This document shows, piece after piece, positions 1 through 64,000 of a stretch of 64,000 nt of DNA. The position numbers and the translations under genes were made by a program. Below the pieces are notes generated by a model. The model worked only from the letters and a program-made list of their open reading frames with translations. It was not told where the DNA came from and ran no database searches. The stretch lies in NCBI GenBank assembly GCA_046563655.1, contig JAJCTO010000011.1, forward strand, positions 744,001 through 808,000, written 5' to 3'. Positions within the stretch are counted from its first letter, which is position 1. Every line of letters starts with the position of its first letter. This DNA comes from Yuukianura sp. NJ FZ-2021 (taxonomy: Eukaryota).

Positions 1-84
1 GTTAAACTAGCGGTGACTCAGGAAATGGCAAGTCCCGGACACTCGTCCGGGAACAGAATGGTCAATCCGCCGAACACGTGTTGA

Positions 85-3000
85 AAGCAGTCTCCACAGA
101 AGAAGAACACAAATGATGGTGGTAAAGGTCAATCCAACCGTAAGACCAACAAACAATCAACTGGTAAAGGGAAAAAGTCGAATCAGTCAAATTCGTGTCC
201 CAACTGTGGAAATACTTCACATACAAAAGCCAAAGATTGTCCACATAAAAACGTCAAGTGTCATAACTGTGCAAAATTAGGTCATTTTGCTAAATATTGT
301 CGTTCTGAGTCTTCTAGTGCTAAGCAGAAATCGCAGACGAACGATGTAAGTCAAGTCAATAATGTCCCTGCTGACAACCAGGACATTATTCGGATTCAAG
401 TGACCATCAATCAAGTCCCTCACGTAATGGAATTTGATACCGGATGTCGTCGCAGTATCCTATCAGAAGAATTCTGGAAGTCTTCACTTCGTTCTTCACC
501 TCCACTTCAGAAGTCCAATCAATCATTCCGCACCTACACAAATGAAGTGTTTCACCCCAGTGGCAAGGTTTCAGTAAATCTGGGTTACAAAGGTCAAGTA
601 CACCATGTAAGACTCAATGTCTCCAAAGGTACGTCACTTTTTAAGAGATTGATTAGATTAGTGAAACCGGAATGGAATGACATCGCTGAACAGTGTAACA
701 TTGTCTCTTCTAATAAACTGAGTTTACAGTCCCTCCTTGCCGACTTCTCCGATATTTTCAGTGCTCCTAATGGTTGTATCAAGGACTATAAAGCAAAAAT
801 CGTACTGAAGGAAGATGCAGTTCCAAAATTCCTAAAGGCTCGACCGATCCCTTTTGCTTTACGTCTGAAAGTTGATGCTGAACTTGATTCAATGGAAAAG
901 GCAGGAGTAATTGAAAGAGTTGACACCAGTGAATGGGCATCCCCCATCGTCGTTTATCCTAAAACTAACGGGAAAGTGAGAATCACTGGCGACTTTAAGA
1001 ATACAGTCAATTGTCAACTACATGTTACTCAGTACCCCCTTGCTCGTTCAGAGGACTTGTTCAGTGTTATTGCCGGTGGTGAAAAGTTCACACGACTTGA
1101 CGGTCCCGATGCTTTTCATCAGGTGGAAGTCGATGAACAGTCAAAAAAGTGTTTAGTGATTAACACTCATCGTGGTCTCTACCGCTACCGTGTCCTACCT
1201 CAGGGTATTGCCTCCTCACCCGCAATTTTTCAAGAGTGCATGGACAAATTGCTCAAGGGAATCTCAATGTCCGGTTCGTTTATGGACGATACCCTAGTGA
1301 GTGGCAAAAATGATCAAGATCATCTCTCCTCACTGAAAATGGTTTTTGAGAGGATGAGAGTTTCAAATTACAAGTTGTCAAAATCAAAGTGTCAGTTTAT
1401 GCAAAAGTCCCTTGAATTCATTGGTCATGTGATCACTTCGGAAGGCATACACGTCTCCCCCGAAAAATTCAAGCACTGTTAAGTATACAGCAACCACAAA
1501 GTGTCACTGAAGTGAAATCGTTTCTTGGCCTGGTTAACTTTTATTGTCGTTTTGTTCCCTCACTTTCAGACATTTGCACCCCACTTTACGAACTAACCCG
1601 TAAAGATGTCAAGTTCAAATGGTCTAACCAGTGTCAGTCAGCGTTTGACAGAGTGAAACGTGAACTCTCAAACACTCCAGTACTCGCACACCATGATCAG
1701 TCCAAGCCGATCGGGATCAGCTGTGATGCCTCCAAGTTCGGAATTGGTGTTGTTCTTTTTCACAAGGAAAATGGATTGGAACGACCCATCGCTTTCGCTT
1801 CAAAAACTCTTACTGCTGCCGAGTCTCGTTATTCACAAATCGAGAAGGAAGCACTGTCAATTGTTTTTGGAGTGAAAAAGTTTTTTCAGTATTTGTGCGG
1901 TCGTCCATTCTCTATTGTCACTGATCATAAACCACTTTTGTCCATTTTTGGTTCTAGTGCAGTTCCCTCGTTTGTGGCTACTCGACTTAACAAGTGGTCA
2001 CTTTATCTGAGCCAATTTAACTTTGATATTTCTTACAGAAATACCAAGGACCACGGTAATGCAGACGCACTCTCAAGGTTACCAGTCAAGTCTAATTGTT
2101 CCTGTGACGTTCTTGACTGCAGTGATGTTCACTTCCTCGCTGTAGAAAATCCAAACACCCTCCCAGTCACCTCTAAGAAAATTCGTAACTTCATGAAGCG
2201 AGACAGTGCACTCTCAATTGTTACACGTTATGTGCAGGACGGATGGCCCAGTCATCTTCCAGATTCAGAAAAATACCTACAACCATTTTTCATCCGTCGT
2301 CATGAGCTCACCATTGTCCAAGGAATTTTGATGTGGGGAATTCGTGTCGTCATCCCATCAAAATTGAGACAACAGTTACTGGACGATCTTCATTCTACAC
2401 ACTCTGGCATTGTTCGAATGAAGAGCCTCGCCCGTCAGTTTGTTTGGTGGCCCGAGATCGACAAGGAAATTGAAAACATTGGCAAGTCATGTCAATCGTG
2501 TGGTTCTCAGCGATCAAACCCTCCAAGTGCTCCACTTCATCCGTGGGAATTTCCTGAGAGACCGTGGCAACGTCTACATGTCGACCTCGCAGGTCCATTT
2601 CTTAATCGAATGTGGTTAGTGGTCATAGACGCACATTCGAAATGGCCTGAAGTTTTTAGTCTGGCCAACAATGCATCAAGCAAATCCGTTATTACCAAAG
2701 TTCGTGAGTGTCTCACTCGTTTTGGAATTCCAGACCAGATTGTAAGCGACAACGGAAGTCAATTTACGTCTGGCGAATTCAAAACCTTCTGTTCTTCGAA
2801 TGGAATACGTCATTCCACAAGCTACGCCTACCACCCCCGGTCCAATGGCGAAGCGGAACGCTTCGTTCGTACCTTCAAGGAAAGTCTGAAGAAATCCACA
2901 GGAGATGCAGAACTCTTTCTTCAACGTTTTCTTTTCAACTACCGTATCACCCCTCATTCAACTACTGGAGCAGCGCCATGCGAACTCCTGCAGGGAAGGA

Positions 3001-3542
3001 AGTTGAAATGTTTGTTGGATTTTGTACGTCCTGACGTCCAACCCTCAGTCTCCAACTCCCAACTTAAACAAAAGGAAAAGTTTGACCAAAAGTCAAAACA
3101 GCGTCAGTTCACCATTGGTCAACGCGTTTGGGTCCAAACATTTTTGAAAGGAGAAGAAAAATGGAGTCTGGGCACAATCAAATCTGCAGTCGGTCCGGTC
3201 ACGTACACAGTTTCAACAAATGACAAGGACTACAAACGTCACGTCGATCACATCTTGGATGCACCTCCACTCAAGACGGCTGACGCAGTTGCTGAACAGT
3301 ACGAGTCTCCCGCAGCAGAAGATCCACCTTTGACCTTCTCTCCGCTTAAGGCTCAACCAGCGATCACACTCAACCCCAGTCCGGAAGTTCCAGTTCCACG
3401 TCCAGTTCCAACACAACCGACAGTCTCAGTCCCAGTTCCGCTACAACAGGCACCGACGCCCGTCACTACCCGTCCTGTACTCCGACGCTCACAACGCCTC
3501 CTGGACAAGACACTCAACAACAGTCTCACCCAAAACAAGTGA
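85..3542 (+). mobile_element. Ty3/gypsy LTR retrotransposon gag-pol (zinc knuckles, protease, RT, RNase H, integrase), frameshifted; 5' part outside window
   Basis: Zinc knuckles CPNCGNTSH..C and CHNCAKLGHFAKYC (~196-300) in frame with the 400..1482 ORF; protease MEFDTG; RT WASPIV, LPQGIASSP, FMDD; RNase H CDASKFGIG, TDHKPL; integrase HHCC, SDNGSQF, SNGEAERFV. One base is missing in the A-run near 1462-1466. Confidence 0.95.
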
Positions 3543-3675
3543 AGGAAGGGATGGTGTAGTGTATTCACACTTATCTTAGTTTTAGTCTCCCTAGTTTTAG
3601 TCAAAACTATGTCCCAGTATTAGGGTGTCCCCTCCCGGTTCCTGCTCTGCGCCCTCATCGCCTAGAGTAGGTACT
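3541..3675 (+). repeat. Polypurine tract and truncated 3' LTR start of the gypsy element
   Basis: GAAGGAAGGGATGG directly after the pol stop, then TGTAGTG; sequence switches to BEL integrase near 3680. Confidence 0.6.
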
Positions 3676-3679
3676 AACA

Positions 3680-4872
3680 AAATGTGTGAATTTGTCCTTT
3701 GCTCACTGAGAGAACGATTTTGGATTCTGAAGGGGAGACTGGTTGTGAAGAAACAGCTCAAGAAGTGTGTTACGTGCCAGAGATTTACTGCTAAAAGTTC
3801 ATCAGTTCCCTGTGCACCACTGCCAGAAGACCGTGTCAAAGATGTGGGGGCCTTTGAGGTCACAGGGGTAGATTTGGCCGGCCCTTTAGTGCTCCAGTGC
3901 AAGAAGAAAGTGTGGATAGTGATCTACACTTGTGCCGTATTCCGAGCGGTTCATTTGGAATTAGTAGAATCGCTTTCAACTGATGATTTTCTTTTGTCAT
4001 TCATCAGGTTTTCAAAACGGAAGAGGAGGCCAGCCACTGTCTACAGTGACAATGGAACCAATTTTCACGGAGCCGACAACCTCTTCAAAACGATCAACTG
4101 GAAAGAAGTCGAGAAAAGAACGAAGCACATGAGAATCCTTTGGAAGTTCAACCCTCCTGCTGCACCGTGGTGGGGAGGTTGGTGGGAGCGGCTGATTCGC
4201 ACGCTCAAGGATCTTTTGAAAAGGATGCTGGGATTTGGGAAATTGTCGTACGTTCAACTAGAAACTTGTCTTTGTGAAGTCGAAGCGACAATGAACAACC
4301 GACCCTTGACCTACGTTACAGAAGATCCCGAAGATCTCGTTCCACTGACACCAGCGATGTTTTTGCACAATTTACCATACAGTGATGTGCCAGAATCAAA
4401 GTTCGTGAAAGTGGACACTTTGGGAAACAGAAAGAAACGACTCGACGTTATGCTGCAGGAGCTGAGGGAACGATTTCGGAAGGAATACCTCAGTTTACTA
4501 ATCCAGAAGAAGGCAAAAGGAACAGTTCGTGAGTTTCGAGTCGGCGATTGTGTTCTGATCGGACACGAAAACCAGAAGAAGATCCTTTGGCCCATGGGTC
4601 GTATCCTGGAATTGATGCCTGGACATGATGGGGTACATCGAGTCGCTAAACTTAAGTGCGAGAACGGATTCCTGGTGAGGCCGCTGAAGCGTCTATATCC
4701 ACTGGAGTTTCCACAAGAAGATCCTGGAGTTGATGCATTCGAGAAAAAAGTCAAGATGAAGCCTACAGTGAAGACATCTACACCGATTTTGGAAGCAGAA
4801 ACTGACGGTGTGGTGAAGGAGACACGATGTGGTCGACAGGTTCGAAAGCCAGTACGTTTTGGTGAAGTTTAG
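3680..4872 (+). mobile_element. BEL/Pao LTR retrotransposon integrase and C-terminal region (5'-truncated)
   Basis: LRERFWI..GR..VK..CVTC, GVDLAGP, FRAVHLELV, YSDNGTNF, PPAAPWWGGWWERLIR, NNRPLT, WPMGRI, RPLKRLYPLE are BEL/Pao hallmarks. Confidence 0.93.
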
Positions 4873-4971
4873 GCATGATTTGATTTTAAATTTTGATTGT
4901 TAATACTAGAGTTAATGTGTTTGGCTATGTTTGGTTTCTTTTGTTAAGGTCTCACAAAAGAAAGGTGGGAG

Positions 4972-5348
4972 TTGTGTTAAAATACGTTAAAATTATTTAA
5001 GTTATGTTATCAATTTTTGACTAGTTTTAAGAACATTTTTGAAACTTCAATAGTTTTTCGTTTGATTTGAGAAATTGGCGGTTCATTCAAAGTTGGCATT
5101 TTTAACCGTTACTTTTTTGTGTATTTTATGAGTTGACAAGAAGGGAGAGAAGAGAGAAGTTGGTTTTTTCCTGATAATTATTACTTGTTTTAATTGAATA
5201 AATAAATTGGTTAAATTTGAACATATTCAATACCACTGACTTGATTAGGGCCATTCTGATAGCTTTTTCAAGTTAGTGAAAGTCAAACGTTAGGTTCCGA
5301 TATAAACGAAAAGTGACCTTTGACCGAGGAGGACCTAGGCATTTTACA
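4972..5348 (+). repeat. 3' LTR of the BEL/Pao element
   Basis: Follows PPT AAAAGAAAGGTGGGAG; starts TG, contains AATAAA (~5198), ends ...TTTTACA where the tandem array begins. Confidence 0.65.
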
Positions 5349-7121
5349 GGAGCGCCGGGACTTCACTTTCTTGAAAAGCCACTTTCAGTCTTCTCCAGAC
5401 GGATCTCTACGACATACTGAAAAAGACTTGATACAAATTTTTCCGTTTGTCGTGTTTTGAGGAGCCTTTGCACTGGAGTGCTTAAGGCGGAACAGTCGTA
5501 TGTATTTCGCATAGAGCAAGGTTCTAGAGCGGTCTCCGTCTTGCTAATCTAACATAAGTTTCAGTGTAAATAGTTTAAGGCAATGATTTTGACAACTTAG
5601 TGTGGCTTAGTATATAAAGTTACAACGTATAAGAGCAGCCAGCTCTAACATGTCTCGTGGTATCAAATTTAAGTCGAAGGTGTTCCGGATATTGTACAAA
5701 TTCATTGCCAAACGCTTTAGGGGGCGTCATAATACAGTTTGTGTATTAATGGAGCGCCGGGAATTCACTTTCTTGAAAAGCCACTTTCAGTCTTCTCCAG
5801 ACGGATCTCTACGACATACTGAAAAAGACTTGATACAAATTTTTCCGTTTGTCGTGTTTTGAGGAGCCTTTGCACTGGAGTGCTTAAGGCGGAACAGTCG
5901 AATGTATTTCGCATAGAGCAAGCTTCTAGCGCGGTTTCTGTCCTGTTATTCTGACGTACGTTTCAGTGTAAATAGTTTAAGTCACTGATTTTGAAAACTT
6001 AGTGCGGCTTAGTATATAAAGTAAAGTTACAACTTATAAAAGTAGCCAGCTCTAAAGGGTCTTGCGGTAACAGATTTAAGTCGAAGGTGTCCCGGGTATT
6101 GTACAAATTCATTGCCAAACGCTTTTAGGGGCGTCATATTACAGTTTGTATATTAATCGAGCGCCGGGACTTCACTTTCTTGAAAAGCCTCTTTTAGTCT
6201 TCTCCAGACGGATCTCTACGACATACTGAAAAAGACTTGATACAAATTTTTCCGTTTGTCGTGTTTTGAGGAGCCTTTGCGCTGAGTTGCTTAAGGCGGA
6301 ACAGTAGTCGAATGTATTTCGCATAGAGCAAGCTTCTAGCGCGGTTTCTGTCCTGTTATTCTAACATAAGGTTCAGTGTAAATAGTTTAAGGCATTGATT
6401 TTGAAAATTTAGTGCGGCTTAGTATATAAAGTTACAACGTATAAGAGCAGCCAGCTCCAAAGGGTCTTGCGGTATCAGATTTAAGTCGAAGGTGTTCCGG
6501 ATATTGTACAAATTCATTGCCAAACGCTTTTAGGGGCGTCATATTACAGTTTGTATATTAATCGAGCGCCGGGACTTCACTTTCTTGAAAAGCCTCTTTT
6601 AGTCTTCTCCAGACGGATCTCTACGACATACTGAAAAAGACTTGATACAAATTTTTCCGTTTGTCGTGTTTTGAGGAGCCTTTGCGCTGAGTTGCTTAAG
6701 GCGGAACAGTAGTCGAATGTATTTCGCATAGAGCAAGCTTCTAGCGCGGTTTCTGTCCTGTTATTCTAACATAAGGTTCAGTGTAAATAGTTTAAGGCAT
6801 TGATTTTGAAAATTTAGTGCGGCTTAGTATATAAAGTTACAACGTATAAGAGCAGCCAGCTCTAACATGTCTCGTGGTATCAAATTTAAGTCGAAGGTGT
6901 TCCGGATATTGTACAAATTCATTGCCAAACGCTTTAGGGGGCGTCATCATACAGTTTGTGAATTAATGGAGCGCCGGGAATTCACTTTCTTGAAAAGCCA
7001 CTTTCAGTCTTCTCCAGACGGATCTCTACGACATACTGAAAAAGACTTGATACAAATTTTTCCGTTTGTCGTGTTTTGAGGAGCCTTTGCACTGGAGTGC
7101 TTAAGGCGGAACAGTCGAATG
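5349..7121. repeat. Tandem array, ~405-bp unit, ~4.4 copies
   Basis: GAGCGCCGGGA(C/A)TTCACTTTCTTGAAAAGCC recurs at ~5350, 5752, 6159, 6564, 6969; near-identical ORFs at 5650 and 6867. Confidence 0.95.
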
Positions 7122-7122
7122 C

Positions 7123-7716
7123 ACAGGGTGTACCACCAGAAAGGAAACGCCAAGAATTCGTTGCTATGAGCAACTTAACAAAAACTTGTAAATATGGAGG
7201 GGAAAATGTACTCAATAATAACAAGCTTTAAAAAATTTTTTTCTTAATTTCTGGATATTCCATTTAAAGAATATTGACCTGAGTTGTAACTGCTTCTTCA
7301 AAATGCCTCAGTTTACGGTGACAGAGAGAGCTGAACTAGCGAAAATTTACTACCAACAAGGAAGTTACCGAAAGGCACAAGATTTTTACGCAGGGATCTA
7401 TCCGAACAAAAGCATACCGTCAATTAAAGCGATCTATGGAGCGGTGAAGAAGTTGGAACAAAATGGTAACCTGACAAATCGAAAACAAAGGAAACTCAAG
7501 TCTGCCACAAATGACGCCATGTCGACTAGTGTTTTAGCATTTGTGACTTCCAATCCGCATTCGACATTGAGGGAGATCAGTGCAAATTCAGGAATATCCG
7601 TAAGCTCAATTCGTAGAATCTTGAAGAAAGAAAAGTTCCATCCCTACAAAATGAAATTCCTGCACACTTTGAATGATGATGATGCAAAGAAGAGAATTGA
7701 GTTTTGTGTAATGTAG
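7123..7716 (+). mobile_element. Tc1/mariner transposon 5' fragment: TIR-like start and HTH N-terminus of transposase
   Basis: Starts CAGGGTG; ORF 7303..7716 has paired HTH-like segments and SIRRILKKEKFHPYKM..HTL..DD...RIEFC; no catalytic domain, cut by a HINE fragment. Confidence 0.8.
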
Positions 7717-7729
7717 TTTCGATGTTGTC

Positions 7730-8270
7730 ATCACAATGGTCAAGGTAGTTCTCAAACCTGCACAAACTTTCAATTGTGTGCATCATGCACAAAATTGTAC
7801 GTTGTGGGGTAGGGGTCGAATATCGTTTCTTTAAAATCAAAATCATAAAAATTTCTTGTGAATGCAAACTTGATCCCTTTCACTCACTATTCACATATTA
7901 AACATTTAAGCCGGATTTTCTACCCTCTAACTAGGCTTAAATTAGCAATGTGAATAAACATACTGTCAGCAAACGACAGGGTCAAAACTTCGTTGTTTAA
8001 ATAAATTTTAAGTAAAATCGAAACCGAAAAATGTCGGGAAACGACAACACTGCGTGTGCGTAAAGTGGCCGCCCACTTCTACGTTGTTAATCTAACATTT
8101 TGAGTGCAATGTAGAGATATTGAAAACAATTGAGCCGTACGTCACCCCCCGACTGCCATGGGGCTTATGTTTCAGAGCAAAAAATCCTTAAAAATGTGAC
8201 AGACGGACAGACAAAGTCGTATCAATAGTCTTCTTCAGCATGTCGTAGACATGCGTCTCCAAAAGACTAA
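7730..8270 (-). mobile_element. Helentron-associated (HINE/DINE-1-like) element, partial
   Basis: Reverse complement of the 14536-15080 part of the full copy, including the GACAGACGGACAGAC microsatellite. Confidence 0.85.
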
Positions 8271-9876
8271 AATTAGATTGGACAGAGAGGCGACTAGAAG
8301 TAGGCTCAACAGACCTACTAGCGCTACACTTGAAAAATTTCAACCAAAATACTACCAGGAGTTGCAGCATCAAGCTACATTCTGCACTTGTAATTAGTTC
8401 GATATCAATTGGAATAATCAAGACCATTTCTTCACTGCTTGGCAAAATTTTAAGTGTGCGTGTGATAAAATTCACAAATTCAAAAATACTTCTTGGTGGC
8501 ACTCAAACTACAACGGACTTTTCTGGCGCGAACTACGTGAACGAAACAAGGTAAGTTAAGCCAGCATCACCTATCTACTTTTAATTTTTTAGAAACATCG
8601 CGCTGTCAACTTTCAGGGTAAAAGTTTCTTGATATGGTTTACGAAAGATAATAGCCCGTGGTCGCCTTATTTATTCTACAGTGTAAAATATTGTCCAACA
8701 AATTTGCGCTTCCTCTGCGACACACTTTGCTTCCCTTGGTAGTTCGTATGACTATAAAATTAGAGTGGACAGAGAGGCAACTAGAAGTAGGCGCAACAGA
8801 CCTACAAGCGCTACACTTGAAAAATTTCAACCAAAATACTACCAGGAGTTGCAGTATCAAGCTGCATTCTGCACTTATAATTAGTTCGATACCAATTGGA
8901 ATAACCAAGACCATTTCTTCACTGCTTGGCAAAATTTTAAGGGTGCGTGAGATAAAATTCACAAATTCAAAAATGCTTCTTGGCGGCACTCAAACTACAA
9001 CGGACTTTTCTGGCGCGAACTATGTGATGGAAACAAGGTAAGTTAAGCCAGCATCACCTATCTAATTTTAATATTTTAGAAACATCGCGCTGTCAACTTT
9101 CAGGGTAAAAGTTTCTTGATATGGTTTACGAAAGGTAATGGTCGTGGTCGCCTTATTTATTCTACAGTGTAAAATATTGTCCAACAAATTTGCGCTTCCT
9201 CTGCCACACACTTTGCTTCCCTTGGTAGTTCGTATGACTATAAAATTAGAGTGGACAGAGAGGGGACTAGAAGTAGCCTCAAAATACCTACTAGTGCTAC
9301 ACTTGAAAATTTCAACCAAAATACTACCAGGAATTGCACTAGCAAGCTGCATTCTGCACTTATAATTAGTTCGATACCAATTGAAATAGCCAAGACCTTT
9401 TCTTCACTGCTTGGCAAAATTTTAAGTGTGCGTGTAATAAAATTTACAAATTCAAAAATACTTCTTGGTGGCACTCAAACTACAACGGGACTTTCCTGGC
9501 GCGAATTACGTAATCAAAACAAGTTAAGTTAAGCCAGCATTACATATCTGCCTTTAATTTTTTAGAAACATCGCGCTGTCAACTTTCAGGGTAAAAGTTT
9601 CTTGATATGGTTTACGAAAGATAATAGCCCGTGGTCGCCTTATTTATTCTACAGTGTAAAATATTGTCCAACAAATTTGCGCTTCCTCTGCGACACACTT
9701 TGCTTCCCTTGGTAGTTCGTATGACTATAAAATTAGAGTGGACAGAGAGGCAACTAGAAGTAGGCGCAACAGACCTACAAGCGCTACACTTGAAAAATTT
9801 CAACCAAAATACTAGTACCAGGAGTTGCAGTATCAAGCTACATTCTGCACTTGTAATTAGTTCGATACCAATTCTG
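8270..9876. repeat. Tandem array, ~487-bp unit, ~3.3 copies
   Basis: TAGA(G/T)TGGACAGAGAGG recurs at ~8274, 8761, 9247, 9734; repeated ORF translations. Confidence 0.95.
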
Positions 9877-9892
9877 ATTTGATTTTTTTTAG

Positions 9893-10172
9893 GTTTGTGC
9901 TCTTCATGAAGATTTTCATTGTAATGGGCGTATTATGTATTTTTGAGATCATCAGCTGGATTGTGGAAGTTTACTTCACCTTCATTCCGTTTGACATCAT
10001 AAATGCGTTGCAAGGTCTCTGGATCTTCATCATTTTCACTTGCAAGCCAAACACATGCAGGCAGCTAGAAGGGAAATTCAAAAAGCTATCGTTGCTCCTA
10101 GAGCGCCAGCGCGGTAAATCCATCTCATTTTATCAAACTAGGCAATCCGTGGCGCTCGAACTAATAGGATAG
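9893..10172 (+). CDS. Terminal exon (TM6-TM7) of a methuselah-like family-B GPCR
   Basis: After acceptor TTTTTTTAG: FVLFMKIFIVMGV.CIFEIISW...DIINALQGLWIFIIFTCK. Upstream exons not found in window. Confidence 0.8.
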
Positions 10173-10832
10173 AAATAGCAACTCAGTCTCAGTCTGCGTG
10201 CACCCACTCAAAGAAATCAGAGGAGTCAGACAAATCCGACCTTTAGCCAGCCCCGGACAAACATCTCTCCTTATGTAGATGATAGTAAATTTTTATTTAA
10301 AAAATCATTATTAGCATTTTCACCTGTTTCAGAACAAGATGCGCTGGAGATAGGAAGTCAGAGAAGCAAGTTTTGTCCGTCGTTTGGAAACCGGTTGACG
10401 CTTTGCGCATGTGCTCTTCTGCTTCCAATTGTGAATGCTCTTCCACATTTGTGGTCATAGAAAGAAATCTTCGATGGACAATAGGAGAGTTCGCTCCAGC
10501 ACAATCACAGTCACCTCTGGAACATTCGACAAAAGTCGGAAGTTTAGCGACTGTTCCACAGCCTCAACATATACCACAACAGATCCCAGCTCCACTTACA
10601 AAATGGAGTCAAAGTACAATCGAATCGAATCCACTCGATTAGCAGTACTACTTAGAAAATCTCCAGAAATTAATTTTTGTTTTATTAATATTCACTTTCC
10701 AACTTCAGATCGCCGATTTGTTCAAACCTGAACATAGCTCGACTCGTAGAACTTTTTCTATTGTTAAAACGTAGCATTTACCTTAAGATGTTCAAAAGCA
10801 CAAAATAAAGCGTAGCAAGTAGCAACAGCAAC

Positions 10833-11622
10833 CCATCAGCGCCTAACCAAAGTGCGCCTCTCCAATATGCGCCTCCATCCAAAGTGCGGCTCCAGCCAAA
10901 ATGCGCCTCCATCAATATGCGCTTTAACAATATGCTCCTCCATCCAAGATGCGCCCCAAACCAAAATGCGCCTCCAGCTCCAATTAAATACCAGGTATCG
11001 CTGAATCTATACTTTTCCGTTCCCGTTCCATTCCATGCAAAAGCTTTGTCGTAGGCCTTCCTGTTCTATTTTTTATTTAGCGTTTTCGCTAATTCACGAC
11101 GTTGCTATGGTGGCCTACCACAAAGTTTTTGCGTGGAATGGCACGGGAACGGAAAAGTATAGATTCAGCGTATATTTGGTTTAATTCAATTACAAGTTGG
11201 AGTTCTCCAACAAGGGTAGTTATCCACAACCCAGGAGTTTCCGCGCCGAAGGCGCGGTGTTAGGTTTTTAAATTCGCAATACTGATTACGTCTCCAGGGT
11301 TTAGATTGGGTAAGTTACGTTTGTTTAAAGTTCGAAATACTCATTACTTCTGGAGGGTTTCTGCTGAGGTTTGGTTAGTGTTATTATTGGTTTTTAATTG
11401 GATCTGAAGGCACTGTTTGATTGGAGGCGCATTTTCGCTGAAGGCGCACTTTGGATGGAGGCGCACATTTTTAGAGCGCATATTGATGGAGGCGCATTTT
11501 GGCTGGAGGGGCACTTTGGATGGAGGCGCACATTTTTTAGGCGCACATTGAGAGGCGCATATTGGAGAGGCGCACATTGAGAGGCGCATATTGGAGAGGC
11601 GCACTTTGGTTAGGCGCAGATG
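10833..11622. mobile_element. Foldback/MITE-like element with inverted arms built from short GCGCCTC-core repeats
   Basis: Left CATCAGCGCCTAACCAAAGTGCGCCTCTCCAATATGCGCCTC pairs with right GAGGCGCATATTGGAGAGGCGCACTTTGGTTAGGCGCAGATG. Confidence 0.8.
10998..11170. mobile_element. ~170-bp hairpin MITE nested in the foldback element
   Basis: CGCTGAATCTATACTTTTCCGTTCCCGT ... ACGGGAACGGAAAAGTATAGATTCAGCG; arms ~60 bp. Confidence 0.85.
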
Positions 11623-11737
11623 ACAACCAAATAAAGTTAGCATTTTTTAAAAACAAAATACCTGAACAAAATACCGCTACTAGCATTTTTTTTCAAAAAT
11701 CGAAGAAACTTTGAAATTGAATTGGTTGAAGTAAGGG

Positions 11738-12713
11738 ATAAACAAGGTAGGGCAATGCTCAAGGGTTGAGCATAGGTCTTCTGGAGGAAGTTGACAATTG
11801 ATGCGACTTAAACCGGCCTGCCTCAAAACTGTAGAAGAACTGAGAAACCGTTTTCATGTTGGGGATGTACCAAAACGTCGCTTAAAATTTTCAGCGCGGA
11901 TTTGAGGTCCTCTTTTGTGCATGCGTTGCACCAAAACTGGATCGCCAACGGCATTTAAATGCACTAAAATCATGTTCCGGTTTTGCGCCCCAAAATATTT
12001 GCACTAAATTGATGTTGTTAATTTGTTGAGCAGGATGCACATAATGTATTATCGGTGTTGCCGTGGCAATGTACTTATTAGCGAAAAGAGCGTGAACCAA
12101 ACGGCGTCAAAATAATGATATCGAAATTTAGCTTTGTGCATCATGCACAAAATTGAACGCTGAGGAGGATGGGTCGAATACCCCTTCTTTCAAATCCAAA
12201 TCGGTTCATGAAAATGCACAGTGTGTTAAATTAAGTGCATAACTTATTGAGTCGAAAATCGCTTGTTTATAATCAAAATTATAAAAATTTCTTGCAAAGT
12301 CAAATTTTACCCTGCCAAGCACTGTTTCCATATTATGAGTTTAAGCCAGATTTTCTATCCTCTAATCAGTCTTAATTTAACAACGTAACTAAACATACTG
12401 CCAGAAAATGACCAGATCAAAACTCCGTTGTTTATAAATACTTTGAGTGCAATCGAAACCAAAACTGTTTTGCGGAGCCACGATACTGCGGGTACGTAAA
12501 GTAGCCGCCCAATTCTACGTTGTTAATGTACGACTTTAAGTGCAATGTAGACCTAATGAAAACACTTAAGCGATACAAGACACCCCGTCAATAATGGAGG
12601 TAATGTTTGAGCGCAAATTGTCCTAAAAAACGTTACGGACAGACAGACAGACAGACAAAGTCGTATCAATAGTCTTCTTCAGCACGTCGTAGACGTGCGT
12701 CTCCAGAAGACTA
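11738..12713 (-). mobile_element. HINE/DINE-1-like non-autonomous Helentron, full length
   Basis: Both ends present: subTIR TAGTCTTCTGGAG, internal IR, GTCY microsatellite, 3' subTIR plus stem-loop ATGCTCAACCCTTGAGCAT. Confidence 0.88.
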
Positions 12714-13022
12714 AAAGTGGAGGAGGAAAGCGGTGTTACGGAGTTACATAAAGTTTTCTAATCACCCGAAATTTCGACTTAAGGACGTGTGTTATGCGTC
12801 TAATAAACAATTGTCGTTAAATTTAGTAACCACGATAACCGAACTTGTGCAGTTAGTAAAAGTTGCAGACATCGACAAAAATAAACACCCTCGAAAGTGG
12901 CGAAAAACGTTCAGTGCAAAGTGGATCAAAAAAGTGGGCACTTTCAAACAAACAAAATACTGACTCAAGTTCGGTTGCCGTCGTTTGGGTATTGTAAACA
13001 ACTTTTGTGAGACTGTGACATT

Positions 13023-14136
13023 AGCTAATGGGAGTGGTAGAGGAACGTCGGCTTTTTCAAAATGGCGGCCGTCCTTATCAGCTATTGCATCTGCATAAGA
13101 CGTTTTTTGCTCATGCGCAAAAACGTTTTGCATATGACGTCATGGCCCCCCCCTTCCGCACCCCCCATACCCCCCACTATATATCCCTCCCCCTATATCC
13201 ACCCCCCCCCCACGTGACCTCCAAGTCACGTGCCCCCCTCCCCAAACCACAAAATTGAAATTTATTTTAAAAAAAATTATTTACAAAAAAACAATTTTTG
13301 AAGAAAAAATCAATTTTTGAAAAAACTCATTTTTTGAGAAAAAAAAAATTCCTGAAATTTGGAAATTGGAAAATGTTTTGAAACTTGGAAATTGAAATCA
13401 AAAGTGAAGGTAAATTTCCCCAGATTACCCCAACTTGAAATGTCAAGGTCACGCCAATTTTTTCAAGGTCATTCCAATTTTTTTTTTCAGGGTCATGCGC
13501 GCCCTTTGCATTGGCATATGAATTTGCGTCAGGTCATGCGCGCCCATTTGCAATTTCATGTAAATCGTTCAAAGTCATTTCTCTCAAGGTCAATCGAGCA
13601 TTTTGAAATTGTCAAGTCCCGGGAGCCCTTTTCTGGGTTCCCGGGACCAAGGGGATCAAGTATGGTGCATGGGCGGTACATTCGGCTGGTCAGAGGATTA
13701 GTGGGGTGCCACTCGGCCACTGCCAAAGCAAACCGCAAACCACTTCCGGCCAACCTGCCCGTGCAAATGCACGTACAATTCCATTTCAATTTTCACTTAC
13801 ATTTGCTAAAAACATCAAGGTAAAAGGTCAAATGGAATTGTCACCAGGCTCGGGGGCGTGGCTAGCCGCCCGACTTTTTGTCCAATCAACGCTGAGCATT
13901 TCAAAAGGAGGCGTGGCTCGAGGAAATGGAGACATTTCATTGGTCGAGACCTGGCAATACAGCCGGGGGTGTGTCTAACTCTGGCCAGTGTGCGTTTACC
14001 ATTTCAAAAAGGGGCGTGGCCTCAGAAAATGGAGACATTTGATTGGTCGACAAAACTTGCAATACATTGGGCCCGCCATCAAGCCATAGTGTTGTCATTT
14101 CCTGCTTAAACTCAGACAAGTCGCCCGGGCGGACTG
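13023..14136 (+). repeat. Left terminal inverted repeat of the Polinton-type element
   Basis: Reverse complement of 19627-20779 with substitutions and indels; mirrored spurious ORFs in the track. Confidence 0.95.
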
Positions 14137-14535
14137 GTCAGAGCCTCCACTTCGATTACATCTGATGGTAGGATCCGTGAGTTCGATTCAATCTGCCCCC
14201 AAATAATATTTATGTTGTTCAAGCGTTTACGGAAGAATATAAACGCAGGCTTGGCGTTTGTCACTGGCATGCCCGAGTTACTTACGCTTACAACACTATG
14301 CTAAATTATATTACGGAAACGTGTTTGTAGAAACGCGTACGGCATAAACCTGACTTTGAACAACCGTATCAAGCATAACAGGCAATTTGTGCCACCACCA
14401 ACAGCTTTGCAGAAAACCAAAAACTGAATACAGATTTTGTTTCTTGTTTTCTTTTTGTCCTTTTTTTTCGCTTTTTTTTGTTTTTTTTTGGTTTTATGTT
14501 TTTTTGTTGTTTTTTTTTCGTTTTTTTCTTCGTTT

Positions 14536-15469
14536 TAGTCTTCTGGAGACGCACGTCTACGACGTGCTGAAGAAGACTATTGATACGACTTTTCTGTCTG
14601 TCTGTCCGTGTGTCCTGTTTTTTAGTACCCTTTCCGCTGAAACATAAGCCCCATCGCAGTCGGGGGGTTATGTGTGGCTCAAGTGTTTTTAGTAGGTCTA
14701 CATTGCACTCAAAGTGCTAGCTTAACAACGTCAAAGTATGCGGCTGCATCGCGTTGTTGTTTCTTAAGACCTCAAAATTTTTGTATTAGGTCTGCATTGT
14801 ACTCAAAATATTTTTAAGCAACGAAGTTTTGATCTTCTCATTTTCTGACATTATATTTAGTTACGTTGTTAAATTAAGACTGATTAGAAGGTAGAAAATC
14901 CGGCTTAAATTCGTAACATGTAAACAGTGCATGGCAGGGTTAAAATTTGCTTTTGCAAGAAAAATTTATAATTTTGATTTTAAAGAAACGATATTCGACC
15001 CTTACCCCACAACGTACAATTTTGTGCATGATGCACACAATTGAAGGTTTGTGCAGGTTTGAGAACTACCTTGAGCATCAAAACAATTAACAACATTTTG
15101 ATGCAGTTAAATTAACGCTGGTCGCTAATAATACATTGCCGTGGCAACATCGATAATACATTGTGTGTATCTTGCTCAACAAATTAACATCAATTCAGTG
15201 CAGATATTGTGGGCCTCAAAACTGAAACATGATTTTGGCGCAACTATAACTGTAAAATTTCCAAAACAATTTTAGTGCATCTCATGCACAAAATAGAATC
15301 CCACATTCGCACGAAAAAAATTGTAGCGACGATTTAGAGCATCAATTCCATGAAAACGGTTCCTCAGTTCGTCCACAGTTCTGCGGTAGGCCGGTGGCAC
15401 TGTCGTATCAATTGTCAACTCCCTCCAGAAGACCTATGCTCAACCCTTGAGCATCGCCCTACCTTGTTT
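14536..15469 (+). mobile_element. HINE/DINE-1-like element inserted in the Polinton-type element
   Basis: TAGTCTTCTGGAG...GAAGAAGACTA, TCTGTCTGTCTGTCC, end CTCCAGAAGACCTATGCTCAACCCTTGAGCATCGCCCTACCTTGTTT; T-rich flanks. Confidence 0.9.
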
Positions 15470-15595
15470 ACTTTTATTTATAAAAGACACAATGTTTTTT
15501 TTAACGAGGAGATTAGTTTATTTTTGAAATTGTGAAAAATTTACAAGAAAAAAGACTTGAGACAGGGCTAATGAAGATTAAAAATAAAGTTATTT

Positions 15596-16909
15596 TTAAA
15601 AGAATATTTTTTTGTTGGATGCAAGTCCAGTAATTCTATTTCCATCAATTTGTAAAGTTTCGTCTTTGATTCCGACGATGAGAACCACCAAATCCTTGTT
15701 CGTCGGGGTTTCAAAATCAATTTCCAATCCGTATTGTCCAGATCTGGTCGCATTGTATCCGTCAGTCCACAAATCCTGGGCGTCAAATGCAAAGATTGCA
15801 TTTCCGTTTACAAACTTGTCGTAGGAAATGTCATTTCCTTCACTCTGACGAGAAACCAACTTGCACAAATTGTGATAGGCAAGCATGTAATTTTTGTCTT
15901 TGAAAATCATTTCTTGATAGACCAACGGTTTTTGCTCAAATTTTAGCAACAGACGGCTAACACCATGGGGTTTAAAGTTGAATGGTGACTTTTCAACTTT
16001 TTTCCCTTCGTAAACTTCTAGTTCCAAAATGCCAACTAAAAGAAGTTTTGGGTGCATAGTACTGTGGTAGGCATCTGTTAAATCAACCGAACTGAGATTT
16101 TTCGACACATATTCTAAACGCATGTGGGCCTGATCGTATGAATAGTTGGCCACTTTGTTTTTTGCAAACCCTTACCGGATCTGAGTCACTATTTTTTCGC
16201 TGGGATTCACTTGGCGAATATAATACTCGGCCGATTCCACTGTAATTTTGTATTTGGTAGTTGTTGCCGGACCTCGCAAGCAAAATGATGCATCACTCTT
16301 TTTAATTTCAAAATAGAATTGAGTGTTGTGCGGGAATAGCTTCTTGGTAGTGAATAGGCCGACAAACGGGCGCCCAATCATTTCAAACGTTTGACTATTT
16401 TTTGCCAAGTTTAATCGCGCCTTGTAACTCGGGTTTGTGTCGTCGTGGGTGTCCATGACATCTCCGGCATAATAACCCACTTTTGACAATGTGCTGCATT
16501 TGGTTCCAATGCCGTTAAAGAGTTGAGTGAGCATCCAGGCTTCATACGAGTATGCTCGGTATCCTTGAGCAACTACTTGGCAATTGTTGACCAAAACTTT
16601 GAAGTCGTCAATGAACGCATGAAAAAATAAATTTTCTGGCGCAATTTGGTCTGCATCGGTGAGCAGAGTTCCATCACTTTTTTTAATTGAAAACACTAGT
16701 TTTAAAAAAGAATCGGACAGGTCCAAGTAACCATGCGCTGGCTGTTCCACTCGAAAGTAGATTGGATTAGGGTCTGTCGATGGTGAAAAGGGTTTCACTA
16801 CTAGATAATTGCCCAAAATGAACGACACATCCGTGGTTGGCTTTGAAAACAAGTCAAATTTGGCACTTGTGGTGACCAATTTCGAATTCACTGGCACATT
16901 AACCTCCAT
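15596..16909 (-). pseudogene. Polinton/Maverick double-jelly-roll major capsid protein (PY/hexon-like), one in-frame stop
   Basis: FDLFSKPTT, PIYF, YLDLSDSFL, PENLFFHAF, YSYEAW, FEMIGR, SPFNFK, YHNL, GNDISY..F..GNAIFAFD. ORFs 16172..16969 and 15596..16153 are the same frame, separated by TAA at 16174-16172. ATG at 16909 in AAAATGG context. Confidence 0.88.
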
Positions 16910-17029
16910 TTTAGCACAAAAACACGCACGAGATGTTGCTCTGACGACTACCAATTGACGACTGAGCACTACTTTCCCGGGTTAACGTGTAAATTTTGGG
17001 GTAGCACTGAGCACTAGACACGTGTTTAC

Positions 17030-17088
17030 TCGTCGCAAGTCAGACGTAGATTGACTAATGGTTGTGAAATAGGCTCCCTTTTATAGCT
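17030..17088 (-). promoter_or_regulatory. Putative MCP core promoter (TATA + Inr)
   Basis: Minus strand TATAAAAGG, then TTAGTC and ACGTCTGACTTGCGAC; same layout at 17573-17628. Confidence 0.6.
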
Positions 17089-17461
17089 TTTTGGGCCAAA
17101 TTTTTCAATTTTGCAACAATTTTACGCCTTTTTCGCCCTGTTTTGGCAGATTTTTCTGGTTTTCTGCTATTGTCTTTAGAAACTTGCATTTTTCTGCAAT
17201 TGTTGCAAAGATTTTCGTCTGAATCTGTACTGCTGGACCCATTTTTTGGTAAATTTTGCTTCAAATTTGACACTTTTTTGGGCCGCGATCGCTTTCTGAC
17301 CTTCTTTTGGGCAATTCCGCGGACATTTTTTGAACAATAGCGGGCGATGATATCGTTTTTGTGGCTAAACTTGCATTGTTGCACTTGTTTTCGCCATTTT
17401 CTGGCGTCAAACTGTCACTATTGTTGCTAAAATCAGAGTTTCCTGGTTCGTCAACTTCCAT
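17055..17461 (-). pseudogene. Small K/R/S-rich gene between penton and MCP, probably frameshifted; candidate core/DNA-binding protein
   Basis: ATG at 17461 in AAAATGG context with its own TATA/Inr; overlapping basic ORF 17055..17384 (RKRSRPKK, GRKRRK). Function is inference. Confidence 0.45.
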
Positions 17462-17572
17462 TTTTACACAAAAAATGCACTAGATGTTGCTTCTACGAGC
17501 GCAAAACTGATGACGTTTTTAAAGGTTTTTGGGTAAACTTTTGCACTGTTTTGTACTGTTTTCGTGTTGCTT

Positions 17573-17628
17573 GGTCGCAAGTCAGACGTCAACTGACCAG
17601 ATTTTGCCTTTTGTGACCTTTTATAACT
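17573..17628 (-). promoter_or_regulatory. Putative core promoter of the small basic gene
   Basis: Minus strand TATAAAAGG, then TCAGTT (arthropod Inr) and ACGTCTGACTTGCGAC. Confidence 0.6.
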
Positions 17629-17642
17629 GATCTTTGAAGAAT

Positions 17643-19373
17643 TTAGGCGGCTTTTCTGACGTGAAGTTCAAGTTGTGTTGGGCTGTGTGCTTCCGGAATT
17701 GGTGCCAGGCGTTCGTCCAAAAGTTGAACGTAAATGGAAATGATCATAGACTGCCTTTTTACCGCAAAATAACGCAGCACATTGACTTGCAAGTCTACTG
17801 GTTTGCCATCCTGGTCGCATTGGCGGAAAATTCCAATCAATGGCAGGACCTTTTCTCCAAACTGTGTATAGTTGGCTACATCGCACACGCCAAGGAGATG
17901 TTTTGACGTCACTCCAAGGTCAATTTCGGCCTTGGCTGGATTCGTTTGGCTAAATCCTTTGATTGTGGCTCCCAGTGGCAGTCCAAATATTTGGTCCAAA
18001 AGCGGTGAGAGGGTGGTAATGTAATTGTGTGCAGATTCTCGAGTGTATTTGAGTACAGTCTCTTCCTCAGAGTACTTGAATGTAATTTGGAATTGAGCCA
18101 AGGCGGCGTTCATGGCTTGAATCAGTCCCTCTACCTTCTTTTCTTTGGGTTCAATTACGGTTGCCAAGTTGACCTTGTCTTGGAAAATGTGGAGCGTCAT
18201 GTTAATTGTTGGATCAATGGCGTCAAAAACAGCTTCGGAATATTCGTCACTCCATTTGGGAACGTGTTGGTATCAAAGCCAAAGGCTCGAGCATACTCGG
18301 CCGTAATGGTAACCACGTGGTCCTTTTCGTCGTTGGTAAGTAAAAAGACTTACCAACGACGAAAGGGACCACGTGGTTACCATTACGGCCGAGTATGCTC
18401 GGCCGTAATGGTAACCACGTGGTTACCTAGGTTCTATTAATAGGGGCGAGTTGGCTCAGTGGTTAAGCCATCAATGCTTTTCCACTGGCCGGCCTGGGTT
18501 CGCACCCAGTCAGCGGGAGAGGAAAAAAGAAGTCGAGGCCGTGGGTCCTCCCTGTCCCGAAGCAGGGAGGCAAGTGCTGGACTTCTGCCTTTCCTGCGGC
18601 TGCTGTGTGGACACCCCAAGATAAAGGAGAGTGTCGGGGGCACCGCATCTACAAGAACTGCCTGCTGTGGTCACAGTACCAAGCTGACCTTGAGTCAGAG
18701 GTCTGTGATCATCGTAACGAGCAGGTAAGAGCTTCGCAGATGTTGGTGTTTACTGATTACTACTCCTTGAACCAGTCCATTAAGCAAAAAAATACTCATT
18801 CAATCTGATTTGTTTATCGAAATACGGACGACCTCCGTAAGGTGATAACATTCAGATTATCATAATGTGTGTTTGCTCAGAAAGGACAAAAAAATAACGC
18901 TGTTTCTAAAGGGGTTATGTTGAAATATTCCATATAAGCGAATGCTCAGCGTGAGTCAGTCACCTAAATATAGGTGACTGCTCCCCCCAATAAACATATA
19001 TACATATAAGTAAAAAGACCTTGTTTGTGTATGAAATGACAATTTTTCGGTCCAATTTTTTCAATTCCTTGTTGACATGACTGAAAAACTTTATAATTCC
19101 ATCCATTTTTGGGATTGTCACTGTCACCTCGAGGTGCTCGGTGACATTTATGACATCATCGCCCACACTGTGGCCAAAAATGTTACGCTGAGGCTTGGGC
19201 GCTGGAGTATAGTACATTCCAACAATGGCAACCTCCAGTTGTTGTGCCAAGCCATCGAGGAGTGGATCCAAGTTGGCACGAAACTCGTTTGGCTTATTGC
19301 CAAGGTAAAAGCTACTGTTCAAAGCACTATCAAGAATAATGTACCGCGAACTGGGTTTAACAATGACGGCCAT
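17643..19373 (-). pseudogene. Polinton minor capsid protein (penton/PX), interrupted by a SINE and a 1-nt frameshift
   Basis: N-term YIILDS..NSSFY.GNKPNEF..NL...LEVAIVGMYY; C-term VCDV....FGEK.LPLI...YFAV...IYVQLLDE...LELHVR. Removing 18350-19019 joins SYTNKVFLL to TNDEKDHVVTITAEYARAFGF. Confidence 0.82.
18350..19006 (+). mobile_element. tRNA-derived SINE with 13-bp TSD inside the penton gene
   Basis: Head at ~18443 with A box TGGCTCAGTGG and B box GGTTCGCACCC; 3' stem-loop CAGTCACCTA-AATA-TAGGTGACTG; TSD TAAGTAAAAAGAC at 18337-18349 and 19007-19019. Confidence 0.8.
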
Positions 19374-19461
19374 GGTTGACGCTGAGTTGGACAAATACAA
19401 ATTAACACTTTCACTTGAACTTTTTTAGGAGAAGGTAATGTTATCGACGCAGAAGCTAGTG

Positions 19462-19503
19462 AAACACTGAGCCGTTTGGGGCAACTTGACGGTCTTATAT
19501 AGG
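19462..19503 (-). promoter_or_regulatory. Putative penton core promoter
   Basis: Minus strand CTATATAAG followed ~30 bp later by TCAGT, ~95 bp before the ATG at 19373. Confidence 0.55.
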
Positions 19504-19626
19504 CACAACCAAGGACGTCACCGTAAAAAACAGCAAAAAAAAATGCAGGGGTCGCGTGGCAAGGTGTGCCGACGGCGCAGTCGCAATCTAACTTCCGACA
19601 CGTAAACTTGCCATTTTGTGTATCAA

Positions 19627-20779
19627 CAGTCCGCCCGGGCGACTTGTCTGAGTTTAAGCAGGAAATGACAACACTATGGCTTGATGGCGGGGCCAATGTA
19701 TTGCAAGTTTTGTCGACCAATCAAATGTCTCCATTTTCTGAGGCCACGCCCCTTTTTGAAATGGTAAACGCACACTGGCCAGAGCTAGCCACGCCCCCGA
19801 GTGTAGCGGCAAGTCTCGACCAATCAAATGCCACCATTTCCTAAAGCCACGCCCCCTTTTCAAATGTAAACACTCAATGGCCAGAGTTAGACACACCCCC
19901 GGCTGTATTGCCAGGTCTCGACCAATGAAATGTCTCCATTTCCTCGAGCCACGCCTCCTTTTGAAATGCTCAACGTTGATTGGCTCAAGAGTAGGGCGGC
20001 TAGCCTCGCCCCCGAGCCTGGTGACAATTCCATTTGACCTTTGACCTTGATGTTTTTAGCAAATGTAAGTGAAAATTGAAATGGAATTGTACGTGCATAT
20101 GCACGGGCAGGTTCGCCGGAAGTGGTTTGCGGTTTGTTTTGGCAGTGGCCGAGTGGCGCCCCACTAATCCTCTGACCAGCCGAAAATACTGTCCATGCAC
20201 CATACTTGATCTTCCTGGTCCCGGGATCCCAGAAAAGGGCTCCCGGGACTTGACAATTTCAAAATGCTCGCTTGACTTTGAAAAAAAAATTGAAATGACC
20301 TTGAACAATTTACATGAAATTGCAAATGGGCGCGCATGACCTGACGCAAATTCATATGCCAATGCAAAGGGCGCGCGTGACCTTGAAAAATTTGGCGTGA
20401 CCTTGAAATTTGGGGTTGGGGTATGCTGGAGAAATTTACTTTCACTTTTGATTTCAATTTCCAAGTTTCAAAACATTTTGCAATTTCTAAATTTCAGGAA
20501 AAAAAATTTTTTCAAAAAACGATTTTTTTTCAAAATTCAAAAATTTCATTTTTTTTAGAGAAAATGATTTTTTAAAAAATGTGGTTTGGGGGAGGGGGGC
20601 ACGTGACTTGGGGGTCACGTGGGGGGGGATATAGGGGGAGGGATATATAGTGGGGGGTATGGGGGTGCGGAAGTGGGTGATGACGTCATCATCGTAACGT
20701 TTTGTGCGCATTTGCAATTGCAGATAAGGATGGCCGCCATTTTGAAAAAGCCGACGTTCCTCTACCACTCCCATTAGCT
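19627..20779 (-). repeat. Right terminal inverted repeat of the Polinton-type element
   Basis: Mirror of 13023-14136 with extra copies of the internal GC-box sub-repeat. Confidence 0.95.
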
Positions 20780-20786
20780 GACATTG

Positions 20787-21060
20787 AAATGGTCTAGGTC
20801 AGCGTAGGAATGTCGTACAGTGACCCACAATATATCAAACTTTAGGAAAAGACTTGATCTAGTACCCTGTCGGAGAAAACTACAAAATTTTAGTTCTATC
20901 TATGTAAATATGGAGGTGGGATGTTTGGGTTAATTTTTTTCAAGGTTAGAACTAAAATTGTGTAATTTTTCTCCGACAGGGTACTAGATCAAGTCTTTTC
21001 CTAAAGTTTGATATATTTTGGTTCATTGTATGACCTTCCTACGCTGATCCAGACCATTTT
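20787..21060. mobile_element. MITE with ~110-bp TIRs
   Basis: ATATCAAACTTTAGGAAAAGACTTGATCTAGTACCCTGTCGGAGAAAA and its exact reverse complement ~100 bp downstream. Confidence 0.85.
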
Positions 21061-21986
21061 CCATTTGATGAGCTACAGCCGCATTTTGACCCCCCGTTTC
21101 CACGGTGTTCGCACACCTTAAGTATTAAAAATTTTGAAAAAGCCAAAAAAAACAAATTTTTTTTTTGAAAAGTCGCGTTCTTGAATTGAAGCAGTATTGA
21201 ACGATAGACCATTGACGTTTCTTGAATCCATTTAATAAATCCAGATTAGCCTTGCGGATCAGAAATCCTTGTTTTCGTTTACACTTCTTGAGCACAAAAT
21301 CTCGTGTATGGAATTTAGTATAAAAATTTCAGATCTCTTGACAATTTCAAATCTGTCTGCTTAAAATTAAACACCAGACGCTTCCCGTTACCACAATTTG
21401 AACAAAAATAGCACAAAAATACTCTTAAGAGAGACTGAAAATTGTCCATAATTTCCTCTTAATTATTATCTGATATGCCACAATTCATAGCAACAAGCCA
21501 CTAACTTATATTACTTACTGACTGTTACAAATTACGCCACATTTCCCTTATTCCCAATTTGAAAACAGTGGGACCTACTGCATAAGCTTGTGACGTTTAG
21601 CATTAACAAGTCCACTTACTAAGGTCGTTTGAGCTAACTTAGAATAAATTATCGATCATACCCTTATCGGAAGTGCCCTAGTAAGCTTCTGTTCTCAAAA
21701 CAGTATTAGTACAAGACTAGATTTGTAATTAAGAAGTCACGCGTCGACACTTCGAAGTGCGCTCATGAGACTGCGCACAACGTCTAAACAATTTAAAGCA
21801 CTACGATTGTCCCTGCCCACGAGTCACAATTTGATGAATCACAACATTGGGACAAGTTGTCACACAACTGAAGGTAAAATTAACACAAGTTTGTAAGAGT
21901 ATTGTATCACATTGCTAAAAAGTTCGTTTCTGGAATCCCAAGTCGGTGAGATTTCGCCTCTGCAGGTTCACTAATTTCTTCTAATT

Positions 21987-24900
21987 TCAGAAACCATCGT
22001 CAATTATAATTTCATCCAACCCTGGCTCTCCGCTTCCCGTTCCCGCCTCTTTACGCTGCTGAACACAGTGACGTACTGTCTGCAGAATCGTCTGCGTCCT
22101 CCTGTCCAAAGCAACGAGATGAGGTTCCAGTAAGATGGGATCCAAGGGGTCCTTGTTTAGTGATTTTCGCAAAGCCTCACTTAAGTGAACAGGTCCTTTG
22201 TGAAACCTGCAACAATGAATTATAATATTTAACTTAGGTATTTAACTCCAGCTTAACTTGTTACTAAAATTTCATGACAATGATTGCAAACCTTAGCAGT
22301 TTGTCCAAAGTAGACTTCCTGATGATACAGCACTGGTAGAGTGGGGCAAGAATAGACACTTCGTCATGTTTCGCTCGCCCAAATGCTCTTCCGTGATCCA
22401 AGTGAATTAAAAAAGTGTCGTTTCCATACATTTTAAAAGTTTCGTAATGATGTCTGTCCATGTTTCCCATCAAAAAATCAAGAATAGCCATATCCTGCAA
22501 ATTGAAATTCAGATATTGAAGGCCAATTTTTAGCACCTTGGATTTTTCCGTCTTAGGAAATCATCTTGTTCGATTCCTGTTTACATTAAAGCCTACATTC
22601 AATTAAAGTCTATCCTTCCTGTAAGAATTTGAATTACCACAATGTCGAGCAGTCTCCTGCCCCTGTCGTAAGGTGGAGTGGAGCGAATTATATCACAGTA
22701 GTCAGCATCTGCTTCCCACTGAGCCTTTCGTCGTTTGTGATATGATCGTCGCCAGGGATGCCTCCACACTTTCCTGGAAGCTGCCTCTGTAACAAATTCA
22801 AATTCAAACCATGAACACAGCGGAATTTGGTAGACCTTAAATTGCTCAAGTCACCTTTTGGAGGAAGGAAAGCAGCCAATGACCCCTCTAGCATATCCGG
22901 CTTCCCGCAAATGGCGTGTGAAGTGTCGCAGTAGTAGGAACACTTTCCGTGGAAGCAAATGTTTCCTGCGGGCGACACAAAGAACGTATGGAGCAGTTGA
23001 CCCTCCGCCAAGGGGTAAATTTCGGACGAAATATTCAGCAGACGACCAGAAACAGGGGGCGCACTGTACAAAAACCAACACAAATTTTGCAATTACTGCG
23101 ATATTTTAATTAGCTTGAAGCAAATCCAGTCTTGTGCGCACAAACAGCTTTTTTTTAAGTTACCGATAGAAACCGAGGACTCGGTCCAAGTGGAAGGCTG
23201 CAACTTCGGCATTATGGCGCTCAAAGTCGGTGAAGTAAAAGTGGTTTGGGAGCGTTTCCTGCTCTCGACCGAATCTGAAAACCAAAACGAAATTTCATTG
23301 TCTGACGAAGATTCATAAGTCATTTTTCTGATTCGAGTGATCATTTGTAAGGTTTGACCTCTGACCTCATGGGTTTGAACATGGCTTGTCCACTGGACTC
23401 GTAGTCCATGATCAGCTTCAACTGTGTCCCACCCTCCTTCTGTTCCAAATGCACAATTTCCTCAGTGGCCATGGCATGCAGTAAATCCTCTAGAATCCCA
23501 TCGCTCTCCTGGTACATGCTCTGCTTTCGAATGAGCAGTTGGAACTTTTCGAAGCTCGTCAGATTCGGCTTGGCGCTGTCAAAAGAAAAGACTCTTTAGC
23601 ATTTTTAGTGTGTCTCAAAATGCATACCATCGCCATCCATTAATCAACTGCTTCAATTCTAGGCACTAATACACTCATAGCAAGTGCGTCCACATTTCCA
23701 TGAAGTTCGTTGTTGAATGAATGCAACCTCATGTTCGAGCACGATTCGGAAGGTAGAAGACCCTGCATCAACAATTTCACTATGAATTTCTAGCGGAATG
23801 GTTAGTGTAAAAGACTGGAGTCTCTGTTCGAACTTGACGACACTTTCGGACGATACCGATAGACGGATGGACAGGTCAACGCCGTAGGTTTGGAGTCAAG
23901 TCCATTCTTCCATAAAAAAAAATGCTACTTTGAAAAATGACAAAAACGACAAGTGTTTTTCGCAATTTCCGACATTGGAAATTTCGGTCATCCGTAAAAA
24001 GCGATTGAAACCGTTTGTTGGACATTTCAAATCCCGCAAATTTCAGTCGTCCGAAATGACCGAAACTAAATTTAGCCTTAAGCTCGGCGTGGTAGATTAG
24101 AAAACCATGGAGGCGTGGCGTGGCCAAATACCGTTCACGACGAGGGCTCATAATTGTATTCGGTCAGATCATTCAGAACGAAATTCCCAAAAGTGACCGA
24201 AACTGGGAAAATTACTCTCTAACAATGGAAACACTCCTTACAGAAATGTTCCACAGTGTAACTTGTACCAGAAGTTGTCTTCCCTTTGTTTTGAAACCCT
24301 TGTTCCTGGAGCTCCAAAGTTACTACTGAACCGGTTTTCGGTTTTAATTAATTTCATTAGCGCAAACGCAGCTCATCTGTCTCCACTACTCCCAGAGAAA
24401 GATTCTTGTTAAAAGTGAATTCACTGTGCCCATCCACCAAAATGGGAGACAAGCCTGTACGCCTTTAGACCAAAAATCCATCTTCTGATTTTTGGCCAAC
24501 AACTGGGAAACGAAACTTTTCTAATCAAGCCACTGAAGAAAAAAAAAGGCAGAGGCGTCATAAATCCTCGTAGAAACGGGAAAAACTTTGCATGGAAAAA
24601 GAAGCCAAAGTTGGAGAAAGTCAAGATGACTCCCTAGCGTTTCAAATTCCCACTTTCTCTCTTCCCAGCGACTAGGAGCGGAAACTTTTAAATCAATTCA
24701 TAATCAAAACGACTCTGCAGAAACCAGATGGTGGATGATTTATGTTTCCTCCAGGCACCTTAAAACAGAGATTCGTTTTTCCAAATCGGCGCCACTCCCG
24801 AAATGGCAAATAAAGTGGCACCCTAAATGGAACTTTTCAAGTATAAGTTTGTACAATCGAGTTGAGTGGATTGCTCAACTTGAAGTAGCTTTGAAAGGCT

Positions 24901-25676
24901 TCCTCGCTCAAACATCATACAGGGATAAGTAGGAACTGAAAGTGCAGGAACACGGTGTCAATTTGGAGATTGGTTTTGACCGAATTTAAAAAAACTGGGG
25001 CATAGTGAGTATTAGTAATGAGCGCATTAGGGAATTAAACGGTTGCCTAGCAACAGCAGAGCAAACACTCACTTGGTGTCAATCTGGAGCATGTCGCCTA
25101 CACTTGGATTGTCCTTCTCAACACCATCCAGAATCACGTAGCCTTTCCCTTTCGGATCCAGCATGGCCTCCAAGTCTTCAAACACATCCACCTTCTCCAC
25201 CTCGTTCAATGTCAATCTAACAAAGATCATAATTATAAAATTTAAGTTCGATTAATGAATTTTATGAGTTACAAGTTCTTGAAATCTTTTTTCAACTAAA
25301 CTTACGGTTGACTGAAAATTTCTGAGAGGTTGTTGGGCGCAACATACTTGACTTTATCCTGCTTCACGTCAATTCCATCCGTTTCCCGCTCATTCCGAGT
25401 CCCCTCCAGGCCCAATCTAGCTCCATTCGTCAGTTTACTGTTTGCGTACTGATTCTCTGCTGTGTCTCCTCCCGGTCCGTGTGCCACCACATGCCCCACC
25501 TCCCCGCCAGCATCCTGAACTGCTGCCGGCGTACTGTCCGTGGGAAGTGTGTCAAAATCCGAAACTGGGCTGAGCTGTCCATTCCGAATTCGGTAGTGGA
25601 CGTCCAAGATGAGAAGAAGCGTGAGGCAAATGAGCGCACCCGACAGGGCCAGCCCCACGCGCTCTTTCCACTTCAT
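21987..25676 (-). CDS. FAM20C: FAM20C-like Golgi secretory-pathway kinase, multi-exon
   Basis: N-terminal signal anchor; [84 protein letters not shown] junctions checked for the first exons. Confidence 0.93.
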
Positions 25677-28600
25677 CTCCTACAGCCACTAGCACTCAGC
25701 ATCCTGCAATCAATCACAAATTCAATCTTCTAACTCAATTAATCCCTAATTTCACTTCTCATCTTTTTCATCGCTCTGGAGACTTTCGCCTTCAATTCAT
25801 TCCTGCCAATCACTTTCTAACAAAATCACATTATCCATTCCTTCCTCTTACTTCGACGCTTATTTCGCTCAACGTAACTTTTCTCTAATTTGACGTCAGT
25901 AAGACTTTTCGTTACGACAGAAGAAAAAATCTAGAATTTTAAAGGTGTGTTATCAAGCGCGCGATTTCAATTTTTGAAAAGACGTCAAGCGTCTGATTGG
26001 ACGCTTGAAACGTCGTTTTGGCAGGAAGCACAACAGATCCACTGGAAATGAAACTGCGACTGAAATGTAACCCATTGTGCCTATCTCCTCCAAATGACAC
26101 GATCACTCTCCCGGATCCAATCTCCATCAACATTTCAAACTTTCCCGCTTTCTCTTCCACTCCTCCAAAAGACATTCCTGACAGCTCAAATTATTTAGAA
26201 GACGAGGAGTGGTGACACGAACCCACTGTACTTTTAGGAAGTTACACAAAAGACATGCGACTAATTCGCACTGAATTAGTAATGGACTCACAATTAGTCC
26301 ACACGCAATCCAACCTCCTTTCTCCGGTCGTCGCCTTTTCTCTGAAAGTTTAACCTATATCACCAAAGTCTCTAATGCCCTCAATTTCGTGATTCCAAAT
26401 CCAAATCAACTCAGGCGACTGCGCAATGCTTAAGATTAGCAAATCTCACATCCGATTCAGGTTCAGCGCAAGCGTCGTGTGTGATGTAATTCAACGCGTG
26501 CGTCTGCACTCTACCAAAACCGAAATCACTTAATCGTACAAAACTTAAAAAACTTTGAGGCTTTTGTACTATGAGTTCTCAAAGGACAAGAAAGGGGCGG
26601 CCTAATCCCTTAATTACGTGCTCTCTTGTTCAAAGGACGTTTTTCAATTTACTCTGTTCATCCATGTGCTCTTCAAATTCACTTTCATGTGAACAAAGTT
26701 GCTGGAACTGGAGGAGAAAGCACAATGTTACGCAGCAGTTCTTTGCTTTCCTCGAATCCAATTTCGCCGACAACCCAAGGTTTACAGGGAATTCTTCTAC
26801 GCAAAATCAAGTGTTTCTCACCACCACTTATGAGCAGAATCAGATGGAATTCGCATTCACCACAAATTAGTATGACAACTGTTGGCTCTCAGGAGGAGAC
26901 AGACACTGGACGAACTGACAGAAAAACTACTTGTGCTGAAAACATAAGATGTGAATTGAGGAGTGTAGAAGTGGGAGGAAGCCTCAACAGCCTAAATACG
27001 ACTGAGATATTTGAAATATAAATGTAGTTTTGCCAAATGCAGCGGAGCCAAGAAGCGGATGATCCCAGTATCTGTATCCCACAGGACTAAAGATCACAGA
27101 AGCCTATCAAAAGTATTGAGATGTCTCTGGAGAGTAGCAGCTATTTATGGCTTCACCCACAAACACGATCTGCACAACCCAATTCAGCACTCTAAACACA
27201 TTAAACACATTTCCAGTTCCTCATTTCAACTTTGTTCAAGCCACAAACCCATCATATTTCAGACTTTAAAAAATATATTAATATAAAATAGTAAAAAATT
27301 TACTTTCTAATATCTTTCCTTTATTTAACAACACTTACACCCAGAAAATGTGGGTTAGGGTTAGTAAAAAATTAATAAATTAGTGATGAAAAACGGCAAG
27401 AGTTGAGTAAATGAAAACAGTTGATAGGAAAAGAGCGAATTACTCATAAGAAGATTTGGTGCCTCGAAGTTATAGCCAAATTGCCAAGTCTCCGACGTAT
27501 CTTTCACTGTCCACGAAAATCCAAGGTGACGACAAACGGATCGTTGACAACTAAAAGGATTTTAAAAGAAGCTGACGTGTGGGTCGTTGGTTGAAGGTTA
27601 GGTTGTATTATAGGATAACAGCAGAGGAAAGTTTCCAAGTGAGCAGTCAGCACAAAAATTGGTTGATTTGCAAAAATAAAATGTTGATGGGAATGAATGA
27701 GTTTAAAGGCGAATGAGTGCCATGGTCTCTGCGTTTCCAAATCCCGCAAGGCCCCGCGGATGAGCTAAGCATCCAACCAAATCCCAATTCTCCTTCCACT
27801 ACTACCGTATTTCCTTCCTAATAATGCGCACAGTATCCTAGAAGAGTTTACCAATTTTAGAAAAACAATGTTTCGCCTGAAAACCGAATTATTTTGTTAA
27901 TAAATCACGTAATATGAATTATTTGAAAACGTCATAAACTTCTCTAAACTGTTTTAATCTACTAATTATCAATTCATCAAATCCGTCAAATAAATCACAA
28001 ATCTAAACCAAATTGAAAGCAGATTTCGCTTCATGAAATTCCATCATTTGGTAGCAGGAGATTTGGTTACCACATTCATTTGTCAATGCTTTTAGGTGGG
28101 GTGGGTCTAAAAATTCCGAAAATTGACAGTCGAGTGCTACGGAATTGGTTCAGAATTTTAAATCAAGTGAATTGCTAATGGTTTCACAAGCGAACGTAAG
28201 TTTAAAAAGAAAGTTTAATAAATTTAACCGTTAAAAAAAAGGAAAAAGTTGAAATTGCATTTAAATATTGCATTCTTAACATAAACTTTAGCTATTCGCA
28301 TGATTTCATATTGGAGTGATTTCATATTGATGGGAGGAGATTGCATATTTTACGAGTATGCTCAGCATAGGCGAGGAAATACGGTAATAATCTCCTTAAA
28401 ACCACTTTTCCTCTTTTCGCATTATTTTGCACGATTGCAGAAAGGAAGGTGGGGAGGCAGGGCGAGGTCGTTCACACTTTGCCAACAAAGTCTTTGCTAA
28501 AAACCAAGGTCCAGCAACACAAACTTTGGCACAAGGGATAACACTAATCGACTCTAACTTAAACCCTGGACTTCTCTCTGTCAAACTCTACAAAATTCAA

Positions 28601-31600
28601 ATCAAACACTTTGCCTAGTTCAGCAGAACAAAAACGAAAAGAGATAAAAACAATCGACCTAATTGATCCAAACATCCTCCACCATCCAGCAGAATCTCCA
28701 TTTTCAAAAGTTCCACGTCAAGAGATTTTTCCAAAGATACAAATCAAGAGCATAAACCAATCTTAGCTTGTCTTTCCAAAAATGTTTCAAATTGGCAAAG
28801 GCCGTGTCAAATTCCTTGAGAACATCTGAGCAGAACTTTTCTCAATTTTGCCAAAAAAAAAAAGACGAGGAGGAAGGTTGGCTCCTGCGAGGCCACTGTG
28901 CAACGAATTTATGGGTTTGGGAAAATCATTTAGCAGAGAGGAAGATGTCAAATATAAACGGAATTCGCCAATTCCTTGATCGCAAAATTCCCATCATTCC
29001 AATTTCCTTCCACATTCGAACTCTGTGTTTCCCATACCAACTTCCTCCTTAAACCCAATCAAAAATTCCATCCTCGACTTGAGCAAAGAGGCGCCAAATT
29101 CAAAGAAATTAGATTCCGCTGGAAATTGAGAACGGCACGATTCGTTTTTCTACATGAGCATTATGCTCAGGCGCAAGGCTCTCTAACGTGCCCTGAAATC
29201 CCAAGTGACTTCAAAAACCATCAAAAATTGCTCATCTCATCCTACTGCCGAAAAATTTTCAAAAAAAAAATTCTGCCTGATTTTTCAGTTTGAAGTGACA
29301 TTTCCTAGGATGACTGACTTTTCAAAGCACACAATGTACAGTAGTCCAGTTAAGTACTTGGTTGTTATTGCAAAAAATGAGACACGGAGATGTCCGATTC
29401 CTTGACACATTCGGGAAGACAAATACTAAAAAGCTTTTTACCTGTTTCTATGCTATTTTTTTTTTCATTTTCATAGACGTGGACTTGTGGTGGGATAGTG
29501 CGGTGTGACAATGAAGTGAGGGACTTAAGGCGTGAAAGTGGCAGTTGACAAATGCTGCTCAGAGTCAACAAGAGCGTCTTCGTAAATGAACTTTCACTTG
29601 GAGGTGTTTCCTCCGAGGACTACAATTGGAGAATGATAAATTGGATGCTAGGCACGCCGGACGAAGCCTTCGGTTTCCTTTCACCAAGTCGCTTCGTGAC
29701 CTCTCACGCCAAATGTCAAAAGTCAACTGACGAATAGCAAAAGTCCGAAATATCGAAAATTTGCGACACCAAAAAGCGACTTCCTGTAGAAGCAGAGGGT
29801 GGACAGTTTGGAGCAGACTAAACTAGAAACTAATCGTAGCGAATTCAACCTCTCGAACAAAGTAATCCGACAGAACTGCCTCACTTCCGCTGATTCCCAC
29901 TCATTCAGAGTGCAGCGAAAGTGGAAAGGAGGTGACCTTGGCTCGAATCTTTGTCCTCACAATCACAATCACAAAACAGCCAAATTACTGCAAATCACAT
30001 TAAGTGGTACACTGTGATGTGTTTTGACTATAGAACATGTGGCAAATCAAAGACACATACAGATTATGTAGGATTATGATTACAACTCTGTAATTCTTCC
30101 ACTCACCTCCAAAAATGACTTTACCAAAGTAATCTCAAATTTGTCATCGAATTCACTGAAACTGCAATTTGCACTGGACATGCGCAGAAACCAATCAAGA
30201 CTCTTCTACAACCAGAGTATTTGTAGTAGCAAATTGACGGAAAATGAATGATGAAGTTGAGCGACACTTACTACACCACTACAAATGGTTCACTGCCAAG
30301 TTCATAACTGAGGACGTGGAATGGCCAATTGTGCCGCTAGTACAAGATAGTGTTCTTGATCTCCCTCACCGTCCTGTTCCTCCTCCTCATCGCAAAACCA
30401 TTGTTCTTATTCTGACAAGCATGCACTACCTTCAAATGAAGTTGGCAAAACAATGGAGCCCTTCCAGGAAGAACGCAAACAATAACATCACCAGCTCAAC
30501 CCCCACAGTTCACTAACACCGCTAACATTCTTCCTCAACCTCAAAACCTTTCCAACACTTTCTTAAACGACTGATTTCCCATTTAAAAAGAATCTTTAAA
30601 AGAATCATGTTCCGAATAACTTCTGAATCTTAACAACATCCAACAAAATCAACAACTCTAAAAATTTAACTTTTGTTTGAGAGTTGGGCTCATGCTCTTG
30701 TCATGCTAAATTACTTCACACATGGACGCTAAATCTATAGCAGATACTTTTTAATCCCCTCGTCGAAATCAAATGGACAACGTAGCTACCATGTCATAAG
30801 GGAGATTCAAGAGAAGATGGACAAAGTATCCCCATATTCATATCTGAATCTGAAGAAGAAGCAGAAAGAGTTGTAGTAACCCATCGTACAAGGTCGCTCC
30901 GACCACAAATCGCAAAAACTGAATGTTCCCACGAATCCAATACACATCATAAAACCATGTAGATCTGTCCCAGAAACCAGTGAAACATGGGGCCAGTGGG
31001 ACAGGGGATTCTCAAGTATTGTGTACAGACGCAGTGATGCTGTGTATTCCTCCAAATGAACACATTAGGTTGTTCCCTGTTTCTTCTTCAAGTTGGAAAA
31101 TTGGTCGTGAGAAGAGTTGGCTCAAACAGGATTTGAGGATTTGACCCCAACTGACCTGGACTCAAACCAGAAAGGAATGAGGGATTCCTACAAAAAAAGA
31201 AGAAGGAAGCAACGACCGGAGATTGCGGACTCTGCCATGCTCTCCACGTGCTAATTGCCATCACTCTCTCGTCGTGGTTGCTCACATCACATAGTATCCC
31301 AGTCTGTCGACGCATCCGACCGAGAACCAGAGCCTAATAATCCAATCCAAACAATCAGAGTTCATCACTTAGAACACACTTTACTCCACTCGTCACTCGT
31401 GCGGAATACACATTTCCAATCCAACAACACATTCTTATTCTTTCGACGAAAAGGAAAATTATCCCGTCTTCTCTTGCGTTGCAATTTTTCCAAAACCTAA
31501 TCTCCCAAAAGTAGCACATCCACACTACACAACTCCAAAATCATTAACCTTTGATTTTCGATTAAAAAAAGAGGATTGTTTTCGCAAAAATTCTGCTCAA

Positions 31601-34600
31601 AGGTCTACTGCTTTCCCGTTAAATACTTTTAAAACTAAATTAATTGATTTTCAAAATAATAAACACTAAAAAACAGCAACCATGAAAACCGGTGCTTCTT
31701 TCTTTTGCTTAAGTTTGACCTCTGTTTTTGCTTTAAAGTACCACTGCATAACCTATACACTGCATACAGAATAAGAAGGAAACGGACAGACAGACAGACT
31801 GCGCGTAAAACCATAATGTGGCTTATTTTAAATAGGGTTAGTGAAATGCATTCAAACTTCTAAAAAATAACGAGGCGAGATTCACAACTTGTGAAGGTCA
31901 AGAAAACAAGTGATAAATCCATTGTCAATTTTAGCACTCTGGTAAAGATTTTTTTTCCGCGAGTATTCTGCACAAAGACAAGGATGAAGAGTGTATTGTT
32001 ACTTTGTCATGCAAACGAAAGTGTTAAGCCATCCCGCACCGACTTCCGCTTCCTTCGACCTGTCTTTGTTTAAACAATGCAATCAAAAATTTGTAACAAT
32101 GAGATGGAAATTTTCAACTTGAGTTAAATCGATTGAAGTGCACGACTTTCCACACAAACAAGAGATGACGAGGACGACAGAGCAAACGAAACGACTGCAA
32201 GTAAAAATGAGTGTTGTCAAAAGCAAACAAATGGATGACATTGCAGTAGTGTGTCATTGTGTCCTTGTCAAATGCCGCTTTAATCAAAAATCTGGAACAT
32301 TTCTAGTCAGAAACCGAGAGGTTTCCAATAATTCGCCACATGACAAATTGACAAACGCGTTCCATTGTTCCATACAAATTCAAAGACCAGCATAATCTCA
32401 AGTGGGGACAAAGCAAGCGACCACAAAACCGCCGGTGAAAACGTAATAAATAACGATTGTGGCCTCCCCATGCCACTCTCAGAACACGACAGCAGAGACT
32501 CCTAGTCATTAAACCAGTTAATGAAAGCCCTTCATTTGCTTGGTCCGGGTGCCTACAAGAATCTTTAATTGACTTCACAACTCTCAAACTGTAACTCTCA
32601 TCCTGAAAACATACAAGTCCCACCCTAAAACACAGAAGTCGGTTCGGAAGATAATTGCACTAATTGACATTCGGCATTGTCAAACCAAACCACAACCTAA
32701 TCTGTAGCACACGACTTGGGAAATAATGAGTTCCCTGAGTTGGCATCCGGCATTACAATCACGCCGCCATTTTAAGTTGAACGTTAAAACTAATCAAAAT
32801 GACCTGATCAGTGCGCAGTCGCATCAGGGCTTCATTCACCTCTGAACGTATAGGTTTACAAAATATGATACCCAGCAACTGTATCATGCAAGTTCAGCAG
32901 TACTGGGACTGCAATGATATTGAATTCGCTTCAGACTTTCTCATGCTGAAGAAAACTCCACAGCTTTTCTCCGTCTTTTGAAACGAATTGAATCCGCCTC
33001 CTGACCAGCGTCCACCTTTGTAAAACCGAAACCGACGTGTGTCTGTGATCTACTTTGTGTGTTCCCTCTTTCAAGGAAGTAATGGACTCGAAACTCTCGA
33101 GTTCTGGAGATGTCGATGTCATCTCTTCCTTTTTACTTTGATGTCTAATGACAGTTCCTTTTACAAAAGAAATGCTCTCATCTCATTCTCTCTCATCCGA
33201 CCTCGTCAACCAATAACCGACATCAAGCTCTCCTCTTCTGAAGTATATTAATGCTGACTAACCTTATTATTTACAATACTATGCTTCTAATAATTCACTG
33301 TCACAAAGTATCCTTATTGTTGACCGGCCGTAGTCTGATTGACCTTCGGTGGAAGTCACCAATTACTTAAACTCAATACTTAAACAACAATTACAAGTTT
33401 TCTGAGTTCCGGAGAAATTTTGAACTTAGTACGCCAAGAAAGAGATTACGGATTATACAGTTTTAGTGATTGAAAGTTGCAAGTTACCTTCCATTTGGAG
33501 AATTTGGCTGGAACGAAGTGTGTTGAGTAGGTCAAAGGGCAGTTGCTGTGTCGAATACGTGGAAGTAGCGAGTGTGACTGGCTACTGAAACACTGTTGTT
33601 CACTAAATGACGAGACGACGGAAACGTAGTTTATCTGGCGGTGTGTTGTTTGCGACTGACCGCCCGTGTCATCTCTCCTCTCTTCTGCTCCACTCAACCC
33701 ATCTGCTGAGTTGAGCCATGAGCCAGGGAGTTGAGCAGAGACGACGAGAGTACCTCCACTTTCTAGTTCCATGTTACTTTCACTACGGAACGCTACCAAA
33801 GTGAAAGCACAAAAATTCAATAAGCTCTCCTGCAAATGACATGCAAAGGTTCAACTGATTTAAACGAAAATAAGTGTTCAGTTTTTCTGCGGGTTAGAAA
33901 CGTCTCTGACCAAGAAAAAAATATTCATGGGTTTGCTTGGCACAACGTCTTTGTTAATTGAAGGAATTTTCGTTTTGTGAATTGCAATTTGCAAGTTTGG
34001 ATGAGATTCAACCGTTTCCGGAAAGTCTGGAGGGGAAAAGTTTTTTTTTACCCAAAGATACCCAAAGCGTTGCTTTTTTGCCTTAAAAATTTTCTAAAGT
34101 CCAGAAAACGAAGTGACCGAGCAATCCAGACCTGTAAAAAATGACGCCTGTTTGTCACCTTCATGCGGGAAGTATTTTGTTACGGTGTGTATTAACCTAA
34201 GTCAGAGAGTAACCTAAAAAAAAGTGGGGAAATGTTCGAAATGACCTCCAAGATTTTGCGTCTAACAATTTTTGAGTCAAAAACACGCCTGAAGTTTTCA
34301 CTATTTGGGCAAAATTGGAGCTTTAGCAATGATTATTTAGAAGCTTTGCATGCGCATATGATTGAATGCGTACCTACATCGCTACATCCTATCAGTGTAC
34401 AAAGGTTACGATATTCCAGTTATTCCATTCACTAAAGATGACAGCAAATTGACGGTAATGTTAACCTTGGTAGTATCAACTACGGCTTGTTACGGAGACT
34501 TTATTAAGTCATGTCCACAGCAGTCAACGTCTACACAAAACTCATTTCGTTCACACTTGCGGCGTCCGACGATTGGCAAGTCCCATCACATCCATATCTG

Positions 34601-34665
34601 GTTTTCAGAGCTTTAGTGGAGACCGATTGATTACCAAACATAACATGGGATGACACAGACACAAC

Positions 34666-34878
34666 GCGAATTACGCTCGTCGTAACCACAAAGTTTAACC
34701 GTCGACGCCATATTTATAACCACCATATGGATACAATGCATGGCTAAAACGAATGTACCCTAATAAATACGTTCCAAACTTTACGTGTAAACATCGACGT
34801 CTTATTGGTAATCAAATCACCTCGACCTTAGTACAATGAGTGGAAATACACTTTGTGGTTACGACTGGTGCAATTCGC
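34666..34878. mobile_element. Small MITE just upstream of USP39
   Basis: GCGAATT...GTCGTAACCACAAAGT ... ACTTTGTGGTTACGAC...AATTCGC inverted pair. Confidence 0.65.
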
Positions 34879-34992
34879 CCAGACTCCAACCGGACGAGCG
34901 AGTTTACATTTACCTACTAGTACATACATCGTCGTGTTTGTCGACTTCTAAATAACCGGAGATTAATTAGATAAGCTGTTCATTTGTTGACC

Positions 34993-37083
34993 ATGTCGGA
35001 CAGTGACGATAACTTGCCCAGGAAGAAGCTCAAATTGGACCCAAATACACCCGACGATGACGGTGCACTGGACTTGGAAGATTCACAGCCCAAACTCGGA
35101 TTCAAACCACGTAAGTAAACCCAACTGATGTCCTTGTAAATTACTTAGACGTAAACATTGAATCAAGAAAGACCAAAAGGAATGGGCTTTACTGATTCTA
35201 TTGTTTGATATAGCAGTATCGTTGTGTAGGTAAGGGTGGATGTCTTACCGGCGCATTATAACGAAAATTCGGTTTGATACTTTCGTCCTGTCTTGGATTT
35301 GAACATATGACTTAAAAATACATTCGGAATTGATAAGACGATTATGTACATTTACAGGTCAATGCCCCTACTTGGATACGATTGACAGAAGCGTACTGGA
35401 TTTTGACTTTGAGAAGCTATGCTCTGTCTCCCTTTCTCGGATCAACGTTTACGCTTGCCTTGTTTGTGGCAAGTACTTCCAGGGCCGGGGAATTTCGACG
35501 CATGCCCATACACATAGCGTAGCGGATTTTCATCATGTCTATCTTAATTTGCACACTCTCAAATTCTACTGTTTACCAGATAACTACGAGATCATAGGTA
35601 TAAGATAAGATGGGTTGGCACTTTAACTCAATCTATTACCAGAAGAACGAATTTATGTTAATCTACGCTATTTTTACACCGATTTAGACTCCTCGTTGGA
35701 TGACATTAAATACGTCGTTAATCCAATTTTTACTAAGAACTACATCAGTGCGTTGGATTCAACGGCGAAGGTAAGCATCAACGGATTACCCTAGAATTGC
35801 TCTTAACTAACTGTTGATTCGTATGCTGAATTGAATCTCTGAATTTTTAGGAATCACGGGCAATTGATGGATCCATGTATTTGCCTGGTGTGGTCGGTCT
35901 GAACAACATAAAGGCCAACGATTATTGCAACGTTATTCTCCAGGCCTTGTGTCACGTGAAACCACTTAGGGACTATTTTCTCAGAGAGGAGAGTTACTCT
36001 GGTGTCAAGCGACCTCCGGGAGAAAACAGGTAGGTCACAACATTACAGTTTATTCATTTGATTTTAAAGTATCCATTGATTCGAAGAAGTGCTGCGTTTG
36101 TGGTACTACGGCTAATATTGAACGTATGATCTTCTTAGCTTCCTACTTGTTCAGCGCTTCGGTGAGTTGATGCGAAAGCTATGGAATCCCCGGAACTTCA
36201 AAGTTCACGTGAGTCCACATGAAATGCTACAAGCAGTGGTACTTTGCTCCAAGAAGCAATTCCAAATTACAGCCCAAGGAGACCCAATCACGTTCCTCAG
36301 CTGGCTTCTCAACGCACTTCACAAGGCTCTCAATGGGAACAAGTACGTTTAATTCATCAGCCATTCTCACACTTTCCGTTCTAAAGTTTACTCAAAGGTT
36401 TACACTACTTTCTTAGAAACCCAAAGAGCAGCATCATCTACAAGACATTTCTGGGCAAAATGAAAGTGTTTACGCGGCGAATTGAAAAGGACAAGGCAGA
36501 GGAGGAGGAGCAAGTGGAAGAAACGTCTTTTCTGTATTTAACATGCGACCTTCCCCCAACTCCGCTTTTCAAGAACGAAATGATGGAGAACATCATCCCA
36601 CAAGTTAGCTAATCGAATACAGTTATCTAATTCCACTTACTTGCTTTAAACGTTTTTGTTTGACTTCAGGTAAACCTGTACACTCTCCTCGGAAAATTCA
36701 ACGGAAATGAGGCAAAGGAGTACAACACTTACAAGGAAAACTTTTTGAAGCGTTTCCAAGTGACATCGCTTCCTCCGTTCCTCATCCTGTACATCCGTCG
36801 CTTCACGAAGAATACGTTCTTCATTGAGAAGAATCCCACCATCGTCAACTTCCCAGTGCTCTCCGTGGACTTTGGAGAAGCTTTCGGACTTCCGTCTGCG
36901 CCCTACGACCTCATCGCCAATGTCGTCCATGAGGGGCAGCCCAAGCGAGGGACTTGGCGCATGCAGATGTATCATCATGCCAATTCTACTTGGTACGAAC
37001 TGCAGGATTTGCATGTCAAAGAAATCCTGCCTCAGATGCTAACCCTCACCGAACCCTATATTCAGATCTATCAGAGAAAATAA
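34993..37083 (+). CDS. USP39: U4/U6.U5 tri-snRNP-associated protein 2 (USP39/Sad1), multi-exon
   Basis: CPYLDTIDRSVLDFDFEKLCSVSLS, VYACLVCGKYFQGRG, GLNNIKANDY, RKLWNPRNFKVHVSPHE, EKNPTIVNFP, YDLIANVVH. Confidence 0.96.
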
Positions 37084-37665
37084 CCTAATAACTGCAGTTG
37101 AATAAAGTGTTTCATATTTTAAAAGTTCGGAAAAATGAAAGGATTTGATTTAACCGACCGCTCCTTATGATGGGATATTTTTTTGGATCTTGATTAAGAC
37201 TGCATTGACATATTTTTGATGCCGCAGTCTTTTACAATCGGCATTGGAGTGCGGTGCCACGATATTTAGTGGTAACAACAAGTGTCGTTACGCTTACGTC
37301 AACCAACTCATCATACTATCCTTGGTTTTCAATTTCACTTTCAGTTTTTAATTAAAAGGGAAAGCAAGGAACAGTTTAAAGTGTAATGTATAAATGAATC
37401 AGGACTGGATACTGGATTATTCTTGATCCTTAACCTACTGTTGCTGGAAGAAACGAATTCAATTATTGTTTGGTAAGAAGTGAGTGACACCTAACTCAAT
37501 TTCACGTTATGTCTAATTATGAATTTCCTTAGCAATTAATTTAGAAGACGACTTGAGACGAGGAACGATGGCGACGGGACCCTGAATAAGGGTCACATCA
37601 CCAGAATAATCACGCTAATGTACTTTTATTTCGTGTATTGCAGAACACTGGAGGCTTCCCCAACT

Positions 37666-37871
37666 ATGATTTCTCCAATGGCATTATGTCTCTCACCGAA
37701 ATTTTCATTATTTTACTCTCGTCGGCACTTTTCGCACCTTTCGCTCAGGACCTCTCACCGACTTCAGGCGGGAGCTATGTGTAAGAGTTGGGTGGAAGGC
37801 GTGAAAAGTGCCGACCAGATTTAAGAAAAAAAGATTTCGGTGAGAGACGTAATGCAATTGGAGAAATCATA
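37666..37871. mobile_element. Small MITE
   Basis: TATGATTTCTCCAAT.GCATTA.GTCTCTCACCGAAAT and its reverse complement at ~37833-37871. Confidence 0.7.
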
Positions 37872-38204
37872 TCCCCAACTTCGGTGGATTCGGTGTCATT
37901 GCAAATTACATTTTTACTCAGATTTTCATGCAGATGACCCATGAAATACTACTGCAACGTGGAGTGGATCGTTAATTCCTTGGACAAGCAACTAACGGAA
38001 TACCCTCCTGATTTGAGGGTTTAACACATGTAAACACACAGTTCAAACAAGCCGTTTATATTCAGACCCAGTGTTCCATAACTTTGGTTTACTTATGATT
38101 CAAGGATTCAATGCGGTATTGAGTTATAAGAAACTAGGAGACTCTGTCAAACGTCAAGTCTGAAGACTAAAGCAACAGGCGGTGGAGAGTTGCACAAAAA
38201 TTTC

Positions 38205-40769
38205 ATGGAAACCTATGATAGCTCTGGTGGTCATGGATTCCAAGTACCAAGTTCCGTAAGTTTAAAGGTTCCGCTGATCATTATTTGAACGAATATTGGA
38301 TTTACTACATAATCATGAACTTATGTAACCAAAAGGATACGACACAGTGGACCGAGGAGGTGGAAGATGATGCCGTATGGGGCGTGTATTTGAAAAAGAT
38401 TCGCTACCAGAGGCCTTCTGTCTTAGTCCAAGTGGTTACCAACTATCCGTCTTCATCTTCTTCCGGGCCAAGCCACAGTCAGTCGTTAGGACGCTCAAGC
38501 GGAATTACGTCCTGCACCACCTCTTCGTCCGACGTCGTCATTGATGAAGTGGACTCTGACCAAGGAGAAATTGCTCATTTGATGTGGGAAACTGTTCGTG
38601 TGCGAGTGCTCAGAGCCGGAACCCTTCGACGAATAGTTGAAGCCATGTCGAACGAGGACAGCGATGTCCAGGTGAGGGAAAGTATTAACTGAAGTTGTGT
38701 ATACAGTCACAGGAAATTATTCTACTGAGAAAAAAATAAACTGTTTTTGAGTAGGCGACGCATCTGAGCGTGTTCTTAGCTACGTATCGTGCCTTTGCAA
38801 CTCCGACTGAAGTACTACAAGAAATCATCTACCTCTACAAGCACTCAAGTCAAGACTCACTACGAAAGTAAGTCAAATTAATTAAGGTAGTTGAGCCTAA
38901 TTAGCCCATGTTTGTTCTTTGTTATAAAGTAGCATTGACCTTACTCGGAGTATTTCATCATAATAGGGTGATGCTGGACTGTCTCAATGCATGGCTCGAC
39001 TCTTATTCTGAAGATTTCGAATCCGGAGGGGATGGTTACCACTGTTTACGTAAAGTCATCCTGCCATTTGCACAAGATCAAGGACTCACTTCTCTGGCAC
39101 TAAAAATTCAATATAAACTGAGATCACGGCGCAAGATGAGGAAGTCTAGCAGCCTGCACTCTCTACGCACTTTCTCGCCGCAGAACATTCGAACGTACTC
39201 ACTCTTGGCCATACCGGAATCACATTTTGCACAACAGCTCACATACTATGATAAGGTGACACATTTTGAAGCAAAACGTTCCATATAGACAAATTGTCTT
39301 AACACAAGTCCATGTTTTTTAGGAACTATTTCTTAATTTGCGTGTTTGGGAATGTTTGGGAGGCTTGTGGAAGCGAAGGTGCGGATGTGCTTCTGTAGCG
39401 GCAACAGTTGAGCAGTTCAATGCACTTTCAGGACGTGTTGTGGCCACGATTCTGGTTGATCCGACTTTACCTCTGCAACAAAGGGCGAAAATACTCGAGA
39501 AATGGATTCGAATTGCTCAGGTGGGATTTCGGGAAAACACTGCTTTTTTTCTTGTAGTTGTTGGGCAGGAATGACGTTAAATTGCATTGTTACAGGAATT
39601 ACGGCAGCTCAAGAATTTTTCGTCGTTGAAAGCCATCATTGCAGGCCTGGAGTCAAACCCAATCTTTCGCCTCTCCAAGCTCTGGCATCTCGTCTCCAAG
39701 GACCGCCTGACCATTTACTCTCAATTATCCCAAATCTTCTCCGAAGACAATAACCGAATGGCACAACGGAGTCTTCTGGAAGCCGAGGGAACTGCCAAAT
39801 TCCCTACACCCACCAAGAGTCCAAAGGACAGAAGATTCTTGTCAAGGGTCCTCCGCTCCAGTCATAGCACGAGAGGCACGACGACGGCAGAATTCGACTC
39901 TCCGAATGGGACGATTCCCTATCTTGGTACATTCCTCTCTGATTTGACTTTCATGGACGCTGCATACCCAGACTACGTACACGGAACACTCATCAACTTT
40001 GACAAACGAAAAAAGGAATTTGAAGTGTTAGCTCAGCTGAAGCTCCTACAAGGGTCTGCCAAAGGATATCGGCTAGAGGAGGATCCGTACTTCACGTCGT
40101 GGTACAACTCTTTAATAGTGTTGGATGACAAGGCTGCCTATGACTTGTCTGTCGCAATTCAAACTGAACGGGTTCCGCCAAAAGGACATCGCAAGAGCGA
40201 CTCTTTTGCTTCAAACTCATCCTCGGAAAATACGGAGAGCGTTTTGGGAATTCCCCCCACTCGAAAGGTAATTTGTAATTTGAAAACTAATTATTATTAT
40301 GTGATTTACATTTATATTGTTCTATTAGGGTTCAATCCAGAGTTCAAACGAAAGTTCCATGGGTTACTCAGAGGCTCCACCAGTCGTACCCGGACTCACT
40401 TCCCCCACGCCGGAAACATCAGTCGTTGTGAAAGTTTCATCACCAGCCAAATCAGATGTAATGTACAAATCTATGATTGTCAGTAATTCGGACCACACGC
40501 CGCAAGTGATAGCCCAAGCGCTGGAAAAGTTGGGTTTCGAAGGAGAGGAACCTCGTCGCTTCTCACTCGTCCAAGTTCTCGCTAATAAAGAACTTAAGTT
40601 CCCCGCAAACGCAAACGTTTTCTACGCCCTGGACAACTCGGGAGTTCCTGGAAGCGTTCGATTGGAGTTGAGGCCAACAACGAACCACACGTCTGGACGC
40701 AACCTTCGCGTGAGCCCCAAACCACACCCGTTGTCCCTCTCATCCGTGAGTCTCAACAACAATCAATAA
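38205..40769 (+). CDS. Rgl: Ral guanine nucleotide dissociation stimulator-like (REM, CDC25 RasGEF, RA domain), multi-exon
   Basis: WETVRVRVLRAGTL, FLATYRAFAT, ATVEQFN, LKNFSSLKAII, GTIPYLGTFLSDL, INFDKRKKEFEVLAQ, C-terminal YKSM...ANANVFYA. Start codon inferred from in-frame splicing. Confidence 0.92.
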
Positions 40770-40884
40770 ATTACAAGTCTATTTCCGGAAGTACATGTAC
40801 TCTACATTCCTCAACAAAACAATCGCATCAACTGTGATTCTATAATAAACGGACTTAACAAACAAAACATTTAAAACTTGGATG

Positions 40885-41871
40885 TTAGATTCTCCGCTGT
40901 TTCTTTCCTCGTGGTGGATTGGAGGAGATGGGTGTGTTATCCGTCACGGAGACAATGTTGAGACCGGCCATTTGAAGTCCCTTTACTGAACTCATACGTC
41001 CCGGACCGAGGCCTTGGATTTTGACTCGAAGTGTTTTCACACTCTTCTTCACAAGATCCTGTAGTCAAAAAGCGGAATCAGCTGTAGGTAGAAATAGATA
41101 CACTGCAGAGTCAAATGACCTCCGTATTATTGGGTAGTTAATAATCTCCAGACAAACTGAAACACATTTTTAAACCCCGATTTCCCGATTTTGAAATCGG
41201 GAAATTAATCACATAAATAATCACTCTTTAGTGCTGTTGAGATATGGCAGATTTGTGTTCAGTTTGCTGGCGTAACGTTTTCAACAGTTGGCCAGTCTTA
41301 CATTGCCTAATGTGATGGCCGTCGCCTGAGCAGCAATGTTCGTTCCTTTTCGCGTGTTTTTGAATCCTTCTATACCGCAAGACCGGTAGCCCAGCCGCTC
41401 ACTTCCATTGTAGTTGGTAACAGTTATGATTGTGTTATTTGGACTGGTTTTGATGTGACAAATTGGAAGATCAGCGAAACGTACCCCGTCAAAAAGAGTG
41501 TCAGGAGTCTCGGCAGTAGGGAACATGTCATCCTTGCTAAATCAAACTGCAATTAGTGGTGTATGACTAATCAATTGCTTAGATTACAAAAGGAGCTTTT
41601 GCTTTACTAGTACTTATTACCTCCTGCCAATGAGACCTATGTCTGTCCCGGTTTCGCCCTGCGTCCCCATATCCTTCTTTGGCATCGAGGCTGCCAATTC
41701 TTTCCGATCATCTGCCTTCCATCTTCGGAATATTTCGTCTTGACGCCGCAAGGGTACACATGAAGTTGAGCCTTCGTGCGAGAGAAGAGTAGATCCTACC
41801 ACTGCAATAATCGGACTAATCGGAGTCCTAATAAGATGACCTTGAGGTTTCCACAATCTAGCCAGATTCAT
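40885..41871 (-). CDS. mRpS11: Mitochondrial ribosomal protein S11, three coding exons
   Basis: [70 protein letters not shown]. Confidence 0.95.
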
Positions 41872-42489
41872 TTTATTGAACCTTACGCTTATTGAAATAT
41901 TGAACCTTATCCTGGTTTCAGAAAGGCACCACGAAAGTTTGGTTGTCCGGTCTTACTAAATAAAAACTTTAAATATTTTATAAATAATCGGACTACGATT
42001 ATCGGAGTCGACCTCAATTGAAAGAACACAGGAAAACGCTTAGAAACACTTATCTTCCCTGAAATCAATAAATAATACGTAGGTATAAGTACGGTAGTGA
42101 AAGCGAAAGGTAGGGAAGTTAGTAACCTAAGTTATTCGCAAAACCGCAAATTCATACAAAACATACATGTCCGTGAAGTATGACCGCGGTTTAACCGCGG
42201 TTTCTGGAGGGGGTGACTATTCCTCGGATACGTCGGAATCGCAAGAGAACGCCGTTCGCAGGGTCTGTCTAATTCTCGGAATCGTCAGATTATGCTCAGA
42301 AATTACTAATAATTAATAAAAGTTAAAAAAAAATTCAACAACTTTGGAAAAGAGCTCTTTTTGGCAAAAAAATAAATGTTCAACTTAATATTGCTGAAAA
42401 AATTGCTGTGTTCAACTGAAAAGTGTAAAAATTTAAAAAAAAAACACTTTTTGGGCACAGAAGAGTAAAGTTTTAACAAAAAAGCATTT

Positions 42490-43590
42490 TAACACAGCAT
42501 TTTAACACAGCATTGCCCGGGGCTGAAAAAAATCCAAAAAAGTTGATTTGACTGTTTTCAACCTAACTAGACTTTTCCCATGGTTTGTGACTCACGTGTT
42601 TGAATAATTTAGAATTTTTTGAAATTTTTTTTTCAAATCATTTGGTTTTTTTTTTTGCAATTGTATTCTAACCAGCTTTGCCCAGCGGTGAGAAAATTCA
42701 CGAATTTTGATTTGACTGTTCTAAACCTAACCAGACTTTTCCCAGAGCTGGACACCCTTGTTTGATTGCTCCAGAATTCTTTGAAATTTTTTTTTGATAA
42801 TTTTTTTGCTTTTTTTTGCAATTGCACTTTAACACAGCTTTGCCCAGCGGTAAGAAAATTCACGAATTTTGATTTGACTGTTCTAAACCTAACAAGACCT
42901 TTCCCAGAGCGGGGCACCTTTGTTTGATTGCTCCAGAATTTTTTGAATTTTTTTTTGATAATTGTGTTGGCCTTTTTTTGCAATTGCACTTTAACACAGC
43001 TTTGCCCAGCGGTGGGAAAATTCACGAATTTTGATTTGACTGTTCTAAACCTAATTAGACCTTTCCTAAAGCTGGGCACTCTTGTTTGATTGCTCCAGAA
43101 TTTTTTGAATTTTTTTTGCTAATTTTTTTGGCATTTTTTTTTGCAATTGCACTTTAACACAGCTTTGCCCGGTGAGAAAATTCAGCGAAGTGGACCCAAC
43201 TATTCTAAACCTAACACTAACCAGACTTTTCCCAGAGCTGGACTCACGTGTTTGATTGCTCCAGAATTTTTTGAAAATTTTGGTTGCTAATTTCTTTGCA
43301 TTTTTTTTCAATTGTTCTCCAACACATCTGTGCCCAGCGGTGAGAAAATTCAGGAATGTTGATCTGACTGTTTGGGACCTTACTAGACTTTTCCCACAGC
43401 TGGACTCCCGTGTTTGAGACTTCCAGAATTTTTTGAAATTTTTTTTTCTAATTTTTTGCAACTTTTTTGCAATTGTTCTCCAACACATCTGTGCCCAGCG
43501 GTGAGAAAATTCAGGAATGTTGATCTGACTGTTTGGGACCTTACTAGACTTTTCCCACAGCTGGACTCCCGTGTTTGAGACTTCCAGAAC
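42490..43590. repeat. Tandem array, ~162-bp unit, ~7 copies
   Basis: AGAC(T/C)TTTCC recurs at ~42569, 42733, 42895, 43057, 43223, 43385, 43546; an inverted fragment lies at ~43740-43810. Confidence 0.92.
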
Positions 43591-43809
43591 CAACCATCGA
43601 ACGATATTTCGTAGTGGAGATGAAACTGACGACTAAAAGGGGGAGATGAAGTTTTTTATTTGGGATTTCAAGGACAACGTTCGAACTTTGTGAACCCTCC
43701 CTGTTGATGTTTTAAGTGTTTGGCATCTTACGAACCCAGAAGCTGAGTCTGGTTAGGTTTCAAACAGTCAAATCAACGTTCCTGTTTTTATGAGAACAAT
43801 TGCTAAAAA

Positions 43810-44705
43810 ATGCAAACGAACCTTTGAATCCGAAATTAAAACTTTTGAAGAAAATTTAATTTTTTTTAAACAAAATTTATCAAGGAAGGGTCAAAAAGTA
43901 AAGTTGAAAGCGTTTAATCCAATTGATGGTGCGTATATTCCTTACAGCAATACAAATGAATATTTGACAACTTTCTTTGCAACTTTTCACTATGAGAAAC
44001 TTTCATTAACCGACAAACAGAAACTGAAGTCGAAAAAGTGGGAAAGATTAAAAAATGAGTTACTGCCAATCCATATTAAATCTCTTATTTGGAGACTTTG
44101 GCATAATGCCATTATCTCTTTTGACATTGCCAAAAATATGGGTTTAATTTCGGATGGTAGTTGCCCATACTGCCGCCAAACAAAGACTAATTGTTCGCAC
44201 TTAGTTTTGTGTACATCTACCAAAAAATTGTGGGAATATGTCCAGTTATTATTGCAAAAATCAAATTCAAGGGATCTGATGTATGATAAGACTTTTGGTT
44301 GTAATAACGATTTTGCTAATTACCTTATTTTTTGCGCAATTTACATTTTATACAATAGATTTATCTATAACATTAATTCTGGTAAGACAGATTTTGATAT
44401 TTTAGGTAAATATAAGCAATTTCTATTTCAAGCTATATATTTAAGTTTTCATAGCTTTAGAAGTAAGAATGACATAACAAAATTTAGAAGACTTTGGTCT
44501 GAAGCTGAATTTATTGAAATCAACCAAACTTCTGTTGAAATTAAGTTGTAATTTTATTTATATTAGAATTTATTTACTTAGTTAATAGTAATTTAGTTTA
44601 TTGCTAATTCCTCTTTATCTAGATACTACCATGCCTTTGTAAACTCAACCACTTATCTCAAGAAAATAAATCTTTCGACATTCTTAAAAAAAAAAAAAAA
44701 AAAAA
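43810..44705 (+). mobile_element. 5'-truncated non-LTR retrotransposon (L1/Tx1-like ORF2 C-terminal zinc-binding region) with poly(A)
   Basis: KSLIWRLWHNAI...CPYC...SHLVLC...LW; AATAAA ~44665; A-tail 44687-44705. Confidence 0.8.
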
Positions 44706-44730
44706 TTAAGATTAGGTCAGGTTAGGTATT

Positions 44731-44970
44731 AGTAGTCTGCTGGAGACGCATGTCTACGACATGATGAAGAAGACTATTGATACGACTTTGTCTGTCTCTC
44801 CGTCCGTCACACTTTTTAGGATTTTTTGCAATGAAACATGAGCTCCATTGTGTTCGTGGGGTTATGTATGCCTCAAGTGTTTTCATTAAGTCTACATTGC
44901 ACTCAAAGTGTTATCTTAACAACGTAGAAATAGGCAGCCACTTTACGCACCCGCAGTATTGTCGTCATTG
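44731..44970 (+). mobile_element. HINE 5' fragment
   Basis: GGAGACGCATGTCTACGACATGATGAAGAAGACTATTGATACGACTTTG. Confidence 0.85.
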
Positions 44971-45356
44971 TATTCCATTTCCAATCCTGAAACCAATCTA
45001 AACCACCGGTCCGATGATTGGCAGCATTCGGTGGTTACAATGGACGGATTTACATTGTACTGTATCCAACGATTTCGGGAAGGAAAACGTTGTGAGAGAA
45101 ATGTTAAAAACAAACAATCCGCCCCACTAAAAAATCTCACCAAAAAACTTGAAAAAACCGCTCGTGAGACTACCTTAGTAATGCGGCGTGTCTTTTTATT
45201 TAGGCCTTGATTGAAGTCGTGCCTAATAAATTGGTGTAATTATCTAAAGTTTATTACATATTACACATAAGCGAAGAACCGCGTATTCCTAGACGCAAAA
45301 AACGGTAACTACTCTTCAAAGCGCATGTCCTTACAAATCCTTTCTTTTGTAGCAAA

Positions 45357-46082
45357 CTATTTGTTGCAATTTTTTCTGGAGTAAGTAATGGTTTTGGTGG
45401 TATCAAAGCCTAAGCTTTTTAAAACCAAAAGCACTGCCATCTTCGTTTTCTTCTTGAGCCGCTTCCTGGGAGATTCGACGTAGTAAACAGTTTTTCCAGA
45501 GTAGCAAAGGGTTTTAAGTACAGCTGATCCATCAGTCCAGACAATTGCACGCCTTACGGATCCATCACCTACTAAGTCGTCGTACATTTTAGAATGTTTT
45601 CTGCTCATTTTGGCCAGAATTACGTGACGAAAACAACAGTTGTTGTGAACGGAAGGTTTGTTTCCAAGGTAGACTGTTTCAATGCACCGTGTTGCCTCGG
45701 TTGGAGATTGGCCCATTTGATATGTCCATCCAACTCTAACGTTTCCGTAGCTCCAAGTGTAAGACAGCCTTCCACCGGGCATCACACCATAATCGGATCC
45801 ATAGCAGATCGAGTCCAAGTCCGCATCACTGGAAATTGGTACTCCTCGCATGTACAGGCTGTCGATAAATGCTCCAAGTTGACTATTCATGATATGGTAC
45901 TTGGCCTTGCTCAGAGCCTTCTGGAGTGCACTGTGATTGTTTGGTAAACTTTGACCGAGACAGCGACAATTGTCGCATTGGGGCTCCTGAATGTCATCTA
46001 CCGCCCATGACCTTCCTTCAACGCCTTTTGTACACAGCGTACCTAAGGCGACAAGTAGATATTTCCAACTGTGCGAAAACAT
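45357..46082 (-). CDS. Single-exon secreted cysteine-rich protein, unknown function (~241 aa)
   Basis: Open frame; signal-peptide-like MFSHSWKYLLVALGTLCTKGVEG; about ten Cys. Confidence 0.6.
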   Translation of the reverse strand: MFSHSWKYLLVALGTLCTKGVEGRSWAVDDIQEPQCDNCRCLGQSLPNNHSALQKALSKAKYHIMNSQLGAFIDSLYMRGVPISSDADLDSICYGSDYGVMPGGRLSYTWSYGNVRVGWTYQMGQSPTEATRCIETVYLGNKPSVHNNCCFRHVILAKMSRKHSKMYDDLVGDGSVRRAIVWTDGSAVLKTLCYSGKTVYYVESPRKRLKKKTKMAVLLVLKSLGFDTTKTITYSRKNCNK

Positions 46083-46609
46083 TACCTCAAATTGAGACTG
46101 TTTCAGATTTGACCTGAATGAGAAATTGGGATGAAATGCGCCAAGATAAACTTGCTGAACTGAAGGTGAATTAATGAATTCATGACAAAAGAAAGAGTGT
46201 TGTTGGATGTCCACTTTTTCGATATTTTATCCACGCCTTGATATCAAGTGGAATTAAGCCACTTGGCGTTTAAGCATTCAGCCACACTGCGCTTACCAGA
46301 TTATACCAATAAAAGTCTGTACTGGTGGCAAAAAAATGCATTTTAATTCCGCGTTTTCTTACAGATCGTCATGTAATTTGGATGCTAATAAGCCAATATT
46401 GTAATTTATTAATTTCAAGTTTTATTTCAAGCTTAATTAATACTAATTACTGAATCTGCATAAGTACTATCAGTTGTAGCAACGTACTGAGCTACTCATT
46501 AAGTAAAAGCCAAAGATGGCTAAATAATTAATTCAACGATATAATTTGAAGGTTAGTAATAAAAACTCCAGCCTTGAAATCCAATTTGAATATTTTCAAG
46601 TCCTCCAAA

Positions 46610-46735
46610 AGGCATGTCCTTTCAGAACATCGTCATGGTAGTAATTAAGTGTTGCCATTTTTTTGGAGAAGGTAATGGCTTTGGTTGTATCGTATCAAAA
46701 CCTAAGCTTTTCAAAACCAAAAGCACTGCCATCTC
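46610..46735 (-). pseudogene. Truncated paralogous 3' end of the 45357 gene
   Basis: CCTAAGCTTTT.AAAACCAAAAGCACTGCCATCT shared with ~45408-45441. Confidence 0.65.
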
Positions 46736-46944
46736 CAAAACCGTTTTGCGGAGCCACGATACTGCGGGTATGTAAAGTAGCCGCCCACTTCTACGTTGTT
46801 AATGTACGACTTTTACAATGTAGACCTACTAAAAACACTTGAGCCATAGATAACCACCCGATTGCGATGGGGCTTATGTTTCAGCGCAAATGTTTCAGCG
46901 CAGAAGACCTATGCTCAACCCTAGAGCATTGCCCTACCTTGTTT
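46736..46944. mobile_element. Rearranged HINE fragment
   Basis: Minus-orientation internal piece fused to a plus-orientation 3' end AGAAGACCTATGCTCAACCCTAGAGCATTGCCCTACCTTGTTT. Confidence 0.8.
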
Positions 46945-48157
46945 TGAAAAATTCTTTAAGAATCGTGTTCAGCATACTTAAATTAGCCTAGAAACCGATT
47001 TTAAAGAAATTCGAAAGAACAAAAAATTTATCAAAATTTTGAAAAAAAAATTCGAATTTTTTTTTATTCCCGGTCAATTTTTTTTTGTGTTTTGTTATGT
47101 GGGGTCCATGTGGTGTTTGTACAAAAATTTTCAGATTTTTCAAAAAAAAAGTACACGAAACCAGAAATTTTCCATAATCTATTCTTGAAATGGTTTCATG
47201 GTAATCCAAATTAGCACGAGTCTTCATGCATATTTAAATGACGTTTTGATGAAGTTGTACTTAAGAGACTTCGTTGGAGTGACATTCCAAGCCAATTTTT
47301 TGCTGATAACTTTATGTGGAGTTATGCAAACAAAATTATAAATGTTCCGAGTTTGACAACATTTGTTTGAACCTAAACGCAAGTTTAAACCTACCACGTT
47401 GATGTTGGCTCAGAATTTTGGAATGACTAAGTCTTCCATACCCCACAGGATTCGTACCGGAATTCTGCTGTCAATGATTTTTGAGTGACTTTTGGTTTTA
47501 CATTCGTTGAAAAACCTGAACGTTAAATATGTTATTACTTAACTTCTAAAAATGTATAATTTAAACCTGAAACTTTAAATTTTCGTACTTTGCAGGCTGT
47601 TTCGAGAATATCGGGATGCGTCTTATAAGTGAGAGTGTCTTACTGAGAGAAAATAGGTAGGTAACTATATTTCAGTATGTTAAATTGCTAGTTGTTACTG
47701 TTAGTTACGGGAATTCAGTTTCTGTATTCTTTTAACCTACTTCAATACCGTTAATTTCCATCAAATGTTGGCATTTACTTACAAAAAATTCAAAAAACAA
47801 AAACCTTGACATGTTTTAAACTTATACAACCATTTCTATTTTTGATTTGGTATGAACATTAGTTTTTAATTTCTATAACCTTTTAATTTTTGAACTAAAC
47901 CTACACATTAAAAATTAATTTGTAGTTTGACACTTCTTATAGAACAAGGTATTAGAAACACTGGCTTTATCATTTCGTGATTGCATTAGCAGTGGGTTTG
48001 GCCTAAAAGCTTTTACGGTTCCGTTATTTACAAATACATTTACAGAATTAATTTTAATACGAGTTTCACCAAGAAGTCTTCAAGCCAATGTTAATTTTTT
48101 CTCGGACGTGAAGCCGCGAGTAAATTTCAGAGAATAAGAAGCATTCTGCGTTAAGAT

Positions 48158-48393
48158 CAAGGTTGCTATAGCAACCAATTGAACTTCCTACAACAGGTTG
48201 TTTAATACCTTGGGGATTTCAAAAATCTTGGTGCAAACAATTTTTTGAACCAATTCCCATTACATTACATGCAAACCATTAACAAAGAAAGGCACGGGAA
48301 AGCCAGTTTTGCGAATTATTTAAAAAATTAAATACTTTGCCTTCTTGAATAACCTGTTCTAGAAATCAACAATCTGCTTGTTTACCAACCTTG
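48158..48393. mobile_element. P-superfamily MITE related to the 48890 element
   Basis: Left end CAAGGTTGCTATAGCAACC identical to 48890; right end TTGTTTACCAACCTTG resembles the end at 52486. Confidence 0.75.
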
Positions 48394-49113
48394 TTTAAGT
48401 TCACACCTTCATTCTATAAACCATGTGCCTGTTACTGGTTTTTGCAAACTTGATTTTAACTTTTCTTGCATCGGCAACATCAGAACAACCTTTCCGTATT
48501 CGGAATCTCCATAAACTGATGGATCAGTTTCCACACACTGACAACTTGGTAATTGCTGAAAACGAGCACTTTGAAATTACTTCAAGTTTTGCTGTTCCCA
48601 TTAAATTGTACTACATGTGGAGCAGACATGGAATTTGTGAAGGTTTTTTCTCCGGTGAAGAAATTTTCAACAACTGGCATATTTTTGGTAAACTAAACAC
48701 TTTGGAAATATTTCTCATATTTCCAACCACTGTATATGGAGATCAGGAATACAAAGGGCCGTTGAATTCATGCTTTCAATCGCACTATGGGAATGAGATA
48801 AATTCTGGTGTTGAAGATTACGGCGGTAATTTTCCAAGACGCTCCAGTATACATATGTTCATATTTTCAATCGTATCAATCGTCCTAAACAAGGTTGCTA
48901 TAGCAACCGATTGTATTTGCTACAACAGGTTGTCCAGTACCTCCCTGTTTCAAGTTTTTGGAAGAAAACAATTTTTTCCTCCAATTTTCCTCCAATTTTT
49001 TTTACGCCTTTCCTCCAATTTTCCTCCGATTCGGTTTACGCATTTTCTTCCAATTTTTTCCAACTGCTCGACTTGATTTGAATTAAGAATTCGAGTATCA
49101 GGTAGATTTAACG

Positions 49114-52100
49114 ATGGTGCTGTGTTGCTCCATGCCAGATTGTCGTAAAAATACATACAAAGTGCAGTCTGGGTTTACAAAACTTAAGTTCTTCAGAGTG
49201 CCGAAAGCACAAGCAATTCGAACTGAATGGGAGAGTATTTGTTCGACAAAGTTCAGTGACTCTTCCCGAATCTGCTCATCTCACTTTCCAATGCTTGACG
49301 ACACTGCTCAAAGGTTGCCCAAAGGGATGCTTCCAGTTATGGCGATAAGCGAGGGTAAGAATTTTGTAAATTTTAATTTTCAGTTGTTCCTAATAGTGTA
49401 TCCCAATTTGGTTTAGCCCAACCTACGACGCGCAGTGACAAGAAGAAGTGTTCCTCTTATCGTGACAAATGGAGAAAGCTCAAGGCTGAAGTCAAAGTCC
49501 TGCGTCAAGCACATTCGAGCAGGAGTTGCGCATCACGGATACGCTACAAGCGTGTAATTCAAGGACTCCGCAAAACTGTTCAGGCTAAGACAGCCAGAAT
49601 CCTACAGCTTGAAACTCAATTGGCACGACTAACCCGGAAGTGTGAAACTCAGGTCAAGGTCATGGAGAGGGTGAGTGAATACATGCTAATTTGAAAACGT
49701 TCTCAAAAATAATCAGTTTTTTAAAGGTATTTACGCCAACACAATTGAATGCATTGATGGATAACAAAACGAAAACCTGGTGGCCACATGAAGATATCAT
49801 CAAAGCCCTTCGATTGAGAACAAAATCGAAGTCAGCGTACATTTTTGTACGTGACCACTGGGGAATTCCATTACCAAGCATCAGTACCCTACACAACTGG
49901 GTACAGAGTATCAGTGTTTCTCCAGGAATTCTACACGATGTTTTGAAGTTACTGAGAATAAAGTTTGCAGAATCTTCAACCTTCATACGGTACCCTTAAA
50001 CTATATTTGATTCATATGCACATTATGCATATTAATGTATAATTTTTGAAACAGCCATTGTTGCGTCACTTTCGACGAAGTCAACTTAGATGGCTCTTTC
50101 TGCTACGACCCATCTTTAGACCAAATCTTCGGACGTGCTAAGAACCTAATGGTGGTCTTCGTCAGGGGTATTTTTTCTTCATGGAAGATGCCGGTGTTCA
50201 TGGGATACGATGTCAAATTTGAAAGAGCCATGATTGAAGATCTTATGGTTCAACTACATGATGCAGGATTAGTACCAGTTGCCATGACCTGTGACAATGC
50301 TGGATCAAACCGTGGCATTTGGACAAAACTGAATGTCAGCTACCAATACACTTCGTTTGCGCATCCAACGACTGGCCATCCCATCTATTGTATCTCTGAC
50401 CCTGTTCATCTTATAAAACTACTCCGAAATAACATAATCGACTGGGGACTCACTTTGGCGGATGGAACTCAAATTAATAAAGGTATATAAGCATTTTGAC
50501 CTCGACCTTTTGACCCCTTGAGGGGTCAAGGGGTCAAGGACTTGGAATTTCGGGATTCTGACTTCACAACTTTAATGCAGAAACCAAATGGACTTGATTT
50601 TTGCATAGTGACCTTTTGACCCTTCCAGGGGTCAAGGGGTCAAGGACTTGGAATTTCGACATTCTGACTTCACATCTTTAGTGCAGGGACCAAATGGACT
50701 TGTTTTTTGCATAGTGACCTTTTGACCCCTTAAGGGGTCAAAGGGTCAAGGACTTGGAATTTCGGGATTCTGACTTCACAACTTTAGTGCAGGGACCAAA
50801 TGGACTTGATTTTTGCATAGTGACCTTTTGACCCCTTGAGTGGTCAAGATTAACCAAAAGGTTTCGGCTAACTTACACATATTGACGACATATTGTTTTC
50901 CAATAGCATTGTTTGAGAAAATATTGCAAACGGATCGGGCGGAGCTAAAAATTTGCCACAAACTGACCCAGCGCCATCTAGATGTGCAGAACTCTGAGCG
51001 ACAGAACGCGCGACTAGCGTTTCAGACGCTCTCAAATTCGATTTCAAGTGCAATAGAGTTCTTATTTCCGACAAAAAAATCTGAAGCGGAGTTCATCCGT
51101 TTAGTATCAAATGCATTTGACGTTCTCAATTCAAGAAACAGAGAGGAAACGAATCCAAGCAAAGTGTGCTATGGAGTACAACTGGAATGGCAAAGTAAAA
51201 TACTGGATGATTTCTATAAGGTTACGTAAAAATATGCTAACATTAAAATTTTCTTTGTTTAACAGTTTTTCTTTATCTGTAGACTGTTTCTACTATGAGA
51301 GTGAATCATCCGCGTCTGAAATCTATGCTGCCATTCCAGAAGGGAATCTTGATGACAATCAACTCCGTGAAGGGCCTTTACAATGATCTAGTCAACTCTT
51401 TGGGAATCAAGTTTATCGCAATTAATCGTTTGAATCAAGACATCGCAGAGAACGGCTACTCAATTATGCGAGGGATGGGCAGATTTAAATTGAATATGAC
51501 TGCCGTCGATGCAAAATACCGCTTACGTACACTCGTGTTGATTTGGCTATTTTCGATGGAGGTTGACGATTCTGAGTTAGCGGAAGTGGTCAAAGTACTT
51601 TCAGAAATCGGCGAAGAGGATGCTGAAAATGACGTTTGACTTTTAGCTTTTTCAAACAAATTTTTTTTTTACTTTATACATATTTTTGAAAATTAATCAT
51701 TTCATTCAGATTCCAGATTTGTGTGAAATTGGATGTGAAACTCCAGTTTCAAGACGAAAAAGATCACTGACAGACGTATGTGAACAAGAAGGATTGGAGT
51801 ACTTTGGAGGATTCATTTTGCGACACTTGACTGATAACAATCCGGATTTGGTATTACAAGATGAGGATAGACTACCCATGTCTTGGTGTCAAAAGTTCAT
51901 CACGCGGTGGACTAACTATTCCCTCAGACCGAATGATGGCACTTCTGGAACTTTGGGAAGTGTATTTTGAGAAGTGAGTCTAATAAAATCCAACCGAATT
52001 TTGTCAAACTGTGATAATTTATTTACACTTATTTCTTATTCAAGATTTCACGGCAGAATTGCGAATAAGAAGGCAAATGTGATGCGACATCTAGCGTCCG

Positions 52101-52280
52101 CAATCGGAAACGACTTCCCGGAAGTAGATCCAAAAGTCGTTATGAAATACGTCCGTGTTCGAACATTTTTACGCCTAAAATATCTGAATCAGAAGATTTG
52201 CACTCTCAAGGGAAGATTCAGGAATACAGGGAAAGCTAATCAGTTTCTGTTGAGTGGAAACCCGTTACTCTCATTAGTTA
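49114..52280 (+). CDS. THAP-domain P-element (THAP9-like) transposase, multi-exon; 3' end and intactness unverified
   Basis: THAP CCSMPDC...FFRVP...W...RICSSHF; PLPSISTL; FDEV; TCDN; SDPVHLIKLLRNN; RQNARLAFQTLS; NQDIAEN..SIMR; GLEYFGGFI. Confidence 0.85.
50505..50850. repeat. Intronic tandem repeat, ~106-bp unit, ~3 copies, with TGACCCCTT/AGGGGTCA palindromes
   Basis: GACCTTTTGACCCCTT at ~50505, 50610, 50716, 50822. Confidence 0.9.
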
Positions 52281-53068
52281 AGTACATAATAAATTATTTG
52301 ATGGGATTGTATGATTTTTTTTTATAAAAATTTTCGAATAAAAAAAAAGAAGAAAAAAAAGACTAAATTTGCCATAGAAATGGAGGCCAAGATGAACCGG
52401 CTTCATTTTTGAAAATTTTTGCACAAAATTGAAAAACCCGAGGTGCTGGATAACCTTCTGTAGCTTTTGTTTGTTTACCCACCTTGGTCCTAAATCTCGT
52501 TTTCCACGAGTATTCAATAGTGGAGTACCGGCTATATTTTTTCACAAGCTAAATCTAGACAGTCCAAATGCATAACAACGTGGAATTTATAATTTTTAAC
52601 ATTTCAGTTTACCATGATAGTAAATGGTACATAATGAACACATCAGCAGCACTGAAGTCAAATCTGTTTGGAAACGTGATACCCAATTTTCACAGAGTGA
52701 AGAGGTTTGGCGCATTCTCAAAATGTAAAAAGTTAGTACCCGGGTATAAAATTTTAAATCCTTTCAAAAGCCATGAAGCAATGAAACAGTTCGAGCTGCA
52801 AGACTACATTTATTTGCTTCTGTACAAGCTGAAAGTTTATGTTTCGAAGGAAGAAGATGAAGAAAATCTGTCACAAATCATTGAGCAAAGCGATATAGGC
52901 TTTTACGGTGCAGTACAAAGTTTTAACGCATGTTTTTTGTTCCTGCTAGAACAGACAACATTAAGTTTCTTGACCTGTGACGGAACAGCGGAAATGTTAA
53001 GCTTTGAAATTTATACAAAACCGTATGATTCATACTTTTGGAGTGGATTATTTGCAACTGGAGTTTTA

Positions 53069-54202
53069 TGCCGAATTTAGAGATTCTGTTACCATGCCGT
53101 GAACGTTACCATGCCGTTACCTTTATGTTCTTTGTTTCATTTATACTTGCTGCTAAAAATTGGCAGAAAGGAATCTTTTCCTCTGCCGTTCTTCTTTCCT
53201 CTCTCAATTCTGTTGAGAAAATGTAAACCGTGATTTTAGGAAAAGGATGGATTCATCAGTTGCCGCTTTGGCTATTCGGCTAAGGACGATTCGACGTCTA
53301 CGACAAAAGATGAAGCGACGACCACGATCCATGCACATCCGCAACATTTTTCTGAATCGATCGATCCATGGCGAAAGTGTTTTGGCAAAGGAACTCCGTT
53401 CTGACCCTTACTACCACTTTCGCTACTTTCGGTATATGTGAAATATGAAATTATAAAATTAAAGCGTCCGTGTATTCATACAATGTGATGTAAAACTTGG
53501 CTTTCAGAATGGACAAAGCTAACTTTGATGAAATTTTGGCTGCGACAGATCTGAAGCCACTTTCCAAAAAGCATATTCTTCCAATTTCTTGGACTGACAA
53601 GCTTGCAGTTACTTTGAGGTACGATGAATACAATTTTTGAGCATGCGCAGGAGGATAATTTAACGTTTTTTTAAATTTAGATACCTTGCCACTGGGAATT
53701 CACAGATTTCACTTGCTATGAGCTATCAAATTTCACCGTCCTCAATTTGCAAAATTTTGAGAGAAGTCATGGCTTCCATTTGTCACCATCTTGGTCCAAT
53801 TTATTTGCCAAAACCTACCAAGGAAATATGGACTACAAATGAACTCGGATTCAAAGAAAAGTGGAATTTTCCTAATGCGTGTGGAGCAATCGATGGGAAA
53901 CATAAAAGAATTCAAAGTCCAAGATTTTCTGGAACAACGTACTTCAACTACAAAAACCATTTTTCCGTCGTTCTTCTAGCGATTACGGATCTTTCATACA
54001 AATTCTCAGTTGGATTTTGGGAAAATGTTGGAATCTCCAGAAACAGGATTACCAGATCCGAAAAACGTCGACGGAAAAGTCCTACCGCAGTCTTTGTCAA
54101 GGGAAAGGAATGTATAAACCGAAAAATCGGAAAGGAAGGCAGAAAGATAGGCTAACCTAACCAACAAAAAGAAGAACGGTATGGGAATGTGTAAATTCGG
54201 CA
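53069..54202 (+). mobile_element. PIF/Harbinger transposon, internally deleted
   Basis: TIR TGCCGAATTTA...TAAATTCGGCA with TTA TSD; LAVTLR/YLATG, WNFPNACGAIDGKH, YFNYKNHFSVVLLA; truncated before the rest of the DDE core. Confidence 0.9.
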
Positions 54203-54994
54203 TTATTTAAACTTTTTGCTACTTGTGCAATTCATGTCCAATCACGCACAACGTTTCAGTTTAGAAAATTAGTTCCGATATGCCTAGACTTTTTGTTCAT
54301 CTATTGCGGAAGTCTTTGGGAAATTTCTACTAAATTACAGCAAAAAAATGCCCGAGATCGTAAAATTTTTGTTCTCAGTTTGTGGACGTTGCTAGCTATT
54401 ATTTTGACAAAAGCATTCAAAAGTGTAGTTGCGTCGCATCTGACAACTGACAAACCAATTACACAAACATACATCAAACTGAATCAGCTGGAAGGTTTCG
54501 TGATACTTATAGAGGAGACCTTTGTTCAGTACTGGGAGTTCAAGAATCTTTTATAACGCAAGAACTTATGCCACTCTTTACTTGACAATGACAAATTTCA
54601 ACAACTCAGGTACTTTCAAATGCCTTGATCTGATTGGTCCTCATCATCAGCTGCAAGCAAGCCAGTTTTGCTGGGACTGGTTTGCATACTACATTAGAGA
54701 CGAGACTTCGCTTGATGAATACACGGCATGGGCAAGGTCTAAACTTAATAACACGATCATACTAGGTACTCTGCAAAATTTAGGCATGACTTCCAAATTG
54801 CACAGAATCAAAGATATACCTAAGAGACTTTCGGAAATTCTCTCTTCTTGTTCAAAAACAGCTCTGGTGTTGCAGGAATCAGACTTAATTTTATATTTGG
54901 CATACTACGAAAACAGAATACAACGTGAGAGTAAACTTTCCAGCGTAGAAACTGTATATTTCCGGAAAGGAAAGGATGAAAAGCAGTTTGCTCT

Positions 54995-55675
54995 TGTTGT
55001 GTGCTGGGCGGACTGTAAACACCCAGGGTTCTTGAATGGACGGAAACTAAGAGAGAAACACAACTGCGTCGACCCGGATACTGTTGTATTGTATCAGACC
55101 CACTGTACACTAATGAATGCCTTTGACCTTTGCTGTGACCCCAAGTAGATGGTTGGTTTTACTGGTTTATTGAAACAATGAACTGATTTCTGTTGAAGGA
55201 AGACAATAGTAGAGGATACCACACACAAAGGAAAGGTTAGAGTCGTCTCTATAGTAGAGCAACGACGGACACAAGAGAGTTGACTTCGCAGAGGTCAACG
55301 GACACATGAAGACAGTGACTAGTTGAAAGAAAGAAGACTAATGAAAGACTGTCCTGCCGAGAATGGCAGAGGAAGGGAATTTATAGAGTAGAGGTCGACC
55401 TCAAGGGCTGACCTGGTCACAAGTAAGAAAAAGACAGTTTGGGTTGGGTCGTAAATCCACCCCAATTGATATGACAGTTTCTAGGAAAAGACACAAAAAT
55501 GTAGATTGAAACTATAGAAACTGACACGTGTAAACAAATGAGAGCCTAAGTTAACCTTACTTCTTAGAAAGACTAAAATTAACATAAGGAATATAGAAAA
55601 TTGCCTGAGACGACTCAGAAACCCTGAAAACGCTCCAACAAAGGATCCAATATGGAGGACGGCCATAGGATATCA
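54995..55675 (-). mobile_element. Probable solo LTR
   Basis: TG...CA ends; minus-strand TATAAA (~55383) then AATAAA (~55172); interrupts the IR-like frame. No clean TSD seen. Confidence 0.45.
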
Positions 55676-56764
55676 TTTTAACCTTGAGCATAAATACAAA
55701 AGAATGCAACTACTCATGTGCTCTGGAATTTATCATTTGTGGGAAAAGTGGGATCCTCTAACCAAGACCTGCAGAACGAGACGAAATTTTACGTGAGCAT
55801 GAAAAAACACAGTGGCTAAAGACTCGACCTCGAAAACTGTGCCTGACAGGAAATATTATTACGTGTTTCTACATGCTCCTGTGTTGCTTGGGTTTATGCA
55901 CTTTTGCGTTCATTTATGAAGTACGATTGGTACTTTATACAAATATAACTCAAATGAGAAGTGTATCTCATTGCCTACTACCGTATTTCCTCGACTACAA
56001 GACGTACTCGTAACATGCATTTGCCGCAATTTTAAGGACATAAAAACAAAAACGTATGCGCTTATGTTGTATATTATGAAATTAAAAATGAACGTTGTAG
56101 AAAATATTAGCGAAACATCTATGTGCACTACCACGTATAAGCAATGTAAAAAATTAAAAAAAAAAGTTTTTCATGTAAGTGTGTAAAGCGCCACTCTACT
56201 TTCATTTTGTCAAAAAGCTGGGACCACCCCGCAATGTAAATAAATTTCTCAATAAACGAATCTGAAATCACAACTTCTAGCTTTGTATTCAGCGTTCAAA
56301 TGATTCAGTGAAATAAGGTAAATTGTTATATTAAGTAGTATATCAAATTGGAAATTTTGAACTAATCGTAAGTGGTTTTCTTCTAACATCATCTGTAAGC
56401 CGCGAGGAATTGTAAAATCTACAAAAGGTAATCCAGAATCGGCGGTTCTTAATTAGTTGAACCACATTTACTAATCCATACGGATACTTCCTATAAGTTT
56501 TAATTGAAAATACCACAACAATATTTATCTGTTCACAAGCGAACGTTTACTGCCGATGCCGAAAAATGTACATGTACGCGGAAATTGTAACTGGGAATCT
56601 CGGTGTGTTTGGATTTATTGCGGTTATGATATTGGAATTAGAGTGCTAAATTAATTTTCAAAATTTATAAAACAATGCGAACGGATTTAGTCGACTCGCA
56701 GTCGCAAAAGCTTCAAAGGACTTTCTAACACTTAATTAAAAAAAAAGATTTTCGAACTTTTGAA

Positions 56765-57616
56765 ATGAATTTCTTTTCGAAAGGAATGTTTTTGGTTTTG
56801 GGTGTGACCATCCTTGGAGGCATTTGTGTTCTGGCACAACGAGAAGGGAATGGACAATTTGGTCCCGAGCAGTCTGGAAGATTGCCTTACGTCACCATTT
56901 TTGAGCATTACTTTAATGGTAACCTTTCATTTTTTTTCAATTTCCAAAATTCTAACACTAAAAGATGCGAAACGAAAAAAGAAATAAAATACAGAAGAAC
57001 CCATCGTTCTATAATTCACCGGAAGTCCCCTCTTAACCAATCAGCGCGCTCCTCTCACCCAACCTTCCAATCAGAGAACTCCTCCCAAAGCACCAATAAG
57101 AACTCTCCTCTCAACCAACCAATAAGAGCTTATTCCTGAATGAGAAGCTCCGCTTCTAGCAACACGTTGTAATTGGTTGGCTAAAATGGCTCTTAACCTT
57201 AAGCAAAAAAAAAAGTTGCTAAAAGTATTACTTTTTTGTATTTCTTCTGTATTACATTTTCCAAGAACGTCAAAGTTTGAGTTGATTTGCAAAACGCTTA
57301 ATCAAATTAATGTTCAATTTTGACTAATTATTCAGGGCGTCATTGGAATATTACCGTCGCCGGAACTTGTCGTTGCCAGAACTTCCCCGCTTCTGCCTCC
57401 AATATGATAACGTCGCTTCATACGAACGGTAACTGTGTCGTTTTGTTCCGGGACAAAGGTTGTTATGGGCATGCCGTACGTCAAGAAGATTACTCCTATG
57501 GCTACAGGGATTTGGGAAATGTTGGAATCAACGATGCTGCCAATGCTGTTCAGCGATGCGGTTGTTATGAAGAAGATGCTGGTGGCGCAGGAACTACTCC
57601 CAGCAGCATATATTAG
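56765..57616 (+). CDS. Small secreted beta/gamma-crystallin-like protein, 2 exons (56765-56918, 57336-57616)
   Basis: Signal peptide; phase-1 GT-AG intron joins VTIFEHYFNG to RHWN; C.N.P...NMITSLHTNGNCVVLF...C.G...DLGNVGINDA; TATAAA ~56666. Confidence 0.7.
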
Positions 57617-58436
57617 TTAACTTGACTCAACCATGATTCTAAGAAGAACGGAAATTTTGAAACATAACATCAAACTGAAATATTAAGTCACACTTTCAAA
57701 ATTAAGGTTTCTCATTGAACCATGATTGAAAAATAAAAGTTGATTAGAACTAAATTCCCGGAATTTTAAACACAATGTGGTTATATAACAGCAAAATTTA
57801 ATTGATAAAAACATAAATATTCAAATTACATGCACATTTTTTTAATAAATCTAACCTAAGAAAAACAGCAGTGAAGTGCAACACCACCTCATTTAACTAT
57901 TTTAGCATTCCTAATTTTAAAACTTTACACCAACTTCGTAACATCGGTTGAAATCATAATGATAAACCACAGAAATGACTAGTTAACCACAGCTTTTTAA
58001 GATTTTTCAATTACATTTGACGCTGGATATGCCAGTTTCTTTGTCTTTGTCATCAAATTTCGCAAAACTGCAGAGTTGAACGAAACGTTTTTGCAGCTTT
58101 CCTGACTGCATTTTTGTGGTAAAATGGAAAGATACGCTGCACTCGCATGAAAATTTCAATGCTAAAACTAACCCACCCTAAAACACAAGTTTCACCAAAT
58201 TCCAGGAAGAGTATGACTAATCCGTCTGACCAAATCGATCTTACACTTCGAACTTCTCTTCATTATAAACCAACAGTTGAAAAACCTCTTTTTTATCATT
58301 TCTCAAACGGACTTAACTGAATGTGGTTTTGGGCCAATCAAAGTGCAAGATTGCAATTCAGTGCAGTCGATTTACTAAAAAAAAGTCAAGCTTTTGAGTT
58401 TTCAATTATTTTAACTTTGAAACTAAAAAAACAAGT

Positions 58437-58925
58437 ATGGAGACGATTGAAGAGCTGGCTGCTTGCAAGCATTACTTGCTATACTGGAATGATACTGCGG
58501 AAGTATCTACTGATACGATTAAAGAAAAAATGAAGGAAGTCAATTTTCTCAAAAACTCAACAACTTTTTCTGGAAATTGTTGCTGGAGATCTAGAGAAAG
58601 CAAGAATGACGCTGGAGGAAGTTGAAACCACGATGGATTTGTTTACTTTAGCAGGAATTGACCAGAACTATCTTCCTGGATTCGAATATTTGCATGAATT
58701 GATCAAATTACACTTCAAACTGGCTTTTCAAAATGTCGCTGAATTCCAAAAAGTCAAGTGTGACATCGCCGTACGACATCCACCACCGACTGCTTTGGAC
58801 TTAGATACAGAGTACAGTGATTTGGGAAGTCGTAGCAAATGTGTCGTCATTTTAGCTCGATGGATGCTTGATCTAACGCACCATCGAACTAGTCGTCAAG
58901 ACGGACTGCAAATTATGACAGAGGT
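58437..58925 (+). pseudogene. Frameshifted coding fragment of unknown family
   Basis: Overlapping ORFs 58437 and 58606 after AAGTATGG; ends at donor GAG/GTAATT. Family not recognised. Confidence 0.3.
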
Positions 58926-59568
58926 AATTTACACAAAGTTAATTTTAATGAAAATATAATTTCTGAAATTCAAAGGATGTGTAAATTTTTTATTTTGAAT
59001 TTGGCCGCGTTCAAAATTTGTACAATAGATCCTCTCAAATCGAAACTTTTTTGGGTTAGATTTTCTATTATGCTTACAATCGGTTGAGATAAGGTTTTGC
59101 AACCTTCATTGTATCGGCACAGTGTAGCCACTTTGTGGCTACACTATTCAGTTGCATAATGGGTGGTGTGGGAAAACAGTATTGGTAAGCCTCCAGTGGA
59201 TAAGGAGGCACCATGGTCCGGTCACACCGGCTGCTTTACTTTTTCCTATCCCGCAGAGTGGAGGACGAGGTCGCAGGTTCGAAACTCGGGTCAGTCCTCA
59301 TACTGCCCGAAGAAAAAAAAACATAAATAAAGCCTCACTGCAAGCTGAATTGCATAACTGAGTTGATTAGGTTAATTAGTTTGTTAATTTGTCCCAGGCT
59401 TGTGCAAGCATCCCGATTCCCCTAGGTTAGTATTCAACTCAGTTTGCACCTTCTGCACTAGTCGTCTGCAATTGGTTTTAAAAAACCGCTGGGGAAAACA
59501 AAAAAACCGTTTTTTCCCGTAGCAACGTATTATGCACATAGAGTTGTCAAGACGACGATTTTTCGTTT

Positions 59569-61581
59569 TAGTCTTCTGGAGACGCACGTCTACGACGTGC
59601 TGAAGAAGACTATTGATACGACTTTGTCCGTCTGTCTGTCTGTCTGTCCGTCTGTCACGTTTTTTAGTACTCATTGTACTGAAACATTAGCCCCATCTCA
59701 GTCGGGGGGTTATGTATGGCTCAAGAATTTTCAGTACCTCTACATTGCACTCAAACTCGTACATTAACAACGTAGAAGTCTGCGGCTACTTTACGTACCC
59801 GCAGTATCGTGGCTCCGCAAAACTGTTTTGGTTTCGATTGTACTCAAAATATTTGTAAACAACGAATTCTTGATCTGGTCATTTTCTGGCAGTATGTTTA
59901 ATTACGTTGTTAAGTTAAGACTGATCAGAGGGTGGAAAATTCGGCTTAACTGTTTAATATGTGAATGGTGCACAACAGGGGTCAAAGTTGCATTTACTAG
60001 AAATTTTTATAGTTTCGATTTTCAAAAGCGATATCCGACCCCTCGAGCCAGCGTTCATTTTTGTGCATGCATGATGCACACTTACGCCTGCTACGGACTT
60101 ACTGTGCTGCTGCTGTGCTGTTGCCGTGGCATCCCCGTGCTTTGCATTGTTAGCATCCTAACTTCCCAATTTTTTGCGCGAGCACAACATGCTCTCTGCT
60201 TACCGTGCTCATGCTCTGCGCGAATTCCTTGCGGTAAGTTAGGATCGGATCGGCAAGTTACGGGATGAAAAAACTTGTTCAAGCAAAATGGCTACATCAG
60301 AGTTCCTATTGGCTGTTAAGTTACTTGTGCTTCGCCGTATTCGAAATAATAACATTATAATAATTAGCACTGAAAATAATCTACAAAAAAGGATTAACCG
60401 AGTAATTCGATTTCCGCTTGGTTAATAATTGAATTAATCTGAAGTTCCACTTCCAAAAACGATCGTCTGTTTTGTATTCCCAAATTCATCAAATCCGCAC
60501 AAGACACAAACACATCCATCCACCACTATTTGAACAAACCCACTGCAAGGAATGCCTTCGCTACTTTTCTATGACGTATTTTTAAACTGGCTTTGACGAT
60601 GTACTTGACTCAAAGGGAAAACAGAAATGAAGGAGCGTTTCTTTCTAACATACAAGTGCGAATGAGGCAATTGAACATGGGAATTAATTTATTCATACAG
60701 CCCATTCACAACATTCAAAACTAACTTTAACAGAAAATGGACCAAAAAAAAATTGTAAATGTTACAAAATTTATTTGATTCCATGAGAACAAAAAAAAAA
60801 TAACAAAAACAACCAGTGCTCTGGTCGTGCTTCCTCAAAAGTTGCTGCCGTCCCTACTTTCAAAAGAGCACGGTAAGAGCAGCAGCACGGTAAGGAAAAC
60901 GGGAAGTTAGGATGCTTTCCCTTGCTCTGTCGTTGCCTTGGGAAAATGAGGCAGCACAGCACGGGGAAGGCACAAGTAAGTTAGGATCGGTATTTTTTAA
61001 CAAAAACAGCGCAGCAAAGCATCGTCAAGGCAGCAGCACGGTAAGTCCGTACCGAGCGTTATGACCAACAAGGATACATAAACGAGGATACATAAGTTGT
61101 ACATTTACATGAACCAATTGATTTAAAAGAATGGATATTCGACGCATGCTCCTCAGCGTTCAATTTTGTACATGATGCACAAATCTAAATTTCGATATCA
61201 TTATTTTGGCGCCGTTTGATTCACGCTCTTTTCGCTAATGGTACATTGCCACGGCAACACCTATAATACATTATGTGCATCTTGCTCACAAATTAAGAAC
61301 ATCAATTTAGTGCAAATATTTTGGGGCTCAAAACTGAAACATAATTTTGGTGCAATTAAATGGTAGAATTGCCAACCCAATTCTGGTGCAACTCATGCAC
61401 GAAATAGGACCTCACACCACCCGCACTGAAAAGTTTGAGCGATGTTTTGGTGCATTAGTTACATAAAAACGGTTTCTCAATTCTTCTACAGTTTTGAGGC
61501 AGGCCAGTTTAAGTCGAATCATTTGTCAACTCCCTCCAGAAGACCTATGCTCAACCCTTGAGCATCGCCCTACCTTGTTTT
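59569..61581 (+). mobile_element. Full HINE element with nested MITE
   Basis: 5' TAGTCTTCTGGAG at 59569; 3' stem-loop end at ~61535-61581. Confidence 0.88.
60085..61058. mobile_element. Tourist/Harbinger-type MITE with TTA TSD
   Basis: TACGGACTTAC.GTGCTGCTG / CAGCAGCACGGTAAGTCCGTA; TTA on both sides; the empty site CACTTATGACCAA is seen at ~63359. Confidence 0.85.
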
Positions 61582-62378
61582 CTTTTAACTAGAATGGACA
61601 TAAGGCATTTTTTCAACAAAATTTTTGAAGCAAATTAAAAGAGGTAAAAAAACCGATTTCACCTGAACTTTAAGGCCGGTTTTCACGACGAAATTCAAAC
61701 GTTCTTTCAAACTTTCTAAAATTGTTAATAAAAAAAAGTTGAAAAGACAGTCAAATAATTTTTGAATTGCAAAGGGTGGATCTTTGGTTGGTGAATCGTG
61801 GAGCCAAATAAACTTCTTGCTAATTAACTTTACTGCAAGGGAGATTTGTAGAGAACGGTTGTGGCAGTACTTTAGATACTTTAGAAGGATATCCATAACT
61901 TCTTAGCTACAGCAGCTTGAAGTCTCAATTGCAGTGAAACTAATTAGAAGGAATTTAATTTGACTCCAGGGTTCACCAATTGAAGATCCACACTTTGAAC
62001 TTCAGAAACTATTTGACTGTTTGTGTCGCCTCAAACTCCAAACAAATTAGTGACACCCGTGTCAGATCCATAGTTCCTAAATCACGGGAGAATGACCTGG
62101 TGATTTCTACCATTGATGTATACTTAGTAAGTAGATAGTAACTTAGATGTAGATAGGTTGTTTAGATGTAATTAACTTAAGTATCAGTAATTTAATTAGA
62201 ATTAGTAAATAGTAACTTCAATTTAACTTTTTGCCAAAGCAATTTCAGCAGCAGAAGCAATTGTTGGGTTGCTGCCGCTGCCACCTCCTCTTGGCACACT
62301 ACTAGTCACCATTTGTATCATGACAGATATGCGCGGATATTTTGTCTAAAAAGTCTTAAAAACCTGCTTTTCGCATTT

Positions 62379-63590
62379 TAGTCTTCTGGAGACGCTTGTC
62401 TACGACATGCTGAAGAAGACTATTGATACGACTTTGTCTGTCCGTCCGTCCGTCTGTCCGTAACGTTTTTTAGGATCGTTTACACTGAAACATAAGCCCC
62501 ATCGCAGTCGGGGAGTTATCTACGGCTCAAGTGGTTTCTCTACCTCTACATTTCACTCAAAATGTTAAATTAACAACATAGAAATTGGCGGCTACTTTAC
62601 GTACCCGCAGTATCGTGGCTCCGCAAACCTGTTTTGGTTTCGATTGCACTCAAATTATTTATACACAACGGAGTTTTGATCTAGTCACTTTCTGGCACTA
62701 TGTTTAATTACGTTGTTAAATTAAGACTTATCAGAGGGTGGAAATTCCGGCTTAAATGTTTAATATGTGAATAGTGCATAACATGGGTCAAAATTGCATT
62801 TTACTAGAAATTTTCATGCCCGGCCTGGATAGCTCAGCCCGGCCTGGATAGCTCAGTGACTATATTCTATATTGGTCATTTGAGTTAAGCAAGTGTGCTA
62901 GGGCGAGGAGCTTGGATGGGTGACCACCATGGCCTTGTCTTTCCTTGAGCTAGGTTTTTCAGCCTAGCACCGGCATATGCGAGTGTCTCCTAGTGTGTTT
63001 TTCCCTGTGGTACTCAGAGACCAAAAGGTTTTCCACTAGGCGTAGTGCGAATGCAGGACACTCGCCCCTGTCCATCGTCCAGTTAGTAGAAGCAGAGTAA
63101 AGACTCAACGAAACCTGGACGCCTCCAGTTAGTAGAAGTAGCGTAAAGACTCATCGAACACTGGAGGGACAGGGCTCGGAGGGGGTCTTCCCGGTAACGG
63201 GAGCCTGCCATGGGCTACGGGCCCGTAGGGTGGGTAACCTCGAAAGAGGTTGGACATGATACAAATAAAAAAAAAAAAAAATAGAAATTTTCATAATTTC
63301 GATTTTCACAATCGATATTCGACCCCTCACTCCAGCGTTTATTTTTGTGCACGTTGCACACTTATGACCAATAGGGATTACATAAACGTTGAATTGTGCA
63401 TTTGCATAAACCAATTTTAGTCTTCTGGAGACGCATTTATAATTTCGATTTTAACAATGATATTCGACTCTATAGCTTATAACTTAATTTAACGCATTGT
63501 GAATTAACATGAAACGATGAGTATTTTAAAGAAACTATATTTGACTCTTCTCCATAAAAACGGTTTCTCAGTTTGTCCACAGTTTGAAGC
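62379..63590 (+). mobile_element. HINE copies (partial/rearranged) hosting a SINE
   Basis: TAGTCTTCTGGAGACGC at 62379 and 63418; GTCC microsatellite. Confidence 0.8.
62818..63281 (+). mobile_element. SINE with tRNA-like plus 5S-rRNA-like head, poly(A) tail and 13-bp TSD
   Basis: GCCCGGCCTGGATAGCTCA twice; GAGTTAAGCAA...CTTGGATGGGTGACC resembles the 5S internal promoter; TSD TAGAAATTTTCAT at 62805-62817 and 63282-63294. Confidence 0.85.
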
Positions 63591-64000
63591 GGAGAGGGAC
63601 TGACGAAGGACGGATTCGGAACTCCGGGGAAAACCGAGAAGCTAGGAATAGGTAGAGTAGGAGGACTATGTTCTCGAGATAGGATACAGAAATATTCTTT
63701 TTCACATTTTTTCTGTAAGGGGAGTCTCTTCCCAACCTTCAACAAGTGAACACCTAAATAAAAGTCTATTCCATTTATTCACTGTTGTTGTCACGACCAG
63801 TTCATTTCTCAGTTGATGTTGGCACAATAGGAGAACCTAGCATTGTTGACCTCAGGTCAAATCTTCCTGAAGAGAAGAGTTGACCTGAACTGGTGATTTC
63901 CCTGTAGAGGAAAGCACAGTTACGGTCTCAGGGACTGCGGGGTTGTTGCAGTGGCGGCCGAAGGGATCATTCCAGTGATGTCATGTTGTCAACTGAAATG

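Follow-up and report, generated by a model that had tools for sequence, protein, structure and literature searches.

A compact Polinton-type fossil with capsid genes between its inverted ends, probably inserted in trans, in Yuukianura sp.

The stretch of DNA analysed here (the window, 64,000 nucleotides of contig JAJCTO010000011.1 of Yuukianura sp. NJ FZ-2021) holds one copy of an element in which virion genes lie between Polinton-type ends, and the question is how such an element came to be inserted. Polintons (Mavericks) are thought to alternate between the life styles of a transposon and a virus, although to our knowledge their virions have never been seen. The reduced Polintons in the literature that we searched had lost the capsid module or were plain fossils; a capsid-only element is the reverse case.

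The element spans positions 13023-20779 (7,757 bp), starts with AG, ends with CT, and is flanked by a perfect 6-bp target site duplication (TSD), GACATT, at 13017-13022 and 20780-20785; termini and TSD, both reported in a preliminary description of the locus, were read directly. The terminal 21-mer occurs in the 64 kb only at the two element ends, also when up to three mismatches are allowed (expectation from shuffling: 0). Alignment of the two arms gave a left terminal inverted repeat (TIR) of 1,114 bp that starts with AG (13023-14136, plus strand) and a right TIR of 1,153 bp with CT at its end (19627-20779, minus strand), in keeping with the ~1.1 kb described before. The arms align over 1,043 columns with 87 mismatches (91.7% identity), a K2P distance of 0.088 and nine gap events, one of which corresponds to a 102-bp unit that is present twice in the inner part of the left TIR (13879-14050) and three times in the right TIR (19713-19984). 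The 6-bp TSD and the long TIRs with 5'-AG...CT-3' ends are features by which Polintons are recognized.

The three genes described earlier within these ends (penton, small basic ORF and major capsid protein, MCP) are indeed co-oriented, all on the minus strand. The MCP gene (15596-16909, minus strand) has 437 codons in a single frame with one in-frame stop at 16172-16174. The AF2 model of its product (pLDDT 91.4) retrieved the MCPs of iridovirus, Sputnik, PBCV-1 and mavirus in Foldseek, with E-values of 1e-15 to 1e-13, and the matches in BFVD were bracovirus-borne, MELD-virus and adomavirus proteins. The predicted fold confirms the product as a double jelly-roll MCP, the identity for which the preliminary description had proposed structure prediction as a check. 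An AATAAA hexamer resembling a poly(A) signal lies about 75 nt past the stop (15517-15522, minus strand), an arrangement shared with the related element L001 (see below). Upstream of the gene (17021-17085, minus strand) we read a TATAAAAG box (17085-17078), followed by a 35-nt motif (17055-17021); the same box (17625-17618) and a second copy of the motif (17597-17563) precede the small ORF (17563-17625, minus strand). The small ORF region itself (17058-17461, minus strand) was recognized by position, composition and C-terminal motif, in all of which it is like its counterparts in L001 and L006, the sequence similarity being weak (E 0.03-0.07). Its reading frame is broken, as the frame that starts with ATG (17461-17264, 66 aa) overlaps a separate frame rich in Lys/Arg (17414-17058, 119 aa, 29% K+R), and it is the latter that ends in the conserved ...KGS-hydrophobic-F motif.

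The penton gene is preceded by a TATATAAG box (TATA) at 19494-19501 (minus strand), 126 bp from the inner end of the right TIR (~130 bp in the preliminary description), and consists of an N-terminal piece of 118 codons from the ATG at 19373 (19020-19373, minus strand) and a C-terminal piece of 209 codons plus stop (17643-18272, minus strand). Against a family profile built from 18 full-length relatives, with the window sequence left out, the C-terminal piece matched positions 90-253 of 260 with an E-value of 1.4e-11; the match of the N-terminal piece was colinear and weak (positions 10-108, E 0.008), and inspection by eye shows a clear resemblance of this piece to the N-terminal part of P0159, a relative of 147 aa. 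The overlap of the two pieces at profile positions 90-108 hints at a more complex history of the gene. The structural model of the family (pLDDT 91.9) had its best matches with the mavirus penton (E 6e-11), Sputnik and the adenovirus penton base, with VIA Z-scores of 12.4-14.8. By the profile match, the broken gene is thus confirmed as a member of a family with a predicted penton fold, as had been proposed. The pair of a double jelly-roll MCP and a single jelly-roll penton is another Polinton feature, with both genes broken in the window copy.

Several changes postdate the insertion of the element. The penton is interrupted at 18288-19019 (about 0.73 kb) by a near-perfect hairpin (18288-18401), with a third partial arm reaching 18423, and by a SINE-like stretch in plus orientation (about 18430-19019); an in-frame stop (18273-18275) lies just beyond. 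The SINE that had been postulated here is plausible on account of a tRNA-like head with A/B-box-like motifs, recognized by eye, but ARAGORN found no tRNA, Rfam gave no call and a second copy was not found in the 64-kb window. Behind the MCP a dispersed repeat has been inserted (14440-15502, minus strand; repeat proper 14526-15502, A-rich tail about 14440-14540), of which the window contains at least six other partial copies with 74-85% identity (7736-8272, 11739-12716, 44733-44938, 46779-46944, 59559-60081, 61118-61613 and 62376-62810), in agreement with the HINE reported before. About 0.4-0.5 kb of unique DNA separates the MCP stop from the left TIR (~0.5 kb had been estimated), including a spacer next to the TIR (14137-14439) that lacks an ORF and any match to the enzyme profiles. 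Without repeat plus tail and penton interruption the element measures about 5.96 kb, with the TIRs accounting for 2,267 bp (38%); the earlier estimates, ~6.1 kb and over a third, are close. The window copy is a fossil, as the preliminary description had it: the MCP contains a stop, the frame of the small ORF is broken, the penton is split and a repeat sits behind the MCP.

No remnant of a protein-primed polymerase (pPolB), integrase (INT), packaging ATPase or protease (PRO) had been seen before, and none was found in the element or in the rest of the 64 kb by tblastn and profile searches. With every locus ORF of 100 aa or more as query, tblastn gave 61 matches, 58 on the MCP, two on the penton and one on an unrelated retrotransposon integrase; the only rve domain in the window is part of an LTR retrotransposon at 1416-3542. 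The best E-value with the PRO, INT, ATPase and pPolB profiles was 0.097 (ATPase), where the INT profile was derived from 26 loci and the pPolB profile from only three. The element thus lacks the pPolB, the rve integrase, and the packaging ATPase and adenain-type protease of an autonomous Polinton. Nor was the gene set of a Polinton-like virus (PLV) found, which combines MCP, penton and ATPase with a replication protein different from pPolB, as no ORF was detected beyond the three virion genes and the ATPase match did not go below the value given.

The relatives of the MCP put this gene content in perspective. On the contigs of distant relatives the order is pPolB-ATPase-INT(rve+chromo)-penton-small ORF-MCP-PRO, as in vertebrate Mavericks (PMC8097293, section 7), and given this canonical INT-penton-small ORF-MCP-PRO order the window element keeps only the middle of the block. 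Among the 24 loci whose sequence continues for 450 bp or more past the MCP, PRO comes directly after it in 20, and wherever 2.6 kb or more precede the MCP (14 loci) penton and INT lie upstream. The four loci without PRO are L001 and three truncated fossils (L008, L009 and L049), in which the breaks run through genes and pieces of INT or penton have been kept. In a tree obtained by quick search, the window MCP falls in a clade of eight members (SH-aLRT 100) that also contains L001, a second capsid-only element bounded by TIRs, which is new. L001 is a 3,944-bp metagenome contig with inverted ends (3-454 versus 3795-3365), the only locus with inverted repeats among 56, and nothing lies inside but a basic ORF (132 aa) and an MCP (436 aa), both intact, plus a TATA box and a poly(A) signal. 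Apart from the window it is the only clade member of which both flanks are visible. The preliminary description had expected support from several loci with the same compact layout; L001 provides this in part, as one further compact locus within the clade, although it comes from a different source, its TIRs are unrelated in sequence and it lacks the penton. Moreover, as the contig ends inside the repeats, a false assembly join across repeats of 124/269 bp is conceivable and L001 could be such a join rather than a real element. A partner element sharing the TIR of the window element was not found in the 64-kb window, the viral contigs or the 56 loci.

Considering the above, the element is probably a non-autonomous Polinton/Maverick that was already compact when it integrated and that was integrated in trans. 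At that time it would have consisted of two Polinton-type inverted ends of ~1.1 kb around genes for a penton, a small basic protein and a double jelly-roll MCP, each under its own TATA promoter and with a poly(A) signal after the MCP. Since it contains no polymerase or integrase, it would have been copied and inserted by the enzymes of another Polinton: a protein-primed polymerase and an rve integrase, both supplied by an autonomous element in the same nucleus, would have acted on its ends, and the insertion in trans would have created the 6-bp duplication. While intact, the element may have contributed capsid proteins. One MCP stop, the frame break in the small ORF and two small insertions that split the penton would have followed the insertion, as would the retroposon-like repeat behind the MCP.

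Such a compact element may be a deletion derivative, arisen before integration or in situ, or instead belong to a heritable satellite lineage. The latter, in which the whole clade would be capsid-only, long-persisting and dependent on autonomous Polintons, with the window copy as a dead member, is in our view possible but doubtful. Window element and L001 are both TIR-bounded and capsid-only, versus the canonical arrangement elsewhere (20/24 and 14/14); since the window was chosen for its compactness, only L001 is an independent case. The clade MCPs P0004, P0005, P0009 and L001 are intact and 436-437 aa long at only 40-45% identity, which points to long purifying selection, and the clade genes are spaced and have their own TATA boxes, whereas in canonical relatives the ORFs overlap. 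The contigs of five other members, known solely from their database proteins (P0004, P0005, P0006, P0008 and P0009), are short (2.6-6.0 kb), one of 5,991 bp corresponding to the window element without its insertions, which is weakly suggestive. On the other hand, L001 may be misassembled or itself a deletion derivative, no helper was found, autonomous clade members might exist that sampling has missed, and the penton content varies from a penton with insertion domain (window) via a mini-penton (L006/P0159) to none (L001). One might tentatively speak of 'satellite Polintons', an old lineage of about 4-6 kb with Polinton-type ends and self-promoted, selected capsid genes, in which the penton was progressively reduced from full to mini to absent and which would borrow polymerase, integrase, packaging ATPase and protease from autonomous Polintons. 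With its intact genes, L001 suggests that capsid-only, helper-dependent forms may recur.

It is unlikely that a full-length Polinton was integrated and then eroded in situ by two internal deletions, one removing INT at one side and one removing PRO through pPolB at the other, even though the same ends and TSD would then be expected. The copy is old and damaged, with a K2P of 0.088 between the arms, nine indel events, three broken genes and two to three insertions; a TATA-like box with an ORF of only 10 codons, spotted by eye about 100 bp into the left TIR, may be what remains of a lost gene; and 96% of the vertebrate Maverick loci described in PMC8097293 are degraded. However, two large deletions would have had to spare both full TIRs and three capsid genes with their promoters, tblastn and profiles revealed no enzyme fragment, the truncated relatives L008, L009 and L049 were cut through their genes, and L001 is similarly compact with intact genes. 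We consider it very improbable that the element is, as the preliminary description boldly suggested, the structural segment of a split, bipartite Polinton-like virus with a same-ended partner for pPolB, INT, ATPase and PRO: the capsid-only content between replication-type ends would fit indirectly, and the nine Polintons that lack MCP, PRO and ATPase together (PMC4028283) represent in part the reciprocal gene set, yet the partner was not found in the window, viral contigs or 56 loci, and this element also lacks the packaging ATPase and the maturation protease, which usually belong to the virion module. An assembly artefact or chance array of unrelated repeats, for which only the repeat-rich surroundings speak, is hardly credible given the exact TIR ends within a perfect 6-bp duplication, the colinearity of the gene block with the canonical order and the presence of 32-42% of the sampled interior words in public runs.

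If the compact Polinton proposed here represents a propagating type, selection would be acting on Polinton capsid genes as such, Polintons would have hyperparasites or satellites of their own, and the ends plus promoters would define a minimal natural set of cis-elements by which a Polinton is replicated, integrated and packaged. Should it be no more than a deletion derivative, it would still be a clean example of mobilization in trans in a superfamily with rarely reported non-autonomous copies.

Satellite viruses and virophages encode their own capsid and need a helper for replication. As in satellite viruses, capsid proteins and no replication proteins are encoded here, by genes that are intact in L001 but disrupted in the window copy. 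Virophages have retained an ATPase and a protease, usually along with replication genes, and their helper is a giant virus; the window element likewise has its own capsid genes, but it lacks the enzymes and its helper would be a Polinton. Transpovirons are small linear-type elements (about 7 kb) that have inverted ends, rely on other viruses and code for a protein derived from a helicase/polymerase but not for a capsid. The window element is their opposite in content, with capsid genes and no polymerase (for transpovirons see PMC5499653 and PMC3671162).

With autonomous Polintons the element shares the double jelly-roll MCP and the penton as well as, following PMC8097293, the 6-bp TSD, the long TIRs (46-1,447 bp in vertebrate Mavericks) and the AG...CT termini, and the order minor capsid, small ORF, MCP corresponds to the inside of the Maverick INT-mCP-PW-MCP-PRO module described there. 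It differs in the absence of pPolB, integrase, ATPase and protease, in size (at present 7.8 kb, and about 6 kb without the later insertions, versus 12.7-24.6 kb), in the end motif (AGCT... versus (AG)3 or (AGT)2 in vertebrates) and in its spaced genes with their own TATA boxes, where Maverick genes are abutting (PMC8097293). The nine capsid-less Polintons of Krupovic et al. 2014 (PMC4028283) have likewise lost a functional block in a modular way inside Polinton ends, but according to that account they keep polymerase and integrase, whereas the window element shows the reverse loss and keeps the virion genes. Finally, the element resembles the non-autonomous deletion derivatives of DNA transposons treated in PMC3014272, which keep their ends, lose their enzymes and move with the help of a partner, and of which Polinton copies are apparently absent from the anole genome described there. 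The typical internal-deletion derivatives of that account have no complete genes; the window element, in contrast, retains three complete transcription units.

The element occupies positions 13023-20779 of the window (7,757 bp), begins with AG and ends with CT, and is flanked on both sides by the hexamer GACATT (13017-13022 and 20780-20785) as target-site duplication (TSD). AG/CT termini are reportedly a Polinton hallmark, as described by Kapitonov and Jurka. Within the window, the first 21 nucleotides were matched only at the element's two termini, with 3 mismatches allowed (0 expected by shuffling); in viral contigs they had 0 matches. The terminal inverted repeats (TIRs) measure 1,114 bp on the left (13023-14136) and 1,153 bp on the right (19627-20779). 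Aligned globally, they share 1,043 columns, of which 87 are mismatches (91.7% identity, K2P 0.088), and show 9 gap events, one of which corresponds to a 102-bp unit that is present in 2 copies in the left arm and in 3 copies in the right arm. Subtracting two later insertions gives a length of about 5.96 kb, 38% of which is TIR. Ends of this kind and a duplication of 6 bp are the products of Polinton integrases; TSD length, TIR range and end motifs of vertebrate Mavericks are given in PMC8097293.

By eye, the TIRs show a TGACGTCA site, a CACGTG...CACGTG palindrome and long C runs (13135-13142 and 13212-13233), and each 102-bp unit (13879-14050, 19713-19984) holds a CCAAT-like and a GGGGCGTGGC box; all of these resemble upstream elements of Pol II promoters and would act on the end-proximal gene. 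Around 100 bp inside the left TIR there is an inward-facing TATA-like box (14230-14335, plus strand), followed by an ORF of 10 codons only. The two may be what is left of a lost end-proximal gene, or may be there by chance. The DNA of the window is animal-type and rich in repeats, including the pol region of an LTR retrotransposon with long ORFs (85-4872, plus strand; RVT_1, RNase H, Integrase_H2C2, rve and DUF5641 domains). A Tc/mariner-type fragment and an open reading frame for a RasGEF domain (39581-40486, plus strand), presumably a host exon, were also observed.

All genes of the element lie on the minus strand and each is preceded by a TATA box (19501, 17625 and 17085), the latter two being followed by a shared 35-nt motif. 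The penton gene consists of two pieces (19373-19020 and 18272-17643) with 747 nt between them and an in-frame stop at 18273-18275, beside the C-terminal piece. An intron was rejected as explanation of the gap, which contains a hairpin with 54-nt arms (18288-18401) and a repeat with a tRNA-like head, while the relatives are ungapped at this point. The preliminary description had named this repeat a SINE. The tRNA-like head was indeed recognizable by eye, but ARAGORN and Rfam did not call it, so the name stays a reading by eye; within the whole element neither program called an RNA, Rfam giving only sub-threshold matches of miRNA models on the hairpin. The reading frame of the small ORF is broken, since an ATG-started frame of 66 aa (17461-17264) overlaps a separate frame with 29% Lys+Arg (17414-17058). 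The gene for the major capsid protein (MCP; 16909-15596) runs for 437 codons without a change of frame; it is interrupted by one in-frame stop (16172-16174) and has an AATAAA hexamer downstream of its own stop. The space from this hexamer to the left TIR contains a dispersed repeat of around 1 kb that has an A-rich tail (about 14440-15502). We consider it a later arrival because at least six other partial copies occur in the window (7736-8272, 11739-12716, 44733-44938, 46779-46944, 59559-60081, 61118-61613 and 62376-62810, next to 14526-15502 within the element; 74-85% identity between copies). One of them is located 300 bp outside the left end of the element, in the opposite orientation to the copy inside. 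Five public sequencing runs with element sequence were listed, with no RNA run among these.

Pfam and PHROGs yielded no meaningful match for the three element proteins or their relatives, and searching PDB sequences with profiles of the MCP and of the small ORF returned nothing useful. The read-through translation of the MCP, with X at the in-frame stop, recovered 4 relatives among 3,657 candidates in a word-indexed database (three of 437-444 aa with 40-44% identity, one of 438 aa with 25%). An exhaustive search recovered 2,680 representative relatives with E values of 1e-3 or lower, of which 27 reached 1e-30 or lower. In viral contigs 29 pattern stretches matched the MCP alignment and 0 were confirmed, and the prokaryote genome collection contained one distant, canonical-type relative (L057, 6562-7824; 25% identity) towards the end of a contig of 268 kb that is filed as a bacterial MAG and is probably a misbinned eukaryotic contig. 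The AlphaFold2 model of the MCP (81-row alignment; pLDDT 91.4, pTM 0.90) was placed by Foldseek among the double jelly-roll MCPs, with scores of 1.7e-15 for Singapore grouper iridovirus, 2.5e-15 for Sputnik and about 1e-13 for PBCV-1 and mavirus; the top matches in the viral library were a bracovirus-borne protein (7e-23, 20% identity), a MELD-virus protein and adomavirus LO7.

For the penton, a search with the C-terminal piece as single sequence scored 0 of 200 candidates. A 3-row profile found four proteins, all short (68-195 aa), and no uninterrupted close relative of the window's long penton was among them. Against a family profile made from 18 full-length ORFs upstream of MCP relatives, the window left out, the C-terminal piece matched positions 90-253 of 260 (E 1.4e-11) and the N-terminal piece positions 10-108, colinear but weak (E 0.008). 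The model of a family member from locus L021 (20-row alignment; pLDDT 91.9) had the mavirus penton (6e-11), the Sputnik penton and the adenovirus penton base as its best Foldseek matches, and VIA-align Z values of 14.8 to 12.4 against the pentons of PBCV-1, fowl adenovirus, mavirus and Sputnik. Structure prediction thus establishes the penton fold for the family, and the profile matches place the window's pieces in that family. The structure predictions confirm the preliminary description in its naming of both capsid genes. The two pieces overlap on the profile at positions 90-108, a helix region apparently present in both, and sum to about 327 aa, about 65 aa longer than the 255-263 aa of canonical pentons; an old duplication within the gene, an expansion or a chimeric origin could account for this.

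A metagenome scan for MCP relatives gave 56 loci. The five longer ones have the gene order pPolB-ATPase-INT-penton-small ORF-MCP-PRO (protein-primed polymerase, packaging ATPase, integrase and protease), the Pfam matches being DNA_pol_B_2, an A32/IVa2-type ATPase, an rve+chromo integrase and, weakly, adenain. This order agrees with that given for the second module of vertebrate Mavericks (PMC8097293, section 7). The protease came next after the MCP in 20 of the 24 loci with at least 450 bp past it, the exceptions being L001 (see below) and three truncated fossils (L008, L009 and L049), and penton and integrase were present in each of the 14 loci that extend 2.6 kb or more upstream of the MCP. 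Given this canonical order, the element retains exactly the middle three genes of the second module. When all locus ORFs of at least 100 aa were compared to the window by tblastn, the MCP accounted for 58 of the 61 matches and the penton for 2. The one left, marginal and off the element (near 2,500), hit the integrase of the unrelated LTR retrotransposon, which is explained by its rve domain. Profiles for PRO (29 loci), INT (26), ATPase (8) and pPolB (3) gave nothing better than E 0.097 in six-frame translations of 12501-21300 and in L001, L006 and L056. Both searches bear out the earlier claim that the element holds no remnant of these enzymes.

The canonical small ORF between penton and MCP forms a conserved family marked by a QRGHG(I/L)G motif, a tail of basic residues and the ending DIFS (among others L021 9105-9548, L023 4510-5055, L011 6002-6547 and L007 3400-3915), and occupies the position of 'PW' in vertebrate Mavericks. 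Among PDB sequences this family had no match. No homology was detected between it and the Lys/Arg-rich ORF of the window's clade (hhalign probability 0.1%), and the two are equivalent by position only. In a maximum-likelihood tree from a quick search with 37 MCPs, this clade comprises the window, L001, L006 and the database proteins P0004, P0005, P0006, P0008 and P0009 (SH-aLRT 100), the outgroups of known context being canonical (L004 with INT, L003 with penton). The database members come from contigs of 2.6-6.0 kb; that of P0005, which is sister to L001, measures 5,991 bp. P0008 (541 aa) has about 100 aa of low-complexity repeat inserted in mid-protein.

Inverted repeats were found in one of the 56 loci, the 3,944-bp contig L001. 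Its arms (3-454 and 3795-3365; 83% identity) are made of repeats of around 230 bp, within which the contig ends, and enclose only a TATA box, an intact Lys/Arg-rich ORF of 132 aa, an intact MCP of 436 aa (45% identical to that of the window), an AATAAA 45 nt past the MCP stop and a spacer of around 180 bp; no penton and no enzyme match were found. L006 (1,218 bp) holds a penton end, a basic ORF that terminates in the same ...KGS-x-F motif as the Lys/Arg-rich ORFs of the clade, and an MCP start 49% identical to the window's. L001, L006 and L056 shared no DNA with the window outside the MCP. Mini-pentons of 147-195 aa without the middle insertion domain (P0157, P0158, P0159; L003 1-255, L006 3-191) occur in lineages near the clade, P0159 (147 aa) being of the L006 type and P0157 (156 aa) of the L003 type. 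Pentons near the clade are reduced; the window has kept the middle insertion domain, and L001 is without penton.

If the TIR arms were identical at insertion, each has since changed by about 4.4%. The MCP contains 1 stop in 1,311 bp where we estimated about 2.5 under neutral decay, assuming that around 4% of random substitutions make stops, and the single stop fits such decay. The MCP has no frameshift, versus 9 indel events in the TIR alignment, yet most of the latter lie in homopolymer or repeat tracts and therefore nothing is concluded about selection.

The simplest reading, and in our view the probable one, is that of a non-autonomous element: lacking an integrase or polymerase of its own, it would have been replicated and inserted in trans, and would already have been compact before it integrated. 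That such elements form a heritable satellite lineage, nested within this reading, is a tentative proposition. The compact form is seen in both clade members with visible flanks (window and L001), the MCPs have kept their length and frame at identities of 40-45%, and the genes of the clade are spaced in a distinctive way, each with a promoter of its own; however, L001 is the only independent case, as the window was picked for its compactness, L001 may be a false join or itself a derivative, the members differ in gene content, and no helper was identified. Erosion of a full-length element in situ, after integration, seems unlikely. It would require two large deletions that spared both full TIRs, the three genes and their promoters, and would need to have removed every fragment of the lost genes, whereas the eroded relatives observed are cut through genes; L001, moreover, is an existing compact form with intact genes. 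A bipartite 'split virus' is highly improbable, as the element is also without packaging ATPase and protease, which usually belong to the virion module.

Full-text literature searches, in the portions of text they returned, gave no description of a capsid-only Polinton, although an earlier record, for instance in Repbase, is possible. Non-autonomous Polinton copies were apparently absent in an anole survey (PMC3014272), and 96% of vertebrate Maverick loci are degraded (PMC8097293). Krupovic et al. 2014 (PMC4028283) describe 9 elements without MCP, PRO and ATPase, a loss that is the reverse of the one in the window's element.
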